Shown: one piece after another, positions 1-64,000 of the stretch | Position numbering within the stretch: position 1 is the first letter of the stretch | Layout of the letters: each line of letters opens with the position of its first letter | Source of the DNA: Vulcanimicrobiota bacterium | GTDB lineage: Bacteria; Vulcanimicrobiota; Vulcanimicrobiia; Vulcanimicrobiales; Vulcanimicrobiaceae | DNA: 64,000 nucleotides | Assembly (NCBI GenBank): GCA_003134035.1 | Contig: PLAE01000249.1 | Coordinates: 2,964-66,963, forward strand | Reading direction: 5' to 3' | Notes under the pieces: model-generated | What the model was told of the DNA's origin: nothing | Database searches by the model: none | The model's input: only the letters and a program-made list of their open reading frames with translations | Translations under genes and position numbers: made by a program

Positions 1-288
1 GCATCCGAACGGCGCTTGGGCGGCGCTGGATGAGCGAGATCGGCAAGCGTGGCGGCGCCGCCCGCACAGCAGCTAAGGTGCTTCCGCTCGCACCAACGGG
101 CGAAAAGGTGGCCGTTCGCGCAAAAACGCGGTCGGTTAGCCGCCGCACGTCCCGAAGTTGTGCGCGGTTGAGCGCAACGCGATTAGTGTTCGCGTACTTG
201 CCGCGTTCGCCGGCTGCAGGTGAGTGCCAGGCGCTGGCTGCGATTTTCACCAAAGGACGTAAGAGCGTTTTTGCATAAGAATGTTAGT

Positions 289-585
289 ATGCCAAAGAAG
301 ATGCGGCATGGCGAATATGCCGGGGAGCCCGAAGTGCAACAGAGGTCCGATGCGAAGGCGGTTGCGGCGATCGTTGCGCCGGCCAATACGGGTCTCGACC
401 TCGACCGTACGACCCTCGTCATTCCCAGGCACCTGCGGCGTGAAGTCGAGCAACGGCTGCTCGACATTGGCCGGCGGGTGTCGTTTTCCGGCATTGTCGA
501 GGCTGCGCTACGCGAGGTACTCGCTGGCGATACCGAGGCGATTATTGATCGCTGGGACGCGCGCGCCCGTCGCGTGGGCTCATAG
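289..585 (+). CDS. Ribbon-helix-helix (CopG/Arc-type) DNA-binding protein, antitoxin-like
   Basis: ORF 220..585 trimmed to ATG 289 (MPKKMRHGEY). The C-terminal 'TTLVIPRHLRREVEQRLLDIGRRVSFSGIVEAALREVL' fits the strand-helix-helix RHH pattern. Motif recall only. Confidence 0.6.
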   Translation: MPKKMRHGEYAGEPEVQQRSDAKAVAAIVAPANTGLDLDRTTLVIPRHLRREVEQRLLDIGRRVSFSGIVEAALREVLAGDTEAIIDRWDARARRVGS

Positions 586-625
586 GGCGAGTGCGTGGTG
601 GATCGCGCGTGGTACATCGGCACTG

Positions 626-1090
626 ATGCCCAGGGGCGTCGAGATCCGGCCGGAGCAGTACTACAAAGCGTCTGTCGAGCGCTTTGCGATGGTCAAGCAT
701 CTGCGCAGCACCGGTCGCGGGGATTCCCCAGTCGCAGCGTATCTCTGCGGCTTATCGGTTGAATGTGCTTTGCGTGCCCTGATCATGCCCGGAACCGAAT
801 TCTACGATCGACACGATTTCGTAATCTTGGCAGGGTCAGGGGCCTTGGATCGCGCCGATGGCGTCGCTCGTAGGCGGCTTGGGGCGCAGCTCAACGAATT
901 GACGGCGTTGTGGCGAAATTCTCTGAGGTTTTATTCGGACGAGCTATTTGCGGCGTTTTGCCGTAAACGGGTTCGGTCACTCGGCTTGTCCGTCCGGCGC
1001 GGATCTAGCCCCGTCTCCTTAATGTGCGCACGGCTTTTTGACGTCTCGGACCTTGCATTTACGGAGTGTGCGCGGTTATGGCTAGAGTGA
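626..1090 (+). CDS. Hypothetical all-helical protein, tentatively HEPN-like
   Basis: ORF 281..1090 trimmed to ATG 626 (MPRGVEIRPEQYY), 40 nt after the RHH stop. 'AAYLCGLSVECALRALI...EFYDRHDFVILAG' resembles the HEPN helix/His region, but no clean Rx4-6H motif is present. Confidence 0.45.
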   Translation: MPRGVEIRPEQYYKASVERFAMVKHLRSTGRGDSPVAAYLCGLSVECALRALIMPGTEFYDRHDFVILAGSGALDRADGVARRRLGAQLNELTALWRNSLRFYSDELFAAFCRKRVRSLGLSVRRGSSPVSLMCARLFDVSDLAFTECARLWLE

Positions 1091-1371
1091 AGATCGACGT
1101 TTCCAGCAAGCTCGATGTTCTCGGGCCCTGGGACGAGCCCATCAAGAAAGCTGTCCGTGATGCAATGCCGGGAGCGAAGCCGTCTTTTACGATGCTGCCG
1201 ATGGGGCGCGCGGCGTTGGTGGTCTTATGGCCGGGATTCAAGGGCCGCGACGTGACCGAGCGACAGGAGCAGGTTCACGATACCGTTGCGGAATTGGGCG
1301 ACGACGCCTTGGACCGCGTCACGATGATCGTCGCGCTCACGCCCGAAGAAGCCCGGCGGGGCGACGATTAG
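1078..1371 (+). CDS. Hypothetical small protein
   Basis: ORF 1066..1371 trimmed to ATG 1078 (MARVKIDVSS). It overlaps the preceding ORF end by 13 nt, suggesting translational coupling. No family recognised. Confidence 0.4.
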   Translation: MARVKIDVSSKLDVLGPWDEPIKKAVRDAMPGAKPSFTMLPMGRAALVVLWPGFKGRDVTERQEQVHDTVAELGDDALDRVTMIVALTPEEARRGDD

Positions 1372-1397
1372 AAGTTTGCTCCTAATCTAGTCTAGGA

Positions 1398-1422
1398 GGC
1401 TGTCGGGCTTTGCCCGACAGCC
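1398..1422. other. Perfect 11-bp stem-loop (GGCTGTCGGGC-TTT-GCCCGACAGCC)
   Basis: Read directly from the sequence 27 nt after the 1371 stop. No U-tract follows, so terminator function is uncertain. Confidence 0.6.
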
Positions 1423-1429
1423 GACGACG

Positions 1430-1478
1430 GGCGGCTTGCGGCGAAGCCGCAAACGCGGCGGGTCGACGAAGTCCACCC
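1430..1478. repeat. Double-hairpin intergenic repeat, copy A
   Basis: GGCGGCTTGCGGCGAAGCCGCAAACGCGGCGGGTCGACGAAGTCCACCC. It aligns base for base with copies at 29462 and 40375. Confidence 0.8.
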
Positions 1479-1664
1479 AGTAGACGGCGGGCCTGGTCGC
1501 CGTTGGTTAGCGATTCGTGCTGTTCCTTGTGGCCAATCGGCAATCGGCGAAGCGCATTTCGATTCCACGCTCGAACGTATTTCGCGCCGCAGCTCTTGGG
1601 GTGCACTTTGCGTCGGCACACGCCGATAACGGTCGGTGTAAGCTTCCAAGGGGAAAGAGCAACT

Positions 1665-1949
1665 ATGGACGTCCCGCAAGACCTGGACGCGTTTCTCGCG
1701 GAGCTGTTGAACAGCTCTGCCGAAAAGAAACTGGGTCGACGCCTCGACCTCGATGCGGACGATCGCGCGTTCGTCGAGCGCATCCTGGAATCGGTGACGA
1801 CCGGGAGTAAAGCCGTGTTCGTCGTCCTGCATCCCAACGATCGTTTACAGTACATGCTGCTTAACGCAAATCGGGTGAATGCCGTGGCCCTCTTGAGCGA
1901 GGTCATACTCCGCACGGCGCAAGCGCTGAGATCGGACCTGGATAGCTAA
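1665..1949 (+). CDS. Hypothetical protein
   Basis: ORF 1410..1949 trimmed to ATG 1665 (MDVPQDLDAF), preceded by GGGGAAAGAG. The upstream part of the ORF runs through the repeat and hairpin. No family recognised. Confidence 0.4.
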   Translation: MDVPQDLDAFLAELLNSSAEKKLGRRLDLDADDRAFVERILESVTTGSKAVFVVLHPNDRLQYMLLNANRVNAVALLSEVILRTAQALRSDLDS

Positions 1950-2148
1950 AAACGGCGCGAGACTAGGTTCGTGTGCCGCACCGAGCTTCGGGCTCCGCCA
2001 AGACCTCGGTTCCGCCGAGACTGCGCTGCGTCAACGGATTGTGGAGCAGGTAGCAGCCCCGCGAACACGAGGCGTGTGTCGCTCCTGGGCGGGGCGGGTA
2101 CGATTCAAACGCCGGTGCGTGGCGCATCGCCCGGCGGGAGGAAACGAT

Positions 2149-2451
2149 ATGCCCAAGAAGCGTTGGTCGGCGGATGTTACGGCGCACAGCGACGCGCTCG
2201 ATCTCGAGCCGAAGGTCTTTGCCGGCGACGATCCGCGCGCAATTGCAAGCTCCCTCAAACACTCCGCCGACGAGAGCCTCCGGCGCAAGAGCGACCCGTA
2301 CCGGTCGGCGATGTCGATGCTGACGTTCTATCTCAACCGGGCGGGAAAAAACGTACCGGCGAGCCGCCGAGCGGTCTTGCAGCGAGCGAAAAACGAACTG
2401 CGCGCGCTGTACGGACGAACGGTGGCAAAAGGCGCTAAAAAGCCGCGTTGA
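2149..2451 (+). CDS. DUF3175 family protein
   Basis: ORF 2041..2451 trimmed to ATG 2149 after GGAGGA. 'KKRWSADVTAHSDALDLEPKVF...DPYRSAMSMLTFYLNRAGKN' matches my recollection of DUF3175. Confidence 0.75.
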   Translation: MPKKRWSADVTAHSDALDLEPKVFAGDDPRAIASSLKHSADESLRRKSDPYRSAMSMLTFYLNRAGKNVPASRRAVLQRAKNELRALYGRTVAKGAKKPR

Positions 2452-2532
2452 CCCCTCTAGCGGGACTAAGGTCATGGGCAGAAGGACCGCGCGCAACGGT
2501 TTTCTGCACCCCGGCCGGTTAAAACTTGAAGC

Positions 2533-2988
2533 ATGCTTGCAAACACTCCGCCGCCGCGCCTGCCCGCAAAGCGCCTGAATCCCCTCAAGCGCGGCGGCGG
2601 CGGCTTGATGCTGGCGGCCGTCATCGTCATCGCGCTCACGATCGCCGCGGCGGGCGGACTTTACGGCTACGGTCCCAGCCGAGCACCGGACACACAGGCC
2701 GTGGCCATGGAGCCGGCCGGCGGCGCGAGCTTTCACGACGCGCAGCGGAGCGGCCCCAACGGCAGCGGGGGCGGCGGCGGCGGATTTGCCGCGGATGACA
2801 CCCATATGTTCCACGGCTACCCCTGCACGGTTGACTGTTCGGGGCACAAGGCCGGCTACAACTGGGCCAAGGACCAGGGGATTACCGAAGCCGCGCGTTG
2901 CCCGATCGCGCCGGCCAACTTAATGTCGCTGACCGAAGGCTGCTGGGCCGAAACCGGTCGCGACGGACCATACGCGCAAGGGCGTTGA
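2533..2988 (+). CDS. Membrane-anchored hypothetical protein with a Cys motif
   Basis: N-terminal hydrophobic helix (LMLAAVIVIALTIAAAGGL), a Gly run, then 'GYPCTVDCSGHKAGYNWA'. No function known to me. Confidence 0.55.
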   Translation: MLANTPPPRLPAKRLNPLKRGGGGLMLAAVIVIALTIAAAGGLYGYGPSRAPDTQAVAMEPAGGASFHDAQRSGPNGSGGGGGGFAADDTHMFHGYPCTVDCSGHKAGYNWAKDQGITEAARCPIAPANLMSLTEGCWAETGRDGPYAQGR

Positions 2989-3244
2989 CTCGCGGCGTTC
3001 CAGGCGGCGCGCCGAGCTGTTTCCGAGGCTGACGCGCTGATTCCACCGGTCGCGATCGTATACTCCGAACACGCCGTATCGTTACCGTTCTACCTGCTGG
3101 GCCGCTCCACGGCGGTCAACGACGACCTCAAGGACTTCGAACCGCTGCCCGGGATCGCAAGTTGGTGGAACGCCTGGCAGTGGTCGATTTGACGGGTAGG
3201 CGGCAGGTTTCCCGATCCGGCAGCGGGCACGTCTGCAACTTTCG

Positions 3245-4078
3245 GTGAGCAGCGTGGCCCGACGATCATTCTCCGCGCGCGCGTCGGCCGTCAAAGCGCA
3301 TCCGGCGGCAGGCCTAACGTTGATCCTGGGAGCGATGCCCTCGGAGGTTCGCTCGATCTCAGCCGCGCTCGTCGAACGCAAAGACGGGCAACTCGCCTGC
3401 TTTCCCTACGCGCGCGGGCGGCTCAACGGACGCCGGGCCATCGTCGCGGTTACCGGCGTCGGCGTGACGAACGGCGCGATGGTCAGCGCGCTCTTCATCA
3501 ACGCGTTCGCTCCCGCGCAGGTGATCGTGTCGGGAACGGGCTCGCGCTTCAATCCGCGCGTGCGCACCGGCGACACGGTCATCTCGACCAAGACGATTCA
3601 CCACGCCGCGGGCAGCCTCACCAATGACGGCATGGTGTACCGCAAGGTGCGCGGCCCGCTGACGGGCGCCATGACGGCGTGGTTTTACAAACCCGACCCC
3701 GCCCTCTTCGCCCTCGCGCGCGCCTCGATTGCCGGCTACGAAGCAAACGAGATTACCGTCGACGGCTTGCGCTACCGTCCCGCGGTGTTCCCCGGCGTCG
3801 TTACCGCGAGCGACCTCTTTGGCGTCTCCGACGAGAAGATTGCCGACATGCAGAGCAAATTGCAGCCCGATATCATGGAGATGGAAAGCGCGGCGATCGC
3901 GCAAGTGTGTCATCAGCTCGCGACACCCCACATCGTCTTCCGCGCCGGCAGCAATCGCACGCAGTCCAATCCCGGCAACGATTATCGCCGCCTCGGCCAG
4001 ATCGCGGCGGCCGCCGCGGCGCGCTGGACGATGTATTTTGTCGGCTGCCTAGCCGCGCGCGAGGCCGGCGCGCGATGA
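3245..4078 (+). CDS. Purine/MTA/SAH nucleosidase family protein (PNP_UDP_1 fold)
   Basis: 'LILGAMPSEV', 'VTGVGVTNGA' and 'DIMEMESAAIAQV' are typical of MtnN-like nucleosidases. GTG 3245 is the longest start; TTG 3320 (MILGAMPSEV) is a plausible alternative. Confidence 0.75.
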   Translation: MSSVARRSFSARASAVKAHPAAGLTLILGAMPSEVRSISAALVERKDGQLACFPYARGRLNGRRAIVAVTGVGVTNGAMVSALFINAFAPAQVIVSGTGSRFNPRVRTGDTVISTKTIHHAAGSLTNDGMVYRKVRGPLTGAMTAWFYKPDPALFALARASIAGYEANEITVDGLRYRPAVFPGVVTASDLFGVSDEKIADMQSKLQPDIMEMESAAIAQVCHQLATPHIVFRAGSNRTQSNPGNDYRRLGQIAAAAAARWTMYFVGCLAAREAGAR

Positions 4079-5073
4079 TCGATCCGGCGCTGCCGTGCAT
4101 CGATCTCCACCGGCACCTAGACGGCAACGTGCGGCTGCAGACGATCCTGGACCTCGGGCGCGAGCACGGCGTCGCGCTGCCGGGCGATACGGTTGAAACG
4201 CTGCGCCCGCATGTCGAAGTCAACGGCGTCATGCCGGATCTGGTGTCGTGGCTCGACCGGCTGCATTGGATGACCGCCGTGCTGGGAGACGTCGACGCCT
4301 GTCGGCGCGTCGCCCGCGAGAACGTCGAGGACGCCAAGCGCGACGGCCTCGATTACGTCGAACTGCGTTTCAGTCCGTATTTTCAAGCGTTGCCCAACGG
4401 GCTCGATCCCGCCGCGGTGGTCGAAGCGGTCGTCGCCGGCGTCGCCGAGGGCCGTGCGGCGACCGGTTTGCCGGTGAAGCTGATCGGCATTTTGAGCCGA
4501 ACGTTCGGGCCCGAGGCGTGTTCGGTGGAACTCGCCGCTTTGCTGACGCAGCGCGAACACATCACCGCGCTGGATTTGGCCGGTGACGAACGGAGTTGGC
4601 CGGCGGAATTATTCGAGCGGCATTTCGCCGCCGGACGCGCGGCCGGCTGGGCGGTCACCGTGCACGCCGGCGAGGCCGGCAGCGCGCAGAGCATCTGGTC
4701 GGCGATCCGTCTGCTGGGTGCGACGCGCATCGGTCACGGGCTGCGCGCGATCGACGATCCGGCGCTCATGGAGTATCTGTCCGAGCACCGCATCGGGATC
4801 GAAATGAATTTGACGAGCAACGTGCAGACCAACAGTGTGCCGAGCTTCATCGAGCATCCGTTCAAACGGTTTCTGTCGAACGGTTTGCTCGTCACGATCA
4901 ACACCGACGATCCGGTCATCAGCGGGATCGATTGGCGCCACGAATGCGAGGTTGCGGCGCCCCTGGCGGGTCTGACGCCCGCCGATGTGAGCGCCGCCCA
5001 GCGCAACGCGGTTGAGATCGCGTTCCTTACTCGCGCCGAAAAGGAGACTTTGCTGCTCGCCGCCCGGCGGTAA
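4075..5073 (+). CDS. add: Adenosine deaminase
   Basis: ATG 4075 overlaps the upstream stop (ATGA). Motifs 'IDLHRHLDGN', 'TVHAGE' and 'VTINTDDP' are present. Confidence 0.9.
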   Translation: MIDPALPCIDLHRHLDGNVRLQTILDLGREHGVALPGDTVETLRPHVEVNGVMPDLVSWLDRLHWMTAVLGDVDACRRVARENVEDAKRDGLDYVELRFSPYFQALPNGLDPAAVVEAVVAGVAEGRAATGLPVKLIGILSRTFGPEACSVELAALLTQREHITALDLAGDERSWPAELFERHFAAGRAAGWAVTVHAGEAGSAQSIWSAIRLLGATRIGHGLRAIDDPALMEYLSEHRIGIEMNLTSNVQTNSVPSFIEHPFKRFLSNGLLVTINTDDPVISGIDWRHECEVAAPLAGLTPADVSAAQRNAVEIAFLTRAEKETLLLAARR

Positions 5074-5108
5074 GCGCTTGAACGCGAGCGCGCACGCTTA
5101 AATCCGAG

Positions 5109-6152
5109 CTAGGTTCGCACGTCGTACGGGCGGTTGAGCGCGGTCGCGTCGCGCAGCACCGAATCGTCGATGAAATGGTCGACGTCGGGCAGCGCGGAAC
5201 GGCCTGTCGCGCGGAGCGTCGCGTAAATTGGTCCGCGCACGCGGTCCCGGTCGATCCACAGCAAACCGTGCGCGCGCGTGGCGGCGCTGCGCGTGAGCGG
5301 AATTTGGGCCCGGTTCTCGGCGATCTGCTGACTCTCGTCCAAGCCTAGCGTGGCCCCGTACGTCGCGGTCGCCAAATGCGCGGCGCGCACCGGATCGCGC
5401 GCGTTCTCGGCCCAGCCGCGCTGCAGCGCCGCGAGGTAGCGCACGAGCGTGTCGCGATGATCGCGCAAATAGTCGCGCGTGCAGAACAGACATTCGCCGT
5501 AGTTCGGCGCCCCGAGCTGCTCGAAGCTGACGACGACGTGCGGGATGCCGCGCGCGGCGAGCGTTAAGGGCTGGTTCGTGACGAAGCACAGATACGCGTC
5601 GCAGGCGCCTTCGATCAGCGGCTGCGGGTCGAACCCGACGACGACTTCGGTGAAATCGCGCGGCAGGTGGTTGAGGCTGAGAATGCCGTCGATGTAGACG
5701 CGCGCGCCCTGTTGGAGTCCGATGCGTTTACCCACGATGTCGCGTGCCGTACGGATCGGATGCGCGGGCAGCGACAGCAACCCCGCCGGCGTTTGTTGGA
5801 AGATCGCGCCGAGCACGACGAGATCGGCGCCCGTCGCGACCGCATCCACGATGCGTTCGATTTGATCGATGCCGACGTCGGCGCGGCCGGCCGCGACGAT
5901 CGCCTCGACGCTGGCTATGCCCGGGCCGCCGGCGAGCACGTTCGCCGTGATGTTTACGTCCCGAAAATAGCCGTTGGCGTCAGCCAGCCACAGACCGGCG
6001 GACTCGACGTTCTTGATCCAAAGCAGTTGCGAGGTGACCGTATCGCTGGGTCCCGGCGCGGCACCAACACTCAGCCAGGCCCCGGCCGCGGCTGCCGCGC
6101 GCAAGAACGTTGCGCGGCCGAAGCGCTCGCGACCCGCGACGGGCTCAGTCAA
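5109..6152 (-). CDS. ABC transporter substrate-binding protein (NMT1/SsuA-like, sulfonate/nitrate type)
   Basis: This is the C-terminal ~348 codons of ORF 5109..6869. A Tat-like N-terminus is present (RERFGRATFLRAAAAAGAWL). No ATG/GTG lies nearby; TTG 6152 overlaps the upstream stop by 8 nt. Start uncertain. Confidence 0.65.
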   Translation of the reverse strand: MTEPVAGRERFGRATFLRAAAAAGAWLSVGAAPGPSDTVTSQLLWIKNVESAGLWLADANGYFRDVNITANVLAGGPGIASVEAIVAAGRADVGIDQIERIVDAVATGADLVVLGAIFQQTPAGLLSLPAHPIRTARDIVGKRIGLQQGARVYIDGILSLNHLPRDFTEVVVGFDPQPLIEGACDAYLCFVTNQPLTLAARGIPHVVVSFEQLGAPNYGECLFCTRDYLRDHRDTLVRYLAALQRGWAENARDPVRAAHLATATYGATLGLDESQQIAENRAQIPLTRSAATRAHGLLWIDRDRVRGPIYATLRATGRSALPDVDHFIDDSVLRDATALNRPYDVRT

Positions 6153-6966
6153 CGACGGCGTACCGGCTGTCCGAGAACAGCAGGCCGTCGGGGATGCCCA
6201 GCGATTCGGTCGTCCAGGCCCAAATGCGCCACAGCGAGCGCTCGAGATCGTCGAAGCCGGTGCGCCCGTGGAGCACGCGGTAATTGTCGAGGCAGATCGC
6301 CTCGCCGGCTTGCAGCACGAAGCGCGGCGCGGCCAGCGAGGCGGAATAGGTGATCGCGCGCCACCGCTCGATCCAGGCCTGCTGGCGCTGCTGCTCGGCG
6401 ACGGTGACGCGTGCATCGGGGCGCTGCACGGGCGTCCAGCGCGCCATCCGTCGTCCGCGGCCGTTCGCGCCGATGGTCGGGGCAACCGACGGCACGAATC
6501 CGGGCTCCGTCTGCTCGATCGGCACCGTATAGAGAAAGTCCGCGAAGGCCGCGTCGTCGGCATCCCCCGACGCGCGCAGCGCCGCAACGATGCGCTGCGT
6601 ATCGACGACGAACGATTCGCCGCCGGCGACGGCGGGCCGCACGCACAGCAAGAAGATAAAGTCCGGATACTTGTCGCCGTAGGCGAAACCGTCGGTATGA
6701 CCGGATTGAAACGGGACGGCGAAGGCTTCGTTGAGATCCGAGGTGCGGTAGCTGTTGTCGCGGTTGCCGCCGCCTTCTTTGATCGGGGCGGGGTCGGGTA
6801 CGACCGGCGCGAGCGGCGCGAGGACGCGCTGCGCGAGTGACCGGGCATCGTCGCGCGTGCTTCCGGCACCGCAGAGGATGACCGCGCCGTCGCGGCGCAG
6901 GGCGGTGAATGCCTCGCCGGTGTCCGCGCAGCGCTGCGGGATAATGCCGAAATCCGACTCGTTCAT
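6145..6966 (-). CDS. TauD/TfdA family Fe(II)/2-oxoglutarate dioxygenase
   Basis: ORF 6145..7248 trimmed to ATG 6966 (MNESDFGIIP). 'FQSGHTDGF' and 'LDNYRVLHGR' match the family's metal and 2OG motifs. Confidence 0.75.
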   Translation of the reverse strand: MNESDFGIIPQRCADTGEAFTALRRDGAVILCGAGSTRDDARSLAQRVLAPLAPVVPDPAPIKEGGGNRDNSYRTSDLNEAFAVPFQSGHTDGFAYGDKYPDFIFLLCVRPAVAGGESFVVDTQRIVAALRASGDADDAAFADFLYTVPIEQTEPGFVPSVAPTIGANGRGRRMARWTPVQRPDARVTVAEQQRQQAWIERWRAITYSASLAAPRFVLQAGEAICLDNYRVLHGRTGFDDLERSLWRIWAWTTESLGIPDGLLFSDSRYAVVD

Positions 6967-7150
6967 CGCTTTGGATTTGGCCAAAACGGTACATATCCCC
7001 GTATCTCGGCGCGTGACCGGCGCTGACGCAGGCTCGCGCGCCGTCCATGCGTAAAAGAGCGCAACCGCCGCTCCGGCGCCGTTAAGGAGCGGTCGCTGCA
7101 CCGCGTACTGCGGAACACCTCTGCGGAACCCTCTGGTCCCAGGAGAGCGC

Positions 7151-8206
7151 ATGCCGCACAACCGGACGACGTTCAGCAAATTCATTATCGAAGACCAACG
7201 CCGGCGCAGCAACCCCGATCCGGAGTTGACGGCGTTGCTCAACGACATTCAGACGGCGTGCAAATTCATCGCGTCGGCGGTCTCGCGCGGTGAGCTCGAC
7301 CGCGGCGCGGGCGCCGGCGAAGCACGCGGGTCCCTGCGCGATACCGCGACCGACATCATGCTGCGCGAATGCGAATCGGGCGGCAAACTGTGCGGCATGG
7401 TGTACGAGGGCAGCGATGCGCCATACCGGATTTCGCCGGACTATCCGCAGGGACGCTATCTGCTCGTTTTCGACGCGCTCGACGGCTCGCCCAATCTCGA
7501 CGTCAACGTCACCGTCGGCACCATCTTCGCGGTGCTCCGCGCGCCGTCCGGCGTCGACTCACCGGCGACGGCCGACTTTCTGCTCCCCGGAACAAAGCAG
7601 ATCGCTGCGGGCTACGCCCTCTACGGCCCGACGTCGATGCTGGTGGTCACGACGGGCGCAGGCGTGCACGGCTTCACGCTCGACCGTGAGATCGGAGCCT
7701 ACACGCTCACGCATCCCGAGATGCGGATTCCGTCCGAAACCTGCGAATTCGCCATCGATGCCTCGAACGAACGCCATTGGGAGCCGCCGATCCAGCATTA
7801 CGTGCAGGAGTGCGTTGACGGGCAGGCGGGAAGGCGCGGCGCTGATTTCAATATGCGCTGGGTCGACTCGCTGGTCGTCGAGGTCAACCGCATCCTCATT
7901 CGCGGCGGTCTGTTCATCGATCCGCGCGACACGAGCGACGCGTCCAAGCGCGGGCGCCTGCATCTTCTCTACGAAGCCAATCCGATGGCGATGATCGTCG
8001 AAGCGGCGGGCGGCGCGGCGTCGACCGGCCGCGAGCGCATTCTCGACGTGGTGCCGGGCGGTCTGCACGACCGCGTCCCGGTGATCCTGGGTTCGCGCAG
8101 TGAAGTCGAGCGGCTCAACCGGCTGCACGCGGAGTACGATCGCGGGGAAGCGCTCACGTTCAAAACGCCGCTCTTCAAGGAACGCTCGCTGTTCCGAACC
8201 GTTTAA
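7151..8206 (+). CDS. fbp: Fructose-1,6-bisphosphatase class 1 (CbbF-like)
   Basis: AGGAGAG lies before ATG 7151. 'FSKFIIEDQRR', 'LVFDALDGSPNLDVN' and 'LLYEANPMAMIVEAAGG' are present. Confidence 0.9.
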   Translation: MPHNRTTFSKFIIEDQRRRSNPDPELTALLNDIQTACKFIASAVSRGELDRGAGAGEARGSLRDTATDIMLRECESGGKLCGMVYEGSDAPYRISPDYPQGRYLLVFDALDGSPNLDVNVTVGTIFAVLRAPSGVDSPATADFLLPGTKQIAAGYALYGPTSMLVVTTGAGVHGFTLDREIGAYTLTHPEMRIPSETCEFAIDASNERHWEPPIQHYVQECVDGQAGRRGADFNMRWVDSLVVEVNRILIRGGLFIDPRDTSDASKRGRLHLLYEANPMAMIVEAAGGAASTGRERILDVVPGGLHDRVPVILGSRSEVERLNRLHAEYDRGEALTFKTPLFKERSLFRTV

Positions 8207-8227
8207 TTCGCCGCGAAAGGCAAGAGC

Positions 8228-9103
8228 ATGTCGGCCAAGCATCCCGTCCTGGTCATAACCGGTTCATCCGGAGCCGGCACGACGACGGTGAAGAACACGT
8301 TCCAGCAAATCTTTCGGCGTGACGGGCTGACCCCCGCGATCGTCGAGGGCGATGCGTTTCATCGTTACGACCGCATCGAGATGCGCAACCTCATGGCCGA
8401 AGCCCAAAAATCCGGCAACACGTCCTTTAGCCATTTCGGACCTGAAGCCAATCTGTTCGACGATCTCGAGAGCCTCTTTCGCGTCTACGGAGAGATCGGC
8501 AGCGGCCGGCTGCGCAAATATTTGCACGACGAAGAGGAAGCCGCGCCCTACAATCAATCGCCGGGGACGTTCACCGCGTGGGAAGATATCGGGCCCGGAA
8601 CCGACCTCTTATTTTACGAGGGTCTGCACGGTGCCGTCGCGACCGACACCATCGACGTTTCGCGCTACGCCGATCTGATCATCGGCGTCGTGCCGACGAT
8701 CAACCTCGAATGGATTCAAAAGCTGCACCGCGACAAAACGGCGCGCGGCCATTCGCAGGAAGCCATCGTCGACACGATTCTGCGCCGGATGCCCGACTAC
8801 GTGAATTACATCGTCCCGCAATTTTCGCGCACGCACGCCAACTTTCAGCGCGTGCCGATTGTCGACACCTCGAATCCGTTCATCGCCCGCACGATCCCGA
8901 CGCTCGACGAAAGCATGCTCGTCATCCGCTTCAAAGATCCGCACGGCATCGACTTTCCCTACCTGCTCTCGATGCTGCACGACTCGTTCATGTCGCGCCC
9001 CAACACGATCGTCTGTCCGGGCGGAAAAATGGATCTCGCGACGCAGCTCATCTTCACCCCGATGATTTGGCAGATCATGGACCGCAAGAAACGCGCGTTT
9101 TAG
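8228..9103 (+). CDS. prk: Phosphoribulokinase
   Basis: P-loop 'VITGSSGAGTTT', 'EGDAFHRYDR' and 'NLEWIQKLHRDK' are present, with full-length similarity to bacterial CbbP as I recall it. Confidence 0.92.
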   Translation: MSAKHPVLVITGSSGAGTTTVKNTFQQIFRRDGLTPAIVEGDAFHRYDRIEMRNLMAEAQKSGNTSFSHFGPEANLFDDLESLFRVYGEIGSGRLRKYLHDEEEAAPYNQSPGTFTAWEDIGPGTDLLFYEGLHGAVATDTIDVSRYADLIIGVVPTINLEWIQKLHRDKTARGHSQEAIVDTILRRMPDYVNYIVPQFSRTHANFQRVPIVDTSNPFIARTIPTLDESMLVIRFKDPHGIDFPYLLSMLHDSFMSRPNTIVCPGGKMDLATQLIFTPMIWQIMDRKKRAF

Positions 9104-9148
9104 GCATACGCGAAGGTTCCCGCGCCCGGCTGGCGGACGTACCCGGCT

Positions 9149-9442
9149 ATGGCGTATAGCAACGAAGATATCGATGATGCCATCGAGCGGATCGCCGGCG
9201 ATGTCGCGCGCCGCTTCGACATCCCAGAGTTTCATGGGCCCGCGATGGCGGCGCTCGTCGACGATCTGCGGCATATGGAGGCGGCACGCCGCGGCGGCGA
9301 CACGGCCGCGGCGGCGGCGAGCGCGACTGCCGCCCAGCCGGAACTCGAACGCTACCGGCCGACCAACGCGACCTCACGTTCGAAAGCCGTGCTGTCCGAG
9401 CTCGTCGCCGAGATCACCGGCCCCCAGGGACATGCCACGTAG
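9149..9442 (+). CDS. Hypothetical small acidic protein
   Basis: 97-codon ORF directly downstream of prk, with an Ala-rich centre. No family recognised and no clear SD. Confidence 0.35.
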   Translation: MAYSNEDIDDAIERIAGDVARRFDIPEFHGPAMAALVDDLRHMEAARRGGDTAAAAASATAAQPELERYRPTNATSRSKAVLSELVAEITGPQGHAT

Positions 9443-9474
9443 CTGCTTTCCATGTCTGGCTAGCGACGAACGCA

Positions 9475-10947
9475 TCACGCGGCGAGCGGCGCGATCTCGC
9501 GCCGGCGCCAAACAAGCCGATAGTACGAAGTTTGGCAGATCAAGCCGGCGATGAACGCGGCCGGATACGCTAGCCACACGCCGGTCAAACCAAGCCGCGT
9601 GTGCTGCGAGAGAACATAGGCGACGGGTACTTCAATGCCCCAAATCGAGAAGATCGAGATCAGCGTCGGCCAAAGGACGGCGCCGCTCGATCGCATCACG
9701 CCCGAGAGCACGGTGTTGTTGCCGAAGATGACGTAACTCCAGAGCGTGATCGTGAGCAGGCCATGCGCCACCGCCAGCGTGTGCGCGTCGCGGACAAAAA
9801 CGCTCAGCAGCGCGGAATCAAAGCTGTACGAGAGCACGATGAGTACGCCGCCAATGATGTAGTTGAGCGCGACGCCGGAGCGCACAATGCTCGAAAGCCG
9901 ATCGGAGCGCCGCGCACCGATCGATTGGGCGCCGAAAATCGAGGAGGCGATGCCGATGCTCAATGCGGGGAACTGCACGTAACTGACGATTTGATTGACC
10001 GCGCCGTACGCCGCGGTCGCCGTCGAGCCGAAGCGGTTGACGAAGGCGATCACGGCGATTTCCGCCAGCGACACCATGATGAACTGCACGCCGGTCGGCA
10101 GCCCGATGCGCAACACCGCGCGCAGAATCAAGGGTTGGAGCCGCATGACGCGCAGCATCTTCCCATCGAGTGCCAGCGGATCGCGCCGTCGCTGCAGGAC
10201 GACGAGCATGCCCGCCAGCCCAATGAACGTTGAGATAATCGAGGCGATCGCTGCGCTCGCGACGCCGAGCTGCGGCAGACCGAGCCAGCCGCGGATAAAC
10301 GCCGGCGTCAAGACGATGCCCACTAGCGTGCTGACGATCAAAAAATAGAATGGCGTACGTGAATCGCCGACCCCGCGCAGGAATGTCGTGTACGCAAGAT
10401 AGACGAACAGCAGCGGGAGCGCGAAGAACGTAATCTTCGCGTATGCCACTGCCAGATCGAAGACGTCGCTTGGAGTGCCGATCAGCCGCAGGATCGGCTC
10501 GGTAGCGAGGCCGCCGGCGATCCCGGCGACGACGCCCAGCACGAGCGCGGCGCTGATGGTGGTTCCGGCGACGGCGCGCACCCGCTCGGTGTCGCCGGCG
10601 CCGTAGGCTTGTCCGATGAGCACGGTGCTGCCGTTCGACATGCCGATTAAAAACGAGATCAGCAGAAACTGAACCGGGAAGAACGCCGAAACGGCAGCGA
10701 GTGCTTTGACGCCGATGAGCTGCCCGAGATAGATGCTGGTGAACGTTGCCGAAGCGGACTGCAGCACGTTGCTGAGCATCAGCGGGATCAGAAAGACGAG
10801 CATCGCGCGCCAAATCGGCTGGTTGTCGTCGATGACCGCTCGGCGCTGCACCAAGTCCAGGTTCCCACCGAGCGCCCGGCTCACCCGTGTCGGGGGCGAC
10901 GCCCTCCTCGCTGTGGGAGCGCCTCCGGCGAGGAGCGAAGTTGACAC
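9475..10947 (-). CDS. MATE family efflux transporter
   Basis: About 12 hydrophobic segments and a typical MATE N-terminus ('LIPLMLSNVLQSASATFTSIYLGQLG'-type). The GTG 10947 start lies only 17 nt from the tRNA. Alternative starts are TTG 10854 and GTG 10851. Confidence 0.85.
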   Translation of the reverse strand: MSTSLLAGGAPTARRASPPTRVSRALGGNLDLVQRRAVIDDNQPIWRAMLVFLIPLMLSNVLQSASATFTSIYLGQLIGVKALAAVSAFFPVQFLLISFLIGMSNGSTVLIGQAYGAGDTERVRAVAGTTISAALVLGVVAGIAGGLATEPILRLIGTPSDVFDLAVAYAKITFFALPLLFVYLAYTTFLRGVGDSRTPFYFLIVSTLVGIVLTPAFIRGWLGLPQLGVASAAIASIISTFIGLAGMLVVLQRRRDPLALDGKMLRVMRLQPLILRAVLRIGLPTGVQFIMVSLAEIAVIAFVNRFGSTATAAYGAVNQIVSYVQFPALSIGIASSIFGAQSIGARRSDRLSSIVRSGVALNYIIGGVLIVLSYSFDSALLSVFVRDAHTLAVAHGLLTITLWSYVIFGNNTVLSGVMRSSGAVLWPTLISIFSIWGIEVPVAYVLSQHTRLGLTGVWLAYPAAFIAGLICQTSYYRLVWRRREIAPLAA

Positions 10948-10963
10948 GGCGCCGGTGCGCGGC

Positions 10964-11036
10964 GGGCGATTAGCTCAGCTGGGAGAGCAGGTCCTTTACA
11001 CGGACAAGGTCGGCGGTTCGAGCCCGTCATCGCCCA
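10964..11036 (+). tRNA. tRNA-Val (anticodon TAC)
   Basis: Hand-folded cloverleaf. Acceptor GGGCGAT/ATCGCCC, D-arm GCTC/GAGC, anticodon loop TTTACAC, T-arm GGCGG-TTCGAGC-CCGTC, discriminator A. CCA is not encoded. Confidence 0.9.
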
Positions 11037-11057
11037 GGTCTGCATGCCTGGTAAAAA

Positions 11058-11867
11058 TTAAAGACCGCCATTCGGCATCGGCTGGCTGATCGTGAATATC
11101 GCGCCGGCGGGGCAGGCGATCACGGCGCGCCGCAGGGGCGGCGCCGCGAATGGCGGCTTTACCACGCTGCCGCCGCTCTTTGCGACGCGTTCGACTGCCG
11201 CATCGACATCGTCGATCCAGAAATCGACCGACCAGTTATCCGCGTGGAGGGAGTCATCAGCCACGGCAAGGGCGACGACGTCGCGCGGAACGGGTTGTTG
11301 CGCAAGCCCGCCGACATAGCCCGGTAGTCGCAGCAACGCTCCTGGCGCACCGCCCAGCGCGAACGGCTGGGCGTCCCAGCCGAAAACGGTCGAGTAGAAC
11401 GGCAGGGCCGCTTCGAGGCTTCGCGTTCGGATCGAACTCATCGCCCAGGCGCTGGGCTCGTTGATGCGCTGCGCGCCCGGACGGCTTCCAGGTTCCCAGA
11501 GTCCGAACGTAGCCCCGGTCGGCGCCGCGACGATCGCGAGTCGTCCCGCCGGCGGCGCGTCGAGTGGCGCGACGATCACGTGACCGCCGGCCGCGACGAC
11601 GCGGGCCACGGTATCCTCGAGACGCTCGACACGAACGTACGTGGTCCAAGCCGGCTCGGCGACTCCGCCCGGCGGCAGCGTCGCGATGCCGGCGACGTCG
11701 TCGCCGTGCAAGCGCGCGACGTAATACTCGCCGCCCTGCGGTATCGGCCCGGGGGCGCTTGCGTCCCAACCGAAAAGCTCGTGATAGAAAGCGAGCGCCC
11801 TTAGCGGTTCGGGATGGATCGTTTCCACCCAGCACGGTACGCCGGGCGGATATGCCTGCGCGGTCAT
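11058..11867 (-). CDS. VOC (glyoxalase/bleomycin-resistance/dioxygenase) family protein, two-domain
   Basis: ORF trimmed to ATG 11867 after GGAGGA. Two repeats of the 'FY..VFGW.....' VOC pattern are present. Confidence 0.75.
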   Translation of the reverse strand: MTAQAYPPGVPCWVETIHPEPLRALAFYHELFGWDASAPGPIPQGGEYYVARLHGDDVAGIATLPPGGVAEPAWTTYVRVERLEDTVARVVAAGGHVIVAPLDAPPAGRLAIVAAPTGATFGLWEPGSRPGAQRINEPSAWAMSSIRTRSLEAALPFYSTVFGWDAQPFALGGAPGALLRLPGYVGGLAQQPVPRDVVALAVADDSLHADNWSVDFWIDDVDAAVERVAKSGGSVVKPPFAAPPLRRAVIACPAGAIFTISQPMPNGGL

Positions 11868-11957
11868 GGCCGTTCCTCCACTACTCAGGCGTGGCGACTC
11901 GGAGTCCATTCTCCAGTTCACGGCGCAAATCCGCGAACGGGGTCGGCGCACCGGTCC

Positions 11958-12347
11958 TTACGAGGGCGTCGTGGCGTACAGGAGGAGCGTTAGCCACTGG
12001 AGCGTCGCGGCCGTTTCCTTGTCGATGCGGAGTTCGACGCCGTAGACGTAGGGAGACGTCGAGCTTGCGACGAGCCGCACGACGCTTCCCTGGACCTTCA
12101 CACGGGTTGGTTCTTGGCGGCAAGGGTCGGCGGCGACTCCTGGGTCGAATGCTACGTCCACCGACGTGCCGAGTACGAGTTTCCGTTCTACACAAAGCTG
12201 AAGGCCGATACGGGATATTTCGACCACCCGCGCCGGCATGGCCGCGAAGCCGGCAACGTGATATGTTGCACGCAGGTCAAGGCCTGCTCGCGTGGCTTTT
12301 CTCCGGAGGGGGATCGGCTCTTGGTCTGGACTCGTCATCGCGTTCAC
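11958..12347 (-). CDS. PilZ domain protein (putative c-di-GMP receptor)
   Basis: 'LRRKATR' (RxxxR) followed by 'VEISRIGL' (D/NxSxxG-like), with a beta-rich remainder. Confidence 0.65.
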   Translation of the reverse strand: MNAMTSPDQEPIPLRRKATRAGLDLRATYHVAGFAAMPARVVEISRIGLQLCVERKLVLGTSVDVAFDPGVAADPCRQEPTRVKVQGSVVRLVASSTSPYVYGVELRIDKETAATLQWLTLLLYATTPS

Positions 12348-12365
12348 GCTCGCTTCAGGGACTGC

Positions 12366-12782
12366 TTACTCGTCGGTAAATGTCGGCAAAGAAAGCGCAA
12401 CACTTGAGATTGCCGGGGCCGGAACGTAACTCAACGCAGCCGCGAAGACAATCGAAGCGCTTCGCGCTCCGTCGGCGGCGACGCGCACGAGCATCGGCCG
12501 GCGCGCGCCCGGATCGTTCTCGATCAATTGCAGTTCGATCGATTCGCGCCCTGAGCGCGGCAGAACGAAGGTAACGCGAAACGGCGCGCAGACGCGGCGG
12601 GTGCAGAACGACGCAAGATAACCGGTCGGCACGTCGACGGCACGCAACCGAACCGTCTGTCCCGCCCGGCCTCGAACGTCGACGGAAAACCGGGTCACCG
12701 CTGCGGAGTCGCCGAGCTCGGTGGGCGGCGCGGGCGACCGATGCAGCGCGAGGATCAGCGAAAGCGGTAATACGGGCAACAT
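12366..12782 (-). CDS. Secreted hypothetical protein
   Basis: N-terminal signal-like 'MLPVLPLSLILALH' and a beta-rich body. No family recognised. Confidence 0.45.
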   Translation of the reverse strand: MLPVLPLSLILALHRSPAPPTELGDSAAVTRFSVDVRGRAGQTVRLRAVDVPTGYLASFCTRRVCAPFRVTFVLPRSGRESIELQLIENDPGARRPMLVRVAADGARSASIVFAAALSYVPAPAISSVALSLPTFTDE

Positions 12783-12966
12783 TGGGCTCCTCGCGCGGCG
12801 ATCGCGGACACAAACGACTCGACAATCATAAGTGATGCCGCTGGCGCGGCCGCGTAAGCCGGCTCACGAACGCCGAACTTTGCCGCGGCGCGATCGACGA
12901 AAACAAGAGCGGTCTCGCTCACCGCGCGCACAAGAAACGCTTCGGCGTCGTGCGAAGAGCAGCGGC

Positions 12967-14547
12967 GTGCACAAACCAGCCGTGGCGGTCATGTGGCTGT
13001 TCGTGGTCGCGTTATTCGGCTGCTCGCAGGCGCCGCGGCACGATCACGAACTGCGCCTGAGCCTCGCGATCGACCCCACGTCGCTCAGCCCGATCTATGC
13101 CTTCGCACAGGACCAGATCGCGCTCGATCTCTTCTGGTGCCAGACGCTCGTCGGTCTGGACGAACATGATCGCTTCCGTCCGGTCCTCATCACGCGGCTG
13201 CCGACGCTCGCGAACGGTGATATCTCCGCCGATGGCCGGCGCATCACGTATCATTTGCGGCGCGACGTTCGCTTCGCCGACGGCGTGCCGTTGACGTCGG
13301 CCGACGTCGCCTTCACGTACCGCGCAATCCTCGAGCCGGCGAACGCCGCACCATCGATCGATCAGTACCAACGCATCGCGTCCCTTACGACGCCCGACGA
13401 CCACACGGTGGTCGTTCGGCTGCGCAAGCCGTGGGGTGCGGCGGTGCACGTGCTTTTCGCGCAGGCCGATGAAGCGTACGGCATCCTGCCCAAGCACGCA
13501 TTTCGCTCGCTCAAGGTGAGCGGGTCGACGTGGGATCAGAAGCCGTTCGGCAGCGGGCCTTTTCGGGTCACGGACTGGCAGCGCGGCGACCGCATCGATC
13601 TCGCGCCCAATCCGTATTTCTCGCCCGCGCCCAAACTGCGCCGCATCCTCGTGCGCATCGTGCCGAATCAGACGACGGCGTTCGGCGCTTTGCAGACGCA
13701 CGAAGTCGACGTCGCCACGCTCACTCCGGATAACCTTGCGCAAGCCCAAGCCATTCCCGGGCTGCGCATCGCGCGAACCGCTGAGAACGGGCTCGAGGGA
13801 CTCTATCTGCAAACCCGTGCCGCGCCGACGGACGACGTCCACGTTCGGCGCGCCATTGCCTTCGCGCTGGACCGCACGGCCCTGAGCAATGCCTGGCGCG
13901 GCGTCTTTCCACTCGCCCCGTCTGTTTTTCCGCCCCCGATCGTCAGCTGGCCGGCCCCGGCCGAAACGTATCGGCACGATGTTCGTCAAGCTCAACGCGA
14001 GCTCGACGCTGCTGGGTGGCGGCTGCGCGGGAAGACGCGCGTCAAAGACGGCGTGCCGCTGACGCTGCTCGTCGTCGCCAGTACCCAGAGCCCAATCCTG
14101 GGTCGGATTGCCGTCGTCGCGCAGCAGCAGCTTGCCGCACTGGGCGCCGACGTCACGATCAAAACTTACACGCCGGCACTCATGGCGGCGCCCGACGGTC
14201 CCCAGCGGACCGGCCGTTTCTCCGTGCTGATCGGTTCGTTCATCGGCGGATCCGATCCCGAAGCCTCGCTCAACCTCGACTGCGCGGATGCCCGGGCCGG
14301 CGGCGGCAATTATGCGCGGTATTGTTCGAGCCGGTTCGAGACGCTGTTCGCCGACCAACTCGCAGCATCGACGCAAGCGCGACGCGACCGTGACTTCGAG
14401 GCCATCGCCAACGTCGTGCACGACGAAGTTCCGCTGATCCCGCTGTTCGATTTCGTCAATCTCGAAGGCGTCGACAGCCGGGTGACGGGATATCGCCGCG
14501 ACATGCTGCGCTTCCCGATTCACCCCGAGGATTGGGACGCCCGCTGA
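12967..14547 (+). CDS. ABC transporter substrate-binding protein, family 5 (peptide/nickel type), lipoprotein
   Basis: Lipobox 'ALFGCSQ' after GTG 12967 (alternative ATG 12991). Family-5 SBP length and motifs are present (e.g. 'DVRFADGVPLTSADVAFTY'). Confidence 0.8.
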   Translation: MHKPAVAVMWLFVVALFGCSQAPRHDHELRLSLAIDPTSLSPIYAFAQDQIALDLFWCQTLVGLDEHDRFRPVLITRLPTLANGDISADGRRITYHLRRDVRFADGVPLTSADVAFTYRAILEPANAAPSIDQYQRIASLTTPDDHTVVVRLRKPWGAAVHVLFAQADEAYGILPKHAFRSLKVSGSTWDQKPFGSGPFRVTDWQRGDRIDLAPNPYFSPAPKLRRILVRIVPNQTTAFGALQTHEVDVATLTPDNLAQAQAIPGLRIARTAENGLEGLYLQTRAAPTDDVHVRRAIAFALDRTALSNAWRGVFPLAPSVFPPPIVSWPAPAETYRHDVRQAQRELDAAGWRLRGKTRVKDGVPLTLLVVASTQSPILGRIAVVAQQQLAALGADVTIKTYTPALMAAPDGPQRTGRFSVLIGSFIGGSDPEASLNLDCADARAGGGNYARYCSSRFETLFADQLAASTQARRDRDFEAIANVVHDEVPLIPLFDFVNLEGVDSRVTGYRRDMLRFPIHPEDWDAR

Positions 14548-14683
14548 TCGAGTGCAGCTCCTCCGTTTCGCACATGGCGTGAACACAAGCGGACCTTGCT
14601 CGTACACAGAGCGGGCTCAGATGCTCCTGGCGGTAACAGCAGCGAAGGCGATATCCAATCGCTGCCGTGTGATTCCGTTCGGG

Positions 14684-15901
14684 TTACGCGTGCTGGTGAA
14701 CGAAGGCCGAGATGCGCGGCATGATCGCCTCGCGCCAGCGACGGCCATTGAAGATACCGTAGTGACCGACGCCCGGCTGCAGCAGATGATCGCGCTGCGT
14801 ATCGCGCAGTGACGAACACAGCGTCTGCGCCGCCAGCGTTTGGCCCGGTGCCGAGATATCGTCGAGTTCGCCTTCGACCGTCAGCAGCGCGGTGGAATCG
14901 ATCGCGGACAAGTCGACGCGCTCCCCGCGCCAGGTCAGCGTGCCCAGCGGCAACGAGTGGCGCTGGAAGATGTGATCGATCGTCTGCAAGTAATACTCGG
15001 CGGTGACGTCCATGACCGACAGGTATTCGTCGTAGAACGTTTGGCGCGCCGCAGCCGACTCGCCGTCACCGCGCACGAGTTCGTTGTACATCTTGATGTG
15101 GGCATCGATGTGGCGCGTCGCGTTCATCGAAATAAAGGCGCTCAGCTGCATGAAGCCGGGGTAGACGCGGCGGCCGCCGCCGGGATAATACGCCGGCACC
15201 CGGGTCGTCAGCTCGCGCTCGAACCACTCGAGCGCGTACGCTTTGGCGATCTTGGTGGGCGCGGTCGGGTGGAGCCGAGTGTCGACCGGGCCGCCCATGA
15301 GAATCATCGAGCGCGGCACGGCGGCGTCACCGTGCGCCGCCATCAGCGCGACGGCCGCCAGAACGGCGGGCGCCGGCTGGCAGACCGCCATGACATGTAC
15401 GTCGGGGCCCAGCAGCCGCAAATAGTCCATCGTGTATTCGATGTAGCTCTCGAGGTCGAACACGCCCGTCTTGAGCGGAACCTCGCGCGCGTCGACCCAG
15501 TCCGTGACGTAGACGTCGTGATCGGCGACGAGCGCCTCGACGGTGCCGCGCAGCAGGGTGGCATAGTGGCCGGACATCGGAGCGACGAGCAAGATGCGCG
15601 GTACGGCCACGGCGCGCTCGCGCGAAAAGCGCACCAAGCGGCAGAACGGGCGCTCGTCGATCACGTCCTGGGCCGCGTCGATGCCCCAGGCCGGCTTCCC
15701 GCGCCGCTTCGCGACGCTGGTGAAGACGTCGGCCGACGCGTTGATCATCCGCCCCGGCAGGGTGTACGCAAAGGGATTGAAGGGATTTCCGAACACCGCT
15801 TGGGCTGCGGCGGCCGACCAGCGCAGCGGGCTCATGGTGAGATACCCGGCGTCGTAGACTCCGTATTCGATGGTATGCCTCGATTTTGAAGAGCGGTTCA
15901 C
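14684..15901 (-). CDS. phaZ: Intracellular polyhydroxyalkanoate depolymerase
   Basis: Collinear with Cupriavidus PhaZ1 as I recall it: 'PFCRLVRF', 'APMSGHYATLLR', 'VYVTDW', 'GRRVYPGF', 'TVEGELDDIS', 'GHYGIFNGRRWRE'. Confidence 0.85.
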   Translation of the reverse strand: MNRSSKSRHTIEYGVYDAGYLTMSPLRWSAAAAQAVFGNPFNPFAYTLPGRMINASADVFTSVAKRRGKPAWGIDAAQDVIDERPFCRLVRFSRERAVAVPRILLVAPMSGHYATLLRGTVEALVADHDVYVTDWVDAREVPLKTGVFDLESYIEYTMDYLRLLGPDVHVMAVCQPAPAVLAAVALMAAHGDAAVPRSMILMGGPVDTRLHPTAPTKIAKAYALEWFERELTTRVPAYYPGGGRRVYPGFMQLSAFISMNATRHIDAHIKMYNELVRGDGESAAARQTFYDEYLSVMDVTAEYYLQTIDHIFQRHSLPLGTLTWRGERVDLSAIDSTALLTVEGELDDISAPGQTLAAQTLCSSLRDTQRDHLLQPGVGHYGIFNGRRWREAIMPRISAFVHQHA

Positions 15902-16045
15902 ACCCTAACCGCAAAGAAATGTTTTCCCGGCTGCAGCAGTTCCCTGACGAGTGGGAGCTCACTTCTATTGGTTAGGGGTGGAATTACGCGTTAATGTGTG
16001 TAGAATCCATCTACCCCATAATCGACAGTTCGGTGGAGGAAAGTT

Positions 16046-16786
16046 ATGTTTGACGGTCATGTCGCGCTGGTGACGGGTGGAACCCGAGGGATCGGTGCGG
16101 CGATTACCCGGATGCTCTCGCAAAGCGGCGCTCGGGTTGCGGCCGGGTACAGCCGCGGCACGGAGTCGGCCGAGGCGCTCGTCACGGAGCTGACCGCGGC
16201 CGGCGCGGCGGTCTCAATTCACCAGGGGCGGGTCGACGACGCCGACGATTGCAAGCGGGTCGTCAGCGAGGTACTCGAGCGTCACGGCCGGATCGACTTC
16301 CTGATCAACAATGCCGGCATCACGATTGACAAGACGATCCGCAAGATGACCACCGACGACTGGCACAAGGTCCTCAACGTGAATCTGTTCGGGGCCTTCT
16401 GCATGACCAAGGCGGTCCTCGAACATATGATCGAGCGCGGCTCGGGCCGGATCGTCAACATCAGCTCGGTCATCGGTGAGACCGGCAACGTCGGCCAAGC
16501 CAATTACGCCGCCTCGAAAGCCGGGCTGTTCGGACTCACCAAGAGTTTGGCGTTGGAGATGGCGCGGCGCGGGATTACCGTCAATGTCGTCGCGCCCGGT
16601 TTTATCGCGACGGAGATGGTCGCCGTCATCCCGGCCGCGACCCTCGATGCGATCATCGACAAAATTCCGCAGCGCCGTCTGGGCCGCCCCGAGGACGTCG
16701 CTCGGGTGGTACAGTTCCTGTGCGAGGACGAATCGTCGTACATCACGGGTGCGACCTTCAACGTCAACGGCGGATTGGACATGTGA
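16046..16786 (+). CDS. phaB: Acetoacetyl-CoA reductase / 3-oxoacyl reductase (SDR)
   Basis: GGAGGAAAG lies before ATG 16046. 'VTGGTRGIG', 'NNAG' and 'YAASKAG' are present. The phaB assignment comes from its position directly upstream of phaC. Confidence 0.8.
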   Translation: MFDGHVALVTGGTRGIGAAITRMLSQSGARVAAGYSRGTESAEALVTELTAAGAAVSIHQGRVDDADDCKRVVSEVLERHGRIDFLINNAGITIDKTIRKMTTDDWHKVLNVNLFGAFCMTKAVLEHMIERGSGRIVNISSVIGETGNVGQANYAASKAGLFGLTKSLALEMARRGITVNVVAPGFIATEMVAVIPAATLDAIIDKIPQRRLGRPEDVARVVQFLCEDESSYITGATFNVNGGLDM

Positions 16787-18510
16787 TGCTAAGCGAGACA
16801 CCGATTGCAACCGAGGAATTTGCTTACGGCCTGGATGTCGCGGGCTTGGATATGGCGTCGCTGGCGGAGTCCTTGCGCGCCGTCGTGGCCGACGCCATGA
16901 CCGACCCGGCGCGGATCACGACTTGGACGGCCGAGGTGATGCTGGCCGATCAAGCGATCGGCCTTAACATGCTGCGGCGTTTCATGCAGGAGCCGGTGAC
17001 GCCGCTAGCCGCACCGGCCGGCGGCGACAAGCGGTTTGCCGACGCGGCCTGGACCAAGAACCCGATGCTCGCGGGGATGCTCGAAGGTTACCTCGTGCGC
17101 GCGCGCGCCGCGCTCAAGCTCGTCGAGGGCTCGCGCCTTCCCGAGGCCACCCGGCGCAAGGCGAAGTTCGCGCTCACCATGCTCACCGATGCCATGGCAC
17201 CGACCAATATCCCGTGGGTCAACCCCGTGGTGGTCAAGGAAGCCATCGACACCGGCGGCGGCAGCTTGGTGCGCGGGTTGCAGAACTACGCCGACGACAT
17301 CCGCTCGAACAACGGGAAGCCGCGCCAGGTCGAGAGCAGCGGGTTCGTGCTCGGCCAGAATCTGGCGGCGACGCCGGGCCGGGTCGTCTTCCGGAACGAG
17401 CTCATCGAACTCATCGCCTACGAGCCCCAGACGGCGCAGGTCCATGCGGTGCCGCTGCTGTGCAGCCCGCCCTGGATCAATAAGTACTACATCATGGACC
17501 TTGCGCCGAAGCGCTCGTTCATCGAGTGGGCGGTTCGGCACGGCCATCAAACCTTCGCGATCAGCTACCGCAATCCGGACCCGTCCATGGCTGACTACCG
17601 GATGGACGATTACCTGGACCGCGGGCTGATGGCCGCGCTCGACGCCGTCGAATCGATCACGGGCACCAAGCAGACCAACATCGCCGCGCTGTGTCTGGGC
17701 GGTACGCTCACGCTTATCCTCATGGCCTATCTCGCCGCCAAAGGCCAAGCCGGCCGGGTCAACGCGACGACCATCACCAACACGCTGGTCGATTTCGGCG
17801 ATCCGGGCGATTTTGCGGTGTTCACCGACGAGGCGACGATCGAGCGGCTCGAACGCGGGATGAAAGAGAAAGGCTTCCTCGACTCGACCCAGATGGCCGG
17901 CACCTTCGATTGGATGCGGGCCAACGATCTGGTGTGGAGCTACGTCGTCAACAACTGGTTCATGGGCAAGCAGCCGCCGGCGTTCGACATCTTGAGTTGG
18001 AACGCCGACAGCACGCGCATGCCGGCGGCGATGCATTCGCAGTACTTGCGCACCTGCTATCTGCACAACGAGATCGTGCAGCGCGGAACGTTCATGATCG
18101 ACGGCACGCCGATCGACCTCAAGCGAATCGAAACGCCGCTCTATGTGCTGGGCGCCGAAGCCGACCATATCGCGCCCTGGCGTTCGACGTACGCGACGAT
18201 CCAGAACGTCGGCGGCGACGACCTCAAGTACACGCTCACCAACGCCGGGCACATCGCGGGGATCGTCAATCCGGTCGGCAATCCCAAAGCCTGGTACCGC
18301 ACCAAGCCGCAGGCCTCGAGCAGCGAGAACGCCGACGCTTGGTACGCCTCGTCGCAGCAGCAGACGGGAAGCTGGTGGGAAGACTGGGCGGCGTGGTCGG
18401 CCGAGCATTCGGGCAAACTCGTTACGCCGTACGATCTGCCGCCCGGCGAGAGCGCACCGGGGCGGTACGTGCGGAACGAAGACGGTCCGCCCATTCCCCT
18501 CAATGGCTGA
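16786..18510 (+). CDS. phaC: Class I poly(R)-hydroxyalkanoate synthase
   Basis: ATG 16786 (or GTG 16783) overlaps the phaB stop. 'PPWINKYYIMDL', lipase-box-like 'ALCLGGT' and 'WNADSTRMP' are present. Confidence 0.9.
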   Translation: MLSETPIATEEFAYGLDVAGLDMASLAESLRAVVADAMTDPARITTWTAEVMLADQAIGLNMLRRFMQEPVTPLAAPAGGDKRFADAAWTKNPMLAGMLEGYLVRARAALKLVEGSRLPEATRRKAKFALTMLTDAMAPTNIPWVNPVVVKEAIDTGGGSLVRGLQNYADDIRSNNGKPRQVESSGFVLGQNLAATPGRVVFRNELIELIAYEPQTAQVHAVPLLCSPPWINKYYIMDLAPKRSFIEWAVRHGHQTFAISYRNPDPSMADYRMDDYLDRGLMAALDAVESITGTKQTNIAALCLGGTLTLILMAYLAAKGQAGRVNATTITNTLVDFGDPGDFAVFTDEATIERLERGMKEKGFLDSTQMAGTFDWMRANDLVWSYVVNNWFMGKQPPAFDILSWNADSTRMPAAMHSQYLRTCYLHNEIVQRGTFMIDGTPIDLKRIETPLYVLGAEADHIAPWRSTYATIQNVGGDDLKYTLTNAGHIAGIVNPVGNPKAWYRTKPQASSSENADAWYASSQQQTGSWWEDWAAWSAEHSGKLVTPYDLPPGESAPGRYVRNEDGPPIPLNG

Positions 18511-18871
18511 AAAGCCCGATGCGCTATGGCGCAGCGGCGTCGGCGAGTTCATCAAGACGCAGCGCGAGCTGGCGAACCTCTCGCTGCGCCAGCTCGCCGA
18601 GATCGCCAAGATCTCCAACCCCTACTTGAGTCAAGTCGAGCGCGGCCTCTACAAGCCATCGGCGGACGTCCTCAAGAGCATCGCCGGGGCGCTAAAGATT
18701 TCGGCCGAAACGATGTACGCTCAGGCCGGCCTGCTCGACGAAATCGCCCCACCGCCCGGCGGCGCGGAAGGACCGGGTGTCGAGCAAGCGGTGCGCTTGG
18801 ATTCGCGGCTCTCGGTGGAGCAGAAAGAGACGTTGATCCGAGTCTATCGCGGCTTTGTCGAAAGAGCTTGA
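18503..18871 (+). CDS. XRE-family helix-turn-helix transcriptional regulator
   Basis: ATG 18503 overlaps the phaC end. The HTH is 'LSLRQLAEIAKISNPYLSQVERG'. Confidence 0.8.
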   Translation: MAEKPDALWRSGVGEFIKTQRELANLSLRQLAEIAKISNPYLSQVERGLYKPSADVLKSIAGALKISAETMYAQAGLLDEIAPPPGGAEGPGVEQAVRLDSRLSVEQKETLIRVYRGFVERA

Positions 18872-18952
18872 CAAATACAGCATCTGCTTGGTACACTTAG
18901 CACATGAGAATTTTCCGCCTCGAATAAATCGGCGGAGGAAGAGTAGAACACC

Positions 18953-19246
18953 ATGGCCACCTATCTCGAATTACTCCAGAAGATCCAAGCGCAGACGCTC
19001 GAAAACCTCAAACAAATCCAAGCCGTCCAGGTTTCGACCCTAACGACCGCGCGCGAACTCGCCACCAGCCTGCCCTCGATCGCCGCGGTGCCGAGTGTGC
19101 CGACCATCGAAGGCCTGCCCACCCTCGCGCAGATTTCCGAAGTGAACACCGCGTTCGCGACCCAATTGCTCGATCAGCAAAAAGCGTACGCGAGCCAGCT
19201 CGCCGAGCTGTTCACCCCCGCCCCGGTAAAGACGAGCTCGAACTAG
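18953..19246 (+). CDS. Small helical protein, possible phasin-like granule protein
   Basis: GGAGGAAGAG lies before ATG 18953. The sequence is a Q/A/L/T-rich amphipathic helix ('YLELLQKIQAQTLENLKQIQAVQ'). Function is inferred only from the PHA-locus context. Confidence 0.45.
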   Translation: MATYLELLQKIQAQTLENLKQIQAVQVSTLTTARELATSLPSIAAVPSVPTIEGLPTLAQISEVNTAFATQLLDQQKAYASQLAELFTPAPVKTSSN

Positions 19247-19389
19247 GAATCTGCCGCCGAACCGTCTGGTTCGACAGGCCCGGTTTCGATTGCGCGCCGC
19301 AGCTTGGGCTGAGGCGTGCTTTTCTTTTACGGCGACCGCGCGTGCCGGCGTTGCGGTAAGAAACGCCGGGCGAGGCGAAGAGACCCGCT

Positions 19390-20175
19390 ATGATCGACAC
19401 AGCGATGTATCGTTATCTGTCTTTGACCGTCGACGACGGCGTCGCGGCGCTCACGTTGGCGCGGGCCGAGAAACGCAATGCACTTTCGCTCGCGGTGATG
19501 CGCGAACTCATCGGCGCGTTCGGCGCTATCGAGTCGGACCGCGGCGTCCGCGTCGTCGTCTTGCGCGGTTTGGGTCCGGCCTTTAGCGCCGGACACGACT
19601 TGCGCGAGATGCTGGCGCGCAGCGTTCGCGAGTACCGCGAAATTTTCGCTACTTGCGTCACGCTCATGGAATCGATCCAGCGTATCCCGCAGCCGGTCAT
19701 CGCCGAAGTCGGCGGCGTCGCCACGGCCGCGGGTTGTCAGCTCGTTGCCGCCTGCGATCTCGCGGTTGCGTCGACCGCAGCGACCTTTGCCGTGCCGGGC
19801 GTCAAGATCGGCTTATTTTGTTCGACGCCGATGGTCGCGCTCACGCGCGCTATCGGCCGCAAGCGCGCGCTGGAAATGTTGCTGACCGGCGAGTCCATCG
19901 ATGCGGCGACGGCCGCGGAGTGGGGGCTCGTCAACCGGGTCGTCGCGCCGCACGAACTTGCCGCCGCGACCAATGCGTTGGCGCGGCGCATCGCGGGCGC
20001 CAGCAGCTTCGTCGTCGGTTTGGGTAAAGCCGCGTTTTACACGCAGATCGATCTCGACCAAGCGCAGGCATATGCCTACGCGAAAGAAGTAATGAGCATG
20101 AACGCTCTAGCCGACGATGCTCAGGAAGGCATGGCGGCGTTTCTCGAACGGCGCGCGCCGGACTGGAAAAGCTAA
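19390..20175 (+). CDS. Enoyl-CoA hydratase/isomerase (crotonase) family
   Basis: 'AEKRNALS', 'VVVLRGLGPAFSAGHDL' and 'GGVATAAGCQL' are present. Confidence 0.85.
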   Translation: MIDTAMYRYLSLTVDDGVAALTLARAEKRNALSLAVMRELIGAFGAIESDRGVRVVVLRGLGPAFSAGHDLREMLARSVREYREIFATCVTLMESIQRIPQPVIAEVGGVATAAGCQLVAACDLAVASTAATFAVPGVKIGLFCSTPMVALTRAIGRKRALEMLLTGESIDAATAAEWGLVNRVVAPHELAAATNALARRIAGASSFVVGLGKAAFYTQIDLDQAQAYAYAKEVMSMNALADDAQEGMAAFLERRAPDWKS

Positions 20176-20381
20176 CCGCCGCCGTCGTTCCTTAGCTCAG
20201 CCGCTTCACAGCGAATTTTATCGTAGCTTTATCTTGTAGCGCGGGAATTCGGCGCGGCCCGCACTATTTGATCATTTGAAACTTTGCGCGCAGTGCAGAG
20301 TGGGCGCTGCAGCGACTTGCACGGACGTCGCCCACACCCGGTAGTAGGGCAACCTGCTACGCGACGGCAACAGGGCTCGCG

Positions 20382-21446
20382 CTATGCGGGCCTTGTTGTT
20401 TGGAGCCGGAGTTCGGGCGCCAGGATCGCGGCGAGCGCTTCGGCCTCGGCTAAGAACGCATCGTGCCCGTGACCCGTTGCGAAGGTGTGGTACGAACACG
20501 CGTAACCCAACGCGGCGTAACGCGCCGCCGTTCGTTCGATGTAGTGCTTGGGAAAGAGCCAATCGTTTTCGATGCCGACGAAGGTCAAGCGCGGCGTGCG
20601 GTCGGCCGGCGAACACTCGCGCACGTCGAACAGATCCATGGCCCGCGTCAGCGCTAAATACGCATTGGCGTCCATGCGCTTGGCGAAAATGTCGCCTTGG
20701 TACGCGAGGTAGCCCTCAACGTCGAAGCGGTCGCCGCGATTGCGCGCCGGATCGCCGCCGGCGCGGTCGAGCCGATTGCCGAAGCGCGTCTCGAACAGCA
20801 CGTCGCTCTTGTACGTGAGCATCGCGATCATGCGCGCGAGCCGCACGCCTTGGGTCGGCTGCAGGTCGGGCGGATAGTTGCCGCCGGCGAATCCCGGATC
20901 GTTGTAGATCGCCTGACGGGCGACGGCGTTGAGTCCGATTCCCATTGCCGAAAACGCATCGTACGCACCGACGATTACTGCGTTTTCGACGAATGGCCCG
21001 TATTCCAGCGCCCAGGTCAACGCCTGCATTCCGCCCAGCGATCCGCCGATCACGACCGCCAGCCGCTCGATGCCAAGCGCCGCGAGCGCGCGCTGCTGCG
21101 CCTCGACCATGTCGCGCACGCAAACGATCGGGAATCGCGCGGCATAGGGCGCGCCGTCGGGGGCCGGCGACGCCGGTCCGGTCGAGCCGTAGCAACTTCC
21201 GAGCGCGTTGACGCCCAGCACGCACCACTGCGTCGGATCGAACAGCTTCCCCGGTCCAGCGATGCCGTTCCACCAATCGCCGACCCGGCTCGAACCCGTC
21301 AATGCGTGCGGGACGAGTACGGCGTTCGCGCGCCGCGTGTCGAACTCGCCGTACTGTGTGACGCGCTGAACGACGCGCTCGAGTCGTTCGCCGTTAGCCA
21401 AAGTCAACGCGCCGATGTCGACATCGGTCGTGCGCGTGGGCTCCAC
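20382..21446 (-). CDS. metX: Homoserine O-acetyltransferase
   Basis: 'NAVLVPHALTGSS', 'VIGGSLGGMQAL' and C-terminal 'GHDAFL' are present. Confidence 0.9.
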   Translation of the reverse strand: MEPTRTTDVDIGALTLANGERLERVVQRVTQYGEFDTRRANAVLVPHALTGSSRVGDWWNGIAGPGKLFDPTQWCVLGVNALGSCYGSTGPASPAPDGAPYAARFPIVCVRDMVEAQQRALAALGIERLAVVIGGSLGGMQALTWALEYGPFVENAVIVGAYDAFSAMGIGLNAVARQAIYNDPGFAGGNYPPDLQPTQGVRLARMIAMLTYKSDVLFETRFGNRLDRAGGDPARNRGDRFDVEGYLAYQGDIFAKRMDANAYLALTRAMDLFDVRECSPADRTPRLTFVGIENDWLFPKHYIERTAARYAALGYACSYHTFATGHGHDAFLAEAEALAAILAPELRLQTTRPA

Positions 21447-21519
21447 GCTTATGCTTCAACTCCGACGGACATGCCGACTCCAGAAAGTAGCAAGGCCAAG
21501 CGTACCGAACGCGGCGCTC

Positions 21520-22356
21520 GTGCGTCAAGTTGAACGGCCGGTCCCGCTCCCCTCCGGGGGCATGCTTTCCGCGGCCGGAGATCCGGCCAAACCCGCCGTG
21601 CTGTTTCTGCACGGCGTCGGTGGCGCGGCGTGGTCGTGGCGGCCGCAGGTCGCCGATCTGTCCGCCGACCGCGCCTGCTTTGTGTGGGAAGCACGCGGCC
21701 ACGGATCAGCGCCGCGCGTTCGCGACGCGGGCTTGGCCGATTACTACACCGACGCGCGCGAAGCGCTGACCGAGGTGCGGGCCCGAACCTCGGCGGGCAT
21801 TACCATCGCCGGCCACTCGATGGGCGGCTTATTGGCGATCGCGCTGGGGGCCGAATCGCCCGAGCGCATCAATGGGCTCGTGCTCGTCGATCCGGTGTAT
21901 CCCGAAACCGAAGGCGAGTCGGCCCACGATCTGGGCCCGCTGACGCCGCTTGCGCTGCTGCTCATGAAGCCGCTGGTGGCGTCGTTCGTGCGTGACGGCT
22001 TCGTCGCCCGGTCGATCGCGCGCTGGATCTTCGAGCACAGCTTCACCGATCGCGCCCGGATGGAAGCAGCTTGGGTCGATCAGCGCCGCCAGGTGCCGAT
22101 CGAATACCCCAAGATGTTTTTCGAGGCCTTTGGGCAGCCGCAAGGCTTCCCGATCGCACCGTTCGCGCAGGCGATCGCGGTGCCGGTGCTGACCTTTAAT
22201 CCGCGATCAGCGGCGCTGGTTCACGCGCTGCGCGCGCGGCTAGGCGAGCGGTTTGAATGCGAGCGGCTTGCGGGCGGCCACTACCTGCAGCTCGACCGGC
22301 CGCAGGAAGTCAATGAGCGGCTTCGGCGGTTCTTGCGCGAACGGGTCGATGCGTGA
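21520..22356 (+). CDS. Alpha/beta hydrolase
   Basis: 'AVLFLHGVGG' and nucleophile elbow 'GHSMGG' are present. Start uncertain (GTG 21520 or ATG 21562). Confidence 0.7.
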   Translation: MRQVERPVPLPSGGMLSAAGDPAKPAVLFLHGVGGAAWSWRPQVADLSADRACFVWEARGHGSAPRVRDAGLADYYTDAREALTEVRARTSAGITIAGHSMGGLLAIALGAESPERINGLVLVDPVYPETEGESAHDLGPLTPLALLLMKPLVASFVRDGFVARSIARWIFEHSFTDRARMEAAWVDQRRQVPIEYPKMFFEAFGQPQGFPIAPFAQAIAVPVLTFNPRSAALVHALRARLGERFECERLAGGHYLQLDRPQEVNERLRRFLRERVDA

Positions 22357-24341
22357 CGTATCGCCGTATCCTGTTCATCTTGCTTGCCGTCGGGCTGGCG
22401 GCGGCGGCTTACGTCGCCGCGCGGCGCGTGCATCACGAAGCGCAAGCCCGCTATGTCGAAATCGTTATGGACGACGCCGACTTCAGTTCGCTCGCGCGCT
22501 CGTACGGCTACGATCAGAGCGCGTTTTTGCGCGCGCTCAAACGCGCCGGGCTCACGTCGCTGGCGGTGGCCGAGGAACTCGGCAGCGGCGTTTCGTCGTC
22601 GGGCAGCGGCGCGGTCTACGCCGGCACGACCCTGCTCGCGCAATCGCGCTTGGGTCCGCTGGGCGATCCGGTCTTGGCACGGCTCGCCCGCAGCGGCGGG
22701 TTGCGGCCCGACGAAGTGTACCTCATCGCGTACGACGCGCCGACGGCGGCCCGCTATCGCACCCAGCTCGGGCTCAAGTTCGCACCGAGAACCGTGCGCG
22801 TGCTGCGCGCGACGCTGCCGGCGATCTTCGCCGTGCGCACGCAGAGCGATTATTTCGCCGCGGTTGGCCTAGGGCTGTCGGCCGAACGCGTCGACTTGGC
22901 CCAGCGGCTGGGCCTGGACCTGGTGCCGCGGCTGCAGAACGATGAACGCTTCGACGCCGCGCAGATTGACGCTCTCGTCGGCACGGCGACTCACGGTGCG
23001 CGCGCGCGCACGCTGATCTTCTTCGGGTTGCGCAACCAAGTTTTAGGCTATCCCGCCAGCCTCGATGCCGCCGCCCTGATGTTTCGCCGCACAAAGCTCA
23101 ACTTCGGCGACATCGAAACCTACGATCCCAAGCAAATTCAAGCCGGGACCGACGATTTAGCCCGCAAGATTCCCGGGCGGATCGTGCGCGTCCAAGCGAT
23201 CTCGAAGATCGAGCAAGACAAGCTCGCGCCGCGTGACATCATCGAGCGCTATTTGCTCGGCGTGCGCGAGCGCAACATCCGGGTCATTTACCTGCGGCCC
23301 TTCGCGCATCAGTGGGATACCGGAAAGGGACCGCTCTCGATCGAGGCGACCAACGTCGAACTGGTGCACCGGATCGCGGACGGCGTGCGGCGCGACGGGT
23401 ATCGCCTGGGCGGCGCGTCGCCGATCTATCCGTTCGTCGTGCAGCCGTGGCTCGTCGTGCTGGTGTCGCTGGCCGTACCCGCGATGCTGCTGCTGCTGCT
23501 CGATACACTGGGGATCGGCGACCCGCGCTGGGCACTCGCGGCCGTCGCCATCGCTATCGCGCTCGTCGTCGCGGGCTACCTCGTCCACCACGACTTCCTT
23601 GCCCGGCAAGTGCTGGCGCTCGTCGCGGGCATCCTGTTCCCGGTCGCCGGCGTCGCCACGATCGCGCCGCTGTTCGCCCGCCCGCGGGCGCGGTCGCTGC
23701 GCGAAACGGTCGGGCGGGGACTCATCGCGCTGGGCGAGGCAACGGGCGTCGCGCTAGCCGGCGCCTTGGTCGTGATCGGCCTGCTTTCGACGCCGCTCAC
23801 GATGGTCGAAGTCGACCGCTTCGCCGGCGTGAAGCTGCTGCTGTTGGTTCCGCCGCTGGCGGCGCTCGCGCTCTACCTGCTCACGCCGTTATGGAGCGCG
23901 CGCGTTGAGGATCCGGTCGCCGCCGCGCGCGCGCCGGTTCGGATCGACGCCCTCGCGCTGGGCCTCATCATCATCGGCGGCGCCTACGTGCTGCAGGCGC
24001 GCAGCGGCAATCAGAGCGACATCGCACCGTCGTCGTTCGAGCTTGCGCTGCGCGCACACTTGACCTCGATCTTGAGCGTGCGGCCGCGCTTCAAGGAATT
24101 CCTCATCGGCTTTCCCGCGCTCATGCTCGTGCCGGCGTTACGGGCGAGCGACCTGCGCGCCGTCGGCTGGCTCCTCGTACTGGCGATCGGGATGGGGCTC
24201 GGCGACGTCGTGGACACGTTTTCGCACCTGCACACGCCGCTGGCGATCTCGGTGCTGCGCATCGTCAATGGGGCGGTGCTCGGCGCCGTGGTCGGGACGA
24301 TCGCAATCGCGGTCTACCGCCGGCTGCGGCCCGTGCGGTGA
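22353..24341 (+). CDS. DUF5693-like polytopic membrane protein (CsaB-associated)
   Basis: N-terminal TM segment, a large soluble domain, then about 8 TM segments. It is 4-nt coupled to csaB downstream, the arrangement I associate with DUF5693. Confidence 0.7.
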   Translation: MTYRRILFILLAVGLAAAAYVAARRVHHEAQARYVEIVMDDADFSSLARSYGYDQSAFLRALKRAGLTSLAVAEELGSGVSSSGSGAVYAGTTLLAQSRLGPLGDPVLARLARSGGLRPDEVYLIAYDAPTAARYRTQLGLKFAPRTVRVLRATLPAIFAVRTQSDYFAAVGLGLSAERVDLAQRLGLDLVPRLQNDERFDAAQIDALVGTATHGARARTLIFFGLRNQVLGYPASLDAAALMFRRTKLNFGDIETYDPKQIQAGTDDLARKIPGRIVRVQAISKIEQDKLAPRDIIERYLLGVRERNIRVIYLRPFAHQWDTGKGPLSIEATNVELVHRIADGVRRDGYRLGGASPIYPFVVQPWLVVLVSLAVPAMLLLLLDTLGIGDPRWALAAVAIAIALVVAGYLVHHDFLARQVLALVAGILFPVAGVATIAPLFARPRARSLRETVGRGLIALGEATGVALAGALVVIGLLSTPLTMVEVDRFAGVKLLLLVPPLAALALYLLTPLWSARVEDPVAAARAPVRIDALALGLIIIGGAYVLQARSGNQSDIAPSSFELALRAHLTSILSVRPRFKEFLIGFPALMLVPALRASDLRAVGWLLVLAIGMGLGDVVDTFSHLHTPLAISVLRIVNGAVLGAVVGTIAIAVYRRLRPVR

Positions 24342-25474
24342 CGCCGCGCTTTTTGATCTCGGGCTATTACGGCTTCGGAAACCTCGGCGACGAGGCGCTT
24401 TTGGGGGTCGTCGTCGCCGAGTTGCGGCGCCGCCATGCGGGCTGCGCGATCGACGTGCTGACGGGCGACCTCGCCGGAACCGCCGCCGCGTACGCGGTCG
24501 AGGTCACACCGCGGGCCGACGCGCGCGCGGTCCGGCGCGCGATCGGGCGGGCGGACGTCGTCATCTCCGGCGGCGGCGGTTTGCTGCAGAACGCCACGAG
24601 CCTACGCAGTCTGATATATTATGCGGGCATCATCCGGGTCGCGATCGGCGCCAAAAAGCCGACGATGATTTTCGCCCAGTCCGTCGGCCCACTCGACTTT
24701 TGGGGGAAGGCCGTGGTTCGTCAGTTCTGTCGCGGCGTCGCACGCGCCACCGTGCGCGACGAACGTTCGCGGACGTTGTTGACCCCGCTCTTGGCCGGAA
24801 CGCCGGTCGAGCGCACCGCCGATCCGGTTTTCCTTTTCACGCCCGGCGAAGCGCCGCTCGATCTCGACGCCGAAGGGTTGGGCGCAAGCGATCCGCTGGT
24901 GGTCGTTTCGGTGCGACGCTGGCAGGGCGCCGACCGGACCGCATCGGCGATCGCCACCGCCGTCGACCGGCTGGTCGACGCCTACGGCGCGCGGGTCGCG
25001 TTTTTGCCGCTCGGCGGCGCGCCCGACGCCGAAGTTTCGACCGTCGTCATCCGCCGCTGCCGCTCAAACCCGGTGCTGCTGCCGAGTTATTCGCTGGCGC
25101 AAGTGGCGCAGGTCATCGCGCGCGCCCGGCTCGTCATCGGGATGCGCCTGCACGCGCTCATCATCGCCGCGCGGCTGGGCGTGCCGTTCACGGCGCTGCC
25201 GTACGACCCCAAGGTGAGCGCGCTGCTCGAAGAACTGCGGTATCCGCTCGAGCCGCTGTTCGTGCCCGGGACGAGTCTGCCGCCTAGCCAAGAGATCGAG
25301 CGCCGCATCGATGCCGCCTGGGCGCGGCGGGACGAACTCGCCGCGCACTTGCGGCGCATCGCGCCCGAGGTCGAACGGCTGGCGGAGCGCAATTTCGACG
25401 TGCTCGACGAACTCGTGACAAACGGCGGAAAAAACCAGCAGGCGTCACGCGCGAGCCGCGTGAACGACGGCTGA
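24338..25474 (+). CDS. csaB: Polysaccharide pyruvyl transferase CsaB
   Basis: GTG 24338 overlaps the upstream stop (GTGA). '[16 protein letters not shown]' and '[11 protein letters not shown]' are typical of CsaB. Confidence 0.8.
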
Positions 25475-25479
25475 CCGCG

Positions 25480-26415
25480 ATGCGCCTGACATTTATCATC
25501 GGCCGCTTCTTCGATATCCGCGTCGGCGTTCACGTGTCGTGGCTCGCCCTCTACGCGTTCGTGACGCTGTCGATCGCGGGCAGCATCACGGGCGTTTCGC
25601 ACGTCGCGGCCGTCGCGCTCGCCGCGGTGTGCGCGCTGCTGGTTTTCTTGAGCGTGATCGCGCACGAATTCGCGCACGCGCTGGTCGCGCGCGGCTTCGG
25701 CGTTCGAACCAAAGCGATCACGCTGTTTTTGTTCGGCGGCGTCGCGATGCTCGAATCCGAGCCGCCGTCGCCGCGCGCGGAGGCGCTCATCGCGCTGGCG
25801 GGTCCAGGAATGAGCGGCGTCTTGGCGCTCACGGCGTACGGGCTGCTATGCGTGTGCGAACGCTGGTCGAGCGGATCGCTTGCCGATGCCGTCGGCATGC
25901 TGCTCGCGTATCTTTCGCTGGCCAACGCGGTCTTGGCACTGTTCAATTTGGCTCCGGCCTTTCCGATGGACGGCGGGCGCGTGCTGCGCGCCGCGGTCTG
26001 GCAGCTCCGCAAAAGCCGCGCCGCCGCGACCGGCGCGGCTTCGATCGTCAGCTTGGTCTTGGCGGGCGCGTTGGCCGTCGGCGGCCTGGTAACGGCGCTC
26101 GTTTTCCACTCCTGGCAATACGCGTGGTACTCGCTCGTCGGCGGATTTTTGCTGCGCCAAGGCTGGCTGCAATTTCACGATTCGCGGTATATCGAACGGC
26201 TCGAACGGGTTCGCGTCAGCGACGTGATGGACGCTGCCGGCGCGCGCGAGCTGCCCGGCGACGGCTTTTCGCTGGCTTCCTCGGCTAGCGCGCTCGACGC
26301 GGTGAGCGTCTTTCGGGCCAGCAACCGCACCGAGATCGCCGTGGTCGACGCCGGCCGCCTCTCGGGCTGGCTGAACCGCGAACGAATGCTCGAAATCTTC
26401 GACCGCGCGGCCTAA
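25480..26415 (+). CDS. Site-2 protease family (M50) metallopeptidase with a C-terminal CBS-like module
   Basis: 'HEFAH' zinc motif and '[12 protein letters not shown]' are present. Confidence 0.8.
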
Positions 26416-26622
26416 CAGTGCGCCCGAGCCGCTCGTTTCGTCGGCGTAACCGTTAAGGCGATCAAGCGTTGCGGGGCCGAAAGGCCGGAGCAGCCGCACG
26501 TCGCCGATTTTGCCTTGATGCACGACCGCGCGGGAAGTCTCGGAGCCAGGCGAGCATCCACGGTCGGCCGAGAAGGGAACGCGGCATGGGCCGCCGGTCG
26601 GTACCCCGAATGTCGTCGAGTC
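26416..26622 (+). promoter_or_regulatory. Structured ileS 5' leader, weak T-box-like candidate
   Basis: Nested stems (ATCAAG...CTTGAT, GGCC-GAAA-GGCC). 'GGUCGGUACCCCG' resembles the T-box core GGGUGGUACCGCG at 10 of 13 positions. An AUC triplet lies in 'GAGCAUCCACGG'. Not validated. Confidence 0.3.
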
Positions 26623-29445
26623 ATGCCCGAGACCAGAACGCCCGTCCATCCGGCGGAAATCACCGACTATCGCAAGACCCTGAACCTGCCGGCCACCGAC
26701 TTCCCGATGCGCGCGGAACTGCCCAAGCGCGAGCCCGCGCGCATCGATTGGTGGACTGCTCACGACACCTATGCCAAGCGGCTGGAGCGTAATCGTGAGC
26801 AGGGCGGGACGCCGTGGATTCTGCACGACGGGCCGCCGTATGCCAACGGCGACTTGCACATGGGGCATTTCCTCAACCGCTTCCTCAAAGACGCGTTCGT
26901 CAAGATCGCCTTGCTCGACGGACGCTGGGCCGATTTCATCCCCGGATGGGACATGCACGGGTTGCCGATCGAGCGCGAGACGCTCATCCACCTCGGCGTT
27001 GACTTCCATAAGATCGATCCGATCGAATTGCGCGCGCGGTGCAAGGAGCGCGCGCTGTACTGGCTCGACCGCCAGCGCCGCGCGATGCTGCGCATGGGTC
27101 TCTTCGGGCATTACGCGCGGCCCTACATGACGATCGCGCCGGCGTTCGAGGCGACGATCGTCGATACGCTGGCCGATCTCGCCGAATCGGGACAGCTCTA
27201 CAAGGGCCTGCGTTCGACGCTGTGGTGCGTGCACGATGAAACCGCGCTGGCCGAAGCCGAGATCGAGTATCGCGAACGCACGTCGCCGTCGATCTACGTG
27301 CGCTTCGCGGCGAATGCCGCGCAACGCGCCGATCTCGTGCGGCGGTTCGGCGCCGCCGACGACGCGACGCCGCTGTCGATCGTGATCTGGACGACGACGC
27401 CTTGGACGCTGCCCGCCAACGTCGCGATCGCGATCAAACCCGACGCGCAGTACGGGCTCTACCGGCTCGGGGGTCAGGATTACGTGTTCGCGGCAGAGTT
27501 GCGCGCGAGCGTGGTCGCCCAATTCGGCGCCGCCGGCGGCGATGCCGAGGAGCGCGCCCTCGCCCCGGGCGAGGCGCTGCTCGGGGCGGCTGTGCGGCAT
27601 CCGTTTCTCGACCGCGATTCGCTCGTCGTCGGAGCCGACTACGTCGATCTCGTCACCGGCACCGGTGCCGTCCACACGGCGCCCGGTCACGGCACGGACG
27701 ACTTCGAGACCGGCGTGAAATACGATCTGCCGATCCTCAATCCGGTCGACGCCGCCGGCACGTTTCTGTCCGACGCCGGCCCGTACGCGGGGCGCAACAT
27801 CTTCGACGCGCAACAGCAAATCGTCGACGACCTCGCGGCGTCGGGGGCACTGGTGCGCGCCGCCGCGTACGAACATTCGTATCCGCACTGCTGGCGCTGC
27901 AAAAATCCGGTGATCTTCCGCGCGACCGCGCAGTGGTTCATCGCCCTCGACGCCAACGGACTGCGCGAACGGATCGAAGCACAGATCCCGAACGTGGCCT
28001 GGCTGCCGGCGTGGGGCGAGACGCGCATGACCCAGATGATCGCCAATCATCCCGAGTGGTGCGTGTCGCGCCAGCGCACGTGGGGCACGCCGATTCCGGC
28101 GGTCGCCTGCAAGACGTGCGGCGAGTCGATCGTCGATCCGCGCGTCGCGCGCATCGCCGCCGAGCGCTTTCGGCGCGAGGGTCCGCAGCTCACGAACGCC
28201 TCCGACATCTGGTGGACGGATGACGTCAGCGCCTTTCTGCCCGTCGATTTCACTTGCCCGAAATGCGGCGGAACGACTTTCGAAAAAGAATTCAACATCG
28301 TCGACATCTGGTTCGAGTCGGGCGTGACCCATCGCGCCGTGTTGCGCGACGGCGGTCTGCCGTGGCCGGCCGATCTCTATCTCGAAGGCAGCGATCAATT
28401 TCGCGGCTGGTTCCGCAGCAACCTCATCACCGCCGTCGCGACGGCCGGCGTGCCGCCGTATAAGGGCGTCGTCTCGACCGGGATGGTCGTGGACGCCGAA
28501 GGCCGCGCGATGCACAAGTCGACCGGCAACTACATCGGCGCCGTCGACGCGATTGAGAAATACGGCGCCGACGTGCTCCGCCTGTGGGCGGCCTCGGTCG
28601 AATATACCGCCGACATGCGCTTGGGCGCGAAGATGCTCGATAATGTCGCGAACGTCTACCGCAACCTGCGCAACCGGCTGCGCTTCTTTCTAAGCGCCGT
28701 GGGCGATCTACCGGCCGCGGCGGTCGTCCCGCGCGCGCAACTCGAACCGCTCGACCGGCTGGCGCTCGCCGCGCTCGACCGCCTCGCGCGCGAGGTAGTC
28801 GAGCACTATCGGGCGTTTCGTCTGCACGACGCCTACCTCGCGCTCGTCGCGTTCGACAACGACGATCTGTCGCGATTCTACATCGCCGCGCTCAAAGACC
28901 GGCTCTACTCGAGCGCGCCCGACGCGCCGCGGCGGCGCAGCGCGCAGAGCGCGTTGCTCGAGATGCTGCGCACGGTCGCGGTCCTGCTCGCCCCGGTCCT
29001 GTCATTCACGTCGGAAGAAGCTTGGCAGTCGCTGCCGGCCGAACTGCGCGGCGAATTCGAGTCGATCTTCGACGTGCCGTTTCCGCACGTCGACGCGCGC
29101 GACGATGCAGCGCTCGCGCAGTGGCAACTGCTCAAGGATCTGCGCGCGCTCGTCGCGGCGACCGGCGCGGTTGACTTCGCCCTCGACGCCCGGGTCGAAG
29201 TGCCGGAGCGTTTCGTCGAGCCGCTGACGGCGCTGGGTGACAACCTGCGCGAAGCGCTCATCGTCTCCGCGCTGCTCGGCATCGCCCCCTCGGACTCTGA
29301 AGCGTGGACGGTGCGAACCGAGCCGGCCGGTGGCGAGAAGTGCGCGCGCTGTTGGAAGTATCTCCCGCTCGGGGGCGATCGCGCGCACCCGAATCTCTGC
29401 GCGTCCTGCGCGCAGATCGTTCGCGAGTTGCCGCCGGCCGCTTAG
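26623..29445 (+). CDS. ileS: Isoleucine--tRNA ligase
   Basis: ORF trimmed to ATG 26623 (MPETRTPVHP). 'PPYANGDLHMGH' (HIGH), 'AMHKSTGN' (KMSKS) and a C-terminal Zn ribbon 'CARCWKY...CASC' are present. Confidence 0.93.
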   Translation: MPETRTPVHPAEITDYRKTLNLPATDFPMRAELPKREPARIDWWTAHDTYAKRLERNREQGGTPWILHDGPPYANGDLHMGHFLNRFLKDAFVKIALLDGRWADFIPGWDMHGLPIERETLIHLGVDFHKIDPIELRARCKERALYWLDRQRRAMLRMGLFGHYARPYMTIAPAFEATIVDTLADLAESGQLYKGLRSTLWCVHDETALAEAEIEYRERTSPSIYVRFAANAAQRADLVRRFGAADDATPLSIVIWTTTPWTLPANVAIAIKPDAQYGLYRLGGQDYVFAAELRASVVAQFGAAGGDAEERALAPGEALLGAAVRHPFLDRDSLVVGADYVDLVTGTGAVHTAPGHGTDDFETGVKYDLPILNPVDAAGTFLSDAGPYAGRNIFDAQQQIVDDLAASGALVRAAAYEHSYPHCWRCKNPVIFRATAQWFIALDANGLRERIEAQIPNVAWLPAWGETRMTQMIANHPEWCVSRQRTWGTPIPAVACKTCGESIVDPRVARIAAERFRREGPQLTNASDIWWTDDVSAFLPVDFTCPKCGGTTFEKEFNIVDIWFESGVTHRAVLRDGGLPWPADLYLEGSDQFRGWFRSNLITAVATAGVPPYKGVVSTGMVVDAEGRAMHKSTGNYIGAVDAIEKYGADVLRLWAASVEYTADMRLGAKMLDNVANVYRNLRNRLRFFLSAVGDLPAAAVVPRAQLEPLDRLALAALDRLAREVVEHYRAFRLHDAYLALVAFDNDDLSRFYIAALKDRLYSSAPDAPRRRSAQSALLEMLRTVAVLLAPVLSFTSEEAWQSLPAELRGEFESIFDVPFPHVDARDDAALAQWQLLKDLRALVAATGAVDFALDARVEVPERFVEPLTALGDNLREALIVSALLGIAPSDSEAWTVRTEPAGGEKCARCWKYLPLGGDRAHPNLCASCAQIVRELPPAA

Positions 29446-29461
29446 ACTCCAGGAGCGTGCG

Positions 29462-29510
29462 GGCGGCTTGCGGCGCAGCCGCCAACGCGAAGGATCGACG
29501 AAGTCGATCC
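29462..29510. repeat. Double-hairpin intergenic repeat, copy B
   Basis: GGCGGCTTGCGGCGCAGCCGCCAACGCGAAGGATCGACGAAGTCGATCC. It lies between the convergent 3' ends of ileS and the ilv genes. Confidence 0.8.
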
Positions 29511-29517
29511 ATTAAAA

Positions 29518-31578
29518 TTAAAGGCGCGCCGCCGGAACGGGTTCGGGTCGCGCGCGGCGCGCGACTGCCGAAACGTTGGGTATGGCGGGCCGAAAGGCGA
29601 GGAAGCCGAACAGGATCGCGCCCAGCGCGATTGCGAGCCCGGTCGTGTGCTCGCCGTCGCTAGGTCGCGCGGTCGACTGCGATGAGGCGGGCGATCTGTG
29701 CTTCGAGGCGGCGCAAGGCTTCGGCGTCGCCGACGAACTCGAACCGCAGGCGGGTGGCGAGATCGTCGTTCGATTCGGCGGCGATGCTGCGATAACGGCA
29801 GCCGCAGCGTTCGGAAAGATTGACGATCCGGGCAACCAGGCGCGGGTCGTTGACGGTCGCTTCGACCGTGATCGAAGCCGCCGCGGCGGCGGGCATGCCG
29901 GCACCGGCGCGCGTTCGGTCATCACGTCGTCGATCGATCCGCCGCCGGGGATCATCGGCCAAACGTTTTCGGCCGGATAGCAGGCGCAGTGCAATAGCGC
30001 CGGGCCGGGGATTCCGATGAGCCGCTGCAAGGCGGCGTCGAGATCGGCCGGCGCGTCGACGGTTTCGCTGCGGATCCCGTAGGCCGCCGCGATCGCCGCG
30101 AAATCGGGATTGTCCGACAGGTTCGTGGCCGAGTAGCGTTCGTCGTAGAAGAGCTCTTGCCACTGGCGCACCATGCCCAGGTTGCGGTTGTCGATCAGGA
30201 CGATCTTGACCGGCAGGCGGTAGCGCTTGAGGGTGGCGAGCTCCGTGAGCGACATTTGGAATCCGCCGTCGCCGACGATGCAGAACACCGGGCGCTCCGG
30301 ATGGGCGACCTGCGCGCCGACGGCGGCCGGGAAGCCGAAGCCCATCGCGCCCAGACCCGCCGAGGTCGCGAACGCGCGCGGTTCGCGCGGCCGGATGCGC
30401 TGCGCGGCCCACATTTGATGCTGTCCGACGTCGGTCGTCACCACGGCGTTGGCCGGAACGACCTCGAAGAACCGATCCAACACGGTCGTCGCCGAAAGAT
30501 TGTGCGCCGCGATCCGGTCGCAGGGCAGCGTCATCGCGCGGTCGGCTGCGGCGCGAGCCCAGGTGTCGAAACGCGGGGCGGGGTGATTCTCGAGTTCGTC
30601 GGCGAGCGCGGCCAGCGTAGCGGTGATATCGCCGGGCAACGTGACCTCGGCGGGAATGATCTTGTCGAATTCGCTGGGGTCGATATCGGCGTGGACGATC
30701 TTGGCGCCGCGGGCGAAGCGGTCGGTCCGGCCCGTTACCCGGTCGTCGAAGCGCATCCCGAGCGCGAAGAGCACGTCGCTTTCATGGACCGCCAGGTTCG
30801 CCGCCTTGGTGCCGTGCATGCCGAGCATGCCCAAATCGCGCCAATCGCCGGGAGCGACCGCTCCCAGGCCGTTGATGGTCGTCGTTTGCGGGGCGCCGGC
30901 CAGGCCCGCGAAGCGCCGGAAGGCGGCGACGGCCTCGGCACCGCGCACGCCTCCGCCGGCGATGAGAATCGGCCGTTCGGCCGCGCGCAGCAGAGCCACG
31001 GCGCGAACGATCGCCGCGCGATCCGGTTCGGCCTTGGGCTGGCGACCGGTGATTCGCGCCGGGCGCGGCGTTTGCGGCATCGCGGCTTTGAGCACATCCG
31101 TGGGAATGTCGACCAGAACGGGGCCCGGGCGGCCCGAGCGGGCCAGCGCGAAGGCCTCGGCGATCGCGGCCGGGATCTCGCCGGCGTTTCGCACGAGGAT
31201 GTTGTACTTGGTGACCGGCTGGGTGATGGCGCAGACGTCGGCTTCCTGGAAGCCGTCGGTGCCCATGAGGTTCGAGCGCACTTGACCGGTAATGGCCACG
31301 AGCGGGACGCTGTCCATGAAAGCGTCGAGCAGGCCGGTGACGAGGTTGGTGGCCCCGGGGCCGCTCGTCGCGCAACAGAGCCCGACGCGGCCCGTCGTCC
31401 GCGCGTAGCCGCTCGCCGCGAACACGGCCGCCGCTTCGTGACGGACGAGGTAGTGACGGAAATGCTCGTCTCCAAACATCGCATCGTAAAACGGCATGAT
31501 GGTGCCGCCCGGATATCCGAAAATCGCATCGGCGCCTTCGCGTTTACACGCCTCGAGTGCCGCCCTTGCCCCGTTCAC
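29518..31578 (-). CDS. ilvB: Acetolactate synthase large subunit (ORF continues ~130 codons past the end of homology)
   Basis: GTG 31578 follows GAAAGGA. 'FGYPGG', 'GPGATN' and 'IVGDGGFQM' (ThDP motif) are present. Recognisable ALS sequence ends near 29914 ('GGGSIDDVMTE'), but the first in-frame stop is at 29518. Confidence 0.85.
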   Translation of the reverse strand: MNGARAALEACKREGADAIFGYPGGTIMPFYDAMFGDEHFRHYLVRHEAAAVFAASGYARTTGRVGLCCATSGPGATNLVTGLLDAFMDSVPLVAITGQVRSNLMGTDGFQEADVCAITQPVTKYNILVRNAGEIPAAIAEAFALARSGRPGPVLVDIPTDVLKAAMPQTPRPARITGRQPKAEPDRAAIVRAVALLRAAERPILIAGGGVRGAEAVAAFRRFAGLAGAPQTTTINGLGAVAPGDWRDLGMLGMHGTKAANLAVHESDVLFALGMRFDDRVTGRTDRFARGAKIVHADIDPSEFDKIIPAEVTLPGDITATLAALADELENHPAPRFDTWARAAADRAMTLPCDRIAAHNLSATTVLDRFFEVVPANAVVTTDVGQHQMWAAQRIRPREPRAFATSAGLGAMGFGFPAAVGAQVAHPERPVFCIVGDGGFQMSLTELATLKRYRLPVKIVLIDNRNLGMVRQWQELFYDERYSATNLSDNPDFAAIAAAYGIRSETVDAPADLDAALQRLIGIPGPALLHCACYPAENVWPMIPGGGSIDDVMTERAPVPACPPPRRLRSRSKRPSTTRAWLPGSSIFPNAAAAVIAASPPNRTTISPPACGSSSSATPKPCAASKHRSPASSQSTARPSDGEHTTGLAIALGAILFGFLAFRPAIPNVSAVARRARPEPVPAARL
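29660..29896 (-). CDS. Acetolactate synthase small (regulatory) subunit-like ACT domain protein
   Basis: ATG 29896 lies within ORF 29660..30412. 'ITVEATVNDPRLVARIVNLSERCGCRYRSIAAES...LRFEFVGDAEALRRLEAQIARLIAV' fits the IlvN/IlvM ACT pattern. It lies out of frame inside the tail of the ilvB ORF. Confidence 0.6.
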   Translation of the reverse strand: MPAAAAASITVEATVNDPRLVARIVNLSERCGCRYRSIAAESNDDLATRLRFEFVGDAEALRRLEAQIARLIAVDRAT

Positions 31579-31616
31579 TTCAGTGTCCTTTCGGCTTTCG
31601 AGAAAACTCGTCGGCC

Positions 31617-31654
31617 TAGTAAAAAGCCCCTCGCCACGTTTCTGGCGAGGGGCT
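31617..31654 (-). terminator. Intrinsic terminator / attenuator in the ilvB leader
   Basis: 12-bp stem AGCCCCTCGCCA/TGGCGAGGGGCT with a 6-nt loop, followed by TTTTT on the minus strand. It lies 47 nt upstream of the ilvB GTG. Confidence 0.7.
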
Positions 31655-31677
31655 CTCACAGTTAGCGCTCGTCGCGT

Positions 31678-31758
31678 CTACGTGAAAGCTGCTCGCCGCC
31701 CAAGAAGGACTGCAAGTCGAAGGCTAACGACGACCGGAATCGAGCTGAGCTCAAACAT
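31678..31758 (-). CDS. Putative ilv leader peptide (MFELSSIPVVVSLRLAVLLGRRAAFT)
   Basis: 26-codon ORF between the promoter-like element and the terminator. 9 of 13 central residues are Ile, Val or Leu. Confidence 0.5.
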   Translation of the reverse strand: MFELSSIPVVVSLRLAVLLGRRAAFT

Positions 31759-31771
31759 GATGTTCCCAGGT

Positions 31772-31800
31772 AAATAACATGGATTGCTTGCCGATGTCAA
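31772..31800 (-). promoter_or_regulatory. Putative promoter of the ilv leader
   Basis: Minus strand reads TTGACA, 17 nt, TTATTT. This is an AT-rich patch in a GC-rich context, about 13 nt upstream of the leader ATG. Confidence 0.4.
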
Positions 31801-31911
31801 CGCGTTATCGCGGGATTTACAAGCGCCGATGTGGGTGTCGCGTGGCCGCACAATGTGTGGGTATCAAGTTGGCTGCGCCCCATGCGTCGCTCTGGTTCGG
31901 CGCCGCCGCGG

Positions 31912-32451
31912 TCAGCGCACGCCGAGCAGCTTGGCCAAGATTTCGGTGCGTTTGGTGCTTTTGGTCTTGCGCGCGATGTTCTTCACGTGCGCGTGCACGG
32001 TCGTCGCCGCGATGCACAAGCGCTGCGCGATCTCGGCGGTCGTCATCCCGTGCAGCACGAGCCGCAGCACGTCGAGTTCGCGCAGCGAGAGGCCGTAGTT
32101 TTCGGACGCGTTCGCGAGCAGGTCGCGCGACTCGACGTGCTCGACGAAGAGCGCATAGAATTTGCCGCCGGAGCCGGTCAGCGGCGTTGCTCGCACAACC
32201 GTAGTGGGCGACATGAGAGCGAAGACCTCGCTCTCCTTACCGGCTTCGATCTCGCCGATCAACTGCGCGGTTTGAGCCGACGAAAACAACATCGCGACCG
32301 AATCGGCATCGGCGGGATCGCCCGACGTCATCAGAATCTGTCCTGACGCGTCGACGATGACGAAGCGCGGCGTCCGACGGCGACGCGCCGTGGCAATGGC
32401 TTCGATTCCCGGTTCCCCTGCGGGTTCCGCGTCATTAGGCTTGAGCATCAA
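31912..32451 (-). CDS. LuxR/GerE-family transcriptional regulator
   Basis: C-terminal 'LSLRELDVLRLVLHGMTTAEIAQRLCIAATTVHAHVKNIARK' is a GerE HTH. The N-terminal domain was not recognised. Confidence 0.8.
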   Translation of the reverse strand: MMLKPNDAEPAGEPGIEAIATARRRRTPRFVIVDASGQILMTSGDPADADSVAMLFSSAQTAQLIGEIEAGKESEVFALMSPTTVVRATPLTGSGGKFYALFVEHVESRDLLANASENYGLSLRELDVLRLVLHGMTTAEIAQRLCIAATTVHAHVKNIARKTKSTKRTEILAKLLGVR

Positions 32452-32942
32452 TCATTCACCGGGGAGAACGCGAGAAAAATCCGCGTCGTCAGGCGGGCCC
32501 GCCGGGGACAAGTACCCGGTACCGTAGTCATCGGCACGGAACTCCCCCGCCAGCACAGGCACCCCAGAAACGGCGCAGTTTCCGAATTGGTTCTACCTGG
32601 TTGCGCGTTCAAACTTGACACATTGGGGCCAAATCATCGTTCGTCCCCTTTTTTGGTAGGAGGCCGGACCTGCCGAGTGTGTTTCGCCGCGTAACGTCAG
32701 CTGTTCCGCCCGAGCAAACATTTTAGGACAAAATTGGGAACAAAAGCCCTTCCGAACGGTTACCGATGGGAGTCCGATTCGCTTGGCTGTTCCGCTCCGA
32801 CGGTCAGTCTGCCCTTTCGTCCTGGGGCCTTGGAGAGCCAAATCGGGGCGCGGCCCGGGCGGCGCCGGAAGCGGCCACGGGTCTCTGGGCCGCCTTGCGC
32901 GGGGCATGAGGTCGCGACCGCCGCCACCGCCAAGAGCCGGGC

Positions 32943-33620
32943 ATGAACATCGTCATTACCGGAGCCAATCGCGGCATTGGACTCGCGCTGGCGTCGCGTT
33001 ACGCGGCGCGCCCGGACGCCGTCGTCTTCGCGCTCGCCCGTGATCCGGCCGCGCCCGAGCTGCACGCCCTCGCGGCCGCGCGGGCCGGTCGCGTTCGGCC
33101 GCTGGCCCTGGACGTGCGCGATACGCAGGCAATCGACGCGCTGCCCAGTGCGCTGGGAGTCGATTCGATCGACCTGCTGATCAACAACGCCGGTGTGCCG
33201 GCCCCCAGCGACTTCGGCGCGATAAGCGGTGCGGAACTCAACGCGGTCTTCGCCGTCAATACGTTTGCGCCGCTGCTCATCACGCAAGCGCTGCGCGACC
33301 GGCTGGGAACCGGTTCGAAAGTCGTCAACATCACCTCGGTGCTCGGTTCGATCGCGCGCGCCGGAGCCGACTATTTAACCTACGGTATGAGCAAAGCCGC
33401 GCTCAACATGCTCAGCAAAAAGCTGGCCCTCGAATTCGAGTCCGCCGGTGTCGCGGTGCTCGCGCTGCACCCGGGATGGGTGCAGACACGCATGGGCGGA
33501 TCGGGAGCCGCGCTCGACGTCGACACGGCAGCCGATGGAATGGTGCGGGTCATCGACGCGTTTTCACTGGCGCGCAGCGGGGCGTATCTTACCTACGACG
33601 GCAGCGAGCTGCCGTGGTAA
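32943..33620 (+). CDS. Short-chain dehydrogenase/reductase (CsgA/C-factor-like subgroup)
   Basis: 'ITGANRGIG', 'NNAG' and 'YGMSKAAL' are present. Confidence 0.8.
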   Translation: MNIVITGANRGIGLALASRYAARPDAVVFALARDPAAPELHALAAARAGRVRPLALDVRDTQAIDALPSALGVDSIDLLINNAGVPAPSDFGAISGAELNAVFAVNTFAPLLITQALRDRLGTGSKVVNITSVLGSIARAGADYLTYGMSKAALNMLSKKLALEFESAGVAVLALHPGWVQTRMGGSGAALDVDTAADGMVRVIDAFSLARSGAYLTYDGSELPW

Positions 33621-33637
33621 GGACGCTCGGCGCGCTG

Positions 33638-34189
33638 GTGCAGCGCTGCCCGTGGGCGACGCGCGAGCCGGAGATCGCGTATCATGACAGCGAGTGGGGC
33701 GTGCCGCAGTACGATGACCGCATGCTCTTCGAGTTGCTCACGCTCGAAGGCGCGCAGGCCGGACTGAGTTGGGAGACGATCCTCAAGAAGCGGACCGGCT
33801 ATCGCGAGCTGTTTGCCGGATTCGATCCCGCGGCCGTCGCGCGTTTCAGCGCCAAACGGATCGACCAGCTCGTCGCCGATCCGCGGATCGTGCGCCACCG
33901 CGGCAAGATCGAGTCGACCGTCGCGAACGCGCGCGCGTTCCGAATCGTGCAGGACGAATACGGTTCGTTCGCTGCCTACTTATGGAATTTCGTCGATGGC
34001 ACCCCGGTCGTCACCCGACGCGCGGCCAGTGAGGAATTGCCGAGCCGCACCACGCTTTCCGACGCCGTCAGCGTCGATTTGAAGCGGCGCGGCTTTACCT
34101 TCGTCGGTTCGACGATCGTGTACGCTTATTTGCAGGCGACCGGCGTCGTCGACGATCACCGCTCAACCTGTTTTCGAGCCGCCGGCTAA
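33638..34189 (+). CDS. tag: DNA-3-methyladenine glycosylase I
   Basis: 'QRCPWA...YHDSEWGVP', 'LEGAQAGLSW' and 'IVRHRGKI' are collinear with E. coli Tag from GTG 33638. GTG 33614 is also possible. Confidence 0.85.
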   Translation: MQRCPWATREPEIAYHDSEWGVPQYDDRMLFELLTLEGAQAGLSWETILKKRTGYRELFAGFDPAAVARFSAKRIDQLVADPRIVRHRGKIESTVANARAFRIVQDEYGSFAAYLWNFVDGTPVVTRRAASEELPSRTTLSDAVSVDLKRRGFTFVGSTIVYAYLQATGVVDDHRSTCFRAAG

Positions 34190-34222
34190 ACCGCGCCGCG
34201 GCGCCGACGCGACGTAGCCGGC

Positions 34223-35083
34223 TTACATGGTGGCCGCACTCTCCACGGATTGCAACTCGCCCGTCGTCCGAGCCGCGAAATGTCCGTCGACGTCTTTGAC
34301 GAAACGCCAGAATCGCCGCAGACTCAGGCCCTCGCCGAGCCGGCCATCGTTCTTCGGGGACCAGTCATAATTGAATTGGACACCCGCATTCAAGTCCGGT
34401 GTGAAGTGGCGATCGACGCGGAAGCCGTTTTCCGTGGCAACGCGCTCGATGAAGAAGGGCGACGGGAGGCAGCCTATTCCCTTGATGGACGACTCGTTAT
34501 CATCGAGCGGCGTGCCCAACTTCTTTTCATCGCAGAGCGTCACTTTGTACGGATCGGTCGAATCGCAGACGACGGTTTCCATCACCAAATCGTCAGCACA
34601 TGAAAAACATGCGCGCAGATGCGCGTTTATATCGCGCAAATGATAGATGAGACCGAAATTGATAATGAGGTCGAAGCGCCCGAAACCCGAAAAATCATCT
34701 TCGAGATTGAATTGCTCGAAGCGGATCCCGGCAACGTTTCGATGTTTGAGTCGCGCGAATGTCACGTTTCTCTGTCGTCCGTCCAGTCCCAGGACTTGTG
34801 CTCCGAGCTCGGCAAAGAACGCTCCGATATCGCCATGTCCGCAGCCAAGTTCAAGAATCTTCCGATCTTTGAAAAAGTCTATCCCATAGATATCGAGGAT
34901 TTTATTGCAGCGCTTTACGCGCCATGCACCGTACGATGGATGAAAGAGCCCGGCCCAATCGCTGTACAGGGCGGTTTGCATGACATGACGATCGATCGGC
35001 GATAACGTGTACTCCGCGTCGATGACGAGTTTACGATACAGCATTTTCGAGATTTGATAGAGTCGGTCAATCTTTCTCAGCAA
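34223..35083 (-). CDS. Class I SAM-dependent methyltransferase (orphan, AT-richer than its neighbours)
   Basis: Motif I 'ILELGCGHGD' and 'DLIINFGLIYHL' are present. Many A/T-ending codons make its composition visibly unlike the flanking genes. Confidence 0.8.
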   Translation of the reverse strand: MLRKIDRLYQISKMLYRKLVIDAEYTLSPIDRHVMQTALYSDWAGLFHPSYGAWRVKRCNKILDIYGIDFFKDRKILELGCGHGDIGAFFAELGAQVLGLDGRQRNVTFARLKHRNVAGIRFEQFNLEDDFSGFGRFDLIINFGLIYHLRDINAHLRACFSCADDLVMETVVCDSTDPYKVTLCDEKKLGTPLDDNESSIKGIGCLPSPFFIERVATENGFRVDRHFTPDLNAGVQFNYDWSPKNDGRLGEGLSLRRFWRFVKDVDGHFAARTTGELQSVESAATM

Positions 35084-35323
35084 GTTTCTCCTGTATCTTT
35101 CGCCCGCCGACGGAGCGCATTCGGGATGCTTGATTCGGGCCTGCGAATTCGAGCCGCCGCCGTATGATTCCGGCTGGGTCCGGACCCGAGTGCCTTCCTT
35201 GACACCGTCGGTGTTCGCGTGTTACGAAAGCGGCACGATGCAGTCGACGTTTGTGGGCACCCGGATCGCCAAGATTTTTCCCGCTCGCGGAAGTGCGAGC
35301 CACGGGAGCCGGAGAGTGCGCCG

Positions 35324-37483
35324 ATGACCACGCCGACCGCGCACGGACCGAATGAAGCTCCCGAGCCGCCCGGCCGGGAGCTTTTTCCATCCGTGACCAT
35401 TCGGCCCGCGACGCGTCTGACCGGTTCGCCGGCGATCCCGGGCGACAAGTCGATCTCGCACCGGATGCTGATGTTCGGCGCGCTGGCGCACGGCAAGACG
35501 CACATCACGAACCTGCTCGATTCCGCCGACGTGCGTTCGACGCGCGCGGTGCTCGAGGCGCTTGGGGTGCCGATCGCCGACGAGGGCGCGACCGTCATCG
35601 TCCACGGCCGCGGGGCCGAGGCGCTGCGCGCACCGGCGGCGGTGCTCGACTGCGGGAATTCGGGCACCACGATGCGCCTGATGGCGGGCATCCTGGCGGG
35701 CTTGCCGTTCGCGACCCGGCTGGACGGGGACGATTCGCTGCGCTCGCGGCCGATGCGGCGCATCGCTGAACCGCTGCGCGCGCTGGGCGCCTCGATCGAC
35801 CTTGGGCCGGGGGATCGCGCCCCGATCGCGATCGCCGGACGGGCGCTCACGGCGGCGCGCTACGACTTGCCCCTGCCCAGCGCGCAAGTCAAGAGCGCGC
35901 TATTGCTCGCCGCGTTGAGCGCGCAGGGTGAGACGGTGGTCGGCGGCGAGTTGGGCGGCCGCGACCATACCGAACGGTTGCTTTGGCATTTCGGGGTCGA
36001 CCTCAAGCTGAACGGAACGCTGCGCCTGCGTGGCGGGCAGAAACTGCGCGCGGCCGATCTGCGCGTTCCCGGCGATCCGTCGTCGGCCGCGTTTTGGCTC
36101 GCGGCGGCGACGATCGTGCCGAACAGCTCGGTGCAGCTCTACGACGTCGGAATCAATCCGACGCGGATGGGATTCGTGCGTGTGCTCCAGCGGATGGGCG
36201 CGCACATCACGGTCACGCGTTCGCACGACGATTGCGAGCCGGTCGGCACGCTGCTGGCCGAACATGCGGTGCTGCGGGCCGCCACGATCGGGGCCGACGA
36301 AGTCCCGGCGCTCATCGACGAGTTGCCGCTCATCGCCGTGCTCGCGACATACGCCCAGGGCGTTACCGAGGTGCGCGGCGCGAAAGAACTGCGGGTGAAG
36401 GAAAGCGACCGGATCGAAGCGATCGCGGTCAACCTGCGTGCGATGGGCGCCCAGATCGAGGTGCTCGAGGACGGCTTTCGGATCGCCGGACCGCAGCCGC
36501 TGCACGGCGCGGCGATCCGGAGCTTCGGCGATCATCGGATCGCGATGGCCTGCGCGATCGCGGCGCTGGGCGCGTCGTCGCCGTCGACGATCGACGATGC
36601 CGCGTGTGTCGCCATTTCGTATCCGGGCTTCTTCCCGACGTTGCGCTATCTGACCGGCGATCCGGTCCGCGCCGGCGTGCTCGGTGCGTCGCTGGCGCAC
36701 TCGCGCTCGCCCGAGATCTTCGCCTGGCTCGCGCGCGCCACCGGGACGAACATCGCGTACGAGCGGTTTGAACGCTCGGCCGGCGATGTCGCTGCGCTGT
36801 TCGCCGCGATCCGGCGCGACGCCGCGTACGTGGGCTGCAACGTCACGATTCCATATAAGGAGCGCGCCGCGGAACTGGTCGACCATCCGTCGCGCTCCGC
36901 CGCGATCGTCGGCGCGGTCAACGTGGTCGCCCGGCGCGCCGACGGCAGTCTCGACGGACATAACACCGACGTCACCGGCGTGCTCGCGACGCTCGACGCG
37001 CACGCGATCGATCTGCGCGGAAGGCGCGCCTGCGTGCTGGGCGCGGGCGGCGCGGCGGCCGCCGTCGTGTACGCGCTGGCCCAGCGCGGTCCGGCTGAGA
37101 TCGTCATCGTCAACCGCTCCCCCGAACGGGCGGCAGCCCTTATCGCGCGCTTCGCGCAGCAGTTGCCCGGGCTTGCGTTGCGGGCCGACCCGGCGCCGGA
37201 GGGCGCCTTCACGCTCGTCGTCGACGCGACGCCGGGCAGCGCGGCCCGGGTCGAAATCGCCCCGGGCGGCTGGGCTTTCGATCTGAAGTACGGCCGGATG
37301 CCGACGCCGCTGCTGGCGGCCGCGAACGCGGCGGGCGTGTCCACCATCGACGGCCTTGAGATGCTGGTCGCGCAAGCGCTCGCCACGTACGAAATTTGGT
37401 TTCGCGAGGGCCGGCCGTTCGAGCGCGAGGAGAAACGGCGGCTCACCGACGGGCTCCTCGCCCACCTCCACGCCGCGCCCTGA
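35324..37483 (+). CDS. aroA: Bifunctional EPSP synthase / shikimate 5-dehydrogenase fusion
   Basis: ATG 35324 follows GGAGAG. The N-terminal ~430 aa are AroA ('PGDKSISHR', 'LDCGNSGTTMRL', 'KESDRI'). The C-terminal ~270 aa are AroE ('HSRSPEIF', 'NVTIPYK', 'GHNTD', 'GAGGAA'). One uninterrupted frame. Confidence 0.88.
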   Translation: MTTPTAHGPNEAPEPPGRELFPSVTIRPATRLTGSPAIPGDKSISHRMLMFGALAHGKTHITNLLDSADVRSTRAVLEALGVPIADEGATVIVHGRGAEALRAPAAVLDCGNSGTTMRLMAGILAGLPFATRLDGDDSLRSRPMRRIAEPLRALGASIDLGPGDRAPIAIAGRALTAARYDLPLPSAQVKSALLLAALSAQGETVVGGELGGRDHTERLLWHFGVDLKLNGTLRLRGGQKLRAADLRVPGDPSSAAFWLAAATIVPNSSVQLYDVGINPTRMGFVRVLQRMGAHITVTRSHDDCEPVGTLLAEHAVLRAATIGADEVPALIDELPLIAVLATYAQGVTEVRGAKELRVKESDRIEAIAVNLRAMGAQIEVLEDGFRIAGPQPLHGAAIRSFGDHRIAMACAIAALGASSPSTIDDAACVAISYPGFFPTLRYLTGDPVRAGVLGASLAHSRSPEIFAWLARATGTNIAYERFERSAGDVAALFAAIRRDAAYVGCNVTIPYKERAAELVDHPSRSAAIVGAVNVVARRADGSLDGHNTDVTGVLATLDAHAIDLRGRRACVLGAGGAAAAVVYALAQRGPAEIVIVNRSPERAAALIARFAQQLPGLALRADPAPEGAFTLVVDATPGSAARVEIAPGGWAFDLKYGRMPTPLLAAANAAGVSTIDGLEMLVAQALATYEIWFREGRPFEREEKRRLTDGLLAHLHAAP

Positions 37484-37574
37484 CCTACCCCGGCCCGGCT
37501 CGAATCGAAATTCTCGACGGACGTCGGTTCGTGCACGCCGAACGCCCGGACGTCATGGTATTGGCCCACACGCG

Positions 37575-38744
37575 ATGAGCGCTCTGCGTTACCTCACAGC
37601 CGGCGAATCGCACGGCCGCGCGCTCGTCGGAATCATCGAAGGCGTGCCGGCCGGGCTGGCGCTCGACGTTCCATCCCTGCACGCCCAGCTCAAACGCCGC
37701 AAACTCGGCTACGGCCGCGGCAACCGGCAGACCATCGAGACCGACGAAGTCGAGATTCTCACCGGCGTCCGTTTCGGCGAAACGCTCGGCAGTCCGATTG
37801 CGCTTGTGATCGCGAATCGCGACTGGCGCGCCTGGACCGAGATCATGGCCGCCGAGCCGCCGATGCGCGAAGGGCGCCGCAAGGTGACCGTGCCGCGGCC
37901 GGGCCACGCCGACTACGTCGGCGGCCTCAAGTACGCCCACGGCGACATGCGCAACGTGCTCGAGCGGTCCAGCGCCCGCGAGACGGCGATGCGCGTCGCG
38001 CTGGGCAGCGTCGCCCGGGCCTTCCTCGCGGCTTTCGACATTCACATCGGCAGCCGGGTCGTCGCCGTCGGTTCGGTCAGCGATGCGCGGCCGCTCGACG
38101 TTGCGGTCGAAGATCTCAACGCGCGGCTGGACCAGCGGCCGTTGCGGGTCCTCGACGATGCGGCCGAATCCCGGATGGTCGCCGAGGTGGACGCCGCCAA
38201 AGCCGCCGGCGACACGCTGGGCGGCATCTTCGAGGTCTACGCGTCGAACGTCGTGGTCGGGCTGGGCAGCTACGTCCAGTGGGACCGGCGGCTCGAGGCC
38301 GAGATCGGCCGCCAATTCCTGAGCCTCAATGCGATCAAGGGTGTCGAGGTCGGCGGTGGCTTCACCAGCGCCGTTCGCCGCGGGTCGCAAGTGCACGACG
38401 AGTATCTGCCCGGCGACGACGAACGCTTGCGCTACGCGAGCAACAACTCGGGCGGCATCGACGGCGGGATGAGCACCGGCGAATTGCTCGTGGTGCGCGC
38501 CGGGATGAAGCCGATTTCGACGTTGATGAAGCCGCTGCGGTCGGTGGACCTCACCACCGGTGAGGCGACCAGCGCGCACATCGAGCGTTCCGACACGTGT
38601 GCCGTGCCGGCCGCCGCCGTCATCGGCGAGTCGCTCCTCGCGCTGGTGCTCGCCGAAGCGCTGCTCGAAAAGTTCGGCGGCGACAGCATGGCCGAGATTC
38701 TTCCGCGGGTCCGCGAGTGGCAGCGGCTTGCCGTCCGACACTAA
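37575..38744 (+). CDS. aroC: Chorismate synthase
   Basis: ATG 37575 (MSALRYLTAGESHG). 'RPGHADY' and 'RSSARETA' are present. Confidence 0.92.
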   Translation: MSALRYLTAGESHGRALVGIIEGVPAGLALDVPSLHAQLKRRKLGYGRGNRQTIETDEVEILTGVRFGETLGSPIALVIANRDWRAWTEIMAAEPPMREGRRKVTVPRPGHADYVGGLKYAHGDMRNVLERSSARETAMRVALGSVARAFLAAFDIHIGSRVVAVGSVSDARPLDVAVEDLNARLDQRPLRVLDDAAESRMVAEVDAAKAAGDTLGGIFEVYASNVVVGLGSYVQWDRRLEAEIGRQFLSLNAIKGVEVGGGFTSAVRRGSQVHDEYLPGDDERLRYASNNSGGIDGGMSTGELLVVRAGMKPISTLMKPLRSVDLTTGEATSAHIERSDTCAVPAAAVIGESLLALVLAEALLEKFGGDSMAEILPRVREWQRLAVRH

Positions 38745-39231
38745 ACCGGTGTTCCTGTGGGGCGCGCCGGGTGTCGGCAAAACGACCGTCGGGCGGCGCT
38801 TGGCGCGCACCCTGGGACGGCCCTTCGTCGACACCGACGCCTTGATCGTCGAGCGCGCCGGGATGTCGATCGCCTCGATTTTCGGCCAGTTGGGCGAACC
38901 GGCGTTTCGGGCGCTTGAATCCGAAGCGCTCGCGGCGGCGGCCGACAACCCCGGCTGCGTCGTTTCCCTGGGCGGCGGCGCGGTGCTGGCCGAACGCAAT
39001 CGCGCACTCATCGCCGAACGCGGCCGGTCGATTCATTTGCGCGCGTCGATCGCCACGATTGAACGCCGCCTGCGCGCGCAGCGCACCGAACGGCCGCTGC
39101 TCGCGGCGGGAATCCCGGTGGGGACGCTGCTCGCCCAGCGGCTGCCGTTCTACGAACTCGCCGACCACAGCATCGACGTCGACCGCCGGCGGCTCGACGA
39201 CATCGTCGCCGAGATTTGCGCGCTGTTATGA
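38728..39231 (+). CDS. aroK: Shikimate kinase
   Basis: P-loop 'GAPGVGKTTVGR', 'DTD' and 'LGGGAV' are present. Start uncertain: TTG 38728 overlaps aroC, or GTG 38749. Confidence 0.8.
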   Translation: MPSDTKPVFLWGAPGVGKTTVGRRLARTLGRPFVDTDALIVERAGMSIASIFGQLGEPAFRALESEALAAAADNPGCVVSLGGGAVLAERNRALIAERGRSIHLRASIATIERRLRAQRTERPLLAAGIPVGTLLAQRLPFYELADHSIDVDRRRLDDIVAEICALL

Positions 39232-40319
39232 GGACCGTCCGGTTCGCGCTGGGTCCGCGCGGCTACGACGTTGTCATCGGGCCCCAAACCATCGACACAC
39301 TCGACGCGTCGGCCGCCGCGGCCGGTCTCGCCGATGCCGGCGCGTTCGTGCTCGTCGCCGACCGCGCGACCGGACCGGCGGTGGAGCGCGTCGCGGGCGC
39401 ACTGGCCCGGCTGGGTAAGCCGGTCCACCGCATCGTGCTCGACGTCGCCGAAACGAGCAAATCGATGGCCGGGCTCGACGACCTTTACGGCCGGTTCATC
39501 GACGCGAAGCTCGACCGCAGCGGCGTGGTCGTCGCGCTCGGCGGCGGCGTGATCGGCGACCTGGCGGGCTTCGCGGCCGCGACCTATTCGCGCGGCCTGC
39601 GCTGGATCGGCGTGCCGAGCACGCTGCTGGCCGCCGTCGATAGCTCGGTCGGCGGAAAGACCGGCATCAATCACGCTCGCGGCAAGAATCTGATCGGCGC
39701 GATCCATCAGCCCGCGCTCGTGATCGTCGACCGCTCCCTGTTCGCCACGTTGCCGCGGCGCGAGCTGATCTCGGGCTACGGCGAGATGATCAAATACGGC
39801 CTCGCGCTCGACCGCGGGCTATGGAACGATCTGTTCCTGGTCGATCCCGGCGCCGTCACCGACGCGCACATCGAACGCTGCATCGCGCTCAAAGCGGCGA
39901 TCGTCGGGGCCGACGAACGCGACGAGACCGGCGTGCGCGAAACGCTCAACTTCGGTCACACGATCGGCCATGCGATCGAGTCCGCAACCGCCTACGCCTA
40001 TTACCGGCACGGCGAAGCGGTGGTGCTCGGCATGCGCGCCGCCGTCGCGCTATCGGCCGTGCGCCGGCATTGCAGCGTGGCGTTCGCGGCCGGCGTCGAC
40101 GCCCAGCTGGCGACGGTGCCGGTTCCGGCGCTGCCGCCGCTCGACCCCGAGACCATCGCCGACGCCGTGGCGCGCGACAAGAAGCGCAGTGCGGGCGGTG
40201 CGACGCGCTTCGTTCTGCTGCGCGCGATCGGCGAAACGGTGCCGGATGCCGGCGTCGATCGCGCGGCGGTCGTCGCCGCGTTCCGCGGCTTGGAGACGGC
40301 CTGTATCTCGTCGGCCTGA
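39228..40319 (+). CDS. aroB: 3-dehydroquinate synthase
   Basis: ATG 39228 overlaps the aroK stop (ATGA). 'GGGVIGDLAGFAAA', 'VDSSVGGKTGIN' and 'LNFGHTIGHA' are present. Confidence 0.9.
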   Translation: MRTVRFALGPRGYDVVIGPQTIDTLDASAAAAGLADAGAFVLVADRATGPAVERVAGALARLGKPVHRIVLDVAETSKSMAGLDDLYGRFIDAKLDRSGVVVALGGGVIGDLAGFAAATYSRGLRWIGVPSTLLAAVDSSVGGKTGINHARGKNLIGAIHQPALVIVDRSLFATLPRRELISGYGEMIKYGLALDRGLWNDLFLVDPGAVTDAHIERCIALKAAIVGADERDETGVRETLNFGHTIGHAIESATAYAYYRHGEAVVLGMRAAVALSAVRRHCSVAFAAGVDAQLATVPVPALPPLDPETIADAVARDKKRSAGGATRFVLLRAIGETVPDAGVDRAAVVAAFRGLETACISSA

Positions 40320-40374
40320 ACGGTCCGAACCTCAACCTGCCGACCGGCCCGCGCGCGGCCGATTTCTAGAGTGT

Positions 40375-40423
40375 GTCGGCTTGCGGCGCAGCCGCAAACG
40401 CGAAGGATCGACGAAGCCGATCC
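40375..40423. repeat. Double-hairpin intergenic repeat, copy C
   Basis: GTCGGCTTGCGGCGCAGCCGCAAACGCGAAGGATCGACGAAGCCGATCC. It lies between the aroB stop and the stop of the convergent gene at 40425. Confidence 0.8.
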
Positions 40424-40424
40424 A

Positions 40425-41132
40425 CTAGTGGCGGTCGCCGCCGCCGTGTCCGCCGCCGCCGTGTTCGCCGCCACGTCCGTCACCGCCACGTCCGCCGCCG
40501 CCGCGTGCGCCGCCGCCGTGTTCGCCGCCATCATGTCCGCCGCTAAATCCGCCGTGCGGGGCACCGGGATGGTAATAGCCGCCCTGCTCGCGCGGCGCGA
40601 CGACGTCGCGACCGTGGAACTGGGCGCCGGCATTGCGGTACACTTGCCCGACGTGCACGCTGTTGTAAATGCGGACGCCCGCGTTGTAATGATAACCGCC
40701 GCGGAAATAGCCGCCGTGCCACCAGCCGGCGTTACCGAAGAAGAAGCCCAAGGTGATCGACGGCCCATAGTAGTTCCACGGGTGGCCGCTGTAGTAAGCA
40801 TAGCCGTTGTAGAACTGGTACGGCGTATCGATCTCGTTGGCCGAGAAATAATTCCCCGCGTTATAGCCGAGGACACTCACGACCATGCCGGGGGCAAGCG
40901 TTAAGCCGGTCGGGTTGATGATCGTGCCCGGATGGAGCCGCACGTCGTCGATGTAGCCTTTTTCGTCGCGTACACTCAGCGAGTAGCCGCCGTCGAAGCC
41001 GACCACGCGTCCGTGGATGTTCGCGTCGGCTGGGAATTGCCCGGTTGCGTACGAGGGGATGTCCTGTGCTTGCGCTGCTATTGGAAGCATCAGGCAGAAT
41101 CCGGTCAGAGCGCCGATGAGAAATTTGAACAT
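40425..41132 (-). CDS. Secreted protein: OB-fold (BOF/YgiW-like) core with an aromatic/Gly and Gly/His-rich tail
   Basis: Signal peptide 'MFKFLIGALTGFCLMLPIAAQAQ'. 'IHGRVVGFDGGYSLSVRDEKGYIDDVRL...VVSVLGY' resembles bacterial OB-fold proteins. The tail is '...GGEHGGGARGGGGRGGDGRGGEHGGGGHGGGDRH'. Confidence 0.6.
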   Translation of the reverse strand: MFKFLIGALTGFCLMLPIAAQAQDIPSYATGQFPADANIHGRVVGFDGGYSLSVRDEKGYIDDVRLHPGTIINPTGLTLAPGMVVSVLGYNAGNYFSANEIDTPYQFYNGYAYYSGHPWNYYGPSITLGFFFGNAGWWHGGYFRGGYHYNAGVRIYNSVHVGQVYRNAGAQFHGRDVVAPREQGGYYHPGAPHGGFSGGHDGGEHGGGARGGGGRGGDGRGGEHGGGGHGGGDRH

Positions 41133-41187
41133 AACATTTCGACAACGAACGTCGAGGTCTGTTCCGTGCTGGCATTCATCTGATCTT

Positions 41188-41225
41188 TATACGAACTATA
41201 CGGCTATTTATACGAACGATACGGC
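41188..41225. promoter_or_regulatory. Tandem direct repeats (operator candidate) in a divergent promoter region
   Basis: TATACGAACTATACGGC (41188..41204) and TATACGAACGATACGGC (41209..41225) lie 21 bp apart. Each contains two (T/G)ATACG hexamers 9 bp apart. Confidence 0.45.
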
Positions 41226-41329
41226 GAGCGGTTCGCGTGTACGCGAGCGGTCGGCGGCAAGGCGCGCTCTCAGCGTTCGTCCAGCAAGGTCACAGGTAAT
41301 TGCGGTTCCTTGCAGTGTATGATCGCGGC

Positions 41330-41914
41330 ATGAATCGTTCGATCGTTCTCTGGCTTGCACTCGTCGCTTTTGCCCCCGCCAGCGCCCTTGCGCAGGACGG
41401 CCCGCCGCCGCCGGTCGCTGAAGCCGGAGCTCCGGGACTCGACGCCGGCACACCACCGAGTCCGCAGCAGCGTGCTGCGATGCAGCAAGTGCATTTGCAG
41501 ATGGAGCAGGTGCGCCTGCAGACCCGTGCGCGCATGCTCGCTGCGCTGACTCCTGCGCACCGCGCCCTCGTCGCCAACGTGGTGGGACAACTCGTAACGT
41601 CGGTGAACCCAAATCCGCAGGCGGCGGCGGCGTCCCTCGACGCGCTGCTGGCCCCGGTCGAGAAGCAGTCGATCGTCAACATCGCCGCCGCCGAGCGGTC
41701 CAACGTGCGGGCCCTCATGAGCCAACAGCGGGCAGCGTTCGAGTCTACTCTCACGGCCGATCAGAAGGCGGCGTTGGCGCAACGCGAAGTCAAGCGCCAA
41801 GCGTTCATGCAAAGCCATCCGCGCCCGGCGCGGGTTGCCGATCCCGGCGAGATCGTGCTGCGCACCCTCGGCGACGTCGGCGGCGGACCCGGGATGCACC
41901 GCCGACCATTCTAA
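41330..41914 (+). CDS. Periplasmic helical protein, Spy/CpxP/ZraP-like (tentative)
   Basis: ATG 41330 (MNRSIVLWLALVAFAPASALAQ signal). Q/A-rich helices carry LTxxQ-like motifs ('LTPAHRAL', 'LTADQKAAL'). TATGAT ends 6 nt before the ATG, suggesting a leaderless mRNA. Confidence 0.5.
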   Translation: MNRSIVLWLALVAFAPASALAQDGPPPPVAEAGAPGLDAGTPPSPQQRAAMQQVHLQMEQVRLQTRARMLAALTPAHRALVANVVGQLVTSVNPNPQAAAASLDALLAPVEKQSIVNIAAAERSNVRALMSQQRAAFESTLTADQKAALAQREVKRQAFMQSHPRPARVADPGEIVLRTLGDVGGGPGMHRRPF

Positions 41915-42000
41915 CCGAGCCTGTATTTCGATCTTTCTCCGCGAAGCGCATTTCCGCTGTCTTTCTTTCGAGGCAGGCGTGAGCGGAAAGGTCGAAAACG

Positions 42001-42753
42001 TTGACGACTACAGGGAAGATCGCGCTGGTAACCGGTGCGGGAAGCGGCATCGGAAGAGCGGCGGCGCTCGCGCTGATCGAAGCCGGATATACCACGGTGC
42101 TGACCGGACGGCGGCGGGAGCAGCTCGATGAAACCGCGGCCCACGCTCCGAACGGCCGCGCGCTGGCGGTCCCCGCCGACGTCGCCGATCCGGCCTCGGT
42201 CGAGGCGCTTTTCGCGGCGGCCGTCGACGCCTACGGCCGCATCGACGTGCTGTTCAACAACGCGGGCACCAACGCGCCGCCGCTGCCGTTCGAGGACCTG
42301 ACCTTCGCGCAGTGGTCGGGCGTCGTCGCCGTCAATCTGAGCGGCGCGTTCCTGTGCGCGCAAGCAGCGTTTCGGCAGATGAAAGCGCAGTCGCCGCAAG
42401 GCGGCCGGATCATCAACAACGGCTCGATCTCGGCCCACGCGCCGCGCCCGAATTCGGCGCCGTACACGGCGTCGAAACACGCGATTACCGGGCTGACCAA
42501 ATCGATCTCGCTCGACGGGCGCAAATACGATATCGCCTGCGGCCAAATCGACATCGGCAACGCGCTCACCGAAATGGCCGCCGCGATGACCAAAGGCGTG
42601 ACCCAAGCCAACGGCAGCGTCGCGATCGAGCCGGTGATGGACGTTGCCGATGTCGCCCGGGCCGTCGTGTTCATGGCCGGTTTGCCGCCCGCGGCGAACG
42701 TGCAGTTCATGACGGTCATGGCGACCAAGATGCCCTTCGTCGGGCGTGGCTGA
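42001..42753 (+). CDS. Short-chain dehydrogenase/reductase
   Basis: TTG 42001 follows GGAAAGG. 'VTGAGSGIG', 'NNAG' and 'YTASKHA' are present. Confidence 0.8.
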
Positions 42754-42789
42754 CCAGGACCCGACGGCCGCGACGGGAGAGATGCAGAC

Positions 42790-43785
42790 ATGAACATCGT
42801 GATGACCGGCGGGAACGGCTTCATCGGCCGGCGCCTCGCCCAGCGTCTCCTGGACGGCGGCGAAGCGATCGGCGCCGACGGGCAGCGCGTCGCATTCGAG
42901 AAGCTCGTGCTCTTCGACATCGCGCGGCTCGACGACGAACTCGGGCGCGATCCGCGGGTCGAGCAGGTGACCGGCGACATCGCCGACGCCGCGACGCTCG
43001 CGCGCGTGATCGATGCCTCGACGGCGGCGGTCTTTCATTTCGGCGCCGTCGTCAGCGCCGGCGCCGAGGCGGATTTCGATCTGGGCCTGCGTGTAAACCT
43101 CGACGGAACGCGCAACGTCCTCGAAGCTTGCCGTCGGCTTCCGGCGCCGCCGCGCGTCATCTTCGCCAGCAGTCTGGCCGTGTACGGCGGCGCACTCCCG
43201 AAGGTGATCGACGATGCGACGCCGCTGTATCCGCAAACCTCGTACGGCGCGCACAAAGCCTGCGGCGAACTGCTGATCTCGGATTACAGCCGCAAAGGAT
43301 TCCTCGATGGACGCGCGCTGCGCTTTCCGACGATCCTCGTGCGGCCCGAACCGAATCTCGCCGCATCCACGTTCGCCTCGACGATCATCCGCGAGCCGCT
43401 GCTCGGGCGCGAGACGAGCTGTCCGGTCGATCCGTCATCGGTCATGGCCGTGATGTCGGTGGCGCGGCTGCTCGACTGCATCGTGCACGCCTACGAACTG
43501 CCGGCCGCGGCATTCGGTGCCCAGCGCGCGCTGCTGCTGCCCGCGATTTCCGCTCCGGTGGCCGAGATGATCGCGGCCGTTCGCCGGGCCGGCGGCGCTG
43601 CGGCGGCTGACCGCATCGCGCTGCGGCCGGACCCCAAGACCCAACACATCGTGGACGGCTGGCCGGGCGGCGTCAACGCCGAACGTGCCGTCGCGCTCGG
43701 GATGCGCGCCGACGCGACGGTCGACGAGATCGTCGACTCATTCGTCGCGGAGGATCTGCCGCGCATGCTGCAAGCGGCGCGCTGA
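42790..43785 (+). CDS. NAD-dependent epimerase/dehydratase family (D-erythronate dehydrogenase DenD-like)
   Basis: 'MTGGNGFIG' and 'YGAHK' are present, and the overall layout resembles DenD as I recall it. Specific function not certain. Confidence 0.7.
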   Translation: MNIVMTGGNGFIGRRLAQRLLDGGEAIGADGQRVAFEKLVLFDIARLDDELGRDPRVEQVTGDIADAATLARVIDASTAAVFHFGAVVSAGAEADFDLGLRVNLDGTRNVLEACRRLPAPPRVIFASSLAVYGGALPKVIDDATPLYPQTSYGAHKACGELLISDYSRKGFLDGRALRFPTILVRPEPNLAASTFASTIIREPLLGRETSCPVDPSSVMAVMSVARLLDCIVHAYELPAAAFGAQRALLLPAISAPVAEMIAAVRRAGGAAAADRIALRPDPKTQHIVDGWPGGVNAERAVALGMRADATVDEIVDSFVAEDLPRMLQAAR

Positions 43786-43809
43786 GCGCTCAGTTAAAGG
43801 CGTAAGCGT

Positions 43810-45591
43810 TCAATGCGAGTCGCGCGGAACGCCCATGGTGTGGGTCACGTCGCGGAAAGCCACGGCTGGTTCGAGACAGCCGCCGGTTTCGAGCTGGCCG
43901 ACTTCCTCGCGATAGATTTGCTGCCAGGGCGTCTGGTTTTTCAGCAGCGGCGGTTTCCACGCTCCCCGGCGAGCAGCGATCTCGCTGTCGGGCAGCAGGA
44001 GGTTCACTTCGCGCTTGACGAGATCGATGCGCAATCGGTCGCCGGTGTGCAGCAGTGCGAGTCCGCCGCCGACCGCGGCTTCGGGCGAGACGTGCAGGAT
44101 CGACGGGCTCGCCGACGTTCCGCTCTGCCGCCCGTCGCCCATCGTCGGCAGATTTAGAATGCCGCGCTTGACCAGCGCGTCGGGCGGGGTCATGTTCACC
44201 ACTTCGGCTGAGCCGGGGAAACCGACCGGGCCGCAGTTGCGGATGACGAGGATCGCGTGGTCGTCGATTTCGAGCGCCGGATCGTTGATGCGCTCGTGAT
44301 AGTCTTCGGGCCCCTCGAAGACGATCGCCCGCGCCACGTAGGCGTTCGGATCGGCCGGATCGCTGAGATGACGCTGGCGAAAGTCCGCGCTGATCACGCT
44401 CGTCTTCATGATCGCCGAGTCGAAAAAATTGCCCCGCAGGACCAGAAAGCCGGCTTCTTCGACGAGCGGATCGCTGAAGGGCCGGATGACGGCGTGGTTG
44501 GTGCTGCGCGCCGCACCGACGTTTTCGCCGACGCTGCGCCCGGTGACCGTCAGCGCTTGGGGATGCAGTTTACCGGCCGCGAAGAGTTCGCCCATCACCG
44601 CGGGCACGCCGCCGGCGCGATGGTAGCCCTCACCTAAATATTCGCCCGCCGGCTGGCAATTGACGAGCAGCGGTATGGGGTGGCCGAGCCGCTGCCAATC
44701 GTCGAGATCGAGCGCAACGCCGATGTGGCGGGCGATCGCGATGAGATGCGGCACGCAATTCGTCGAGCCGCCGATCGCCGCTGCGACGACGATCGCGTTC
44801 TCGAATGCGGCGCGCGTCATGATCTTGGCCGGCGTAAGATCCTCGAGCACCATGTCGACGATCCGGCGCCCGGTCTCGTACGCGATCTGCCCGCGTTCGC
44901 GATACGGCGCCGGGATCGCCGCGCAGCCGGGCAACGACATCCCGAGCGCCTCGGCGAGCGAGTTCATCGACGTCGCCGTGCCCATCGTATTGCAGTGTCC
45001 GGCGCTGGGCGTTGACGAAGCGACAAGGTCGATGAATTGCTCGCTGTCGATCTTCCCCGCCGCCAGCAGTTCGCGCGCTTCCCAGACGATCGTCCCCGAT
45101 CCGGCGAGACGGTTCTGGTAGTGGCCGTCGAGCATCGGGCCGCCGGAGAGGACGATCGCCGGCAACCCGACGGTCCCGGCCGCCATCAGTGCCGCGGGTG
45201 TCGTCTTATCGCAGCCCGTCGTGAGCACGACGCCGTCGAGCGGGTAGCCGTAGAGAACCTCGACCAAACCCAAGTACGCCAGATTCCGGTCGAGCGCCGC
45301 GGTCGGCCGTTTGCCGGTCTCTTGCAGCGGATGGACGGGGAACTCCATCGGCACGCCGCCCGCCGCGCGGATGCCGTCGCGCACGCGTTCGGCGAGTTGG
45401 ATATGGTGCCGGTTGCACGGCACCAGGTCGTTGCCGGTTTGGGCGATCCCGATGATCGGCTTGCCGGACTGCAGTTCGCCGCGGGTCAACCCATAGTTCA
45501 GAAAGCGCTCCAAATAGAGCGCGGTCATGCTCGGGTTATGCGAATTGGTGAACCACTGCCGGCTGCGCAGCGTCGGGTTGGCGTCGCTCAT
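43810..45591 (-). CDS. IlvD/Edd family dehydratase (sugar-acid dehydratase type)
   Basis: ORF trimmed to ATG 45591 (MSDANPTLRS). 'TTGCDKTTPA' and 'GHCNTMGTA' are present. The N-terminus resembles arabonate/xylonate dehydratases more than IlvD. Confidence 0.88.
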   Translation of the reverse strand: MSDANPTLRSRQWFTNSHNPSMTALYLERFLNYGLTRGELQSGKPIIGIAQTGNDLVPCNRHHIQLAERVRDGIRAAGGVPMEFPVHPLQETGKRPTAALDRNLAYLGLVEVLYGYPLDGVVLTTGCDKTTPAALMAAGTVGLPAIVLSGGPMLDGHYQNRLAGSGTIVWEARELLAAGKIDSEQFIDLVASSTPSAGHCNTMGTATSMNSLAEALGMSLPGCAAIPAPYRERGQIAYETGRRIVDMVLEDLTPAKIMTRAAFENAIVVAAAIGGSTNCVPHLIAIARHIGVALDLDDWQRLGHPIPLLVNCQPAGEYLGEGYHRAGGVPAVMGELFAAGKLHPQALTVTGRSVGENVGAARSTNHAVIRPFSDPLVEEAGFLVLRGNFFDSAIMKTSVISADFRQRHLSDPADPNAYVARAIVFEGPEDYHERINDPALEIDDHAILVIRNCGPVGFPGSAEVVNMTPPDALVKRGILNLPTMGDGRQSGTSASPSILHVSPEAAVGGGLALLHTGDRLRIDLVKREVNLLLPDSEIAARRGAWKPPLLKNQTPWQQIYREEVGQLETGGCLEPAVAFRDVTHTMGVPRDSH

Positions 45592-45627
45592 CGTGCTCCT
45601 CGCGCGGCGTGCGCGCATCCGATGAGG

Positions 45628-46026
45628 TTACGCCGAATGCGGCTCGAATTCCAGCGCCAGGGAGTTGATGCAATAACGCTGGCCCGTCGGCGCCGGACCA
45701 TCGTCGAAAACGTGGCCGAGATGCGAGCCGCACGGCTTGCAGCGCACTTCCGTCCGCACCATGCCGTGCGAGCGATCCGCGACCAATTCGACGTTTTCCG
45801 CATCGCCGGGCGCAAAAAAGCTCGGCCAGCCGCTGCCGCTTTCGTACTTGGCATCCGACGAGAAAAGCAACGCCTTACAAGCCCCGCAATGATACGTGCC
45901 GGTCGCTTTGTTGTGGTAGAGTTCGCCGCTGAAGGGACGCTCGGTGGCGGCTTGCCGCAAAACCGCAAACTTCTCGGCGGGGAGTTCTTCGCGCCATTGC
46001 GCGTCGGTTTTCTTCACACTGATCAC
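45628..46026 (-). CDS. msrB: Peptide-methionine (R)-S-oxide reductase
   Basis: 'CGAC...', 'SGSGWPSF' and 'CKPCGSHLGHVF...RYCINS' are present. Confidence 0.9.
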   Translation of the reverse strand: MISVKKTDAQWREELPAEKFAVLRQAATERPFSGELYHNKATGTYHCGACKALLFSSDAKYESGSGWPSFFAPGDAENVELVADRSHGMVRTEVRCKPCGSHLGHVFDDGPAPTGQRYCINSLALEFEPHSA

Positions 46027-46150
46027 GGTCTACAAAACGTCACCGCCGCCGCGGCGGTTTCGGCACGTCGGGGCCGGGGGCGCTGCGGGTGTGGGCGGCA
46101 GCGAGAAAGCAGCTTGGCGCTTGGCGTTTGCCGTCAGGTGAACGTTCGCG

Positions 46151-46963
46151 TTATCGGTGAGCCGCCAGCCGCCGGGCGAACGTCAATGCGATTGCAATCG
46201 CAGCCAACGTCCCCGCCAGGGTGAACGCGGCAACGATTTGCGCGTCGTCGTAGAGGTTGGAAATTTGCAGCGAGACCGTGTCGGTCAAACCGCGAATGCG
46301 CCCCGAGATGACCGCGACGGCGCCGAATTCGCCCATCGCGCGCGCGTTGCAGAGCAGCACGCCGCTGACGAATGCGCTCCGGATGGACGGAAAGGTGACC
46401 CGCCGGAACGCCTGCCAGGTGCTCGCGCCGAGCGCGATCGCCGCTTCCTCGAGTTCGCGACCTTGATCGCTCATGAGCGCGATCAGTTCGCGCGCCACGT
46501 ACGGAAACGTCACGAAGATCGTCGCGATCACGATTCCCGGCCGGGCGAAGGCGATCGGGACGCCGTGGTGCGCAAACCAGGCGCCCAACGGCGAGCGCGT
46601 ACCGAACGTCAAGAGCAGCGCGAGGCCCGCGACGACCGGCGAGACGGTCAGCGGGAGATCGATGAGCGCCTGCAGCGCCGCTTTGCCCGGGAAGCGATAC
46701 TTCGTGAGCGTCCAGGCGGCAATCAGACCGAAGGCCGCGTTGAACGCCACGGCGATTGCCGCGGCAACGATCGTGAGCCAGATGGCCGCTTGCGACTCGC
46801 GGTCGGCGAACGTCGCGAGCAGCGGACCAATGCCGGACCGTCCGGCTTCGTAGACGATCTGGGCGACCGGCGCAAGGATGAAGACGATCAGCAGCAGTCC
46901 GGCCAGGCCGATCGCTGCGGCGCCCCGGCCGAACCCGGGCCGGCGGGTGCCGGTCGCGGTCAC
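46151..46963 (-). CDS. cysW: Sulfate ABC transporter permease CysW
   Basis: This is the C-terminal ~270 codons of ORF 46151..47419, with the permease EAA loop 'EEAAIALGASTWQAFRRVTFP'. GTG 46963 start is uncertain. Confidence 0.8.
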   Translation of the reverse strand: MTATGTRRPGFGRGAAAIGLAGLLLIVFILAPVAQIVYEAGRSGIGPLLATFADRESQAAIWLTIVAAAIAVAFNAAFGLIAAWTLTKYRFPGKAALQALIDLPLTVSPVVAGLALLLTFGTRSPLGAWFAHHGVPIAFARPGIVIATIFVTFPYVARELIALMSDQGRELEEAAIALGASTWQAFRRVTFPSIRSAFVSGVLLCNARAMGEFGAVAVISGRIRGLTDTVSLQISNLYDDAQIVAAFTLAGTLAAIAIALTFARRLAAHR

Positions 46964-46983
46964 GCGCGGGTTTGCGGCGAGGA

Positions 46984-47808
46984 TTACAGCGTCGTCCGCG
47001 CCAGCGTCATGCGGCGCTGGAACCCGTTGATCGCGAGCAGCATCGCGAACGACACCGCGAGCAGCACGACGGCGATCGCCGCGGCACCGGCATAATCGTA
47101 CTCTTCGAGCCGGGTCACGATGAGCAGCGGCGCGATCTCGGTGCGGCCCGGAATATTGCCCGCGATGAAGATGACCGACCCGTATTCGCCCAGCGTGCGT
47201 GCCAGCGCGAGCGTGAACGCGGTGAGCAGCGCCGGGCCCAGCAGCGGCAGGGTGACACGCCAAAAGGTCGTCCACTCGCCCGCGCCCAGCGACGCGGCCG
47301 CCTCGCTGAATGCCGCGGGCAATTGGGCCAGCGGCTCTTGAACCGTTCGAACGACGAAGGGAAAGGCGACGAACGTCAGCGCGACCACGATTCCGAGCTG
47401 GGTGTTCGCGACGTGCCACCCGTGCGCCTCGAGCCAGGCGCCGAAGGCGCCGTGCGCGCCGTACAGCACGGCGAGTGCGATGCCCGTGACCGACGGCGGC
47501 AGCGCGAACGGGATGTCGATGAGCGCGTCGAGCGCGGCTCGGCCCGGGAAGCGGTAGCGCGCCAGGACCCAGGCCACGTAGAGGCCGGCGAACACATCGA
47601 CGATCGAGGCCCCGAGCGCGCTCCCGACGGTCAGCCGCAACGCCGCGAGCGCGCGCGGTGTGAGAACGGCGCCGGCGAACGTCGCGGGGGTCGTGCCGTG
47701 CAGTGCGAGCACCAGCGAGGCCAGCGGCAGGATCACCACGGCCGCGACGAGGACGAGCGTCGTTCCAAGCAGCAGCGGCCGACCGCCGATGGGGTCGCGG
47801 CGCCTCAC
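46984..47808 (-). CDS. cysT: Sulfate ABC transporter permease CysT
   Basis: These are the last 274 codons of ORF 46984..49278. GTG 47808 overlaps the sbp stop (GTGA). '[21 protein letters not shown]' is present. Confidence 0.85.
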
Positions 47809-48812
47809 TTTCCCGAGATCTGGTCGAAGACGCCGCCGTCGGCGAAAAAGCGGGCTTGGGCGCTGTTCCAGCCGCCGAAGCTGGCGATCGTTACGAGGTC
47901 CGTGCGCGGAAACGACGTGCCGCACGAGCCGAGCACGGCCGTGAGCGTCGGGCGATACCCGAACTTGCAGGCCAGCCGCTGCGCCGCCGGCGTGTAGAGA
48001 AACTCCAGGTAGGCTTTGGCGGCGGCGGCCGTGCCGTGGCGTTGCACGTTGGCATCGACCCAGGCGACGGACGGTTCGGCCAAGATGCTGACCGACGGGA
48101 CGACGATCTCGTACGCGCCGGGCTGCGCTTGGGTGATGAAGTGGGCCTCGTTCTCCCAGGCCACGAGCACGTCGCCGATGCCGCGCTCGACGAACGTCGT
48201 GGTGGACCCGCGCGCACCGCTGTCGAGGACGCCGACGTTCTTGTAGAGCGCCGTGACGAACTCGCGCGCTTTGGCATCGTCGTTGTGGTTGCGCTTGAGC
48301 GCATAGGCGTACGCGGCCAAGAAATTCCAGCGCGCGCCGCCGCCCGTCTTCGGGTTGGCGGTGACGACGCCGATTCCGGGTGCGACGACGTCGTTCCAAT
48401 CGCGGATGTGTTTGGGGTTGCCTTTCCGCACGACGAGCACGATCGTCGACGTGTACGGGCTGGAGTCGTGCGGCAGCCGGCTTTCCCAGTCGGTTGCGAT
48501 CGCGCCGCTCTTCTTGGCGATCGCGTCGATGTCGTAGGCTAGAGCCAGCGTCACCACGTCGGCGTCGAGCCCCTCGATCACGGCGCGCGCCTGCGCGCCC
48601 GAACCGCCGTGCGACTGGTTCACCGTCACCGTTTGACCGGTCTTCGACTTCCAATAGGCCGCGAAAAGCGGGTTGAAGGCGGCATAGAATTCGCGCGTCG
48701 GATCGTACGATACGTTGAGCAGCGTGAGGTTGGGCGAATCGGCGGCGCCAACCGGCGCGGCGAGCATGAGGAGGATCGCGATGAGGGCCGCGGCGCGGCT
48801 GCGGTTCGGCAT
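47805..48812 (-). CDS. Sulfate/thiosulfate-binding protein
   Basis: Signal peptide plus '[13 protein letters not shown]' and '[13 protein letters not shown]', typical of Sbp/CysP. Confidence 0.88.
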
Positions 48813-48818
48813 CTGCGC

Positions 48819-49796
48819 CTAGCTCGCCGCCGCGAACGAGTGCGCGTGGCGCGGCGAGAGAAAGATGCGGCTGCCGGGGCGCGGTTCCAGCCGCTGCGCT
48901 TCGACGTCGCTGATCTCGGCGTTGACGGTTTGGCCATCGTCGGTATACACGTCGAGCGCGACCCGCCAGCCCAACGCGGCGACTCGCCGTACCACGCCGG
49001 GAAGCGAACCGGCAAAGGGCCGGTCGTCCACGACGAACTCGTGCGGCCGCACGTAGACCGCCAAGTGGTCCGCGCCCTGCAGCAGGTTCGCGTTGCCGAA
49101 GAAGCGCATCGCAAACGGCGTTTGTGGCGCGGCATATAACTCGCTGGGCGTCCCGGTTTGCACGATCCGTCCGTCTTCGAGCAGCACGATCCGGTCGGCG
49201 AGTTCCATCGCTTCGTCGGCGTCGTGCGTGACGAGGATCGTCGTCACGTGGGTGCGCTCGTGCAATTCGCGCAGCCAAGCCCGCAGTTCGCGCCGCACGT
49301 GCAGATCGAGGGCGGCAAACGGTTCGTCGAGCAGCAAGATCGACGGTTCGGCGGCCAGCGCGCGGGCCAGCGCGACGCGCTGCCGCTGTCCGCCGGAGAG
49401 TTCGCGCGGCAGCCGCGCGCCGTAGCCGTCGAGTCGCACGAGTGCGAGCAGTTCGGCGACGCGGCGCGCGGTTTGCTCACGCTGCGTTCCGCGCACGTCG
49501 AGCGCGAAGCCGACGTTCTGGGCGACCGTCATGTGCGGGAAGAGCGCGTAGTGCTGGGCGACGAAACCGATGCCGCGCTTGCGGGCGGGGACGTTCGAGA
49601 CGTCGCTGCCGTCGATCCGGATCAACCCCGCATCGGCGTGATCGAAGCCGGCGATGATGCGCAGCAGCGTCGATTTCCCGCACCCCGACGGCCCGAGCAA
49701 CGCGACGAGCGTGTTGCGTTCGATGGTGACGTCGATGTCGCTCAGCGCGCGCACCGGACCGTGCGACTTGGCGACGCCCGCGAGGACGATGCTCAT
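48819..49796 (-). CDS. cysA: Sulfate ABC transporter ATP-binding protein
   Basis: Walker A 'GPSGCGKST', signature 'LSGGQRQR' and Walker B 'LLLDEP' are present, with a TOBE-like C-terminus. Confidence 0.88.
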   Translation of the reverse strand: MSIVLAGVAKSHGPVRALSDIDVTIERNTLVALLGPSGCGKSTLLRIIAGFDHADAGLIRIDGSDVSNVPARKRGIGFVAQHYALFPHMTVAQNVGFALDVRGTQREQTARRVAELLALVRLDGYGARLPRELSGGQRQRVALARALAAEPSILLLDEPFAALDLHVRRELRAWLRELHERTHVTTILVTHDADEAMELADRIVLLEDGRIVQTGTPSELYAAPQTPFAMRFFGNANLLQGADHLAVYVRPHEFVVDDRPFAGSLPGVVRRVAALGWRVALDVYTDDGQTVNAEISDVEAQRLEPRPGSRIFLSPRHAHSFAAAS

Positions 49797-50335
49797 GCCG
49801 CGACGGCCGCGCCGAGGTATCCGGCGCTTTGGAGATGTTCGAGGATCGCCGCAACGCTCTGAGCGACGGTTTGACCACGGCTGTCGACGATCACCTCGGG
49901 TGTCGCCGGCTCTTCGTACGGATCGTTCACTCCGGTAAAATGGGCGATCTCGCCGCGCAGGGCTCGCGCGTAAAGGCCCTTGGGGTCGCGCCGAGCGAGT
50001 TCGTCGAGCGGGCAGCGCACATAGACCTCGACAAAATCGCCGATCGTCGCGCGGGCGGCCTCGCGAGCGGCGGCATAGGGCGAAATCGCCGCCGTAATTG
50101 CGATGACGCCGTTGCGCGTCAACAGCTTGGCGACGAAAGCGATTCGCGCGATATTGGTGTCACGGTCCGCGCGGGAAAAGCCCAGATCGGCCGAGAGGTA
50201 TTCACGCACTTCATCGCCGTCGAGGATCTCGACGGCCCGGCCGCGGGCCACCAACTCGTCGCGCAACTGCCCCGCAATCGTCGATTTTCCCGCGCCGGAC
50301 AGCCCGGTCAGCCAGATCGTCACACCCTGCGGCAC
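49793..50335 (-). CDS. cysC: Adenylylsulfate (APS) kinase
   Basis: 'WLTGLSGAGKSTIA', 'LDGDEVR' and 'RADRDTNI' are present. Start is GTG 50335, and the 3' end overlaps cysA by 4 nt. Confidence 0.9.
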   Translation of the reverse strand: MPQGVTIWLTGLSGAGKSTIAGQLRDELVARGRAVEILDGDEVREYLSADLGFSRADRDTNIARIAFVAKLLTRNGVIAITAAISPYAAAREAARATIGDFVEVYVRCPLDELARRDPKGLYARALRGEIAHFTGVNDPYEEPATPEVIVDSRGQTVAQSVAAILEHLQSAGYLGAAVAA

Positions 50336-50337
50336 CG

Positions 50338-50994
50338 TCAGATCTCCTTGCTTTCACTTGGGTCGACTTTGCTTTCAACTGGATCAACGTTTGTCTTGAG
50401 TAATTCCGGATAGTGCAAACCGCATTCGGTCTTCGCGAATCCGGCCCAGCGGCCGGCGCGCGCATCCTCGCCCGGCTGCACACGACGCGTGCAGGGGACG
50501 CAGCCGATGCTGGCATAGCCGGCATCCGTGAGCGGGTTGTGCGGAATATCGTTCGCGTCGGCGTATGCGGCGATGTCGAGGTCGCTCCACGACGCCAGCG
50601 GGCTGACCTTGAGGAGATTCGAGCCGGCGTCCCAAGCGACGCTCCGCACGGCTTGGCGAGTCGCAATCGTCGTCTGGTGCAGGCCGGTGATCCACGCATC
50701 GTAGTTGGCCAAGAATGCCCGCTGGGGCGCGACCTTGCGCATCGCACAGCAAGCGTCGGGATCGCGCTCCCAGAGCGCTTCGCCGTGCCGGCGCGCCTGA
50801 TCGACGAGCGAGAGTTCGGGCTGCACACCCGTTACCGCGATGCCGTAACGCTCCTCGACTCGCCGGATGAATGCGTAGGTCTCCGCAAACAACAGGCCCG
50901 TGTCGAGGTAGTAAACCGGCAGCTTGGGTTCGATGCGCAGCGCCATGTCGAGCAAAACCAGACCGCCCAAGCCGCCGAAGGAAGCGGCTAGCAC
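50338..50994 (-). CDS. cysH: Fe-S type APS/PAPS reductase (the true N-terminus probably lies upstream, near 51075)
   Basis: 'SFGG', the 'CC' pair in 'DPDACCAMRKV', 'GCVPCT' and 'ECGLH' are present. In-frame conserved sequence 'AEATLHWALRTYRERI' lies upstream of the first canonical start, GTG 50994. Confidence 0.85.
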   Translation of the reverse strand: MLAASFGGLGGLVLLDMALRIEPKLPVYYLDTGLLFAETYAFIRRVEERYGIAVTGVQPELSLVDQARRHGEALWERDPDACCAMRKVAPQRAFLANYDAWITGLHQTTIATRQAVRSVAWDAGSNLLKVSPLASWSDLDIAAYADANDIPHNPLTDAGYASIGCVPCTRRVQPGEDARAGRWAGFAKTECGLHYPELLKTNVDPVESKVDPSESKEI

Positions 50995-51116
50995 GATGCG
51001 CTCGCGATAGGTGCGCAGCGCCCAATGCAGCGTCGCTTCGGCGGAATCGATCGTGGGGGACGGCGAGGTGATGATGGCGGGCCTCTTGGGGAGCGTCGCT
51101 GCCGCGGACGGAGCGC

Positions 51117-51153
51117 GGAAAGAAAAGAAGCCTCGCCGGGCCGGCGAGGCTTC
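51117..51153 (-). terminator. Intrinsic terminator / attenuator in the cysH leader
   Basis: Minus strand reads GAAGCCTCGCC-GGCCC-GGCGAGGCTTC (11-bp stem) followed by TTTTCTTT. It lies about 40 nt upstream of cysH coding sequence. Confidence 0.7.
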
Positions 51154-51195
51154 ATCTCACGAACGTTTTGGCAGACGTTTTATCGCGTGACGAAC

Positions 51196-51258
51196 TTATG
51201 CCGGTCCGACGGAATCGCCGAAGCAACGACATGGGCAACAGCATAATACGTACTGCAT
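51196..51258 (-). CDS. Poly-cysteine mini-ORF (MQYVLCCCPCRCFGDSVGPA), putative Cys-sensing leader peptide
   Basis: 20 codons, with 5 Cys among 7 consecutive codons. The ATG lies 7 nt after the -10 element, suggesting a leaderless mRNA. It sits between the promoter and the terminator. Confidence 0.55.
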   Translation of the reverse strand: MQYVLCCCPCRCFGDSVGPA

Positions 51259-51265
51259 CGGCTCG

Positions 51266-51294
51266 ACCATACCACGGTGCGCACTTGCCGTCAA
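51266..51294 (-). promoter_or_regulatory. Promoter of the cys leader/operon
   Basis: Minus strand reads TTGACG, 17 nt, TATGGT. Confidence 0.5.
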
Positions 51295-51326
51295 TCGTGA
51301 AAGGCAGTGCGGGCAGCGCGGCTTCC

Positions 51327-51356
51327 TTGACGGTTTCCCCGGAATCGTGGTACCGT
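51327..51356 (+). promoter_or_regulatory. Possible promoter of the sir leader
   Basis: TTGACG, 18 nt, TACCGT (weak -10). It lies back to back with the minus-strand promoter. Confidence 0.3.
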
Positions 51357-51365
51357 CCACGCGAT

Positions 51366-51449
51366 ATGACGCAACCGCCCTTTGGCTGTCCGCGTTTGGG
51401 TTGTTGTCGCGTAATGCGGCGGCGTGTCATGTCGGCTTTGTTGCCCTGA
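51366..51449 (+). CDS. Cys-containing mini-ORF (MTQPPFGCPRLGCCRVMRRRVMSALLP), possible leader peptide
   Basis: 27 codons with 3 Cys, including a CC pair. It starts about 10 nt after the candidate -10 and ends 19 nt before a terminator-like hairpin. Confidence 0.4.
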   Translation: MTQPPFGCPRLGCCRVMRRRVMSALLP

Positions 51450-51467
51450 GGGCCGCCGTCGACATGA

Positions 51468-51505
51468 ACCTCCGCCGATGTCCGGCGAAGGTTCTTTTTC
51501 TTGTT
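51468..51505 (+). terminator. Terminator-like hairpin in the sir leader
   Basis: ACCTCCGCCG-ATGTC-CGGCGAAGGT (9 bp with 1 mismatch) followed by TCTTTTTCTTGTT. It lies about 120 nt upstream of the sir ATG. Confidence 0.55.
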
Positions 51506-51605
51506 CCCGGCCCCGCTATTCGGCAACCGCCCCTGCCGGCTACGTTCTGAATCGCCCGATACCTCGCAGTCACGGCGCCGATCCATCACGAGGTCTTGTT
51601 AAGGT

Positions 51606-51635
51606 CTTCCATGAGCAAACTTCCATGAGCAAACT
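51606..51635 (+). repeat. Perfect 14-nt tandem duplication spanning the sir start codon
   Basis: TTCCATGAGCAAAC occurs at 51607..51620 and again at 51621..51634. Confidence 0.9.
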
Positions 51636-53277
51636 CGACGTCGAAGCCGTCAAGGCGAATAGCCAAGGGCTGCGCGGCCCAATCCCGGACGAATTGCAGG
51701 CGCCCACCGACCATTTCGGTGATGAATCGTCGTTACTGCTGAAGTTTCACGGGGTCTATCAGCAAGACGACCGCGATGCGCGAAAGACGATGCGCGAGCG
51801 GGGCGCAGGCCGAGATTTCTCGTTCATGGTGCGGACCAAGAATCCGGGCGGTTTTCTACCGGCGGCCTTCTATTTGGCAATCGATCGGCTCGCCGACGAG
51901 TACGGCAACGGAACGATCCGGGTAACGACGCGCGCCGGTCTGCAGTTGCACGGCGTCCGCAAATCGAATTTGCACGAGGTCATCGCCCAAATCAATGCCC
52001 ACCTAGGTTCGACGCTGGGCGCCTGCGGCGACATCAACCGCAACGTGACGGCCGCGCCGTTTCCGTTCGCTGCGCCGGAGTATGCGGCCGCGCGGACCGC
52101 GGCGGTGGAGATCGCCGAGCTGCTGACCCCACGCGCCACCGCGTACTATGAGATTTGGCAAGACGGGGAAGTCGTGCACTCGACCGAGGCGGCCGAAGAT
52201 CCGATTTACGGCAAAGCGTTTCTGCCGCGCAAGTTCAAGATCGCCGTCGCCGTGCCGGGCGACAACAGCGTCGATCTCTACACGAACGATTTGGGCGTCG
52301 TCCCGCTCGTCGACGACGCGGGCACGCTGCTCGGCTTCAATCTCACCGTCGGCGGCGGCTTGGGCAATACCCACGGCAAAACCGCGACTTATCCGCGGCT
52401 GGCCGATGAATTCGGCTTTGTGCCGCCGGCGCTGCTGCTCGATGCGGTGAAGGCGATCGTCCTCGTCCAGCGCGATCACGGCGATCGAACCAATCGCCGC
52501 CACGCGCGGCTCAAGTATCTGATCGCCGATCGCGGCCTGGCCTGGTTCCGCGCGCAGGTCGAGGCCCAAGCCGGCTTTTCGCTCGAGGCCTGGCGCCCGC
52601 TGCAGGCCTGGACCGCGCCGCAGTTCCTGGGTTGGAACGCCGCCGGCGACGGCACCTGGTTTTACGGCGTCTCGATCGCGAACGGCCGCGTGCGCGACGG
52701 GCTCAAGGCGGCGCTGCGCGACATCGTCGCCGAACTCGGCTGCGATCTCATCGCCACACCCGATCAAAACATCGTCATCGGCGGCATCGCGCCGGCCCTG
52801 CGGCCACGGATCGACGCGATCTTCGCCGCGCACGGCGTGGCCGATCCGCAAATGATCTCGGTGCGCGAAAAAGTCGCCATGGCGTGTCCCGCGCTGCCGA
52901 CGTGCGGCCTCGCGCTGGCCGAGTCCGAACGCGTGCTGCCCAAGCTCGTGGCCGAGATCGATGCGCTGCTCGAGCGGCTGGGCGTCGGCGACCCGGTCAC
53001 GATCCGAATGACCGGCTGTCCCAACGGCTGCGCACGGCCGTACATGGGCGAGATCGGGATCGTCGGCGTCAGCGCCGATCGCTACACGCTTTACCTTGGC
53101 GGTAATCCCGCCTCGACCCGGCTCAACCAAGTCTTCGCCGAAGGCGTGCGCACCGCAGAAATCGCCGGAGTGCTGGCGCCGCTCTTCGAACGCTGGTCCC
53201 GCGAGCGCGCGGCCGGCGAGCCGTTCGGCGACTTCTGCGTGCGCGCCGTCCTCGATCGCGAGAAAGTCGCATCCTAG
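51625..53277 (+). CDS. sir: Sulfite reductase hemoprotein (ferredoxin-dependent NirA/Sir type)
   Basis: ATG 51625 (MSKLDVEAVK). 'LKFHGVYQQDDRD', 'ACGDINRNV' and 'MTGCPNGCARP' (siroheme/4Fe-4S Cys cluster) are present. Confidence 0.88.
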   Translation: MSKLDVEAVKANSQGLRGPIPDELQAPTDHFGDESSLLLKFHGVYQQDDRDARKTMRERGAGRDFSFMVRTKNPGGFLPAAFYLAIDRLADEYGNGTIRVTTRAGLQLHGVRKSNLHEVIAQINAHLGSTLGACGDINRNVTAAPFPFAAPEYAAARTAAVEIAELLTPRATAYYEIWQDGEVVHSTEAAEDPIYGKAFLPRKFKIAVAVPGDNSVDLYTNDLGVVPLVDDAGTLLGFNLTVGGGLGNTHGKTATYPRLADEFGFVPPALLLDAVKAIVLVQRDHGDRTNRRHARLKYLIADRGLAWFRAQVEAQAGFSLEAWRPLQAWTAPQFLGWNAAGDGTWFYGVSIANGRVRDGLKAALRDIVAELGCDLIATPDQNIVIGGIAPALRPRIDAIFAAHGVADPQMISVREKVAMACPALPTCGLALAESERVLPKLVAEIDALLERLGVGDPVTIRMTGCPNGCARPYMGEIGIVGVSADRYTLYLGGNPASTRLNQVFAEGVRTAEIAGVLAPLFERWSRERAAGEPFGDFCVRAVLDREKVAS

Positions 53278-53278
53278 A

Positions 53279-53297
53279 GGACCGACGAAGTCGGTCC
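53279..53297. repeat. Hairpin module related to the double-hairpin repeat (partial copy D)
   Basis: GGACCGAC-GAA-GTCGGTCC has the same stem/GAA-loop design as hairpin 2 of copies A-C. It lies between the convergent sir and yqhA 3' ends. Confidence 0.5.
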
Positions 53298-53315
53298 GCG
53301 CAGCGGCGCGTGCAT

Positions 53316-53849
53316 TTAGTCGCCCGCTTTCGGGGTCGTCTTCTCTTTGGTGAGGTAGAGCGAAACGGCGATGAGCGCGATGCCGATCGCGAGGTAGAGC
53401 AAGTCGAGGGGCGCGCCGATCTCCGCTTCGAGCGCGTACTCGAAATAGCGCACGATCAAAATCAGAAACACGACCTTGGCCAGGCGTTCCTTGAGGTCGT
53501 CGAGGCTGCGGATGATCAGCACGCGCGGGGCGGTCGTCGAGTCCTCGATCTCATCGATCCTGCTGATGAAGAGTTCGTACAAGCCCAGTGCGAAGATGAT
53601 GAGAATCGTCGCGAATAAATAGCCGTCGACGATCTCGGCGACGTTGGCGACGATTTTGAGGTGCAAGTGCTCGCGCGCGGCGGTTTCCAGCGCCGCATAC
53701 GTGAAGACGTCGCGCACGAGATACACGACGTCGGCCGTCGCGACGTAGAACATCACGAGCGCCGCGATCAAGCTCGCGATGACCGCCGTGAGCGTGAACA
53801 AGCGGCTGTTCCAGAGCACCCGCTCGAAGAATCGTTCGAGCACCTTCAT
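53316..53849 (-). CDS. YqhA family (UPF0114) membrane protein
   Basis: 'FERVLWNSRL' N-terminus, 4 TM segments and family-typical length. Confidence 0.8.
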   Translation of the reverse strand: MKVLERFFERVLWNSRLFTLTAVIASLIAALVMFYVATADVVYLVRDVFTYAALETAAREHLHLKIVANVAEIVDGYLFATILIIFALGLYELFISRIDEIEDSTTAPRVLIIRSLDDLKERLAKVVFLILIVRYFEYALEAEIGAPLDLLYLAIGIALIAVSLYLTKEKTTPKAGD

Positions 53850-53879
53850 GCCGTACGCGTTCCGCGAGCGCCACGGCTG

Positions 53880-54443
53880 CTACTGCTTGAGAATCGCGGT
53901 GACACGATCGTGCAGCAGCGCGAGCGGCAGCGGTTCGGCGACGTTCGCGCTGGGTGGACGCAACTCGCGCTGCAGCCACAACACGTCGTGCCAAGCGCCA
54001 AACTTGTAGCCGGCGTTGAAGTACACACCGACGAGATCGAACCCGATCGCCCGGTGCAGCGCCACACTCGGTGCGTTGGGCAGCGTCACGCCGGCGAACG
54101 CGTTGTAGTAGCCCTGTTCGATCAGCAGTCCCAGCAGCGCGCCGTAGAGACGGCGCCCGATTCCGCCGCGGCGCGCACGTTCGGCGACGTACACCGAAAC
54201 GTCGACCGACCAGCGATACGCCGCCCGCGCGCGGTGCGCGCCGGCGTAGGCGTAGCCAGCGATCCCCCCATCGTCGGCGACCAGCCACGGCCAGCGTCCG
54301 GCATCGGCCAGGATGCGCCGCGCCATTTCAGCGGCGTCCGGAACCTCGACTTCAAACGAGATCGAAGTGCCTGCGACGAGCGGCGCATAGATCGCCGCGA
54401 TACCGGCGGCGTCGCCCGGGAGCGCGACGCGCAACTCGATCAC
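53880..54443 (-). CDS. GNAT N-acetyltransferase (phosphinothricin/MSO acetyltransferase-like)
   Basis: 'AIYAPLVAGTSISFE' and 'RRGGIGRRLYGALL' are present. GTG 54443 overlaps the upstream stop (GTGA). Confidence 0.8.
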   Translation of the reverse strand: MIELRVALPGDAAGIAAIYAPLVAGTSISFEVEVPDAAEMARRILADAGRWPWLVADDGGIAGYAYAGAHRARAAYRWSVDVSVYVAERARRGGIGRRLYGALLGLLIEQGYYNAFAGVTLPNAPSVALHRAIGFDLVGVYFNAGYKFGAWHDVLWLQRELRPPSANVAEPLPLALLHDRVTAILKQ

Positions 54444-55453
54444 GGGCCGATGCGCGTCCGATAGCCGATGACCGGCAGCAAACCGACGTTGCGATCCGAG
54501 AGGCCGCCGCCGACCGCCGCGTAGCGCGCGGTATAGTTCACGTAGCGCAGTCCGAGCAGAAATTCGCCGCGGCGGCCAGCGGGTCGAACGAAGCGGATCG
54601 CCGTGTCGACTTGATCGGCGCGCTCTGGGTTGGCGCGGCCCGCAAAGAACCCGAGGTCGTAGAGCGTATACTGCGTTCCCAGCATCACCGGCGTGAAGTC
54701 GAAGACGGCCTCGAAGCGGCCGCGCCGAAACGGGACGCCGTAACCGGCCTCATAGGTGAGCCCGGTAACGCGCGAAAATTGGGTCTCACCGGTGCCCGCG
54801 ATCTCGATCGCGTTGGCGTAGTGCGTGCCCTGATTGTAGAGCGTCTGTCCGATGCCCGCGCTGAAGCGATGCAGCGGATCCCAGATCCGCAAGACGCCCT
54901 CGAAGATCGAGAGCCGGGTCGACGTGTGGCCTTGAATCGCGTCCTGGTACGGCACTGACGCGACTGGCGGCAAGCCGCTCAAGGCGAGTTCGAAGGGACC
55001 GTAGCGCGCGCGGGCTTCGATCAGCGGAATCGGCACGGGCGGCACGTGAACGCGGTCGTTGAAACTCTCATGGATCCCGCCGATGATCGGGTTGAGCGTG
55101 AGGCCGACGTCGGCCGACACGGTTTCGGCGCGGGCCGTCGCGCACGTGCCCAGTCCCGCGGCTAGGATTCCAAGCACGAGCGCCGGCGTTGGTCGCGGGC
55201 GCTTGGGCGGCCGTTCATCGGCCGCGCACACCGTGAGCGCCTTGCCGTTGACCGCGAATCCGCCCAAGAGCGCGATGGCTTCGCGTGCTTGCCCGGCATC
55301 GACGATCTCGACGTACGCGAAGCCCTTGCGGCGCCGTGTGCGGCGGTCGCGCGGCAGGACGACCCCCGCGTCGTCGGCGCCGAACCGCTCAAAGAGCCGG
55401 ACGACATCGTCCTTGGTTGCGGTCGGCGGCAGTCCGCCTACGAATAAGCGCAT
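54440..55453 (-). CDS. RRM (RNA-recognition motif) domain fused to a hydrophobic segment and a beta-rich C-terminal domain
   Basis: RNP-2 'LFVGGL' and RNP-1 'KGFAYVEI' lie in residues 1-80. A basic/Pro linker, 'ALVLGILAAGLGTCATARA' and about 230 beta-rich residues follow. Confidence 0.7.
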   Translation of the reverse strand: MRLFVGGLPPTATKDDVVRLFERFGADDAGVVLPRDRRTRRRKGFAYVEIVDAGQAREAIALLGGFAVNGKALTVCAADERPPKRPRPTPALVLGILAAGLGTCATARAETVSADVGLTLNPIIGGIHESFNDRVHVPPVPIPLIEARARYGPFELALSGLPPVASVPYQDAIQGHTSTRLSIFEGVLRIWDPLHRFSAGIGQTLYNQGTHYANAIEIAGTGETQFSRVTGLTYEAGYGVPFRRGRFEAVFDFTPVMLGTQYTLYDLGFFAGRANPERADQVDTAIRFVRPAGRRGEFLLGLRYVNYTARYAAVGGGLSDRNVGLLPVIGYRTRIGP

Positions 55454-55549
55454 CGCGTTGACCTCATGGGCTGCAGGGGTGCCGGCCCCCTGTCGACGGG
55501 CGGATCTTCGGCTTTTTCGCCCGCGCGCCGTCGTCGCTGGGCGACGCGA

Positions 55550-56674
55550 TTACCGGGCAACGCCCGCCGACCGGGCATGCCCCGCCGTGACGCCGTCGCG
55601 GAACGCCGCCCACGTGCCGTTTTCAATCGCGTTCCGCGCTTCGCGCATGAGCGCGTTGAGCACATAGACGTTGTGATACGAGAGCAAGCGCATTCCGAGC
55701 AGCTCTTTGGAGCGGAACAGATGCGCGAGATACGCGCGCGTGAACGTGGCACAGACCTCGCAGGCGCAGTTCGCGTCGAGCGGCGTGAAGTCGCGCGTGT
55801 AGGCGGCATTGCGCAAGTTGAATTCGCCGCCGCGCGTGAGCGCTCGACCGTGACGGCCCGAGCGCGTCGGGTACACGCAGTCGAACATGTCGATTCCGCA
55901 CTCGATGCCGTCGATGAGGTCGCGCACGGTTCCGACGCCCATGAGATAGCGCGGCCGCTCGGGCGGCAGCAGGCCGGCGCAAAAGCCCGCCATGTGCACC
56001 ATCTCCGCGCGTGTTTCGCCGACCGAGAGACCGCCGATGGCGTAGCCGCTGAGGTCGAGTTCGACGAGTTCCGCCGCGCTGCGCGCCCGCGCCGCCTCGT
56101 CCAGACCGCCTTGCACGATCGCGAAGAGGGCGGTCGAGCCGCGCCGCCAGGCCGCCGCCGCGCGGCGCGCCCACAGGCTCGTGCGCCGTACCGCGTCGTC
56201 GACGGCGGCCGGCGACGCGGGTAGTTTGATGCACTCGTCGAGCACCATCGCGATATCGACGCCCAGATCTTCTTGAAAGCCGACGACGTTCTCGGGCGTG
56301 AAGCGGTGGGTGCTGCCGTCGATGTGCGAGCGGAACGTGACGCCGCCGTCGTCGAGCGTGCGCCGTGATTCCAAGCTAAAGACCTGAAAGCCGCCCGAAT
56401 CGGTGAGGATCGGCCGGTCCCAGGCCATGAAGCGATGCAGTCCGCCGGCTTCGACGATGATGTCGCGCCCGGGGCGCAGCCACAGATGATACGTATTGGC
56501 GAGAATGATCTGGGCGCCGGTTTCGCGCAGATCGCGCGGCGTCAGCCCCTTGACCGTCGCGCCCGTCCCGACCGGCATGAACGCCGGCGTTTCCAACCTC
56601 CCGTGGGCGAGCGCGAGGGCGCCGCGGCGCGCCGTCCCGCACGTTGCGCGCAGCTCGAAAGCGCTCGGCGTCAC
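55550..56674 (-). CDS. tgt: tRNA-guanine transglycosylase
   Basis: 'TPAFMPVGT', 'ILANTYHL', 'TDSGGFQV' and the Zn motif 'CxCxxC' ('CACEVC') are present. Confidence 0.92.
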   Translation of the reverse strand: MTPSAFELRATCGTARRGALALAHGRLETPAFMPVGTGATVKGLTPRDLRETGAQIILANTYHLWLRPGRDIIVEAGGLHRFMAWDRPILTDSGGFQVFSLESRRTLDDGGVTFRSHIDGSTHRFTPENVVGFQEDLGVDIAMVLDECIKLPASPAAVDDAVRRTSLWARRAAAAWRRGSTALFAIVQGGLDEAARARSAAELVELDLSGYAIGGLSVGETRAEMVHMAGFCAGLLPPERPRYLMGVGTVRDLIDGIECGIDMFDCVYPTRSGRHGRALTRGGEFNLRNAAYTRDFTPLDANCACEVCATFTRAYLAHLFRSKELLGMRLLSYHNVYVLNALMREARNAIENGTWAAFRDGVTAGHARSAGVAR

Positions 56675-57564
56675 CCGCGCAGAAACGCCAGTGCCGCGAG
56701 ATACGCCGGCGGCGGCTCGGCTTCAAAGGCCAGGTACTCTTTGGTCTGCGGATGTTTGAACGCGAGCTTCCAGGCGTGCAGGGCTTGACCCGGCAGCGCC
56801 AGCCGTGAGTCCGGCCGGCCGTACAGCGGGTCGTTGACGATCGGATGACCGAGTGCCGCCATGTGGACGCGGATTTGGTGCGTGCGGCCGGTCTCGAGCG
56901 CGAACGTCAATTCGGCGGCGTTCCGCAGCGCCTCGCGCACGGCGTAGTGCGTGGTCGACGGTTTGCCGTCGCTGCGAATGGTATAGCGCATGCGGTTGCG
57001 GATGTCGCGCCCCAGCGCCCCGCGCACGGTTCCCTGCGCATCGCGCGGCACGCCTTCCACCAAACCGCGATATTCGCGTTTGATGTAGCGCTTTTGCATC
57101 GCGCGGCCGAGCGTGGCGAGCGCCGTTTCGGTCTTCGCCGCGAGCAGCAGGCCCGAGGTGTCGCGATCGAGGCGATGAACGAGCCCGCCGCGGATCGCTT
57201 CGCCCGGCAGCGTGCCCAGCCGCGCGAGCAGCGCGTTGACCAGCGTGCCGTCGGGTGAGCCGTGCGCCGGGTGCGAAACGAGGCCGGCCGGCTTGTTGAC
57301 GACGATGATCGTGTCGTCCTCGTACACCACGTCGAGGGCGATCGCTTGCGGCTGAATCTCGTACGCCGCCGGCGGATCGATCGCGAAGCGCACCAGGTCG
57401 CCTGCTTCGAGGATGCGGCTGGGTTTGGCGACGGAGCCGTTGACGCTCACGTGGCCGTTCTTCATGGCACCCGCGACGTAGCTGCGCGAGAGCCCGGTCA
57501 GGCGCGTCACCAGCACGTCGGTGCGGGTACCGACGTCCGCGGCGGCGACGCGCAGTTCGCTCAC
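56671..57564 (-). CDS. rluD: 23S rRNA pseudouridine synthase, RluA/RluD family
   Basis: GTG 57564 overlaps the lspA stop (GTGA). An S4 domain, 'HRLDRDTSGLLL' and 'GRTHQIRVH' are present. Confidence 0.88.
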   Translation of the reverse strand: MSELRVAAADVGTRTDVLVTRLTGLSRSYVAGAMKNGHVSVNGSVAKPSRILEAGDLVRFAIDPPAAYEIQPQAIALDVVYEDDTIIVVNKPAGLVSHPAHGSPDGTLVNALLARLGTLPGEAIRGGLVHRLDRDTSGLLLAAKTETALATLGRAMQKRYIKREYRGLVEGVPRDAQGTVRGALGRDIRNRMRYTIRSDGKPSTTHYAVREALRNAAELTFALETGRTHQIRVHMAALGHPIVNDPLYGRPDSRLALPGQALHAWKLAFKHPQTKEYLAFEAEPPPAYLAALAFLRG

Positions 57565-58010
57565 GAGTGGCGCTCCTCGCGCCGCACCGACGCGATGATC
57601 AGCAAGAACACACCGATGGTGATGAAGGAGTCGGCGACGTTGAACACATTGGGCCAAATCGTTTTGAAGTCGATGAAGTCGACGACGAACTCGTGCTGCA
57701 GCCGATCGGCGATATTGCCCGCCGCGCCGCCGACGATCGCGCCGAACGCGATGCGCACGACCAGCGAGCGTTGGGCGGCGTCGCGAAAGGCGAACGCGAA
57801 GAGCGTCAGCACGGCGAGCGCCAAAATAATAAGTACCACGCGCGAGCTGCCGAACAAACCGAACGCGCCGTGGGTGTTCTGAATGTACGTCCACCACAGC
57901 AGGTGCGGGACGACGATCCGGCTTTCGCCGGGCAAGAATGACGTGATGACGATATGTTTGGTCAACCGGTCGAGGGCGAAAACAGCGAGCGCGACCAGCC
58001 AGAGTATCAC
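57561..58010 (-). CDS. lspA: Signal peptidase II
   Basis: GTG 58010 overlaps the ccdA stop (GTGA). 'LDRLTK', 'NTHGAFG' and 'GNIADR...VVDFIDF...NVADS' are present. Confidence 0.85.
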   Translation of the reverse strand: MILWLVALAVFALDRLTKHIVITSFLPGESRIVVPHLLWWTYIQNTHGAFGLFGSSRVVLIILALAVLTLFAFAFRDAAQRSLVVRIAFGAIVGGAAGNIADRLQHEFVVDFIDFKTIWPNVFNVADSFITIGVFLLIIASVRREERHS

Positions 58011-58732
58011 AGACTCGGCGGTTTCACGTACTGGTAGAAGAATCCGGCGATGCGCGTGAAGGAGCCGGTGATGAGCACAAGGCCCGTGGCGACGAGAAAC
58101 GCGCCGGCGCCGATTTCGACGGCGTTGAGATAGCGTTTGATGCCGTTGAGCAGCCCTAGCGCTTGGGTTATCGCAGCGGCCGTGAGCAGGAACGGGATCG
58201 CCAGCCCCATCGAGTAGACGAAGAGCAGAAAGGTCGCCGCGCCGATCTGTTCTTGCGCCGCGAGCAGGATGATCCCGGAGAGAATCGGCCCGATGCACGG
58301 CGACCAGCCCGCGGCGAAGCCCAGCCCGACCAAAAACGATGCGGCCAGCGAGCGGTTCGCGCTGCGCACTTGGAGCCGTTTGTCCATCGCCAGCAGCGGG
58401 ATCTTGAACACGCCGATCATGTTGAGCCCGAGCACGATGATGACGACGCCGCCGATGCGCGCGATCCAATCTTTGTAGTCGATGAAGACCGAACCGACGG
58501 CGCTCGCCGACAGCCCGATGAGCATGAACACGATGGTGAAGCCCGCGACGAAGGCCAGCGCGTGCAGCAGCACGCGGGTTCGCTGCGTGGCGTCGCGGTC
58601 GGCCTTGAGCTCCTCCAGACTCGAACCGGTGAGAAACGAGAGATAGGCCGGGATGAGGGGCAGCACGCAGGGCGAGATGAACGACAAGAGCCCGGCAAGG
58701 AAAGCGGTCGCGATATTGAGCTGGGGATGCAC
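58007..58732 (-). CDS. ccdA: Cytochrome c biogenesis thiol-disulfide transporter CcdA (DsbD-family)
   Basis: 'FISPCVLPLIPAYLS' and the second motif 'GWSPCIGPIL' are present, with 6 TM segments. Confidence 0.85.
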   Translation of the reverse strand: MHPQLNIATAFLAGLLSFISPCVLPLIPAYLSFLTGSSLEELKADRDATQRTRVLLHALAFVAGFTIVFMLIGLSASAVGSVFIDYKDWIARIGGVVIIVLGLNMIGVFKIPLLAMDKRLQVRSANRSLAASFLVGLGFAAGWSPCIGPILSGIILLAAQEQIGAATFLLFVYSMGLAIPFLLTAAAITQALGLLNGIKRYLNAVEIGAGAFLVATGLVLITGSFTRIAGFFYQYVKPPSL

Positions 58733-59036
58733 GGCTTTCCGAGTGTACGCCGCCGAGGCGGCGCGGCCTCGTGCGCCGGCCGCGAGCCCCCGCGGCTCCG
58801 ATGCCCGCCGGAACCGGTGAGAAAGCGGCCGAACGAGCTTTGGGGCGAAGGCTCAGCGCCGTTTGACGGGGGTTACGATCGCCGAGTCGCGCAGCGTGGC
58901 GAGCAATCGCGTGCCGTCAGCGCGGCTTCGCGCTTTCTTCCTAATCCCGAACGCGGCGGGCGTAGCCGGCCGAGCCGCGTCTCGGCGGGGTGCAGCCCGC
59001 GCGGAAGTCCGCCCGCATGCGGCGTAAGGGGCCACG

Positions 59037-59846
59037 GTGACCCACTGGTTTACCTACCCCAATATCGATCCGATCGCTTTCCGACTGGGTCCGATTGCCG
59101 TGCACTGGTACGGCTTATCCTACTTGTTCGGCTTCATCTGCGTGTTCTTGTGGATGAATCGCCCGGCCGGGCGCCGCCGCCTCGGCTTGACCACCGATGA
59201 GATCCAGGATTTTTTGGTGTACGCGCTCGTCGGCGTGCTGATCGGCGGCCGCATCGGGTTCGTCATCGCCGACATCATCACGCAGCACAATCTGGCCGAG
59301 TACCTCGCCCACCCGCTCAATTTTATCGCCGTGTGGCAAGGCGGCATGGCCTTTCACGGCGCGCTCATCGGCGTCATTTTGGCCATCTGGCTCTATCTGC
59401 GCAAGCATCCGGGGCTCAGCTTTAACGTGCTGGCCGACGAGGTCGTGGTGCTGCTGCCGATCGGCATCGCGACAACGCGCGTGGTCAACTTCATCAACGA
59501 CGAACTGCAAGGGAAGATTTGCGATCCCGACCGGCCGTACTGCATCGCGTTTCCCAACTACTCCGGTTACCGCTATCCGTCGCAGATCTTCGAGGGGATC
59601 CTCGACATCTTGGTGTTGCCGATCATCCTGCTGCTTTACCGCCGCCGGCCGGCCGACGGCGTCGTCGCGTGGACGTGGTTCACGCTCTACGGGGTCACGC
59701 GCTCCATCGCCGAGATTTGGCGCGAGCCCGGCTTTACGGTTGCCGGCCTCTCGGGCGGACAGCTCGCGGCGATCCCGCAAATTTTTATTGGCCTCGCTTT
59801 ATTAATCTGGGCCGTGCGTCGCGGGAAGCACACGTGGCCACGGTGA
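59037..59846 (+). CDS. lgt: Prolipoprotein diacylglyceryl transferase
   Basis: 'HWYGLSYL', 'GGRIGFV' and 'GGMAFHGALIG' are present. Start is GTG 59037. Confidence 0.9.
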   Translation: MTHWFTYPNIDPIAFRLGPIAVHWYGLSYLFGFICVFLWMNRPAGRRRLGLTTDEIQDFLVYALVGVLIGGRIGFVIADIITQHNLAEYLAHPLNFIAVWQGGMAFHGALIGVILAIWLYLRKHPGLSFNVLADEVVVLLPIGIATTRVVNFINDELQGKICDPDRPYCIAFPNYSGYRYPSQIFEGILDILVLPIILLLYRRRPADGVVAWTWFTLYGVTRSIAEIWREPGFTVAGLSGGQLAAIPQIFIGLALLIWAVRRGKHTWPR

Positions 59847-59849
59847 AAT

Positions 59850-60524
59850 ATGCCGGCCATGGACATTACCGCGTCCGTGGCCACACTGCGTGATCGGGTC
59901 GATCGAGTTACGACCGCCGCGCAGCGGGCACCGGGTTCGGTAACGATCCTCGGGGTCACCAAGACGGTGCCGCGTGAAACGGTCCTAGCCGCAATCGCTG
60001 CCGGATTGACCGACATCGGGGAAAACTACCTTCAGGAAGCGCGTTCCAAATACGTCGGGTTACCGCCGGTGCGGACGCATTTCATCGGGCACGTGCAAAC
60101 GAATAAAGCGAAAGCCATTACCGCACTTTTCGACGTCGTGCAAAGCGTCGATCGTCTCGAGTCCGGACTTGCGCTCGCTAAAGCCGCGCAAACCGCCGGG
60201 AAAGCGTTGCGCGCACTCGTGCAGATCAACATTTCGCCCGCGGAACGGTTCGGCATCGCGCCGGCGGAGGCGCCGGCTCTCGCGCGCCGGCTGCGTGATG
60301 AGGGGCTCGTCGTCGACGGCGTCATGGCGATCGGCCCGCTTGGGGGAAGCGTCGAGGATGCCTTCGCGCTGGCGGCTCAGACGTTTGCGGCAGTCGGCGG
60401 AGCGACGCTCTCACTCGGTATGTCTGGTGATTGGGAACGCGCGATCGCGCACGGGTCGACGATGATCCGGATCGGATCGGCCCTCTTCGGTCCGCGCCCG
60501 GCGCGGGAAGGTGCACTCGCATGA
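59850..60524 (+). CDS. yggS: YggS family pyridoxal-phosphate homeostasis protein
   Basis: 'ILGVTKT', 'IGENYLQE', 'HFIGHVQTNK' and 'LSLGMSGD' are present. Confidence 0.88.
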   Translation: MPAMDITASVATLRDRVDRVTTAAQRAPGSVTILGVTKTVPRETVLAAIAAGLTDIGENYLQEARSKYVGLPPVRTHFIGHVQTNKAKAITALFDVVQSVDRLESGLALAKAAQTAGKALRALVQINISPAERFGIAPAEAPALARRLRDEGLVVDGVMAIGPLGGSVEDAFALAAQTFAAVGGATLSLGMSGDWERAIAHGSTMIRIGSALFGPRPAREGALA

Positions 60525-60967
60525 GCATGTTCGTCAAACTGGGTTCTTGGTTCAAGATCCCCGATGAAGAGGACGAGGAATTCTACGATACCGAGCCGCC
60601 GGCCACCGGAAAGCGCAATGTGGTCCCGATCGGCGAGGGCGTGCGGCGGGCAGGCGGGTCGGTGTCGGTGTTTGCGCCGCGTAGCTTCGGCGACGTGACC
60701 GAAGTTGCCGACGCGCTTCGTTCGCGCCAGGTCTGTATCGTCAATCTGCAGGGCGCTGACCGAACGCTGCTGCAGCGGGTCGTCGACTTTACCTCCGGCG
60801 TCGCCTACACGATCGACGGCCGGATCCAGAAACTCGCCGATGCGATCTACTTGATCGTGCCGGCCGGCGTCAACGTCAGCTCGGACAATCTCAAAGAGCA
60901 AGTCGATACCGACGGGCTGGTCGATCTGGCGCCTAAACTGCACCCGACCGGGAGCCGTTTCGCATGA
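60521..60967 (+). CDS. sepF: Cell division protein SepF
   Basis: ATG 60521 overlaps the yggS stop (ATGA). 'VFAPRSFGDVTEVADALRSRQVCIVNL' and 'DFTSGVAYTIDG' are present. Confidence 0.85.
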   Translation: MSMFVKLGSWFKIPDEEDEEFYDTEPPATGKRNVVPIGEGVRRAGGSVSVFAPRSFGDVTEVADALRSRQVCIVNLQGADRTLLQRVVDFTSGVAYTIDGRIQKLADAIYLIVPAGVNVSSDNLKEQVDTDGLVDLAPKLHPTGSRFA

Positions 60968-61698
60968 GCCGCATTACCGTCATCGACATCCAGCACAAGA
61001 CCTTCAAGAAGCAGCTGCAAGGTTACGATCGCGCCGAAGTCGACGCGTTCTTGGACGAAGTCATCGAAACGATCGAAGACGAGGCCACCGCGCGCGCCGC
61101 GCTCGAGGCCGAGATCGCCGATCTGCGCGAACGGATCAGTCATTTCAAGGCGATTGAAGAGTCGCTGCAGCACACGCTGGTCTTGGCCCAGCGCACGGCC
61201 GACGAGGTCAAGGCCGCCGCGCATACCGAAGCCGACCTGATCAAGCGCGAGGCCCGCATGCATGCCGAGCGGGAAGTCGCCGATCTGGACGATCGGATTT
61301 CGGAAGCGCGCCGCGAATTTGCGCGCGCGCTCGACACGGCGGCCCAAGCCAAGAGCGAGCTGCGCTCGCTGTTGATGTCGCACCTGTCGCTGATCGACCG
61401 GCCCCTCGCGGCGCACGAGCTGCGTTCGGCCGCCGCGCTCAACCCGGCCGAGCCGGCTCCGCTCGACGCGGCGAATGCGGCGAACCGGTCGGCGCCGTCG
61501 ACGCCGGCGGCCACGGCGAACGAAATGGCTTCGGCCGGCCGGACGGCAGCGCCCAACGGATCGCCGCTGCGCGCGACGGTGCCGCTCGATGAGCGACCAA
61601 CGATCGTCTCCGAGGAAATCGAGCCGCTTGCCGGTCGCGAATCGGTTCCGAGTCCGGTCCTCATCCGCAACGGCGTCACACACACCTTGGTCAAATAG
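60964..61698 (+). CDS. divIVA: DivIVA domain protein
   Basis: 'IQHKTFKKQLQGYDRAEVDAFLDEV' followed by a coiled coil. ATG 60964 overlaps the sepF stop. Confidence 0.88.
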   Translation: MSRITVIDIQHKTFKKQLQGYDRAEVDAFLDEVIETIEDEATARAALEAEIADLRERISHFKAIEESLQHTLVLAQRTADEVKAAAHTEADLIKREARMHAEREVADLDDRISEARREFARALDTAAQAKSELRSLLMSHLSLIDRPLAAHELRSAAALNPAEPAPLDAANAANRSAPSTPAATANEMASAGRTAAPNGSPLRATVPLDERPTIVSEEIEPLAGRESVPSPVLIRNGVTHTLVK

Positions 61699-61854
61699 CG
61701 CCGTTCGGCAGCCTCGGCGTTCGCGCTGACGGCTGATACCGCCGCAGGTACCATGCCGAACGGCGGGTTCGATCTGCCGCCAAAGGGTTACTCCGCCTCG
61801 TCAGCGAGCCGATACAGCGAATATGGAAGAATTCGTTCGGTTTTGCCGACCGGC

Positions 61855-64000
61855 ATGAAAGACTCAGTCGAGTATCTGCGCGCCGTCGCGCCGGCGTTCG
61901 ACGAGGCAGGCTTCCTGAGGTCGGTCGTAGTCAACGCCGATGACGCCGTCATTATCACCTCGGCGGCGATGCCGCCCGCGAAATTGCGAATCGTCTACGT
62001 CAATGCGGCCTTCACGCGTCTCACCGGCTATAGCGCGAGCGAAGTCCTCAACGAGTCGCCGCACATGCTGCAGGGCCCGCGCAGCAATCCGGACATCCGG
62101 GCGAAGATGCGTGAGGCGCTCCTGCGGCAGACCTCCGTTACGGCCGAACTGATCAATTATCGCAAAGACGGCCGCGAATATCTCGTCGAGGTCGGTCTTA
62201 CGCCGGTTCTCGATGCCGCCGGCGTCTGCACCCACTGGATCGCGGTCGCACGTGACGTCACCGCGCTGCGGTGCGGCGAAGCCGCCGAAGGCCCCGCGTC
62301 GCGCGACCGGTACACCGCGCTCGTTGCCGAGATCGCCGAGCGCGAACGGGCGGAAAAGCAGTTAGCCTTCAATGCCGCCCACGACGATCTGACCGGCCTC
62401 TACAATCGCGACGTTTTCCTGACCCGCGTCGAGTCGGCGATTGCCCGTGCCGAGGTCGATCCGGCCTACGCGTTCTCCGTTCTCTTGCTGGATATCGACC
62501 GCTTCAAGCAGGTCAACGACCACCTCGGTCATCGCGCCGGCGATCTGGTGCTGCGCGACCTGGCGCGGCGTTTTGACGGCTTGGCCGGCTCGCGCGATAC
62601 GCTGGCGCGCATGGACGGCGACGAGTTCGCCTTGCTCATCGAGATGCCCGACGATCCCGACGAAGCCGTCTCCGTCGCGAACCGAATGATCGTGGAGACG
62701 GCGAATCGGCCGCGCACGGCCGGCGACGACGTCGTTCTCGGCGCGAGCATCGGCATCGTTCACTGGGCAGCGGGGATGCATGACCCCGAACTGCTGCTGC
62801 GCGACGCCCAGACCGCGCTCGCGCGCGCGCAACACACGTGCGGCAGCACCTACGCCGTGTTCACTTCGGAGATGCGCGCGCAGGCCGAGGGCGTGGCCCG
62901 CGTGCGCAAGGAACTGTATGGCGCGTGCGAGCGCGGCGAAATGCGGCTGTATTACCAGCCGCTCGTCGACATCGCCACCGGCGGCGTCTACGGCTTTGAG
63001 GGGTTGGTGCGCTGGCAGCATCCCGAGCACGGGTGGGTGCTGCCCGACCAATTCATTCCGGCGGCCGAGGAGACGGGCTTAATCGTCGAGCTGGGCCGTT
63101 GGGTGCTCATCGAAGGCTGCACAAAGGCCGTCGTGTTTTCGGGTCTGGCCGGCAAGCCGCTGATGATGAGTCTGAACGTCTCAAGTCAGCAGCTCTTGCA
63201 CCCGCACTTTCTCGTTCATCTCAAAGAGGCCCTCGACGTGAGCGGACTCGACCCGGCGACCTTGCAGCTTGAAATCACCGAGAGCGTCTTTCTCGCCGGC
63301 GGCAACGTCGTCGGCGCGGTGTTTGCCGCGATTCGGGCGCTCGGCATTCTCATCGCGTTCGACGATTTCGGGACCGGCTATTCGTCGCTCAGTTATCTTG
63401 AGCGCTTTCAGATCGATACGCTCAAGATTGATAAGTCGTTCGTCGCGCGCATTGACGACACGTCGGCCAAATCCGAGATCTTGCGCATGATTATCGCGCT
63501 CGCGCACGCGTTGGGTGTCGACATCGTCGCCGAAGGCGTCGAGAGCCGCGCGCAGCGCGATGCGCTCGGCCGCCTTGGCTGCACGCATCTGCAAGGGTAT
63601 CTTTTCAGCCGTCCGATCAGTGAAACGGCCGTGACCGAACTACTCGGATCGTCCGCGGCGCATGCCGAACTCGATACGCTGCTAAAGGAAACCTTGACCG
63701 ACGTCGGTTCTGCGGTTCTCTCCGAGGAGCAGCGGACAGAATTGCGGGTTCAGGTCGACCACGCGATCGAGGCGCATTACGTCTGGCTAGATCGCTTGCA
63801 GACGGCGGTGAAGACCGGCCGATCGGTCTTTGACCTAGCTGAAGTTGCGCGCGAAGATCTGTGTCCGATTGGGGTTTGGCTCAATTCGACGATCTCGGAA
63901 GCGCTGCGCACGATGCCGCTGTACTACGTGACGAAATCCCGTCACGCCGTCTTTCACCGCAGTATGGCCCGGCTGCTCGCCGCGACGGTCGCCGGCCGGC
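61855..64000 (+). CDS. PAS - degenerate GGDEF - EAL - CZB (chemoreceptor zinc-binding) signalling protein, 3'-truncated by the window end
   Basis: My own translation from ATG 61855; it is absent from the ORF track because no stop lies in the window. PAS 'NAAFTRLTGYSASEV', GGDEF site 'MDGDEF', EAL 'FEGLVRW...DDFGTGYSS...KIDKSF...EGVE', and CZB 'HYVW-25 aa-CPIGVW-21 aa-HAVFH'. An in-frame ATG at 61753 is possible, but the codons between look non-coding. Confidence 0.85.
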   Translation, partial: MKDSVEYLRAVAPAFDEAGFLRSVVVNADDAVIITSAAMPPAKLRIVYVNAAFTRLTGYSASEVLNESPHMLQGPRSNPDIRAKMREALLRQTSVTAELINYRKDGREYLVEVGLTPVLDAAGVCTHWIAVARDVTALRCGEAAEGPASRDRYTALVAEIAERERAEKQLAFNAAHDDLTGLYNRDVFLTRVESAIARAEVDPAYAFSVLLLDIDRFKQVNDHLGHRAGDLVLRDLARRFDGLAGSRDTLARMDGDEFALLIEMPDDPDEAVSVANRMIVETANRPRTAGDDVVLGASIGIVHWAAGMHDPELLLRDAQTALARAQHTCGSTYAVFTSEMRAQAEGVARVRKELYGACERGEMRLYYQPLVDIATGGVYGFEGLVRWQHPEHGWVLPDQFIPAAEETGLIVELGRWVLIEGCTKAVVFSGLAGKPLMMSLNVSSQQLLHPHFLVHLKEALDVSGLDPATLQLEITESVFLAGGNVVGAVFAAIRALGILIAFDDFGTGYSSLSYLERFQIDTLKIDKSFVARIDDTSAKSEILRMIIALAHALGVDIVAEGVESRAQRDALGRLGCTHLQGYLFSRPISETAVTELLGSSAAHAELDTLLKETLTDVGSAVLSEEQRTELRVQVDHAIEAHYVWLDRLQTAVKTGRSVFDLAEVAREDLCPIGVWLNSTISEALRTMPLYYVTKSRHAVFHRSMARLLAATVAGR

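Follow-up and report, generated by a model that had tools for sequence, protein, structure and literature searches.

Genes and features of the locus

The window, meaning the whole stretch of 64,000 nucleotides that was analysed, belongs to a genome represented by a 4.7-Mb MAG of 276 contigs with 65% G+C, and its sequence occurs in peat metagenomes. Near its middle lies a gene for the large subunit of a biosynthetic acetolactate synthase (ALS), preceded by a short leader region and, further upstream, by a LuxR-type gene. The ALS scores 649 bits against TIGR00118 (cut-off 538) and carries the N, M and C domains of the Pfam TPP_enzyme families, its best model being PRK08978, 'ALS 2 catalytic subunit', at 690 bits, which is below that model's cut-off of 738. 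The catalytic part ends near 29911, and the frame continues over the next gene to 29518. In three same-genus relatives the TGA of ilvG overlaps the ATG of the small ORF that follows (ATGA), and the long frame of the window arises because ATGA has become ATGC in its assembly. The small ORF yields a weak match to Pfam ACT_5 (E = 0.0019, 18.4 bits, below the cut-off of 27) and none to NCBIfam; its position and start overlap resemble ilvG-ilvM, and it is probably an IlvM-like ACT small subunit. By these matches the predicted gene is an ilvG-like biosynthetic ALS accompanied by a small ACT-like ORF, with no ilvBNC operon. Downstream of the 78-aa ORF lies ileS (TIGR00392), in convergent orientation. 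The nearest named ilvG, with 66% amino acid identity, is found in a Vulcanimicrobiaceae MAG, directly after ilvC and without a leader between the two genes, and a leader of that ilvG, if any, would lie upstream of ilvC. NCBI assigns the Vulcanimicrobiaceae to Vulcanimicrobiota (Eremiobacterota), to which the window's organism probably belongs as well. The features of the locus are as follows.

31795..31800, minus strand: -35 hexamer TTGACA, by direct reading
31771..31779, minus strand: extended -10 element TGt-TATTTA, by direct reading (TTATTT, as first read, occupies 31777-31772)
31678..31758, minus strand: leader mini-ORF MFELSSIPVVVSLRLAVLLGRRAAFT, 26 codons plus TAG, from ATG 31758 to the stop codon TAG at 31680-31678
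31702..31740, minus strand: candidate regulatory codons I7 (ATT), V9-V11 (GTC GTC GTT), L13 and L15 (CTT), V17 (GTC) and L18-L19 (CTT CTT), from codon usage and a ribosome-masking simulation
31692..31716, minus strand: weak 1:2 hairpin CUUGC-A-GUCC x GGGC-G-GCGAG, from the full-length minimum-free-energy fold, overlapping Leu/Val codons and the start of segment 2
31681..31697, minus strand: segment 2, the antiterminator 5' strand GGCGAG-CA-GCUUUCACG, within the last codons RRAAFT and ending 1 nt before the stop codon
31644..31660, minus strand: segment 3, the antiterminator 3' strand UGUGAGAGC-CC-CUCGCC, made up of 6 nt of flank and most of the terminator 5' arm
31621..31657, minus strand: intrinsic terminator with stem GAGAGCCCCUCGCCA / UGGCGAGGGGCUUUU, loop GAAACG and a U-run to 31621 (hairpin 31657-31622, RNAfold -29.5 kcal/mol)
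31586..31590, minus strand: Shine-Dalgarno sequence AAGGA of the ALS gene, by direct reading
29518..31578, minus strand: biosynthetic ALS large subunit of ilvB/ilvG type, starting at GTG 31578 (TIGR00118, Pfam)
29660..29896, minus strand: 78-aa ORF overlapping the ALS tail in another frame, conserved in same-genus relatives

Promoter, leader ORF and candidate regulatory codons

An earlier note on this DNA had described, on the minus strand, TTGACA and TTATTT separated by 17 nt, followed by an ATG at 31758 that opens an Ile/Val/Leu-rich leader peptide with its stop at 31678, and direct reading agrees with the promoter elements as well as with the peptide. The -10 element can be refined: TTATTT is present, the better reading being the extended -10, which is kept as TGnTATTTA in three same-genus relatives and as TGnTAnnn in other genera of the family. 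The -35 is conserved as well, TTGAC(A/G/T) standing at the equivalent relative place in all 37 leader units examined. A built-in consensus scan flagged neither promoter nor terminator at the site, missing the promoter because its -10 rule accepts only hexamers whose second base is A and whose sixth is T, and the terminator because a G-U/A-U extension of the stem consumes the T-run.

The -10 ends 12 nt before the ATG in the window, so that the 5' UTR would measure about 5 nt if the start site follows from promoter geometry. In the 37 leader units the ATG lies 7-16 nt past the -10 hexamer (median 8-9), close enough that most of these mini-ORFs must be leaderless. The mini-ORF of the window is itself putatively leaderless or nearly so, and since its leader has no Shine-Dalgarno sequence, any translation would have to begin in a leaderless or near-leaderless manner, a mode of initiation still hypothetical for the phylum.

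Ile, Leu and Val account for 10 of the 26 leader codons, and the choice among synonymous codons is biased: CTT serves for four of the five Leu codons, as against 4% of Leu codons genome-wide. By the same count, made on about 690 long ORFs of the window's genome, ATT makes up 13% of Ile codons and GTT 9% of Val codons. Across 18 leaders of the window and its relatives the corresponding figures are 39/75 for CTT, 24/30 for ATT and 20/66 for GTT, with the usage of the window's genome as the only reference. Rare or wobble-read codons at the sensing positions would be expected of a sensor that works by stalling the ribosome.

Predicted terminator and antiterminator

The hairpin of 12 bp followed by TTTTT that had been noticed after the mini-ORF is indeed present, its core arms being AGCCCCTCGCCA (31654-31643) and TGGCGAGGGGCT (31636-31625), and RNAfold lengthens the stem to GAGAGCC...GGCUUUU, a total of 15 pairs. 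It begins after a spacer of 20 nt from the stop codon of the mini-ORF and, as had been stated, precedes the GTG of ilvB; the distance comes to 46 nt after the stem and not to the 47 first given, and to 43-46 nt for the stem with its UUUUU. The region between leader ORF and structural gene holds an intrinsic terminator whose termination activity is predicted. Taken as a whole, the 196-nt leader folds better than its own shuffles (z = -2.7).

The last leader codons, GGG CGG CGA GCA GCT, had been said to mimic GGCGAG..GCT of the terminator 3' arm, which is evident on direct reading, and to pair with the terminator 5' arm as an antiterminator. Folding upholds this pairing and extends it beyond GGCGAG/GCT to a two-part helix of 15 pairs, in which GCUUUCACG (31689-31681) forms nine pairs with UGUGAGAGC (31660-31652) and GGCGAG (31697-31692) forms six with CUCGCC (31649-31644), the two parts being separated by a 2x2 internal loop. 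The search for terminator and antiterminator alternatives that the earlier note had suggested thus recovered both forms, and they are mutually exclusive. The antiterminator of the window gives a sequestration energy of -16.7 kcal/mol, compared with -7.5 +/- 2.5 kcal/mol in 200 dinucleotide shuffles of the upstream segment at one chosen stall position, none of which was as strong (0/200, z = -3.8). Values within the genus are similar (z -3.2 to -3.8, 0-1/200), and the pairing is exceptional in most relatives as well, the antiterminator being no better than shuffles in 4 of 18 loci at the chosen stall position. Background pairing is high at 65% G+C, the shuffles giving -5 to -10 kcal/mol.

The dependence of these structures on the position of the ribosome was simulated by keeping 27 nt around the A site from pairing, in an RNA truncated before the terminator 3' arm, the readout being the ensemble free energy that sequesters the terminator 5' arm. 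In the window, sequestration amounts to 15-21 kcal/mol for A-site positions at codons 1-18, which include I7, V9-11, L13, L15, V17 and L18, falls to 11 kcal/mol at codons 19-20 and reaches 5-7 kcal/mol at the last six codons and the stop codon. A drop as the ribosome nears the stop is seen in all 18 loci, and the proposal that the antiterminator forms unless a ribosome at the stop codon covers its 5' strand holds throughout the masking simulation.

Folding also points to a difference in the default state of the switch between the window's genus and more distant relatives. Segment 2 pairs with segment 1, the stretch that contains the Ile/Leu/Val codons, in most other genera. For the window's own genus, folding predicts no strong 1:2 protector hairpin, and the weak one does not beat the antiterminator; the sequestration value without a ribosome is -9 to -16.4 in the genus, against 0-6 in most other genera. 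For lack of a strong 1:2 protector, the switch of the genus would be two-state with read-through as its default, and an untranslated leader would read through, unlike in the classical trp design. The distant relatives are, on these folding models, of the classical three-state design.

Conservation and covariation in relatives

A protein search of 40 relatives found an orthologue in 19 genomes; one match was cut by a contig end, leaving 18 loci, of which four belong to the window's genus (its own locus included), nine to other genera of the family and five to a second family of the order. Promoter, Ile/Leu/Val mini-ORF and hairpin with U-rich tail precede ilvB/G in every one of the 18. The mini-ORFs have 19-27 codons with an Ile/Leu/Val run (for example MNSSLVLVVSLRLAVLIGRRAAFT, MFSALLLVVVSLIRQPVVRRR, MSSQILVVSLILVRLEWGRWG and MFAHNLVLVVVILISRS...), and the hairpins have energies of -18 to -34 kcal/mol and a U-rich tail, with ilvB following after 22-51 nt. 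When a covariance model was derived from the 18 leaders, 179 of 301 sampled genomes of the phylum gave matches, almost all of the strong ones coming from the window's family and its sister family. Eighteen new top matches were inspected, and each is situated immediately upstream of an ilvB orthologue and encodes a peptide with an Ile/Leu/Val run. The leader ORF, whose conservation upstream of ilvB had been put forward as a check, is accordingly kept with the same layout in 36 of 36 orthologous loci (18 from the protein search and 18 from the covariance model).

Covariation supports both of the alternative structures. The terminator shows compensatory changes at seven of nine consensus pairs in the 18 sequences. 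The MAFFT alignment of these leaders is too loose for antiterminator covariation, RNAalifold recovering the terminator only, and for this reason a subgroup of 12 sequences from other genera was used. In this subgroup pairing in the 2:3 helix reaches 87.7%, compared with 32-49% when the helix is slid, and two of its pairs carry compensatory changes; for the 1:2 helix the figures are 94.8% and 16-46%, with compensation at one pair. At column 38, in segment 2, a change from U to C is accompanied by A to G at column 26, its partner in segment 1, and by A to G at column 102, its partner in segment 3, which is the pattern that mutually exclusive pairings predict. The antiterminator of the window's own genus gives no covariation signal because the sequences of the genus are too alike.

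Proposed mechanism and alternative explanations

Sequence elements, their conservation, the mutual exclusivity of the pairings, covariation among relatives and codon bias are thus all established in silico. They make it very probable that a ribosome-mediated leader-peptide transcription attenuator makes expression of the ilvG-type ALS, together with that of the small ACT-like gene, depend on how much charged Val- and Leu-tRNA and, less so, Ile-tRNA is available. Control of ilvB by the supply of branched-chain amino acids (BCAA) through transcription attenuation, which the earlier note had suggested, is strongly supported by conservation, exclusivity, covariation and codon bias, all assessed in silico. 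Where transcription starts, that the mini-ORF is translated, that termination takes place and that BCAA are sensed are deductions from sequence, and the course of events may be pictured as follows. Transcription would begin a few nucleotides before ATG 31758, and a ribosome would at once translate the 26-codon mini-ORF. With BCAA-tRNAs plentiful, the ribosome would get to the TAG and cover the 17 nt just upstream of it, GGCGAGCAGCUUUCACG; the terminator 5' arm would then be free, the 15-pair hairpin and U-run would form and RNA polymerase would stop near 31621. A ribosome stalled on the rare GTT/GTC/CTT/ATT codons (codons 7-18) would instead leave GGCGAGCAGCUUUCACG free to pair with UGUGAGAGCCCCUCGCC once this is made, so that no terminator would form and ilvG would be transcribed.

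The arrangement of leader ORF, hairpin and U-run might also be regulatory by other means than ribosome stalling, acting as a constitutive terminator or one modulated by a protein or by Rho/NusG, or through mRNA stability or translation. Such an explanation has some precedent, as mutation of the candidate regulatory codons in the Streptomyces coelicolor ilvB leader is reported to have left regulation unchanged (PMC1262725), effects on mRNA stability or translation being suspected for Streptomyces ilvB, and it would suit a genus that lacks the strong 1:2 hairpin. It is also compatible with the RNA contigs found, which cover the ilvB coding region only: in the peat metatranscriptome X13 there are contigs that match the ilvB coding sequence exactly, indicating that the gene is expressed in situ, and since they lie inside the coding region they are informative on neither a short leader transcript nor read-through. 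Three further metatranscriptomes contained no contigs of the locus. Against this stand the antiterminator 5' strand, placed exactly against the stop codon in 18 of 18 loci, the column that covaries with both of its alternative partners and a rare-codon bias that is specific to Ile, Leu and Val codons. A mechanism that does not involve the ribosome would explain none of the three, and regulation of this kind is considered unlikely.

Less likely still is that the mini-ORF encodes a functional small hydrophobic peptide, either a membrane micro-protein or a trans-acting peptide like peTrpL, with the hairpin as merely its terminator and the control of ilvG incidental. The peptide does have a hydrophobic core followed by basic residues, as in a small membrane anchor, and leader peptides with functions in trans are known (peTrpL). 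Outside the Ile/Leu/Val run, however, the peptide is poorly conserved among relatives, and what is conserved within the genus is the nucleotide sequence, third positions included. Within the genus, nucleotide identity is 94% over the last 13 leader codons, whereas over the first 900 nt of ilvB it is 80%, and no more than 57% at third codon positions, which argues for constraint on the RNA rather than on the peptide. The unit moreover always stands 22-51 nt upstream of ilvB, for which no separate promoter was recognised, and a role in trans would in any case be compatible with attenuation.

The reading of the site as a chance ORF beside a terminator that belongs to the LuxR-type gene upstream, devoid of regulatory significance, is effectively refuted by the comparative data, for although high-GC genomes are rich in spurious short ORFs and stems and the consensus scan did not flag the site, the unit is present in 36 of 36 orthologous loci, a promoter separates the LuxR-type gene from the mini-ORF, and folding and shuffle statistics speak against chance. 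The LuxR-type gene is found upstream only within the genus, and the leader unit is for this reason assigned to ilvB.

Comparison with known systems

In enterobacteria, BCAA leader-peptide attenuators precede the ilvGMEDA operon (ilvL) and ilvBN (ivbL). The window's leader resembles ilvL and ivbL of E. coli and Salmonella in its promoter-proximal mini-ORF with an Ile/Leu/Val (or Val/Leu) run, in the intrinsic terminator before the gene for the ALS large subunit and in the alternative antiterminator pairing, and the likeness to E. coli ilvGM extends to the ALS itself, for which the ALS II (IlvG) model gives the highest score, with a small IlvM-like ORF of overlapping start behind it. It differs from the enterobacterial leaders in being apparently leaderless or near so, without a Shine-Dalgarno sequence, and, in its own genus, two-state without a strong protector hairpin. 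The operon, in contrast to ilvGMEDA and ilvBN, comprises the ALS genes only, with ileS convergent downstream, and no sequence or Rfam relationship between the leader and ilvL or ivbL is detectable. Among the orthologues fetched, Ile/Leu/Val leaders with terminators were also seen in Gammaproteobacteria (their known leaders), in Bryobacterales/Solibacteraceae and in some deltaproteobacterial MAGs.

A close parallel in layout and model is found in the leader of ilvB1NC in Mycobacterium tuberculosis, where a Rho-independent terminator comes after a BCAA-rich uORF ('LVVI') and a two-state model is experimentally supported, a ribosome at the stop codon occluding the antiterminator and a stalled ribosome permitting it, with an abundant terminated leader RNA of ~120 nt (PMC13236596). 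Both this leader and that of the window's genus would follow two-state logic, and both occur in high-GC organisms with many leaderless short ORFs. M. tuberculosis belongs to another phylum, however, and has the operon ilvB1-ilvN-ilvC in place of ilvG with a small ORF, and the attenuation in the window is a prediction from sequence. Leaders of ilvB have been predicted for actinobacteria generally (Seliverstov et al. 2005, PMC1262725), and BCAA leader-peptide attenuators are established for Corynebacterium ilvBNC (PMC10272879, PMC11857589) and for Staphylococcus aureus (PMC5794164). The ilvBNC leader of C. glutamicum, or ilvB-II motif, combines a conserved uORF containing BCAA codons with three hairpins ahead of ilvB, as do the window's more distant relatives (1:2, 2:3 and 3:4). 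The two are not the same RNA family, there being no Rfam or sequence match, and the version of the window's genus is without a stable first hairpin.

An Rfam cmscan of positions 30500-33000 at E <= 10 returned no relevant family, Leu_leader (RF00512) and T-box included, the matches to mir-81 and Hammerhead_1 being spurious; a T-box or riboswitch was rejected. A search of the accessible literature found no paper tying Eremiobacterota to attenuators or leader peptides. The element is predicted to work like a classical attenuator while standing outside any curated RNA family, and the sequence evidence strongly supports its being a real, conserved and uncatalogued BCAA attenuator that would work in a well-known way. 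Its mechanism is that of the textbook and alters no principle. What it adds is a BCAA attenuator family that has no Rfam entry, conserved in the window's family and its sister family within a barely cultured phylum of soil and peat, and putative leaderless mini-ORFs as the sensing ORF outside Actinobacteria. For annotation, the expression of ilvG in these MAGs becomes predictable as responsive to the supply of Val and Leu.

Similar units elsewhere in the genome

The earlier note had further suggested that leader-peptide attenuation is used widely in this organism. Candidates from a genome-wide scan, in which a stem matcher for strong hairpin and T-run sites preceded by biased mini-ORFs was combined with the covariance model, lend support to this suggestion. 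In the window's genome, similar units stand before ilvC (MSVARRSLALLGRLALLVELREALL), before cysE (...GCRRCRC...) and before a gene encoding a fusion of prephenate dehydratase and DAHP synthase (pheA-DAHP; ...FPDFSF...), and in the window itself before cys operons. The Cys, Leu and Phe units share a common plan, with a TTGAC -35, a TGnTA extended -10, an ATG 7-16 nt further on, a run of cognate codons and a GC hairpin with U-run, but differ in their cognate codons and downstream genes; they would be paralogous or convergent, not the same element. The ilvG leader may belong to a group of leaderless leader-peptide attenuators, typical of the phylum, that share this plan and serve the synthesis of BCAA (ilvG, ilvC/leu), cysteine and phenylalanine in Vulcanimicrobiota (Eremiobacterota), a tentative generalisation with somewhat less than an even chance of being correct. 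If it is true, translation-coupled attenuation on leaderless transcripts would be the main means of amino-acid sensing in an almost uncultured phylum, and sequence alone would suffice to predict its regulon. The covariance model and the common plan offer a route to the mapping of amino-acid regulons in these genomes. In the window's genome, the covariance model of the ilvB leader also matches the leader of ilvC (E = 5.6e-5) and one of the cys leaders (E = 1e-3). Back-to-back matches to the same model were observed in one genome.

Candidate leader units elsewhere in the genome

The predicted branched-chain amino acid (BCAA) leader before the gene for the acetolactate synthase (ALS) large subunit is joined by similar units elsewhere in the window and in the metagenome-assembled genome (MAG) to which it belongs:

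C276:4139-4280, minus strand, outside the window: second BCAA-type unit, with promoter, mini-ORF, hairpin and ilvB-leader model match
C201, about 37480-37690, plus strand: candidate phenylalanine leader MCRLTPTRFPDFSFAGPAARRCGWLSR, with promoter, strong hairpin and T-run
C138, about 2995-3225 (reverse-strand coordinates), minus strand: candidate cysteine leader MHRSWSVVGCRRCRCLFFRVPVKRR, with TTGACA promoter, hairpin GAGCCCCTCGC...GAGGGGCTT and T-run
Window, about 51118-51244 (minus strand) and 51365-51494 (plus strand): two divergent Cys-rich mini-ORFs, MQYVLCCCPCRCFGDSVGPA and MTQPPFGCPRLGCCRV..., with a terminator after each

In the C276 unit, TTGACG, a 17-nt spacer and TACAAA are followed by MSVARRSLALLGRLALLVELREALL, which contains nine Leu residues, then by the hairpin AAGCCCCTCGCC...GGCGGGGGGCTT with its T-run, an 18-codon ORF and, finally, ilvC. 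The ilvB-leader model, a covariance model built from 18 orthologous leaders, matches this unit at E = 5.6e-5, and a weak match (E = 1e-3) is also found to the first of the two Cys-rich mini-ORFs in the window, a cys leader. The candidate phenylalanine leader lies 22 nt upstream of a fused prephenate dehydratase/DAHP synthase gene, and the candidate cysteine leader on C138 precedes cysE, encoding serine O-acetyltransferase.

Leader units in relatives

The 37 leader units examined among the orthologous loci L001-L021 and L103-L134 have a common promoter plan: TTGAC(A/G/T) is separated by 16-19 nt from TGnTAnnn, an extended -10 element, and the ATG of the mini-ORF is placed 7-16 nt downstream of the -10 element. 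Judging from this spacing, leaderless initiation seems to be the rule for the sensing mini-ORFs of the window's family. At the locus of the nearest named relative, a Vulcanimicrobiaceae MAG (L023, 600-1200), ilvC is followed directly by ilvG across a 13-nt gap with no leader in it. Members of the family thus differ in how these genes are ordered and in where regulation acts. In one relative, two leader-model matches stand back to back on opposite strands, about 100 nt apart (G254:C115:52260-52398, minus, and 52499-52637, plus).

The 3' end of the ALS gene and its expression

Window 29518-29911, minus strand: tail of the ALS (ilvG-type) reading frame, lacking the usual stop by comparison with same-genus relatives
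Window 29660-29896, minus strand: 78-aa ORF behind ilvG, kept within the genus

In the same-genus relatives, the motif GCATGA holds the ilvG stop codon TGA, overlapping the ATG of the next gene. The window has GCATGC at that place, followed by a GC-rich insertion of about 20 nt, so that the ALS ORF is prolonged by about 130 codons and overlaps the small gene behind it in a different frame; this overrun could be a genuine C-terminal extension or an error in the MAG consensus. The 78-aa ORF, which has a sub-threshold match to ACT_5 (E = 0.0019) and no match in NCBIfam, probably encodes an IlvM-like small subunit. Contigs from one peat metatranscriptome match two segments of the ALS coding region at 100% identity (window 30582-30785 and 31237-31408), and the gene is therefore expressed in situ.

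Follow-up and report, generated by a model that had tools for sequence, protein, structure and literature searches.

What does a reading frame of 20 codons, with five cysteines in a run of seven, do between a promoter and an intrinsic terminator directly ahead of a sulfate-assimilation operon? The window analysed here (the whole stretch of DNA, 64,000 nucleotides long) comes from a member of the Vulcanimicrobiota (Eremiobacterota/WPS-2), not from an actinobacterium, and an initial annotation of its sequence had read this locus as a cysteine-sensing leader coupled to an intrinsic terminator. Conservation, a frame-specific enrichment of TGY triplets and a predicted antiterminator whose formation depends on the position of the ribosome, all of them computational evidence, support that reading. 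Taken with the folding models described below, they suggest that the cysH leader is likely to be a trpL-type attenuator of transcription, in which the translating ribosome senses charged tRNA-Cys.

Anatomy of the cysH leader

The leader and the operon behind it are made up of the following elements.

51294-51289, minus strand: -35 hexamer TTGACG; TTGAC followed by G, C or T is kept here in all related leaders
51266-51274, minus strand: extended -10 element, TGG followed by the hexamer TATGGT (51271-51266); TAnnnT lies 17-18 nt past the -35 in all relatives
51196-51258, minus strand: leader sORF MQYVLCCCPCRCFGDSVGPA, 20 codons, from ATG 51258 to the stop TAA (51198-51196)
51223-51243, minus strand: regulatory cysteine codons 6, 7, 8, 10 and 12 (TGC TGT TGC CCA TGT CGT TGC)
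51127-51153, minus strand: intrinsic terminator hairpin GAAGCCTCGCCG-GCC-CGGCGAGGCTTC
51117-51126, minus strand: U-tract TTTTCTTTCC, directly after the terminator hairpin
50338-51087, minus strand: cysH, APS/PAPS reductase (Pfam PAPS_reduct, 5e-41)
46151-50335, minus strand: remainder of the controlled operon after cysH
49793-50335, minus strand: cysC (Pfam APS_kinase)
48819-49796, minus strand: cysA (Pfam ABC_tran/TOBE)
47805-48812, minus strand: sbp (Pfam SBP_bac_11)
46151-47804, minus strand: permease genes (Pfam BPD_transp_1)

All leader elements, including the promoter, the ATG and the reading frame, were found on the minus strand where the initial annotation had placed them, and the Pfam matches bear out the identities that it had given to the downstream genes. 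Seventeen nucleotides separate the two promoter hexamers and a further 7 nt separate the -10 element from the ATG, while the stop codon of the sORF is followed after 42 nt by the terminator, a GC hairpin with TTTTCTTT that lies ~41 nt ahead of cysH. The position of this hairpin and its U-run had been given correctly, but its stem, previously described as 11 bp, comprises 12 pairs as counted by the folding tool (9 of them G-C), closed by a 3-nt loop. Since the spacing between promoter and ATG is fixed, transcription probably starts at or near this codon, which would make the sORF leaderless. The cysteine codons at 51223-51243 are the proposed site of ribosome stalling.

The first structural gene lacks an ATG, GTG or TTG start codon. 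Its N-terminus aligns to an ATC (51075-51073), with the Shine-Dalgarno sequence AAGAGG (51087-51082) 6 nt ahead of this apparent start, and ATC or ATT is conserved at the aligned position in relatives, with ATG in one orthologue and GTG in others.

Conservation and cysteine codon specificity

The closest related loci were found in Vulcanimicrobiota MAGs (Ca. Velthaea and Ca. Elarobacter). Alignment of the regions upstream of related cysH genes, as the initial annotation had proposed, revealed that the promoter-ATG geometry, the cysteine codons and the terminator hairpin are conserved in ~28 distinct loci, whereas the rest of the peptide drifts, its non-cysteine residues varying between subfamilies. 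In the conservation set, for which 12 unique loci found by scanning genomes and metagenomes were combined with 12 further close relatives, every member has the arrangement TTGACN, 17-18 nt, TAnnnT, 6-10 nt, ATG. The sORFs in these loci have 19-29 codons with 2-5 cysteines, and are followed by a terminator and then by cysH. Across the ~28 loci, the ATG found 6-10 nt past the -10 element is not preceded by a Shine-Dalgarno sequence, and most of 15 close relatives carry cysteine at codons 6-8 and 10/11.

The enrichment in cysteine codons follows the reading frame of the sORF, with 156 TGY triplets in this frame, whereas the two remaining frames have 52 and 18 (34 leaders). Codon choice differs as well: the leaders use TGT 44 times and TGC 16 times, whereas the window's genes use TGC 34 times and TGT 5 times. 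Matches to the combination of promoter and sORF numbered 51 in ~160 loci, 43 of which also have a terminator. At least two cysteines are present in 39 of these 43, whereas six of the eight matches lacking a terminator have none. When units of sORF and terminator were compared for three identical residues within seven codons, cysteine accounted for 38 units and each of the eight other two-codon amino acids for at most 3. The Mycobacteriales and Nocardioides loci in the scan gave no match to promoter, sORF and terminator together. Acidobacteriota, on the other hand, carry analogous, apparently leaderless poly-cysteine leaders with terminators, in which the same switch logic can be recognised. 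The family has its weak points, namely poor U-tracts in L002 and L087 and only two cysteine codons in L004, L005 and L179; a first-pass sORF in L005, MVPCTCCSFAVS, was replaced by a promoter-anchored sORF beginning MLLVRCLMMVCTTG.

Alternative folding, rival explanations and known leaders

Folding of the leader, a check suggested in the initial annotation, identified mutually exclusive structures that depend on the position of the ribosome. The antiterminator that had been put forward there, CGGCGA in codons 13-15 with TCGCCG, is not the main one. It forms only 6-7 pairs, and a ribosome held at codon 12 would cover it. It gives way to a pairing of leader nt 52-70 with nt 103-120, which involves three segments.

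51189-51207, minus strand: antiterminator 5' strand (nt 52-59 and 65-70), spanning the end of the sORF with its stop codon
51158-51187, minus strand: antiterminator inner hairpin (nt 72-101)
51153-51139 and 51156-51154, minus strand: antiterminator 3' strand, comprising terminator 5' arm and loop and the three bases just upstream

In this structure the 5' strand, which spans codons 18-20 and the stop-codon region, pairs with the 5' arm and loop of the terminator. With a ribosome placed at the last cysteine codon, the segment of the window leader left free behind it has a folding energy of -26.6 kcal/mol, and 7 of the 12 bases in the terminator 5' arm are sequestered; with the ribosome moved to the stop codon, the energy is only -7.6 kcal/mol. 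All 12 terminator pairs are lost from the minimum free energy (MFE) structure of the full window leader in the stalled state only. The energy gained by pairing with the arm is -14.9 kcal/mol versus -6.0 +/- 2.3 in shuffles, none of 300 of which matched it. The 15 close relatives behave alike, with means of -25.3 kcal/mol for the stalled state, -7.1 for a ribosome at the stop and -21.2 for the terminator hairpin alone.

In an alignment of 15 sequences (A3), 87% of antiterminator cells are paired versus 30-47% in slid controls, a comparison that favours the structure because it was derived from the window sequence, and its covariation score is 0.159 versus 0.123 +/- 0.011 (0/500). The terminator, with 96.6% of cells paired and compensatory changes at 2 pairs, scores 0.206 versus 0.155 +/- 0.014 in the same alignment (0/500). 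Antiterminator helices 3 and 4 are 93-95% paired, helix 3 with a compensatory change at 2 pairs. Strict compensatory covariation is thin (changes on both sides in 3 pairs, 6 cells), since CGGC(G):(C)GCCG, the helix at the core of the antiterminator, hardly varies. As RNAalifold returned only an 8-pair consensus for 7 diverse leaders, 12 closer relatives were taken to obtain a usable alignment.

The subfamily L085/87/88 has a different terminator arm together with a different sORF tail that matches it, and its own duplexes reach -19 to -23 kcal/mol versus -10 to -12 for cross-family pairings; this cross-pairing control did not discriminate between subfamilies having the common CGCCG arm. In more distant relatives the terminator is thermodynamically favoured in every ribosome state, and the antiterminator gains little compared with shuffles (z about -1). 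A thermodynamic switch is thus not claimed outside the close clade, where antitermination would have to be kinetic.

From these features we infer where transcription begins, that the sORF is translated, that ribosomes stall on it and that termination is regulated. Transcription would start at ATG 51258, give or take a few nucleotides, and a 70S ribosome would load directly on the 5' AUG. With Cys-tRNA plentiful, the ribosome would pass the five cysteine codons and reach the stop (nt 61-63), covering nt ~46-73 and so blocking the antiterminator 5' strand; the hairpin of nt 106-132 with its U-tract would form, and RNA polymerase would terminate ~40 nt ahead of cysH. With Cys-tRNA scarce, the ribosome would stall at codons 6-12 (nt 16-36) and leave nt 52-70 free to pair with nt 103-120, including the terminator 5' arm and loop. 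The terminator would then be blocked, and transcription would continue into the operon, with its genes for APS/PAPS reductase, APS kinase and sulfate uptake. No clear pause hairpin that could synchronise polymerase and ribosome was found in the cysH leader.

Could a cysteine-rich frame, a promoter-like match and a hairpin simply have come together in a GC-rich intergenic region? Spurious ORFs are abundant in GC-rich DNA, and the promoter match is not significant by itself (1 found versus 0.4 expected), its significance coming from conservation. However, none of 100 dinucleotide shuffles of the window yields an sORF with five cysteines in seven codons, which argues against a chance origin, and among the 919 sORFs in the window (8-40 aa, counting both strands) no second locus reaches five or more in seven. 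Cysteine codons make up 2.6% of triplets over the six frames of the window and 1.2% in its genes. The architecture moreover recurs in ~28 diverged loci and occurs twice in the window, so that coincidence is effectively refuted by conservation and retains next to no probability. Having its own promoter and terminator, the unit might instead be an independent small gene, encoding a cysteine-rich micropeptide (metal- or sulfur-binding, for example) or a small RNA, with cysH expressed separately; in the closest clade the C-terminal ..PGG..GSA / RSA is fairly conserved, with third-position changes. Yet precisely these codons coincide with the antiterminator strand, and outside the cysteine codons the peptides are wholly different between subfamilies. 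Furthermore, no other sigma-70-like promoter was found between the terminator and cysH, the genes that directly follow the unit, on its own strand, are always those of sulfur assimilation, and the use of the rare TGT codon suits a sensor, not an expressed protein. We consider a separate gene quite unlikely.

A different output for the same cysteine sensor is suggested by the mycobacterial poly-cysteine leaderless sORFs, the only ones studied experimentally, which act on translation: stalling might unmask the cysH ribosome-binding site, or the control might be Rho-dependent, the hairpin being merely structural. The full-length MFE structure of the window leader indeed pairs the terminator 3' arm and U's (GGCUUCUU) with the cysH Shine-Dalgarno region (AAGAGGCC), and some relatives have weak U-tracts. 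This sequestration was nevertheless dropped from consideration, since it is not a common feature in the MFE folds of 11 other leaders. The cysteine tract folds locally and does not pair with the Shine-Dalgarno region, and the tail of the sORF complements the terminator 5' arm and loop, not the Shine-Dalgarno sequence. Nearly all family members have kept the canonical GC hairpin with its U-run. In the window, where both strands of the 64 kb together have only 8 strong terminator-like sites, it is among the strongest. All of this makes a translational or Rho-dependent output improbable. Finally, the leader RNA could be a riboswitch or an antiterminator target that binds a metabolite or a protein, the cysteine codons being incidental to RNA structure. 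S-box/SAM riboswitches control many sulfur genes in other phyla, and the leader is more stable than shuffles (z = -2.8). Against this, Rfam 15 gave nothing relevant at E <= 10 in 50500-52000 and, with the gathering score as threshold, no match across the window or in any of 13 related loci, and sORF and terminator are separated by a short stretch of 42 nt that is variable. The TGY enrichment is confined to the frame set by the ATG, and the cysteine codons shift in position among subfamilies yet stay in frame. We give little credence to this reading.

Classical leader-peptide attenuators are exemplified by trpL, hisL, leuL, thrL and pheL of E. coli and Salmonella. The trpL-type cysteine attenuator that we favour resembles this class in its short leader ORF rich in end-product codons and in its intrinsic terminator ahead of the first structural gene. 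The antiterminator 5' strand would likewise be free on stalling at the regulatory codons and covered at the stop codon, and the terminator is about as stable as the antiterminator or more so, with a decision that would be partly kinetic. Unlike the classical leaders, it is cysteine-specific, apparently leaderless and without an obvious 1:2 pause hairpin, and it occurs in a Vulcanimicrobiota host, with two divergent leader copies in one intergenic region.

Polycysteine leaderless sORFs of mycobacteria, mentioned in the initial annotation as a precedent, do exist and are conserved within their genus, for example Ms5788A (Canestrari et al. 2020, bioRxiv 10.1101/834739 / Mol Microbiol 114:93), but their mechanism is not the trpL-like one proposed for the cysH leader. 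Control of the Ms5788A type is translational, in that the poly-cysteine tract pairs with a downstream Shine-Dalgarno sequence, which is unmasked in response, and involves no terminator/antiterminator pair (bioRxiv 10.1101/834739). Consecutive cysteine codons upstream of cysteine or sulfur metabolism operons are common to both, as are several units per genome that answer, or here would answer, one signal (the 'ribulon' idea). In the present leaders, by contrast, the cysteine tract is not paired with a Shine-Dalgarno sequence and terminator and antiterminator are conserved; the phylum also differs, and no peptide similarity is evident. Candidate actinobacterial cysteine leader peptides were predicted by comparative genomics (Seliverstov et al. 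2005, PMC1262725) and are likewise short ORFs with runs of cysteine codons upstream of cys operons. They are described as lacking a conserved terminator hairpin, Rho dependence having been suggested, whereas the terminator is the most conserved part of the cysH leader. The uORFC-8-2 motif (Brewer et al. 2021, PMC8632094), which precedes cysS in Rhodobacterales, is, like the cysH leader, a predicted ribosome-mediated transcription attenuator with cysteine codons in its uORF and a terminator stem with a U-run. It is alphaproteobacterial and controls cysteinyl-tRNA synthetase instead of sulfate assimilation (cysH, sir), and it has two tandem cysteine codons near positions 14-15, inside the first of two stems, compared with 6-12 in the cysH leader. 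The two have no sequence relationship and only their general logic in common.

The literature searched, of which coverage was incomplete and is not proof of absence, held no prior description of a cysteine leader with a terminator at sulfate-assimilation operons or in Acidobacteria. The attenuator principle is textbook knowledge, and its cysteine version in little-studied soil phyla appears to be undescribed. To our knowledge, cysteine has long been a conspicuous gap among the amino acids with classical leader-peptide attenuators. Canestrari 2020 (bioRxiv 10.1101/834739) states that attenuation through a uORF had not been known for this amino acid. If confirmed, the cysH leader would overturn no principle, but would mean that a trp-style terminator/antiterminator switch for cysteine exists, on a leaderless mRNA, and that it is the common control mode of sulfate assimilation in abundant, almost uncultured soil phyla. 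At ~140 nt, the leader would be a compact sensor that can be tested in a heterologous host.

A divergent second leader ahead of sir

A second attenuator-like unit, absent from the initial annotation, lies on the plus strand (51327-51503) as a mirror image of the cysH leader.

51327-51356, plus strand: divergent promoter, TTGACG (51327-51332), 18 nt, TACCGT (51351-51356)
51366-51449, plus strand: leader sORF MTQPPFGCPRLGCCRVMRRRVMSALLP, with cysteine codons 8, 13 and 14, all TGT, and its ATG 9 nt past the -10 element
51466-51503, plus strand: terminator GAACCTCCGCCG-ATGTC-CGGCGAAGGTTC, then TTTTTCTTG
51625-53277, plus strand: sir, ferredoxin-type sulfite reductase (Pfam NIR_SIR, NIR_SIR_ferr)

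The same promoter arrangement is present in L001, L081 and 10 further relatives, and orthologues of the sORF include MTKPSCRCSESMCCRGQLRRRFILE. Its predicted antiterminator reaches -34.5 kcal/mol with the ribosome at the cysteine codons versus -2.9 with the ribosome at the stop. The genes behind both leaders (cysH, cysC and the sulfate ABC transporter; sir) make or supply the sensed amino acid. The plus-strand copy would control sir in the manner proposed for cysH, and with mirror-image copies on both strands, both transcription units would answer one signal.

A broader reading, to which we assign roughly even chances, is that these leaders represent the first recognised family of classical cysteine attenuators and form a ribosome-sensed cysteine regulon that extends over two or more soil phyla, Vulcanimicrobiota and Acidobacteriota (as well as in MAGs labelled Limnocylindria or Binatia). 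Each sulfate-assimilation unit, be it a cysH operon, sir or sir...cysH, would have its own leaderless poly-cysteine sORF with rare TGT codons, and the weak AUC/AUU start of cysH would add control in Vulcanimicrobiaceae. The leaders, if confirmed, would also constitute sequence-level evidence for leaderless translation in Vulcanimicrobiota and Acidobacteriota.

Elsewhere in the window, a terminator-like site at 45887-45867 that was suspected to be an ilvD leader was rejected, as it lies inside the msrB coding sequence, and a promoter-like site at 18904 was set aside because it is a normal promoter followed by a small gene that has a Shine-Dalgarno sequence. For sir, the true start is ATG 51625 and not the mechanically called GTG 51424: similarity to L001 begins at the Met of ATG 51625, and gene callers give its relatives 549-553 aa. 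The start-codon annotation of both cysH and sir in these genomes is corrected in this way.

Organisation of the cysH leader

The promoter, short ORF (sORF) and terminator ahead of the cysH operon are, on the strength of sequence and folding models, likely to form a cysteine-responsive, ribosome-mediated transcription attenuator. Strand reading and a consensus scan recovered the promoter, ATG and stop codon proposed in the initial annotation, each in its place, and Pfam assignments agree with the cysH-cysC-cysA-sbp-permease operon proposed behind them. The position and U-tract of the hairpin also held, although we count 12 pairs in place of 11 bp. The features are as follows.

51294-51289, minus strand: -35 element TTGACG
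51271-51266, minus strand: -10 element TATGGT, 17 nt past the -35 and preceded by TGG
51258 to 51198-51196, minus strand: leader sORF MQYVLCCCPCRCFGDSVGPA, from ATG 51258 (7 nt past the -10) to TAA
51223-51243, minus strand: Cys codons of this sORF
51153-51127, minus strand: terminator hairpin of 12 pairs (9 G-C) with a 3-nt loop, 42 nt past the sORF; directly followed by TTTTCTTTCC
Behind the leader, minus strand: cysH (PAPS_reduct), cysC (APS_kinase), cysA (ABC_tran and TOBE), sbp (SBP_bac_11) and permease (BPD_transp_1)

Chance does not account for the Cys run: of the 919 sORFs (8-40 aa) that the window contains, no other locus reaches 5 Cys in 7 codons, no such sORF arose in 100 dinucleotide shuffles of the window, and Cys makes up 1.2% of all codons in its genes. 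The terminator is one of only 8 strong terminator-like sites in the whole 64 kb. An Rfam search over the leader region returned no matching family.

Downstream of the cys operon lie msrB (45628-46026) and ilvD (43810-45618), both on the minus strand. In two related loci (L161 and L179) msrB-ilvD directly follows cysH without cysC or transporter genes, so that operon content behind the leader varies.

Predicted ribosome-dependent folding

When only the RNA free behind the ribosome was folded (nt 1 being the A of the start codon), the search for mutually exclusive structures predicted a terminator and an antiterminator switched by ribosome position. A ribosome placed at the last Cys codon leaves room for a predicted antiterminator, in which nt 52-59 (codons 18-20) bind nt 114-120, nt 65-70 bind nt 103-108 and an inner hairpin (nt 72-101) is enclosed; this fold, at -26.6 kcal/mol, takes up 7 of the 12 bases of the terminator 5' arm together with the loop. 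A ribosome at the stop codon instead covers the partner strand, leaving -7.6 kcal/mol. In the whole-leader MFE, all 12 terminator pairs are kept without a ribosome or with a terminating one, and all 12 are lost when the ribosome is stalled at codon 12. The energy gain from arm pairing is -14.9 kcal/mol, compared with -6.0 +/- 2.3 in dinucleotide shuffles of the upstream segment (reached by 0/300). In the proposed mechanism, a ribosome stalled at the Cys codons would leave the sORF tail to pair with the terminator 5' arm, blocking the terminator, and a ribosome reaching the stop codon would cover the antiterminator strand, allowing the terminator to form.

The 15 close relatives gave similar means of -25.3 kcal/mol (stalled), -7.1 (at stop) and -21.2 (terminator hairpin alone). 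In an alignment of these 15 leaders, the antiterminator is paired in 87% of cells vs 30-47% with slid partners, controls over which a model built from the window sequence has an advantage. Covariation scores were 0.159 vs 0.123 +/- 0.011 for the antiterminator and 0.206 vs 0.155 +/- 0.014 for the terminator, which is 96.6% paired (0/500 in each case), these shuffle statistics being inflated by sequence kinship. As the core antiterminator helix is near-invariant, true compensatory changes are few; column pair 55:121, with one partner in the sORF and the other in the terminator loop, where terminator pairing itself imposes no constraint, is always pairable (UG in 9, UA in 4 and CG in 2 sequences). 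Furthermore, a subfamily with another terminator arm, GGGGCUCUCGCG, has a correspondingly different sORF tail (GAGCCC), and its own duplexes reach -19 to -23 kcal/mol vs -10 to -12 across families. For distant relatives, folding favours the terminator at equilibrium whatever the ribosome state, with an arm-pairing shuffle z of about -1. This is not disqualifying, since in the E. coli trp leader the terminator is likewise more stable than the antiterminator and the choice is kinetic.

The initial annotation had cited mycobacteria as precedent. Leaderless poly-Cys sORFs are indeed described there, but they act on translation, through pairing of the Cys tract with the Shine-Dalgarno sequence that lies downstream, and the authors emphasise that no terminator competes with an antiterminator (Canestrari 2020, bioRxiv 10.1101/834739). 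Folding of the cysH leader gave no such Cys tract:Shine-Dalgarno pairing. A poly-Cys sensor, probably leaderless in the cysH leader, is common to both systems and the output mechanism differs, the cysH leader being predicted to work in the manner of trpL and hisL. Cys leader peptides predicted in actinobacteria were 'without obvious terminators' (Seliverstov 2005, PMC1262725), and a Cys-codon uORF with a terminator has been predicted ahead of cysS in Rhodobacterales (Brewer 2021, PMC8632094). The literature searched, with incomplete coverage, yielded no description of a Cys leader with a terminator, whether in these phyla or ahead of sulfate-assimilation operons. The mechanism is textbook and would not surprise a specialist. 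New, and easy to put to the test, are its cysteine specificity, probably leaderless design, paired divergent copies and spread over poorly known phyla.

Conservation and cysteine specificity

Relatives came from scanning one collection of genomes and one of metagenomes with CysH, and from contigs fetched for 12 closer homologues (70-81% identity). The nearest cysH loci belong to Vulcanimicrobiota (Eremiobacterota/WPS-2) MAGs, Candidatus Velthaea (70% identity) and Ca. Elarobacter, which shows that the window does not come from an actinobacterium. The unit lies directly upstream of cysH or sir-cysH in about 28 distinct loci, all keeping the Cys codons and hairpin. Here the promoter reads TTGACN, 17-18 nt, TAnnnT, usually with TG ahead of the -10; the ATG follows 6-10 nt past the -10 (most commonly 7) with no Shine-Dalgarno sequence ahead of it, and sORFs of 19-29 codons with 2-5 Cys precede a GC hairpin and U-run. 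The fixed promoter-to-ATG distance points, indirectly, to a transcript that is probably leaderless. Cys codons occupy positions 6, 7, 8 and 10/11 in the 15 closest sequences, and the remainder of the peptide is variable (e.g. MKLLACCCAPCLGGPIGSA, MISLAAACPGACCLCAESPETA, MFRPICRLGRSACCARCQSAGAQ, MLSRHRLHAACCRCRPPRSAP).

Elsewhere in the window, a candidate leaderless gene (62575-62611, plus strand: TTGACG, 19 nt, TACGCT, 7 nt, ATG; ORF of at least 463 aa) agrees with leaderless gene expression in the host. In one relative (L087), a further set of promoter, sORF and terminator stands at 1025-1180, 1.3 kb upstream of the cysH leader; the sORF, MSFRREVLCCRSIPARRFGVRPR, has two tandem Cys, and the ORF behind the set shows the His-box motifs expected of membrane fatty-acid desaturases and has no obvious sulfur link.

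Scanning all loci for a promoter, start codon and ORF of <=46 aa gave 51 matches. A terminator is present in 43, of which 39 have >=2 Cys (maximum 10); 6 of the 8 without one are Cys-free. Three identical residues within 7 codons occur for Cys in 38 sORF-terminator units, and for each of eight other two-codon amino acids in 0-3. Across 34 leaders, the sORF frame has 156 TGY triplets and the other two frames have 52 and 18; this frame specificity argues that the signal acts at the level of translation and not of RNA sequence alone. TGT, the rare Cys codon in the window's genes (5, vs 34 TGC), predominates in the 15 close leaders (44 TGT, 16 TGC) and in all leaders (94 and 62), as expected of a stalling sensor; rare regulatory codons have a precedent in CUA of the Salmonella leu leader. 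Cys specificity, conservation and modelled ribosome-dependent pairing all agree with the earlier suggestion of a Cys-sensing leader ORF coupled to a terminator.

An equivalent design, with the ATG 6-10 nt past the -10, precedes sir...cysH operons in many Acidobacteriota loci (L013, L016, L021, L022, L023, L025, L032, L035, L040, L041, L042, L049 and L053; about 550-3800), with sORFs of 5-10 Cys such as MSDSCNFCAMCCCTCCCCACVRTGAGRLLT and terminators of the form ACCCACCGCCAG...CTGGCGGTGGGT. L149 also falls in this separate, well-conserved poly-Cys leader family of Acidobacteriota loci and L063, a Binatia MAG; these acidobacterial and Binatia leaders are putatively leaderless. In folding models, pairing in leaders of this design likewise depends on the ribosome: seven of them reach -22 to -33 kcal/mol with it stalled, against -0.6 to -3.9 with it at the stop codon. 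The family's conserved C-termini (such as ..SGAGGLLT) resemble the terminator 3' arm and would therefore encode the antiterminator strand. Leaders from a Limnocylindria-labelled (L009) and a Rhodospirillales-labelled (L010) MAG are very Vulcanimicrobiota-like, possibly through mis-binning or gene transfer.

The divergent sir leader and start codons

This analysis also identified a second putative attenuator, absent from the initial annotation, on the plus strand of the same intergenic region, a mirror image 32 bp from the cysH-leader -35 (leader span 51327-51503).

51327-51332, plus strand: TTGACG, then 18 nt and TACCGT; ATG 51366 9 nt on
51366 to 51447-51449, plus strand: sORF MTQPPFGCPRLGCCRVMRRRVMSALLP, with three TGT codons
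51387-51407, plus strand: region holding its Cys codons, 3/3 TGT
51466-51494, plus strand: terminator, then TTTTTCTTG

Its predicted antiterminator reaches -34.5 kcal/mol with the ribosome at Cys and -2.9 at stop, and the leader recurs in L001, L081 and 10 further relatives. As leaders precede both cysH and sir, the two sulfate-assimilation transcription units would each have their own Cys sensor, echoing the 'ribulon' idea proposed for mycobacteria (Canestrari 2020, bioRxiv 10.1101/834739).

The sulfite reductase gene sir (51625-53277, plus strand) starts at ATG 51625 and not at the mechanical GTG 51424: similarity to L001 begins at this Met, the products predicted by gene callers in relatives are 549-553 aa long, and the leader falls within the mechanical ORF, which crosses both sORF region and terminator in a different frame. 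cysH (51073-51087, minus strand) has no ATG, GTG or TTG start. Where the orthologues' N-terminus aligns, it has ATC, 6 nt past AAGAGG, and ATC or ATT stands there in 11/12 analysable close relatives; L179 has ATG, and L002 and L011 have GTG. This is apparently a weak start codon, AUY, that has been conserved. Gene callers put CysH starts downstream; the 100% identical homologue P0001 has only 210 aa.

In the full-leader MFE, every base of the terminator 3' arm and first U's, GGCUUCUU (51132-51125), has its complement in the Shine-Dalgarno region of cysH, AAGAGGCC (51087-51080). This predicted pairing could mask the Shine-Dalgarno in antiterminated transcripts, or the complementarity may be a mere effect of U-rich against purine-rich sequence. 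A near-repeat of 14 nt, CATGAGCAAACTTC / CATGAGCAAACTCG, surrounds the sir start codon (51610-51637, plus strand).

What the first reader, a model, noticed from the sequence alone, without database searches (positions are those of the whole stretch)
51327..51505. Second Cys-containing mini-ORF plus terminator-like hairpin on the opposite strand, upstream of sulfite reductase
Seen: back to back with the cysH promoter there is TTGACG, 18 nt, TACCGT on the plus strand. ATG 51366 then opens MTQPPFGCPRLGCCRVMRRRVMSALLP (3 Cys, one CC pair), with a stop at 51449. Nineteen nt later is a hairpin ACCTCCGCCG/CGGCGAAGGT followed by TCTTTTTCTTGTT, still about 120 nt upstream of the sir ATG. CGGCGG inside the ORF (51415-51420) is complementary to CCGCCG both at 51453-51458 and in the terminator 5' arm, which would allow alternative pairings. 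Inference: both arms of the divergent sulfate-assimilation regulon may be governed by Cys-codon-dependent attenuation from one compact control region. This arm is weaker evidence than the cysH arm, with fewer Cys codons and a poorer -10.
Basis: partly seen in the sequence, partly recalled or inferred. Interest (0 to 1): 0.6.

Follow-up and report, generated by a model that had tools for sequence, protein, structure and literature searches.

The report
Cysteine-sensing leader attenuator before sulfite reductase
A 27-codon mini-gene with three cysteine codons, followed by a transcription stop hairpin, sits in front of the sulfite reductase gene and most likely turns the gene on when cysteine runs short; the principle is textbook, but this cysteine version in a little-studied soil/peat phylum is a new example.

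Summary
The window holds a conserved promoter (TTGACG, extended -10 TGgTACCGT), an ATG 9 nt after the -10 with no Shine-Dalgarno sequence, and a 27-codon ORF with Cys at codons 8, 13 and 14. A 12-pair G+C-rich hairpin with a U tract follows, 120 nt before the sir ATG (51625).

By itself the window's ORF is weak evidence: 3 Cys is not above chance for its composition (P=0.21).

Comparison with relatives settles it. Eight relatives (phylum Vulcanimicrobiota/Eremiobacterota; sir 73-81% identical) keep the same unit: the promoter, an ATG 8-9 nt after the -10, a 24-25-codon ORF with 2-5 Cys, and the same terminator. A ninth (67%) has an unrelated-sequence version of the same design (MLPFVCCPPSCC... 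plus terminator).

All nine homologous leaders (window plus eight) can form three mutually exclusive helices:
- Cys codons with region 2.
- Region 2 with the terminator 5' arm (antiterminator).
- The terminator itself.

This is the classical trp-type four-region layout.

A covariance model of the sir leader also hits the cysH-arm leaders, so the two arms are probably paralogues. Five relatives lack the sir leader.

No RNA data exist, so function is inferred. Verdict: a new member of a known kind. Interest is moderate.

The parts
51327..51332 (+). -35 box TTGACG of the sir-leader promoter
   Evidence: Read. TTGACG is invariant in all 9 homologous leaders; L175 has TTGACA.
51348..51356 (+). Extended -10, TGgTACCGT
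   Evidence: The TGn plus TAnnnT pattern is present in all 9 leaders, with a 17-18 nt spacer from the -35.
51366..51449 (+). Leader mini-ORF of 27 codons, MTQPPFGCPRLGCCRVMRRRVMSALLP. Its ATG lies 9 nt after the -10 with no Shine-Dalgarno sequence, so it is leaderless or nearly so.
   Evidence: The ATG is 8-9 nt after the -10 in all 10 leaders. In 5 relatives an in-frame stop lies 15-18 nt upstream, which fixes the start.
51387..51389 (+). Cys codon 8 (TGT)
   Evidence: Kept as TGT in 5 of 6 members of the 25-codon clade while the flanking codons vary.
51402..51407 (+). Tandem Cys codons 13-14 (TGT TGT), the presumed stall site
   Evidence: Cys14 is present in 6 of 6 and Cys13 in 4 of 6 members of the 25-codon clade.
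51403..51410 (+). Region 1: pairs with 51416-51423 to form the anti-antiterminator (also a possible pause hairpin)
   Evidence: -12.2 kcal/mol in the window; 83% of cells paired across 9 sequences, against 28-47% at slides of 1-2 columns; slides of 3 columns, one CGG repeat unit, still pair at 75-76%.
51417..51436 (+). Region 2: 5' strand of the antiterminator (CGGCGG.C..TCATGTCGGC; codons 18-24)
   Evidence: duplex with region 3 is -18.5 kcal/mol.
51458..51477 (+). Region 3: 3' strand of the antiterminator. It overlaps the terminator 5' arm (51466-51477) by 12 nt.
   Evidence: 89.7% of cells paired, against 35-52% when the partner is slid.
51466..51494 (+). Intrinsic-terminator hairpin (regions 3:4)
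   Evidence: -18.2 kcal/mol; 97.8% paired in 9 sequences.
51495..51505 (+). U-rich tract TTTTTCTTGTT
   Evidence: Relatives have T6-T7 at this position.
51625..53277 (+). sir/cysI, the assimilatory sulfite reductase hemoprotein and the regulated gene
   Evidence: NF010029, 722 bits.
51115..51294 (-). Twin unit on the cysH arm: promoter, ORF MQYVLCCCPCRCFGDSVGPA, and terminator at 51153-51127
   Evidence: The sir-leader model R1 hits 51115-51247 on the minus strand over its full length (33.7 bits, E=4e-7).

Best explanation
This is a ribosome-mediated (leader-peptide) transcription attenuator that senses charged tRNA-Cys and controls sir.

**How it would work**
- Transcription starts 1-3 nt before, or at, ATG 51366 from a TTGACG / TGn-TAnnnT promoter, so the mini-ORF is translated without a Shine-Dalgarno sequence.
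- Cysteine plentiful: the ribosome runs to the stop codon at 51447. There it covers region 2 (51417-51436). The terminator hairpin (51466-51494 plus U tract) forms and RNA polymerase stops before sir.
- Cysteine short: the ribosome stalls with Cys codon 13 or 14 (or 8) in the A site. It then covers region 1 (51403-51410) but leaves region 2 free. Region 2 pairs with region 3 (51458-51477) as soon as region 3 is transcribed. That sequesters the terminator 5' arm, and polymerase reads through into sir.
- No translation: regions 1 and 2 pair with each other, and termination follows.

**Shown versus inferred**
- Shown: the sequence elements, their conservation, and the pairing potential and geometry.
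- Inferred: the transcription start site, translation of the ORF, stalling, and termination.
For: 1. **Context.** The downstream gene is assimilatory sulfite reductase. The divergent operon is cysH-cysC-cysA plus sulfate permease genes.

2. **Conservation of the whole unit.** It is kept upstream of sir in 8 relatives whose sir is 73-81% identical. This holds whether cysH is the divergent neighbour (L162, L163, L166, L167/168, L170) or not (L081, L171, L172). The peptides:
   - MTRASCRCPKPMCCRGQQRRRFILE
   - MTKPSCRCSESMCCRGQLRRRFILE
   - MTVPSLRCPSEGCCRIGLRRRFMSE
   - MTKPPRNFWILCYCRGAERRCFVSE
   - MPRPLAGCARSIRCRTPRGRSFMSD
   - MQIVCCVMCQACPRESERRRFTMT
   - MRTVCRVMCSTCRRKSDRRRFTVT
   - MSAACCCSCSMCPPKSGRRRFALQ

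3. **An independent version.** L175 (sir 67% identical) has an ATG 8 nt after its -10, the ORF MLPFVCCPPSCCRLALRAWRGAALD, and a different terminator (GGGGCCCTCGC..GCGGGGGCC followed by T7). Its antiterminator is predicted only when the Cys region is masked.

4. **Cys enrichment.** 31 of 224 codons are Cys (14%), against 1.1% in four neighbouring genes. TGT/TGC synonymous variation occurs at conserved Cys positions. Shuffle P values are 0.003-0.014 in four leaders.

5. **The three helices across the 9 homologous leaders.**
   - Antiterminator: predicted in all 9 partial-transcript folds. 89.7% of cells paired, against 35-52% when slid.
   - Terminator: 97.8% paired.
   - Regions 1:2: 83% paired.
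   - Region 3's best upstream partner is the same alignment site in 7 of 9.

6. **Geometry.** The last Cys codon lies 12-15 nt upstream of region 2. The stop codon lies 9-16 nt after region 2's core.

7. **Rarity.** Terminator-like sites are rare in the window: 7 in 128 kb.

8. **The twin.** The cysH arm has the same architecture with 5 Cys, and the sir-leader model hits it.
Against: - There is no transcript, start-site, termination or ribosome data. Three peat metatranscriptomes hold nothing from this locus.
- The window's own ORF has only 3 Cys, which is not significant for its T/G-rich composition (P=0.21).
- TGY triplets are also frequent in one other frame (21, against 31 in frame).
- The helices are supported by conserved pairing, not by compensatory changes. 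Only one pair in the antiterminator changes on both sides, and none in the terminator.
- At equilibrium the terminator wins in most simulated stalled states (P about 0.9), so the switch must be kinetic.
- The leader has been lost or degraded in L161 (86%), L164/165 (82%), L169 (79%) and L173 (72%), and is absent in Lustribacter (62%). It is therefore dispensable.
- Whether this phylum translates leaderless mRNAs efficiently is not known.
Confidence: 0.7

Rival explanations
1. A translation-independent attenuator. The terminator/antiterminator switch would be set by a protein or small ligand, or would simply damp expression constitutively. The mini-ORF and its Cys codons would then be by-products of the T/G- and CGG-rich pairing segments.
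For: - TGY triplets are nearly as common in one other frame.
- Cys14-Arg15 (TGTCGC) and the RRRF codons coincide with paired segments, so RNA constraints alone could conserve them.
- ORF openness is uninformative at 66% G+C.
Against: - There is no Rfam match.
- The stretch between the stop codon and region 3 is variable and has no conserved ligand-binding core.
- Cys8 and the Cys codons of the 24-codon clade lie in poorly conserved sequence, and they change synonymously between TGT and TGC.
- L175 keeps the Cys-rich ORF with unrelated RNA sequence.
- The ATG sits at a fixed 8-9 nt from the -10 in all 10 leaders.
Confidence: 0.12
2. A decaying relic in this genome. The element would have been functional in an ancestor but no longer regulate sir here.
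For: - The window's copy is the weakest: 3 Cys, a C-A mismatch in the stem, an interrupted U tract, a 3-nt deletion and a later stop codon.
- Five relatives have lost the leader.
- The window has an unusually long 120-nt spacer before sir.
Against: - All four regions and the promoter are intact.
- The window has the strongest antiterminator duplex of all the leaders (-18.5 kcal/mol), and its terminator is -18.2 kcal/mol.
- The model score is 115 bits, within the family range.
Confidence: 0.1
3. A translational attenuator of the mycobacterial type. Stalling on the Cys codons would free the sir ribosome-binding site rather than prevent termination.
For: - The geometry (leaderless-like ORF, tandem Cys) is the same as in the M. 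smegmatis LL-sORFs (10.1101/834739).
- In L171 the hairpin ends only 10 nt before the sir start.
Against: - A G+C-rich stem followed directly by a U tract is conserved in all the leaders.
- In the window the sir start lies 120 nt downstream. A fold of the whole 5' UTR shows no pairing between the leader and the sir start region.
Confidence: 0.05
4. The Cys/Arg-rich peptide is itself the product, for example a metal-binding micropeptide or a nascent-chain arrest peptide acting through RRRF.
For: The RRRF motif is kept, with some synonymous changes (CGG/AGG/CGA/CGT/CGC).
Against: - The variable codon positions of RRRF are exactly the unpaired or wobble columns of the antiterminator, so RNA pairing explains the motif.
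- The N-terminal half is not conserved apart from Cys.
- L175 lacks RRRF altogether.
Confidence: 0.03

Closest known systems
Classical leader-peptide transcription attenuators of amino-acid operons (E. coli trpL, hisL, leuL, thrL; textbook knowledge)
   Same: - A short leader ORF carrying codons for the pathway's end-product amino acid.
- Four segments that form the 1:2, 2:3 and 3:4 helices.
- An intrinsic terminator before the structural gene.
- Ribosome position selecting which helix forms.
   Different: - The amino acid sensed is cysteine.
- The ORF has no Shine-Dalgarno sequence and starts at or next to the 5' end.
- The host is Vulcanimicrobiota/Eremiobacterota.
- Two units, probably paralogous, sit back to back on divergent promoters.
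Polycysteine leaderless short ORFs of mycobacteria (Canestrari et al. 2020, 10.1101/834739; predicted earlier by Seliverstov et al. 2005, PMC1262725)
   Same: - Leaderless-like mini-ORFs with tandem Cys codons in front of cysteine/sulfur-assimilation genes.
- Several such units per genome acting through tRNA-Cys (a 'ribulon').
   Different: - The studied mycobacterial case acts on translation by unmasking the downstream ribosome-binding site, and Seliverstov et al. found no conserved terminators. Here a conserved intrinsic terminator and antiterminator are present.
- There is no sequence relationship, and the phylum is different.
uORFC-8-2 motif upstream of cysS in Rhodobacterales (Brewer et al. 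2021, PMC8632094)
   Same: A predicted uORF with two tandem Cys codons lying inside a stem, followed by an intrinsic terminator; transcriptional read-through on stalling is proposed.
   Different: - It controls cysteinyl-tRNA synthetase, not sulfate assimilation.
- It occurs in alpha-proteobacteria.
- There is no sequence similarity (no Rfam hit).

Membership tests
Leader-peptide (ribosome-mediated) transcription attenuators | A short ORF in the 5' leader, enriched in codons for the amino acid made by the regulated pathway | tested here: met
   The window's ORF has 3 Cys in 27 codons. Relatives have 2-5 Cys in 24-25 codons, 14% overall against 1.1% in neighbouring genes. The window alone is not significant (P=0.21).
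Leader-peptide (ribosome-mediated) transcription attenuators | An intrinsic terminator (G+C-rich hairpin plus U tract) between the leader ORF and the structural gene | tested here: met
   Located at 51466-51505, -18.2 kcal/mol. It is 97.8% paired in 9 sequences and is one of only 7 such sites in the window. Termination activity itself was not tested.
Leader-peptide (ribosome-mediated) transcription attenuators | An antiterminator helix mutually exclusive with the terminator, whose 5' strand lies in or just after the leader ORF | tested here: met
   Positions 51417-51436 pair with 51458-51477, overlapping the terminator 5' arm by 12 nt. The helix is predicted in all 9 homologues, with 89.7% paired against 35-52% when slid. 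Compensatory covariation is weak.
Leader-peptide (ribosome-mediated) transcription attenuators | Regulatory codons placed so that a stalled ribosome frees the antiterminator strand, while a terminating ribosome blocks it | tested here: met
   Regions 1:2 include Cys13/14. The last Cys codon lies 12-15 nt before region 2, and the stop codon 9-16 nt after its core. This is geometry only.
Leader-peptide (ribosome-mediated) transcription attenuators | Translation of the leader ORF, and amino-acid-dependent read-through in vivo | not testable with these tools
   No RNA or ribosome data are available; the metatranscriptomes are empty for this locus.
Mycobacterial polycysteine LL-sORF attenuators | The ORF begins at the transcription start (leaderless) | tested here: inconclusive
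   The ATG lies 8-9 nt after the -10 in all 10 leaders, with no Shine-Dalgarno sequence. The transcription start site has not been measured.
Mycobacterial polycysteine LL-sORF attenuators | At least two consecutive Cys codons | tested here: met
   Codons 13-14 are TGT TGT.
Mycobacterial polycysteine LL-sORF attenuators | [quoted passage not shown] | tested here: not met
   A terminator with a U tract lies 120 nt before the sir start, and the fold of the whole 5' UTR shows no pairing between the leader and the sir start region.
Any curated Rfam leader or riboswitch family | A match to the family covariance model | tested here: not met
   The best hit on this strand is 15 bits, far below the gathering score.

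The most novel reading that the evidence does not exclude
Vulcanimicrobiota/Eremiobacterota may run sulfate assimilation through a 'Cys ribulon' built from transcription terminators. In this reading, leaderless Cys-codon attenuators arose once, were duplicated in inverted orientation to govern both arms of the sir / cysH-cysC-cysA-permease cluster, and were re-invented with unrelated sequence in a sister lineage (L175). They would take the place of a dedicated CysB/CymR-type regulator. That would parallel the mycobacterial translational system while using the classical trp-type mechanism.
Probability: 0.4. Interest if true: 0.55.

Novelty: new member of a known kind. Interest (0 to 1): 0.42.

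Why it matters
- It adds cysteine, the sulfite reductase gene and an uncultured-dominated phylum to the short list of leader-peptide transcription attenuators.
- It shows a leaderless-type mini-ORF combined with a full four-region terminator switch.
- It gives a concrete, testable regulatory model, with exact residues and helices, for sulfur assimilation in peat and soil Vulcanimicrobiota.
- The twin arrangement and the non-homologous analogue in L175 make it a small natural experiment in how such sensors arise, duplicate and are lost.

Tried and rejected
- **Rfam scan of 50500-52200 at E up to 10.** Only chance-level hits, so no known riboswitch or leader family.
- **RNA evidence.** Two run searches and one laying of three peat metatranscriptomes found nothing, so the start site and termination could not be tested.
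- **Whole-genome and relatives search.** I could not look for further Cys leaders before cysK, cysE or cysS in this genome, nor survey the phylum.
- **Collection scans with the Sir protein.**
The only usable locus, L001 (Lustribacter, 62%), has no leader.
Of the two usable loci, L081 has the leader and L083 does not.
  - Close relatives had to be fetched one by one, using all 12 look-ups.
- **Covariation.** Pairing is conserved, but true compensatory changes are too few to prove structure with 9 sequences.
- **Equilibrium folding with a masked ribosome footprint.** The terminator still dominates in most sequences, so a purely thermodynamic switch is rejected in favour of a kinetic one.
- **A longer protein from the in-frame TTG ORF 51168-51449.** Rejected: in five relatives an in-frame stop lies 15-18 nt before the ATG.
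- **Other Cys-rich mini-ORFs in the window.** None besides the cysH arm has both a TTGAC promoter and a T-run downstream. This scan took only the first ATG after each stop, so it also skipped the sir mini-ORF itself.
- **Sequestration of the sir ribosome-binding site by the leader.** Not seen.

Full report
**1. What is there**

- TTGACG at 51327-51332, an 18-nt spacer ending in TGg, then TACCGT at 51351-51356.
- ATG at 51366, opening MTQPPFGCPRLGCCRVMRRRVMSALLP and ending with TGA at 51447-51449.
- A hairpin GAACCTCCGCCG-ATGTC-CGGCGAAGGTTC at 51466-51494 (-18.2 kcal/mol).
- A tail TTTTTCTTGTT running to 51505.

The in-frame start of the downstream gene is ATG 51625. The ATG at 51611 opens only a 5-codon ORF. 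The gene is the assimilatory sulfite reductase hemoprotein (NF010029, 722 bits). The divergent minus-strand genes are cysH, cysC, cysA and sulfate permease genes.

**2. Is it more than chance?**

- Hairpin plus T-run sites are rare here. There are seven on both strands of the 64-kb window, and two of them are the sir and cysH leaders.
- The ORF alone is not convincing. Three Cys in 27 codons has a shuffle P of 0.21 for this T/G-rich composition. Eight percent of ATG mini-ORFs in the window have three or more Cys.

**3. Relatives**

*How they were found.*
- The closest named Sir proteins are from Candidatus Velthaea, at 73-74% identity. This genus belongs to phylum Vulcanimicrobiota, formerly Eremiobacterota/WPS-2.
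- DNA holders of the locus are peat metagenomes.
- Loci were fetched around thirteen distinct Sir proteins. Two more loci came from the metagenome scan and one, L001, from the genome scan.

*Eight loci carry a sequence-homologous leader.* Each has TTGACG, 17-18 nt, TGn-TAnnnT, an ATG 8-9 nt after the -10 with no Shine-Dalgarno sequence, a 24-25-codon ORF with 2-5 Cys, and the terminator GAACCTTCGCC...GGCG(A/G)AGGTT followed by T6-7.
- Five of them have cysH as the divergent neighbour: L162, L163, L166, L167/168 and L170.
- Three have unrelated upstream genes: L081, L171 and L172. The unit therefore travels with sir, not with the cysH promoter.

*A ninth locus carries the same design in different sequence.* In L175 (sir 67% identical, with sir-cysH on one strand) the promoter is TTGACA-...-TGgTACAAA and the ATG lies 8 nt after it. 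The ORF is MLPFVCCPPSCCRLALRAWRGAALD, and the terminator is a different G+C-rich hairpin followed by T7.

*The leader is missing or degraded in these loci*:
- L161 (86%; only MTQP... remains, and there is no terminator)
- L164/165 (82%)
- L169 (79%)
- L173 (72%)
- Lustribacter L001 (62%)
- L083 (62%)

It is therefore dispensable, and less stable in evolution than the cysH-arm leader. The cysH-arm leader is present in every locus where cysH is the divergent neighbour.

**4. Evidence that the ORF and its Cys codons matter**

- In five relatives an in-frame stop lies 15-18 nt before the ATG, so the ORF cannot start earlier.
- Cys makes up 31 of 224 codons (14%), against 14 of 1277 (1.1%) in sir, cysH, cysC and cysA.
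- Shuffle P values are 0.003-0.014 in four leaders and 0.065-0.24 in the others.
- Cys positions are kept within clades while neighbouring codons vary:
  - In the 25-codon clade, codon 8 is Cys in 5 of 6 and codon 14 in 6 of 6.
  - In the 24-codon clade, codons 5, 9 and 12 are Cys in 3 of 3. Some of these positions switch between TGT and TGC.
- 25 of the 31 Cys codons are TGT, although the four neighbouring genes use TGC 11 times and TGT 3 times.
- Caveat: TGY triplets are also common in one other frame (21, against 31 in frame and 4 in the third frame). Cys14-Arg15 also lies in a paired segment. Part of the signal could therefore come from RNA constraints.
- L175, with unrelated RNA sequence but four Cys codons, argues against that being the whole story.

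**5. Structure**

When each leader is folded as a partial transcript that ends before the terminator 3' arm, the same long-range helix appears in all nine homologous sequences. The segment encoding RRRF and the following codons pairs with the sequence just before and including the terminator 5' arm.

| Helix | Window positions | Cells paired, alignment A1 | Slid controls |
|---|---|---|---|
| Antiterminator (2:3) | 51417-51436 with 51458-51477 | 89.7% | 35-52% |
| Terminator (3:4) | 51466-51477 with 51483-51494 | 97.8% | 27-61% |
| Anti-antiterminator (1:2) | 51403-51410 with 51416-51423 | 83.3% | 28-47% at 1-2 columns; 75-76% at 3 columns |

Further points:
- The 1:2 helix joins the Cys13-Cys14-Arg15 codons to the start of the RRRF segment.
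- Region 3's best upstream duplex partner is the same alignment site in 7 of 9 sequences, at -12 to -18.5 kcal/mol. The 1:2 hairpins are -12 to -18 kcal/mol and the terminators -15 to -20 kcal/mol.
- True compensatory changes are few: one pair in the antiterminator, none in the terminator, two pairs in the 1:2 helix. The support is therefore conserved pairing potential, not covariation.
- The conserved peptide motif RRRF is explained by this pairing, because its variable codon positions are the unpaired or wobble columns.

**6. Mechanism**

The layout is the classical four-region attenuator.
- A ribosome stalled with Cys13 or Cys14 in the A site shields mRNA to about 10-12 nt downstream. That covers region 1 and leaves region 2 free, since region 2 starts 12-15 nt after the last Cys codon. 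Region 2 can then capture region 3 before region 4 is made, giving read-through.
- A ribosome that reaches the stop codon (9-16 nt after the core of region 2) covers region 2, so the terminator forms.
- Without translation, regions 1 and 2 pair, and the terminator forms.

In equilibrium folds with a masked footprint, the terminator still wins in most sequences (P about 0.9). The exceptions are L171 and L081, where the terminator probability is 0.01 with the ribosome stalled at Cys12. The decision must therefore be kinetic, as in textbook attenuators. In L175 the antiterminator appears in the partial transcript only when the Cys region is masked.

All steps after the sequence anatomy are inference.

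**7. Relation to the cysH arm**

A covariance model built from the nine sir leaders (R1) scored them at 102-140 bits. It also matched, over its full length, the cysH-arm leaders:
- The window's own (51115-51247 on the minus strand, 33.7 bits, E=4e-7).
- Those of L161 and L170, at 27-28.5 bits.
- Those of L162, L163, L164/165 and L167/168, weakly (13.5-17.4 bits, E=0.014-0.16).

It matched nothing of that kind in the other phyla searched. An alignment shows the shared blocks: the Cys codons, then CGGCG, TTC.TCA, GTGA.ATGAA, and the stem with its U tract.

The two arms are thus probably paralogues that work the same way. The two units are independent, since the sir unit also occurs without cysH next to it.

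**8. Comparison with known systems**

- *Mycobacteria.* Cys-codon leader ORFs were predicted in 2005 without terminators (PMC1262725). They were shown in 2020 to be leaderless polycysteine ORFs acting, in the studied case, on translation (10.1101/834739).
- *Rhodobacterales.* A tandem-Cys uORF with a terminator was predicted upstream of cysS (PMC8632094).
- *This element.* It shares the sensing principle with both, leaderless geometry with the first, and terminator logic with the second and with trpL/hisL. It is unrelated in sequence (no Rfam hit), sits before sulfite reductase, and belongs to another phylum.

I file it as a new member of a known kind.

**9. Verdict**

Confidence in the mechanism is 0.7, because no transcript or translation data exist. 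Interest is moderate: the principle is textbook and the sister arm has already been reported in this scan. The conserved four-region design, the leaderless start, the paralogous twin and the independent analogue in L175 nonetheless make a clean, testable case.

Noticed in passing
window 51607-51634: TTCCATGAGCAAAC is present twice in tandem. The first copy gives a 5-codon ORF (MSKLP) whose TGA overlaps the real sir ATG at 51625. All relatives read have a single copy (CCATGAGTAAGCTC or similar), so the duplication is specific to this genome.
   Followed up: partly
window 51295-51326; L162 about 2690-2710; L163 about 1020-1040; L166 about 1255-1270; L170 about 1195-1270: An (A)AGCAAGC motif recurs between the two divergent -35 boxes in relatives. 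L170 has three tandem copies of GAGCAAGCACGCCC; the window has the looser AAAGGCAGTGC. It could be an UP element or a regulator site, which would add initiation control on top of attenuation.
   Followed up: no
window 51115-51294 (minus strand) and the matching positions in L161-L170: The cysH-arm leader (MQYVLCCCPCRCFGDSVGPA here; ...CC.CPGGP.GSA in relatives) is present in every locus with divergent cysH, including those that have lost the sir leader. In that arm the stop codon lies inside the CGGCG segment, not 4-5 codons after it.
   Followed up: partly
L175 1018-1160 and 2863-3080: A relative with sir 67% identical carries a Cys-rich leaderless mini-ORF plus terminator of unrelated sequence before a sir-cysH same-strand pair. 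The 218-nt sir-cysH spacer also contains a T7 run (GTGCATTTTTTTCGC).
   Followed up: partly
window 50338-51093 (minus strand): The longest canonical-start cysH ORF (GTG 50994) aligns only from profile position 46 of 244. The true start is probably upstream and may be non-canonical.
   Followed up: no
L163 1229-1500: In this relative a 272-nt spacer lies between the leader terminator and sir, against 10-56 nt in most relatives and 122 nt in the window. It contains a direct repeat, GAACCGCGAGATCGG, present twice.
   Followed up: no
window 51398-51409 and 51527-51540: In the fold of the whole 5' UTR, the Cys-codon segment GGGTTGTTGTCG pairs with CGGCAACCGCCCC downstream of the terminator. It may be chance; the fold as a whole is not better than shuffles.
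   Followed up: no
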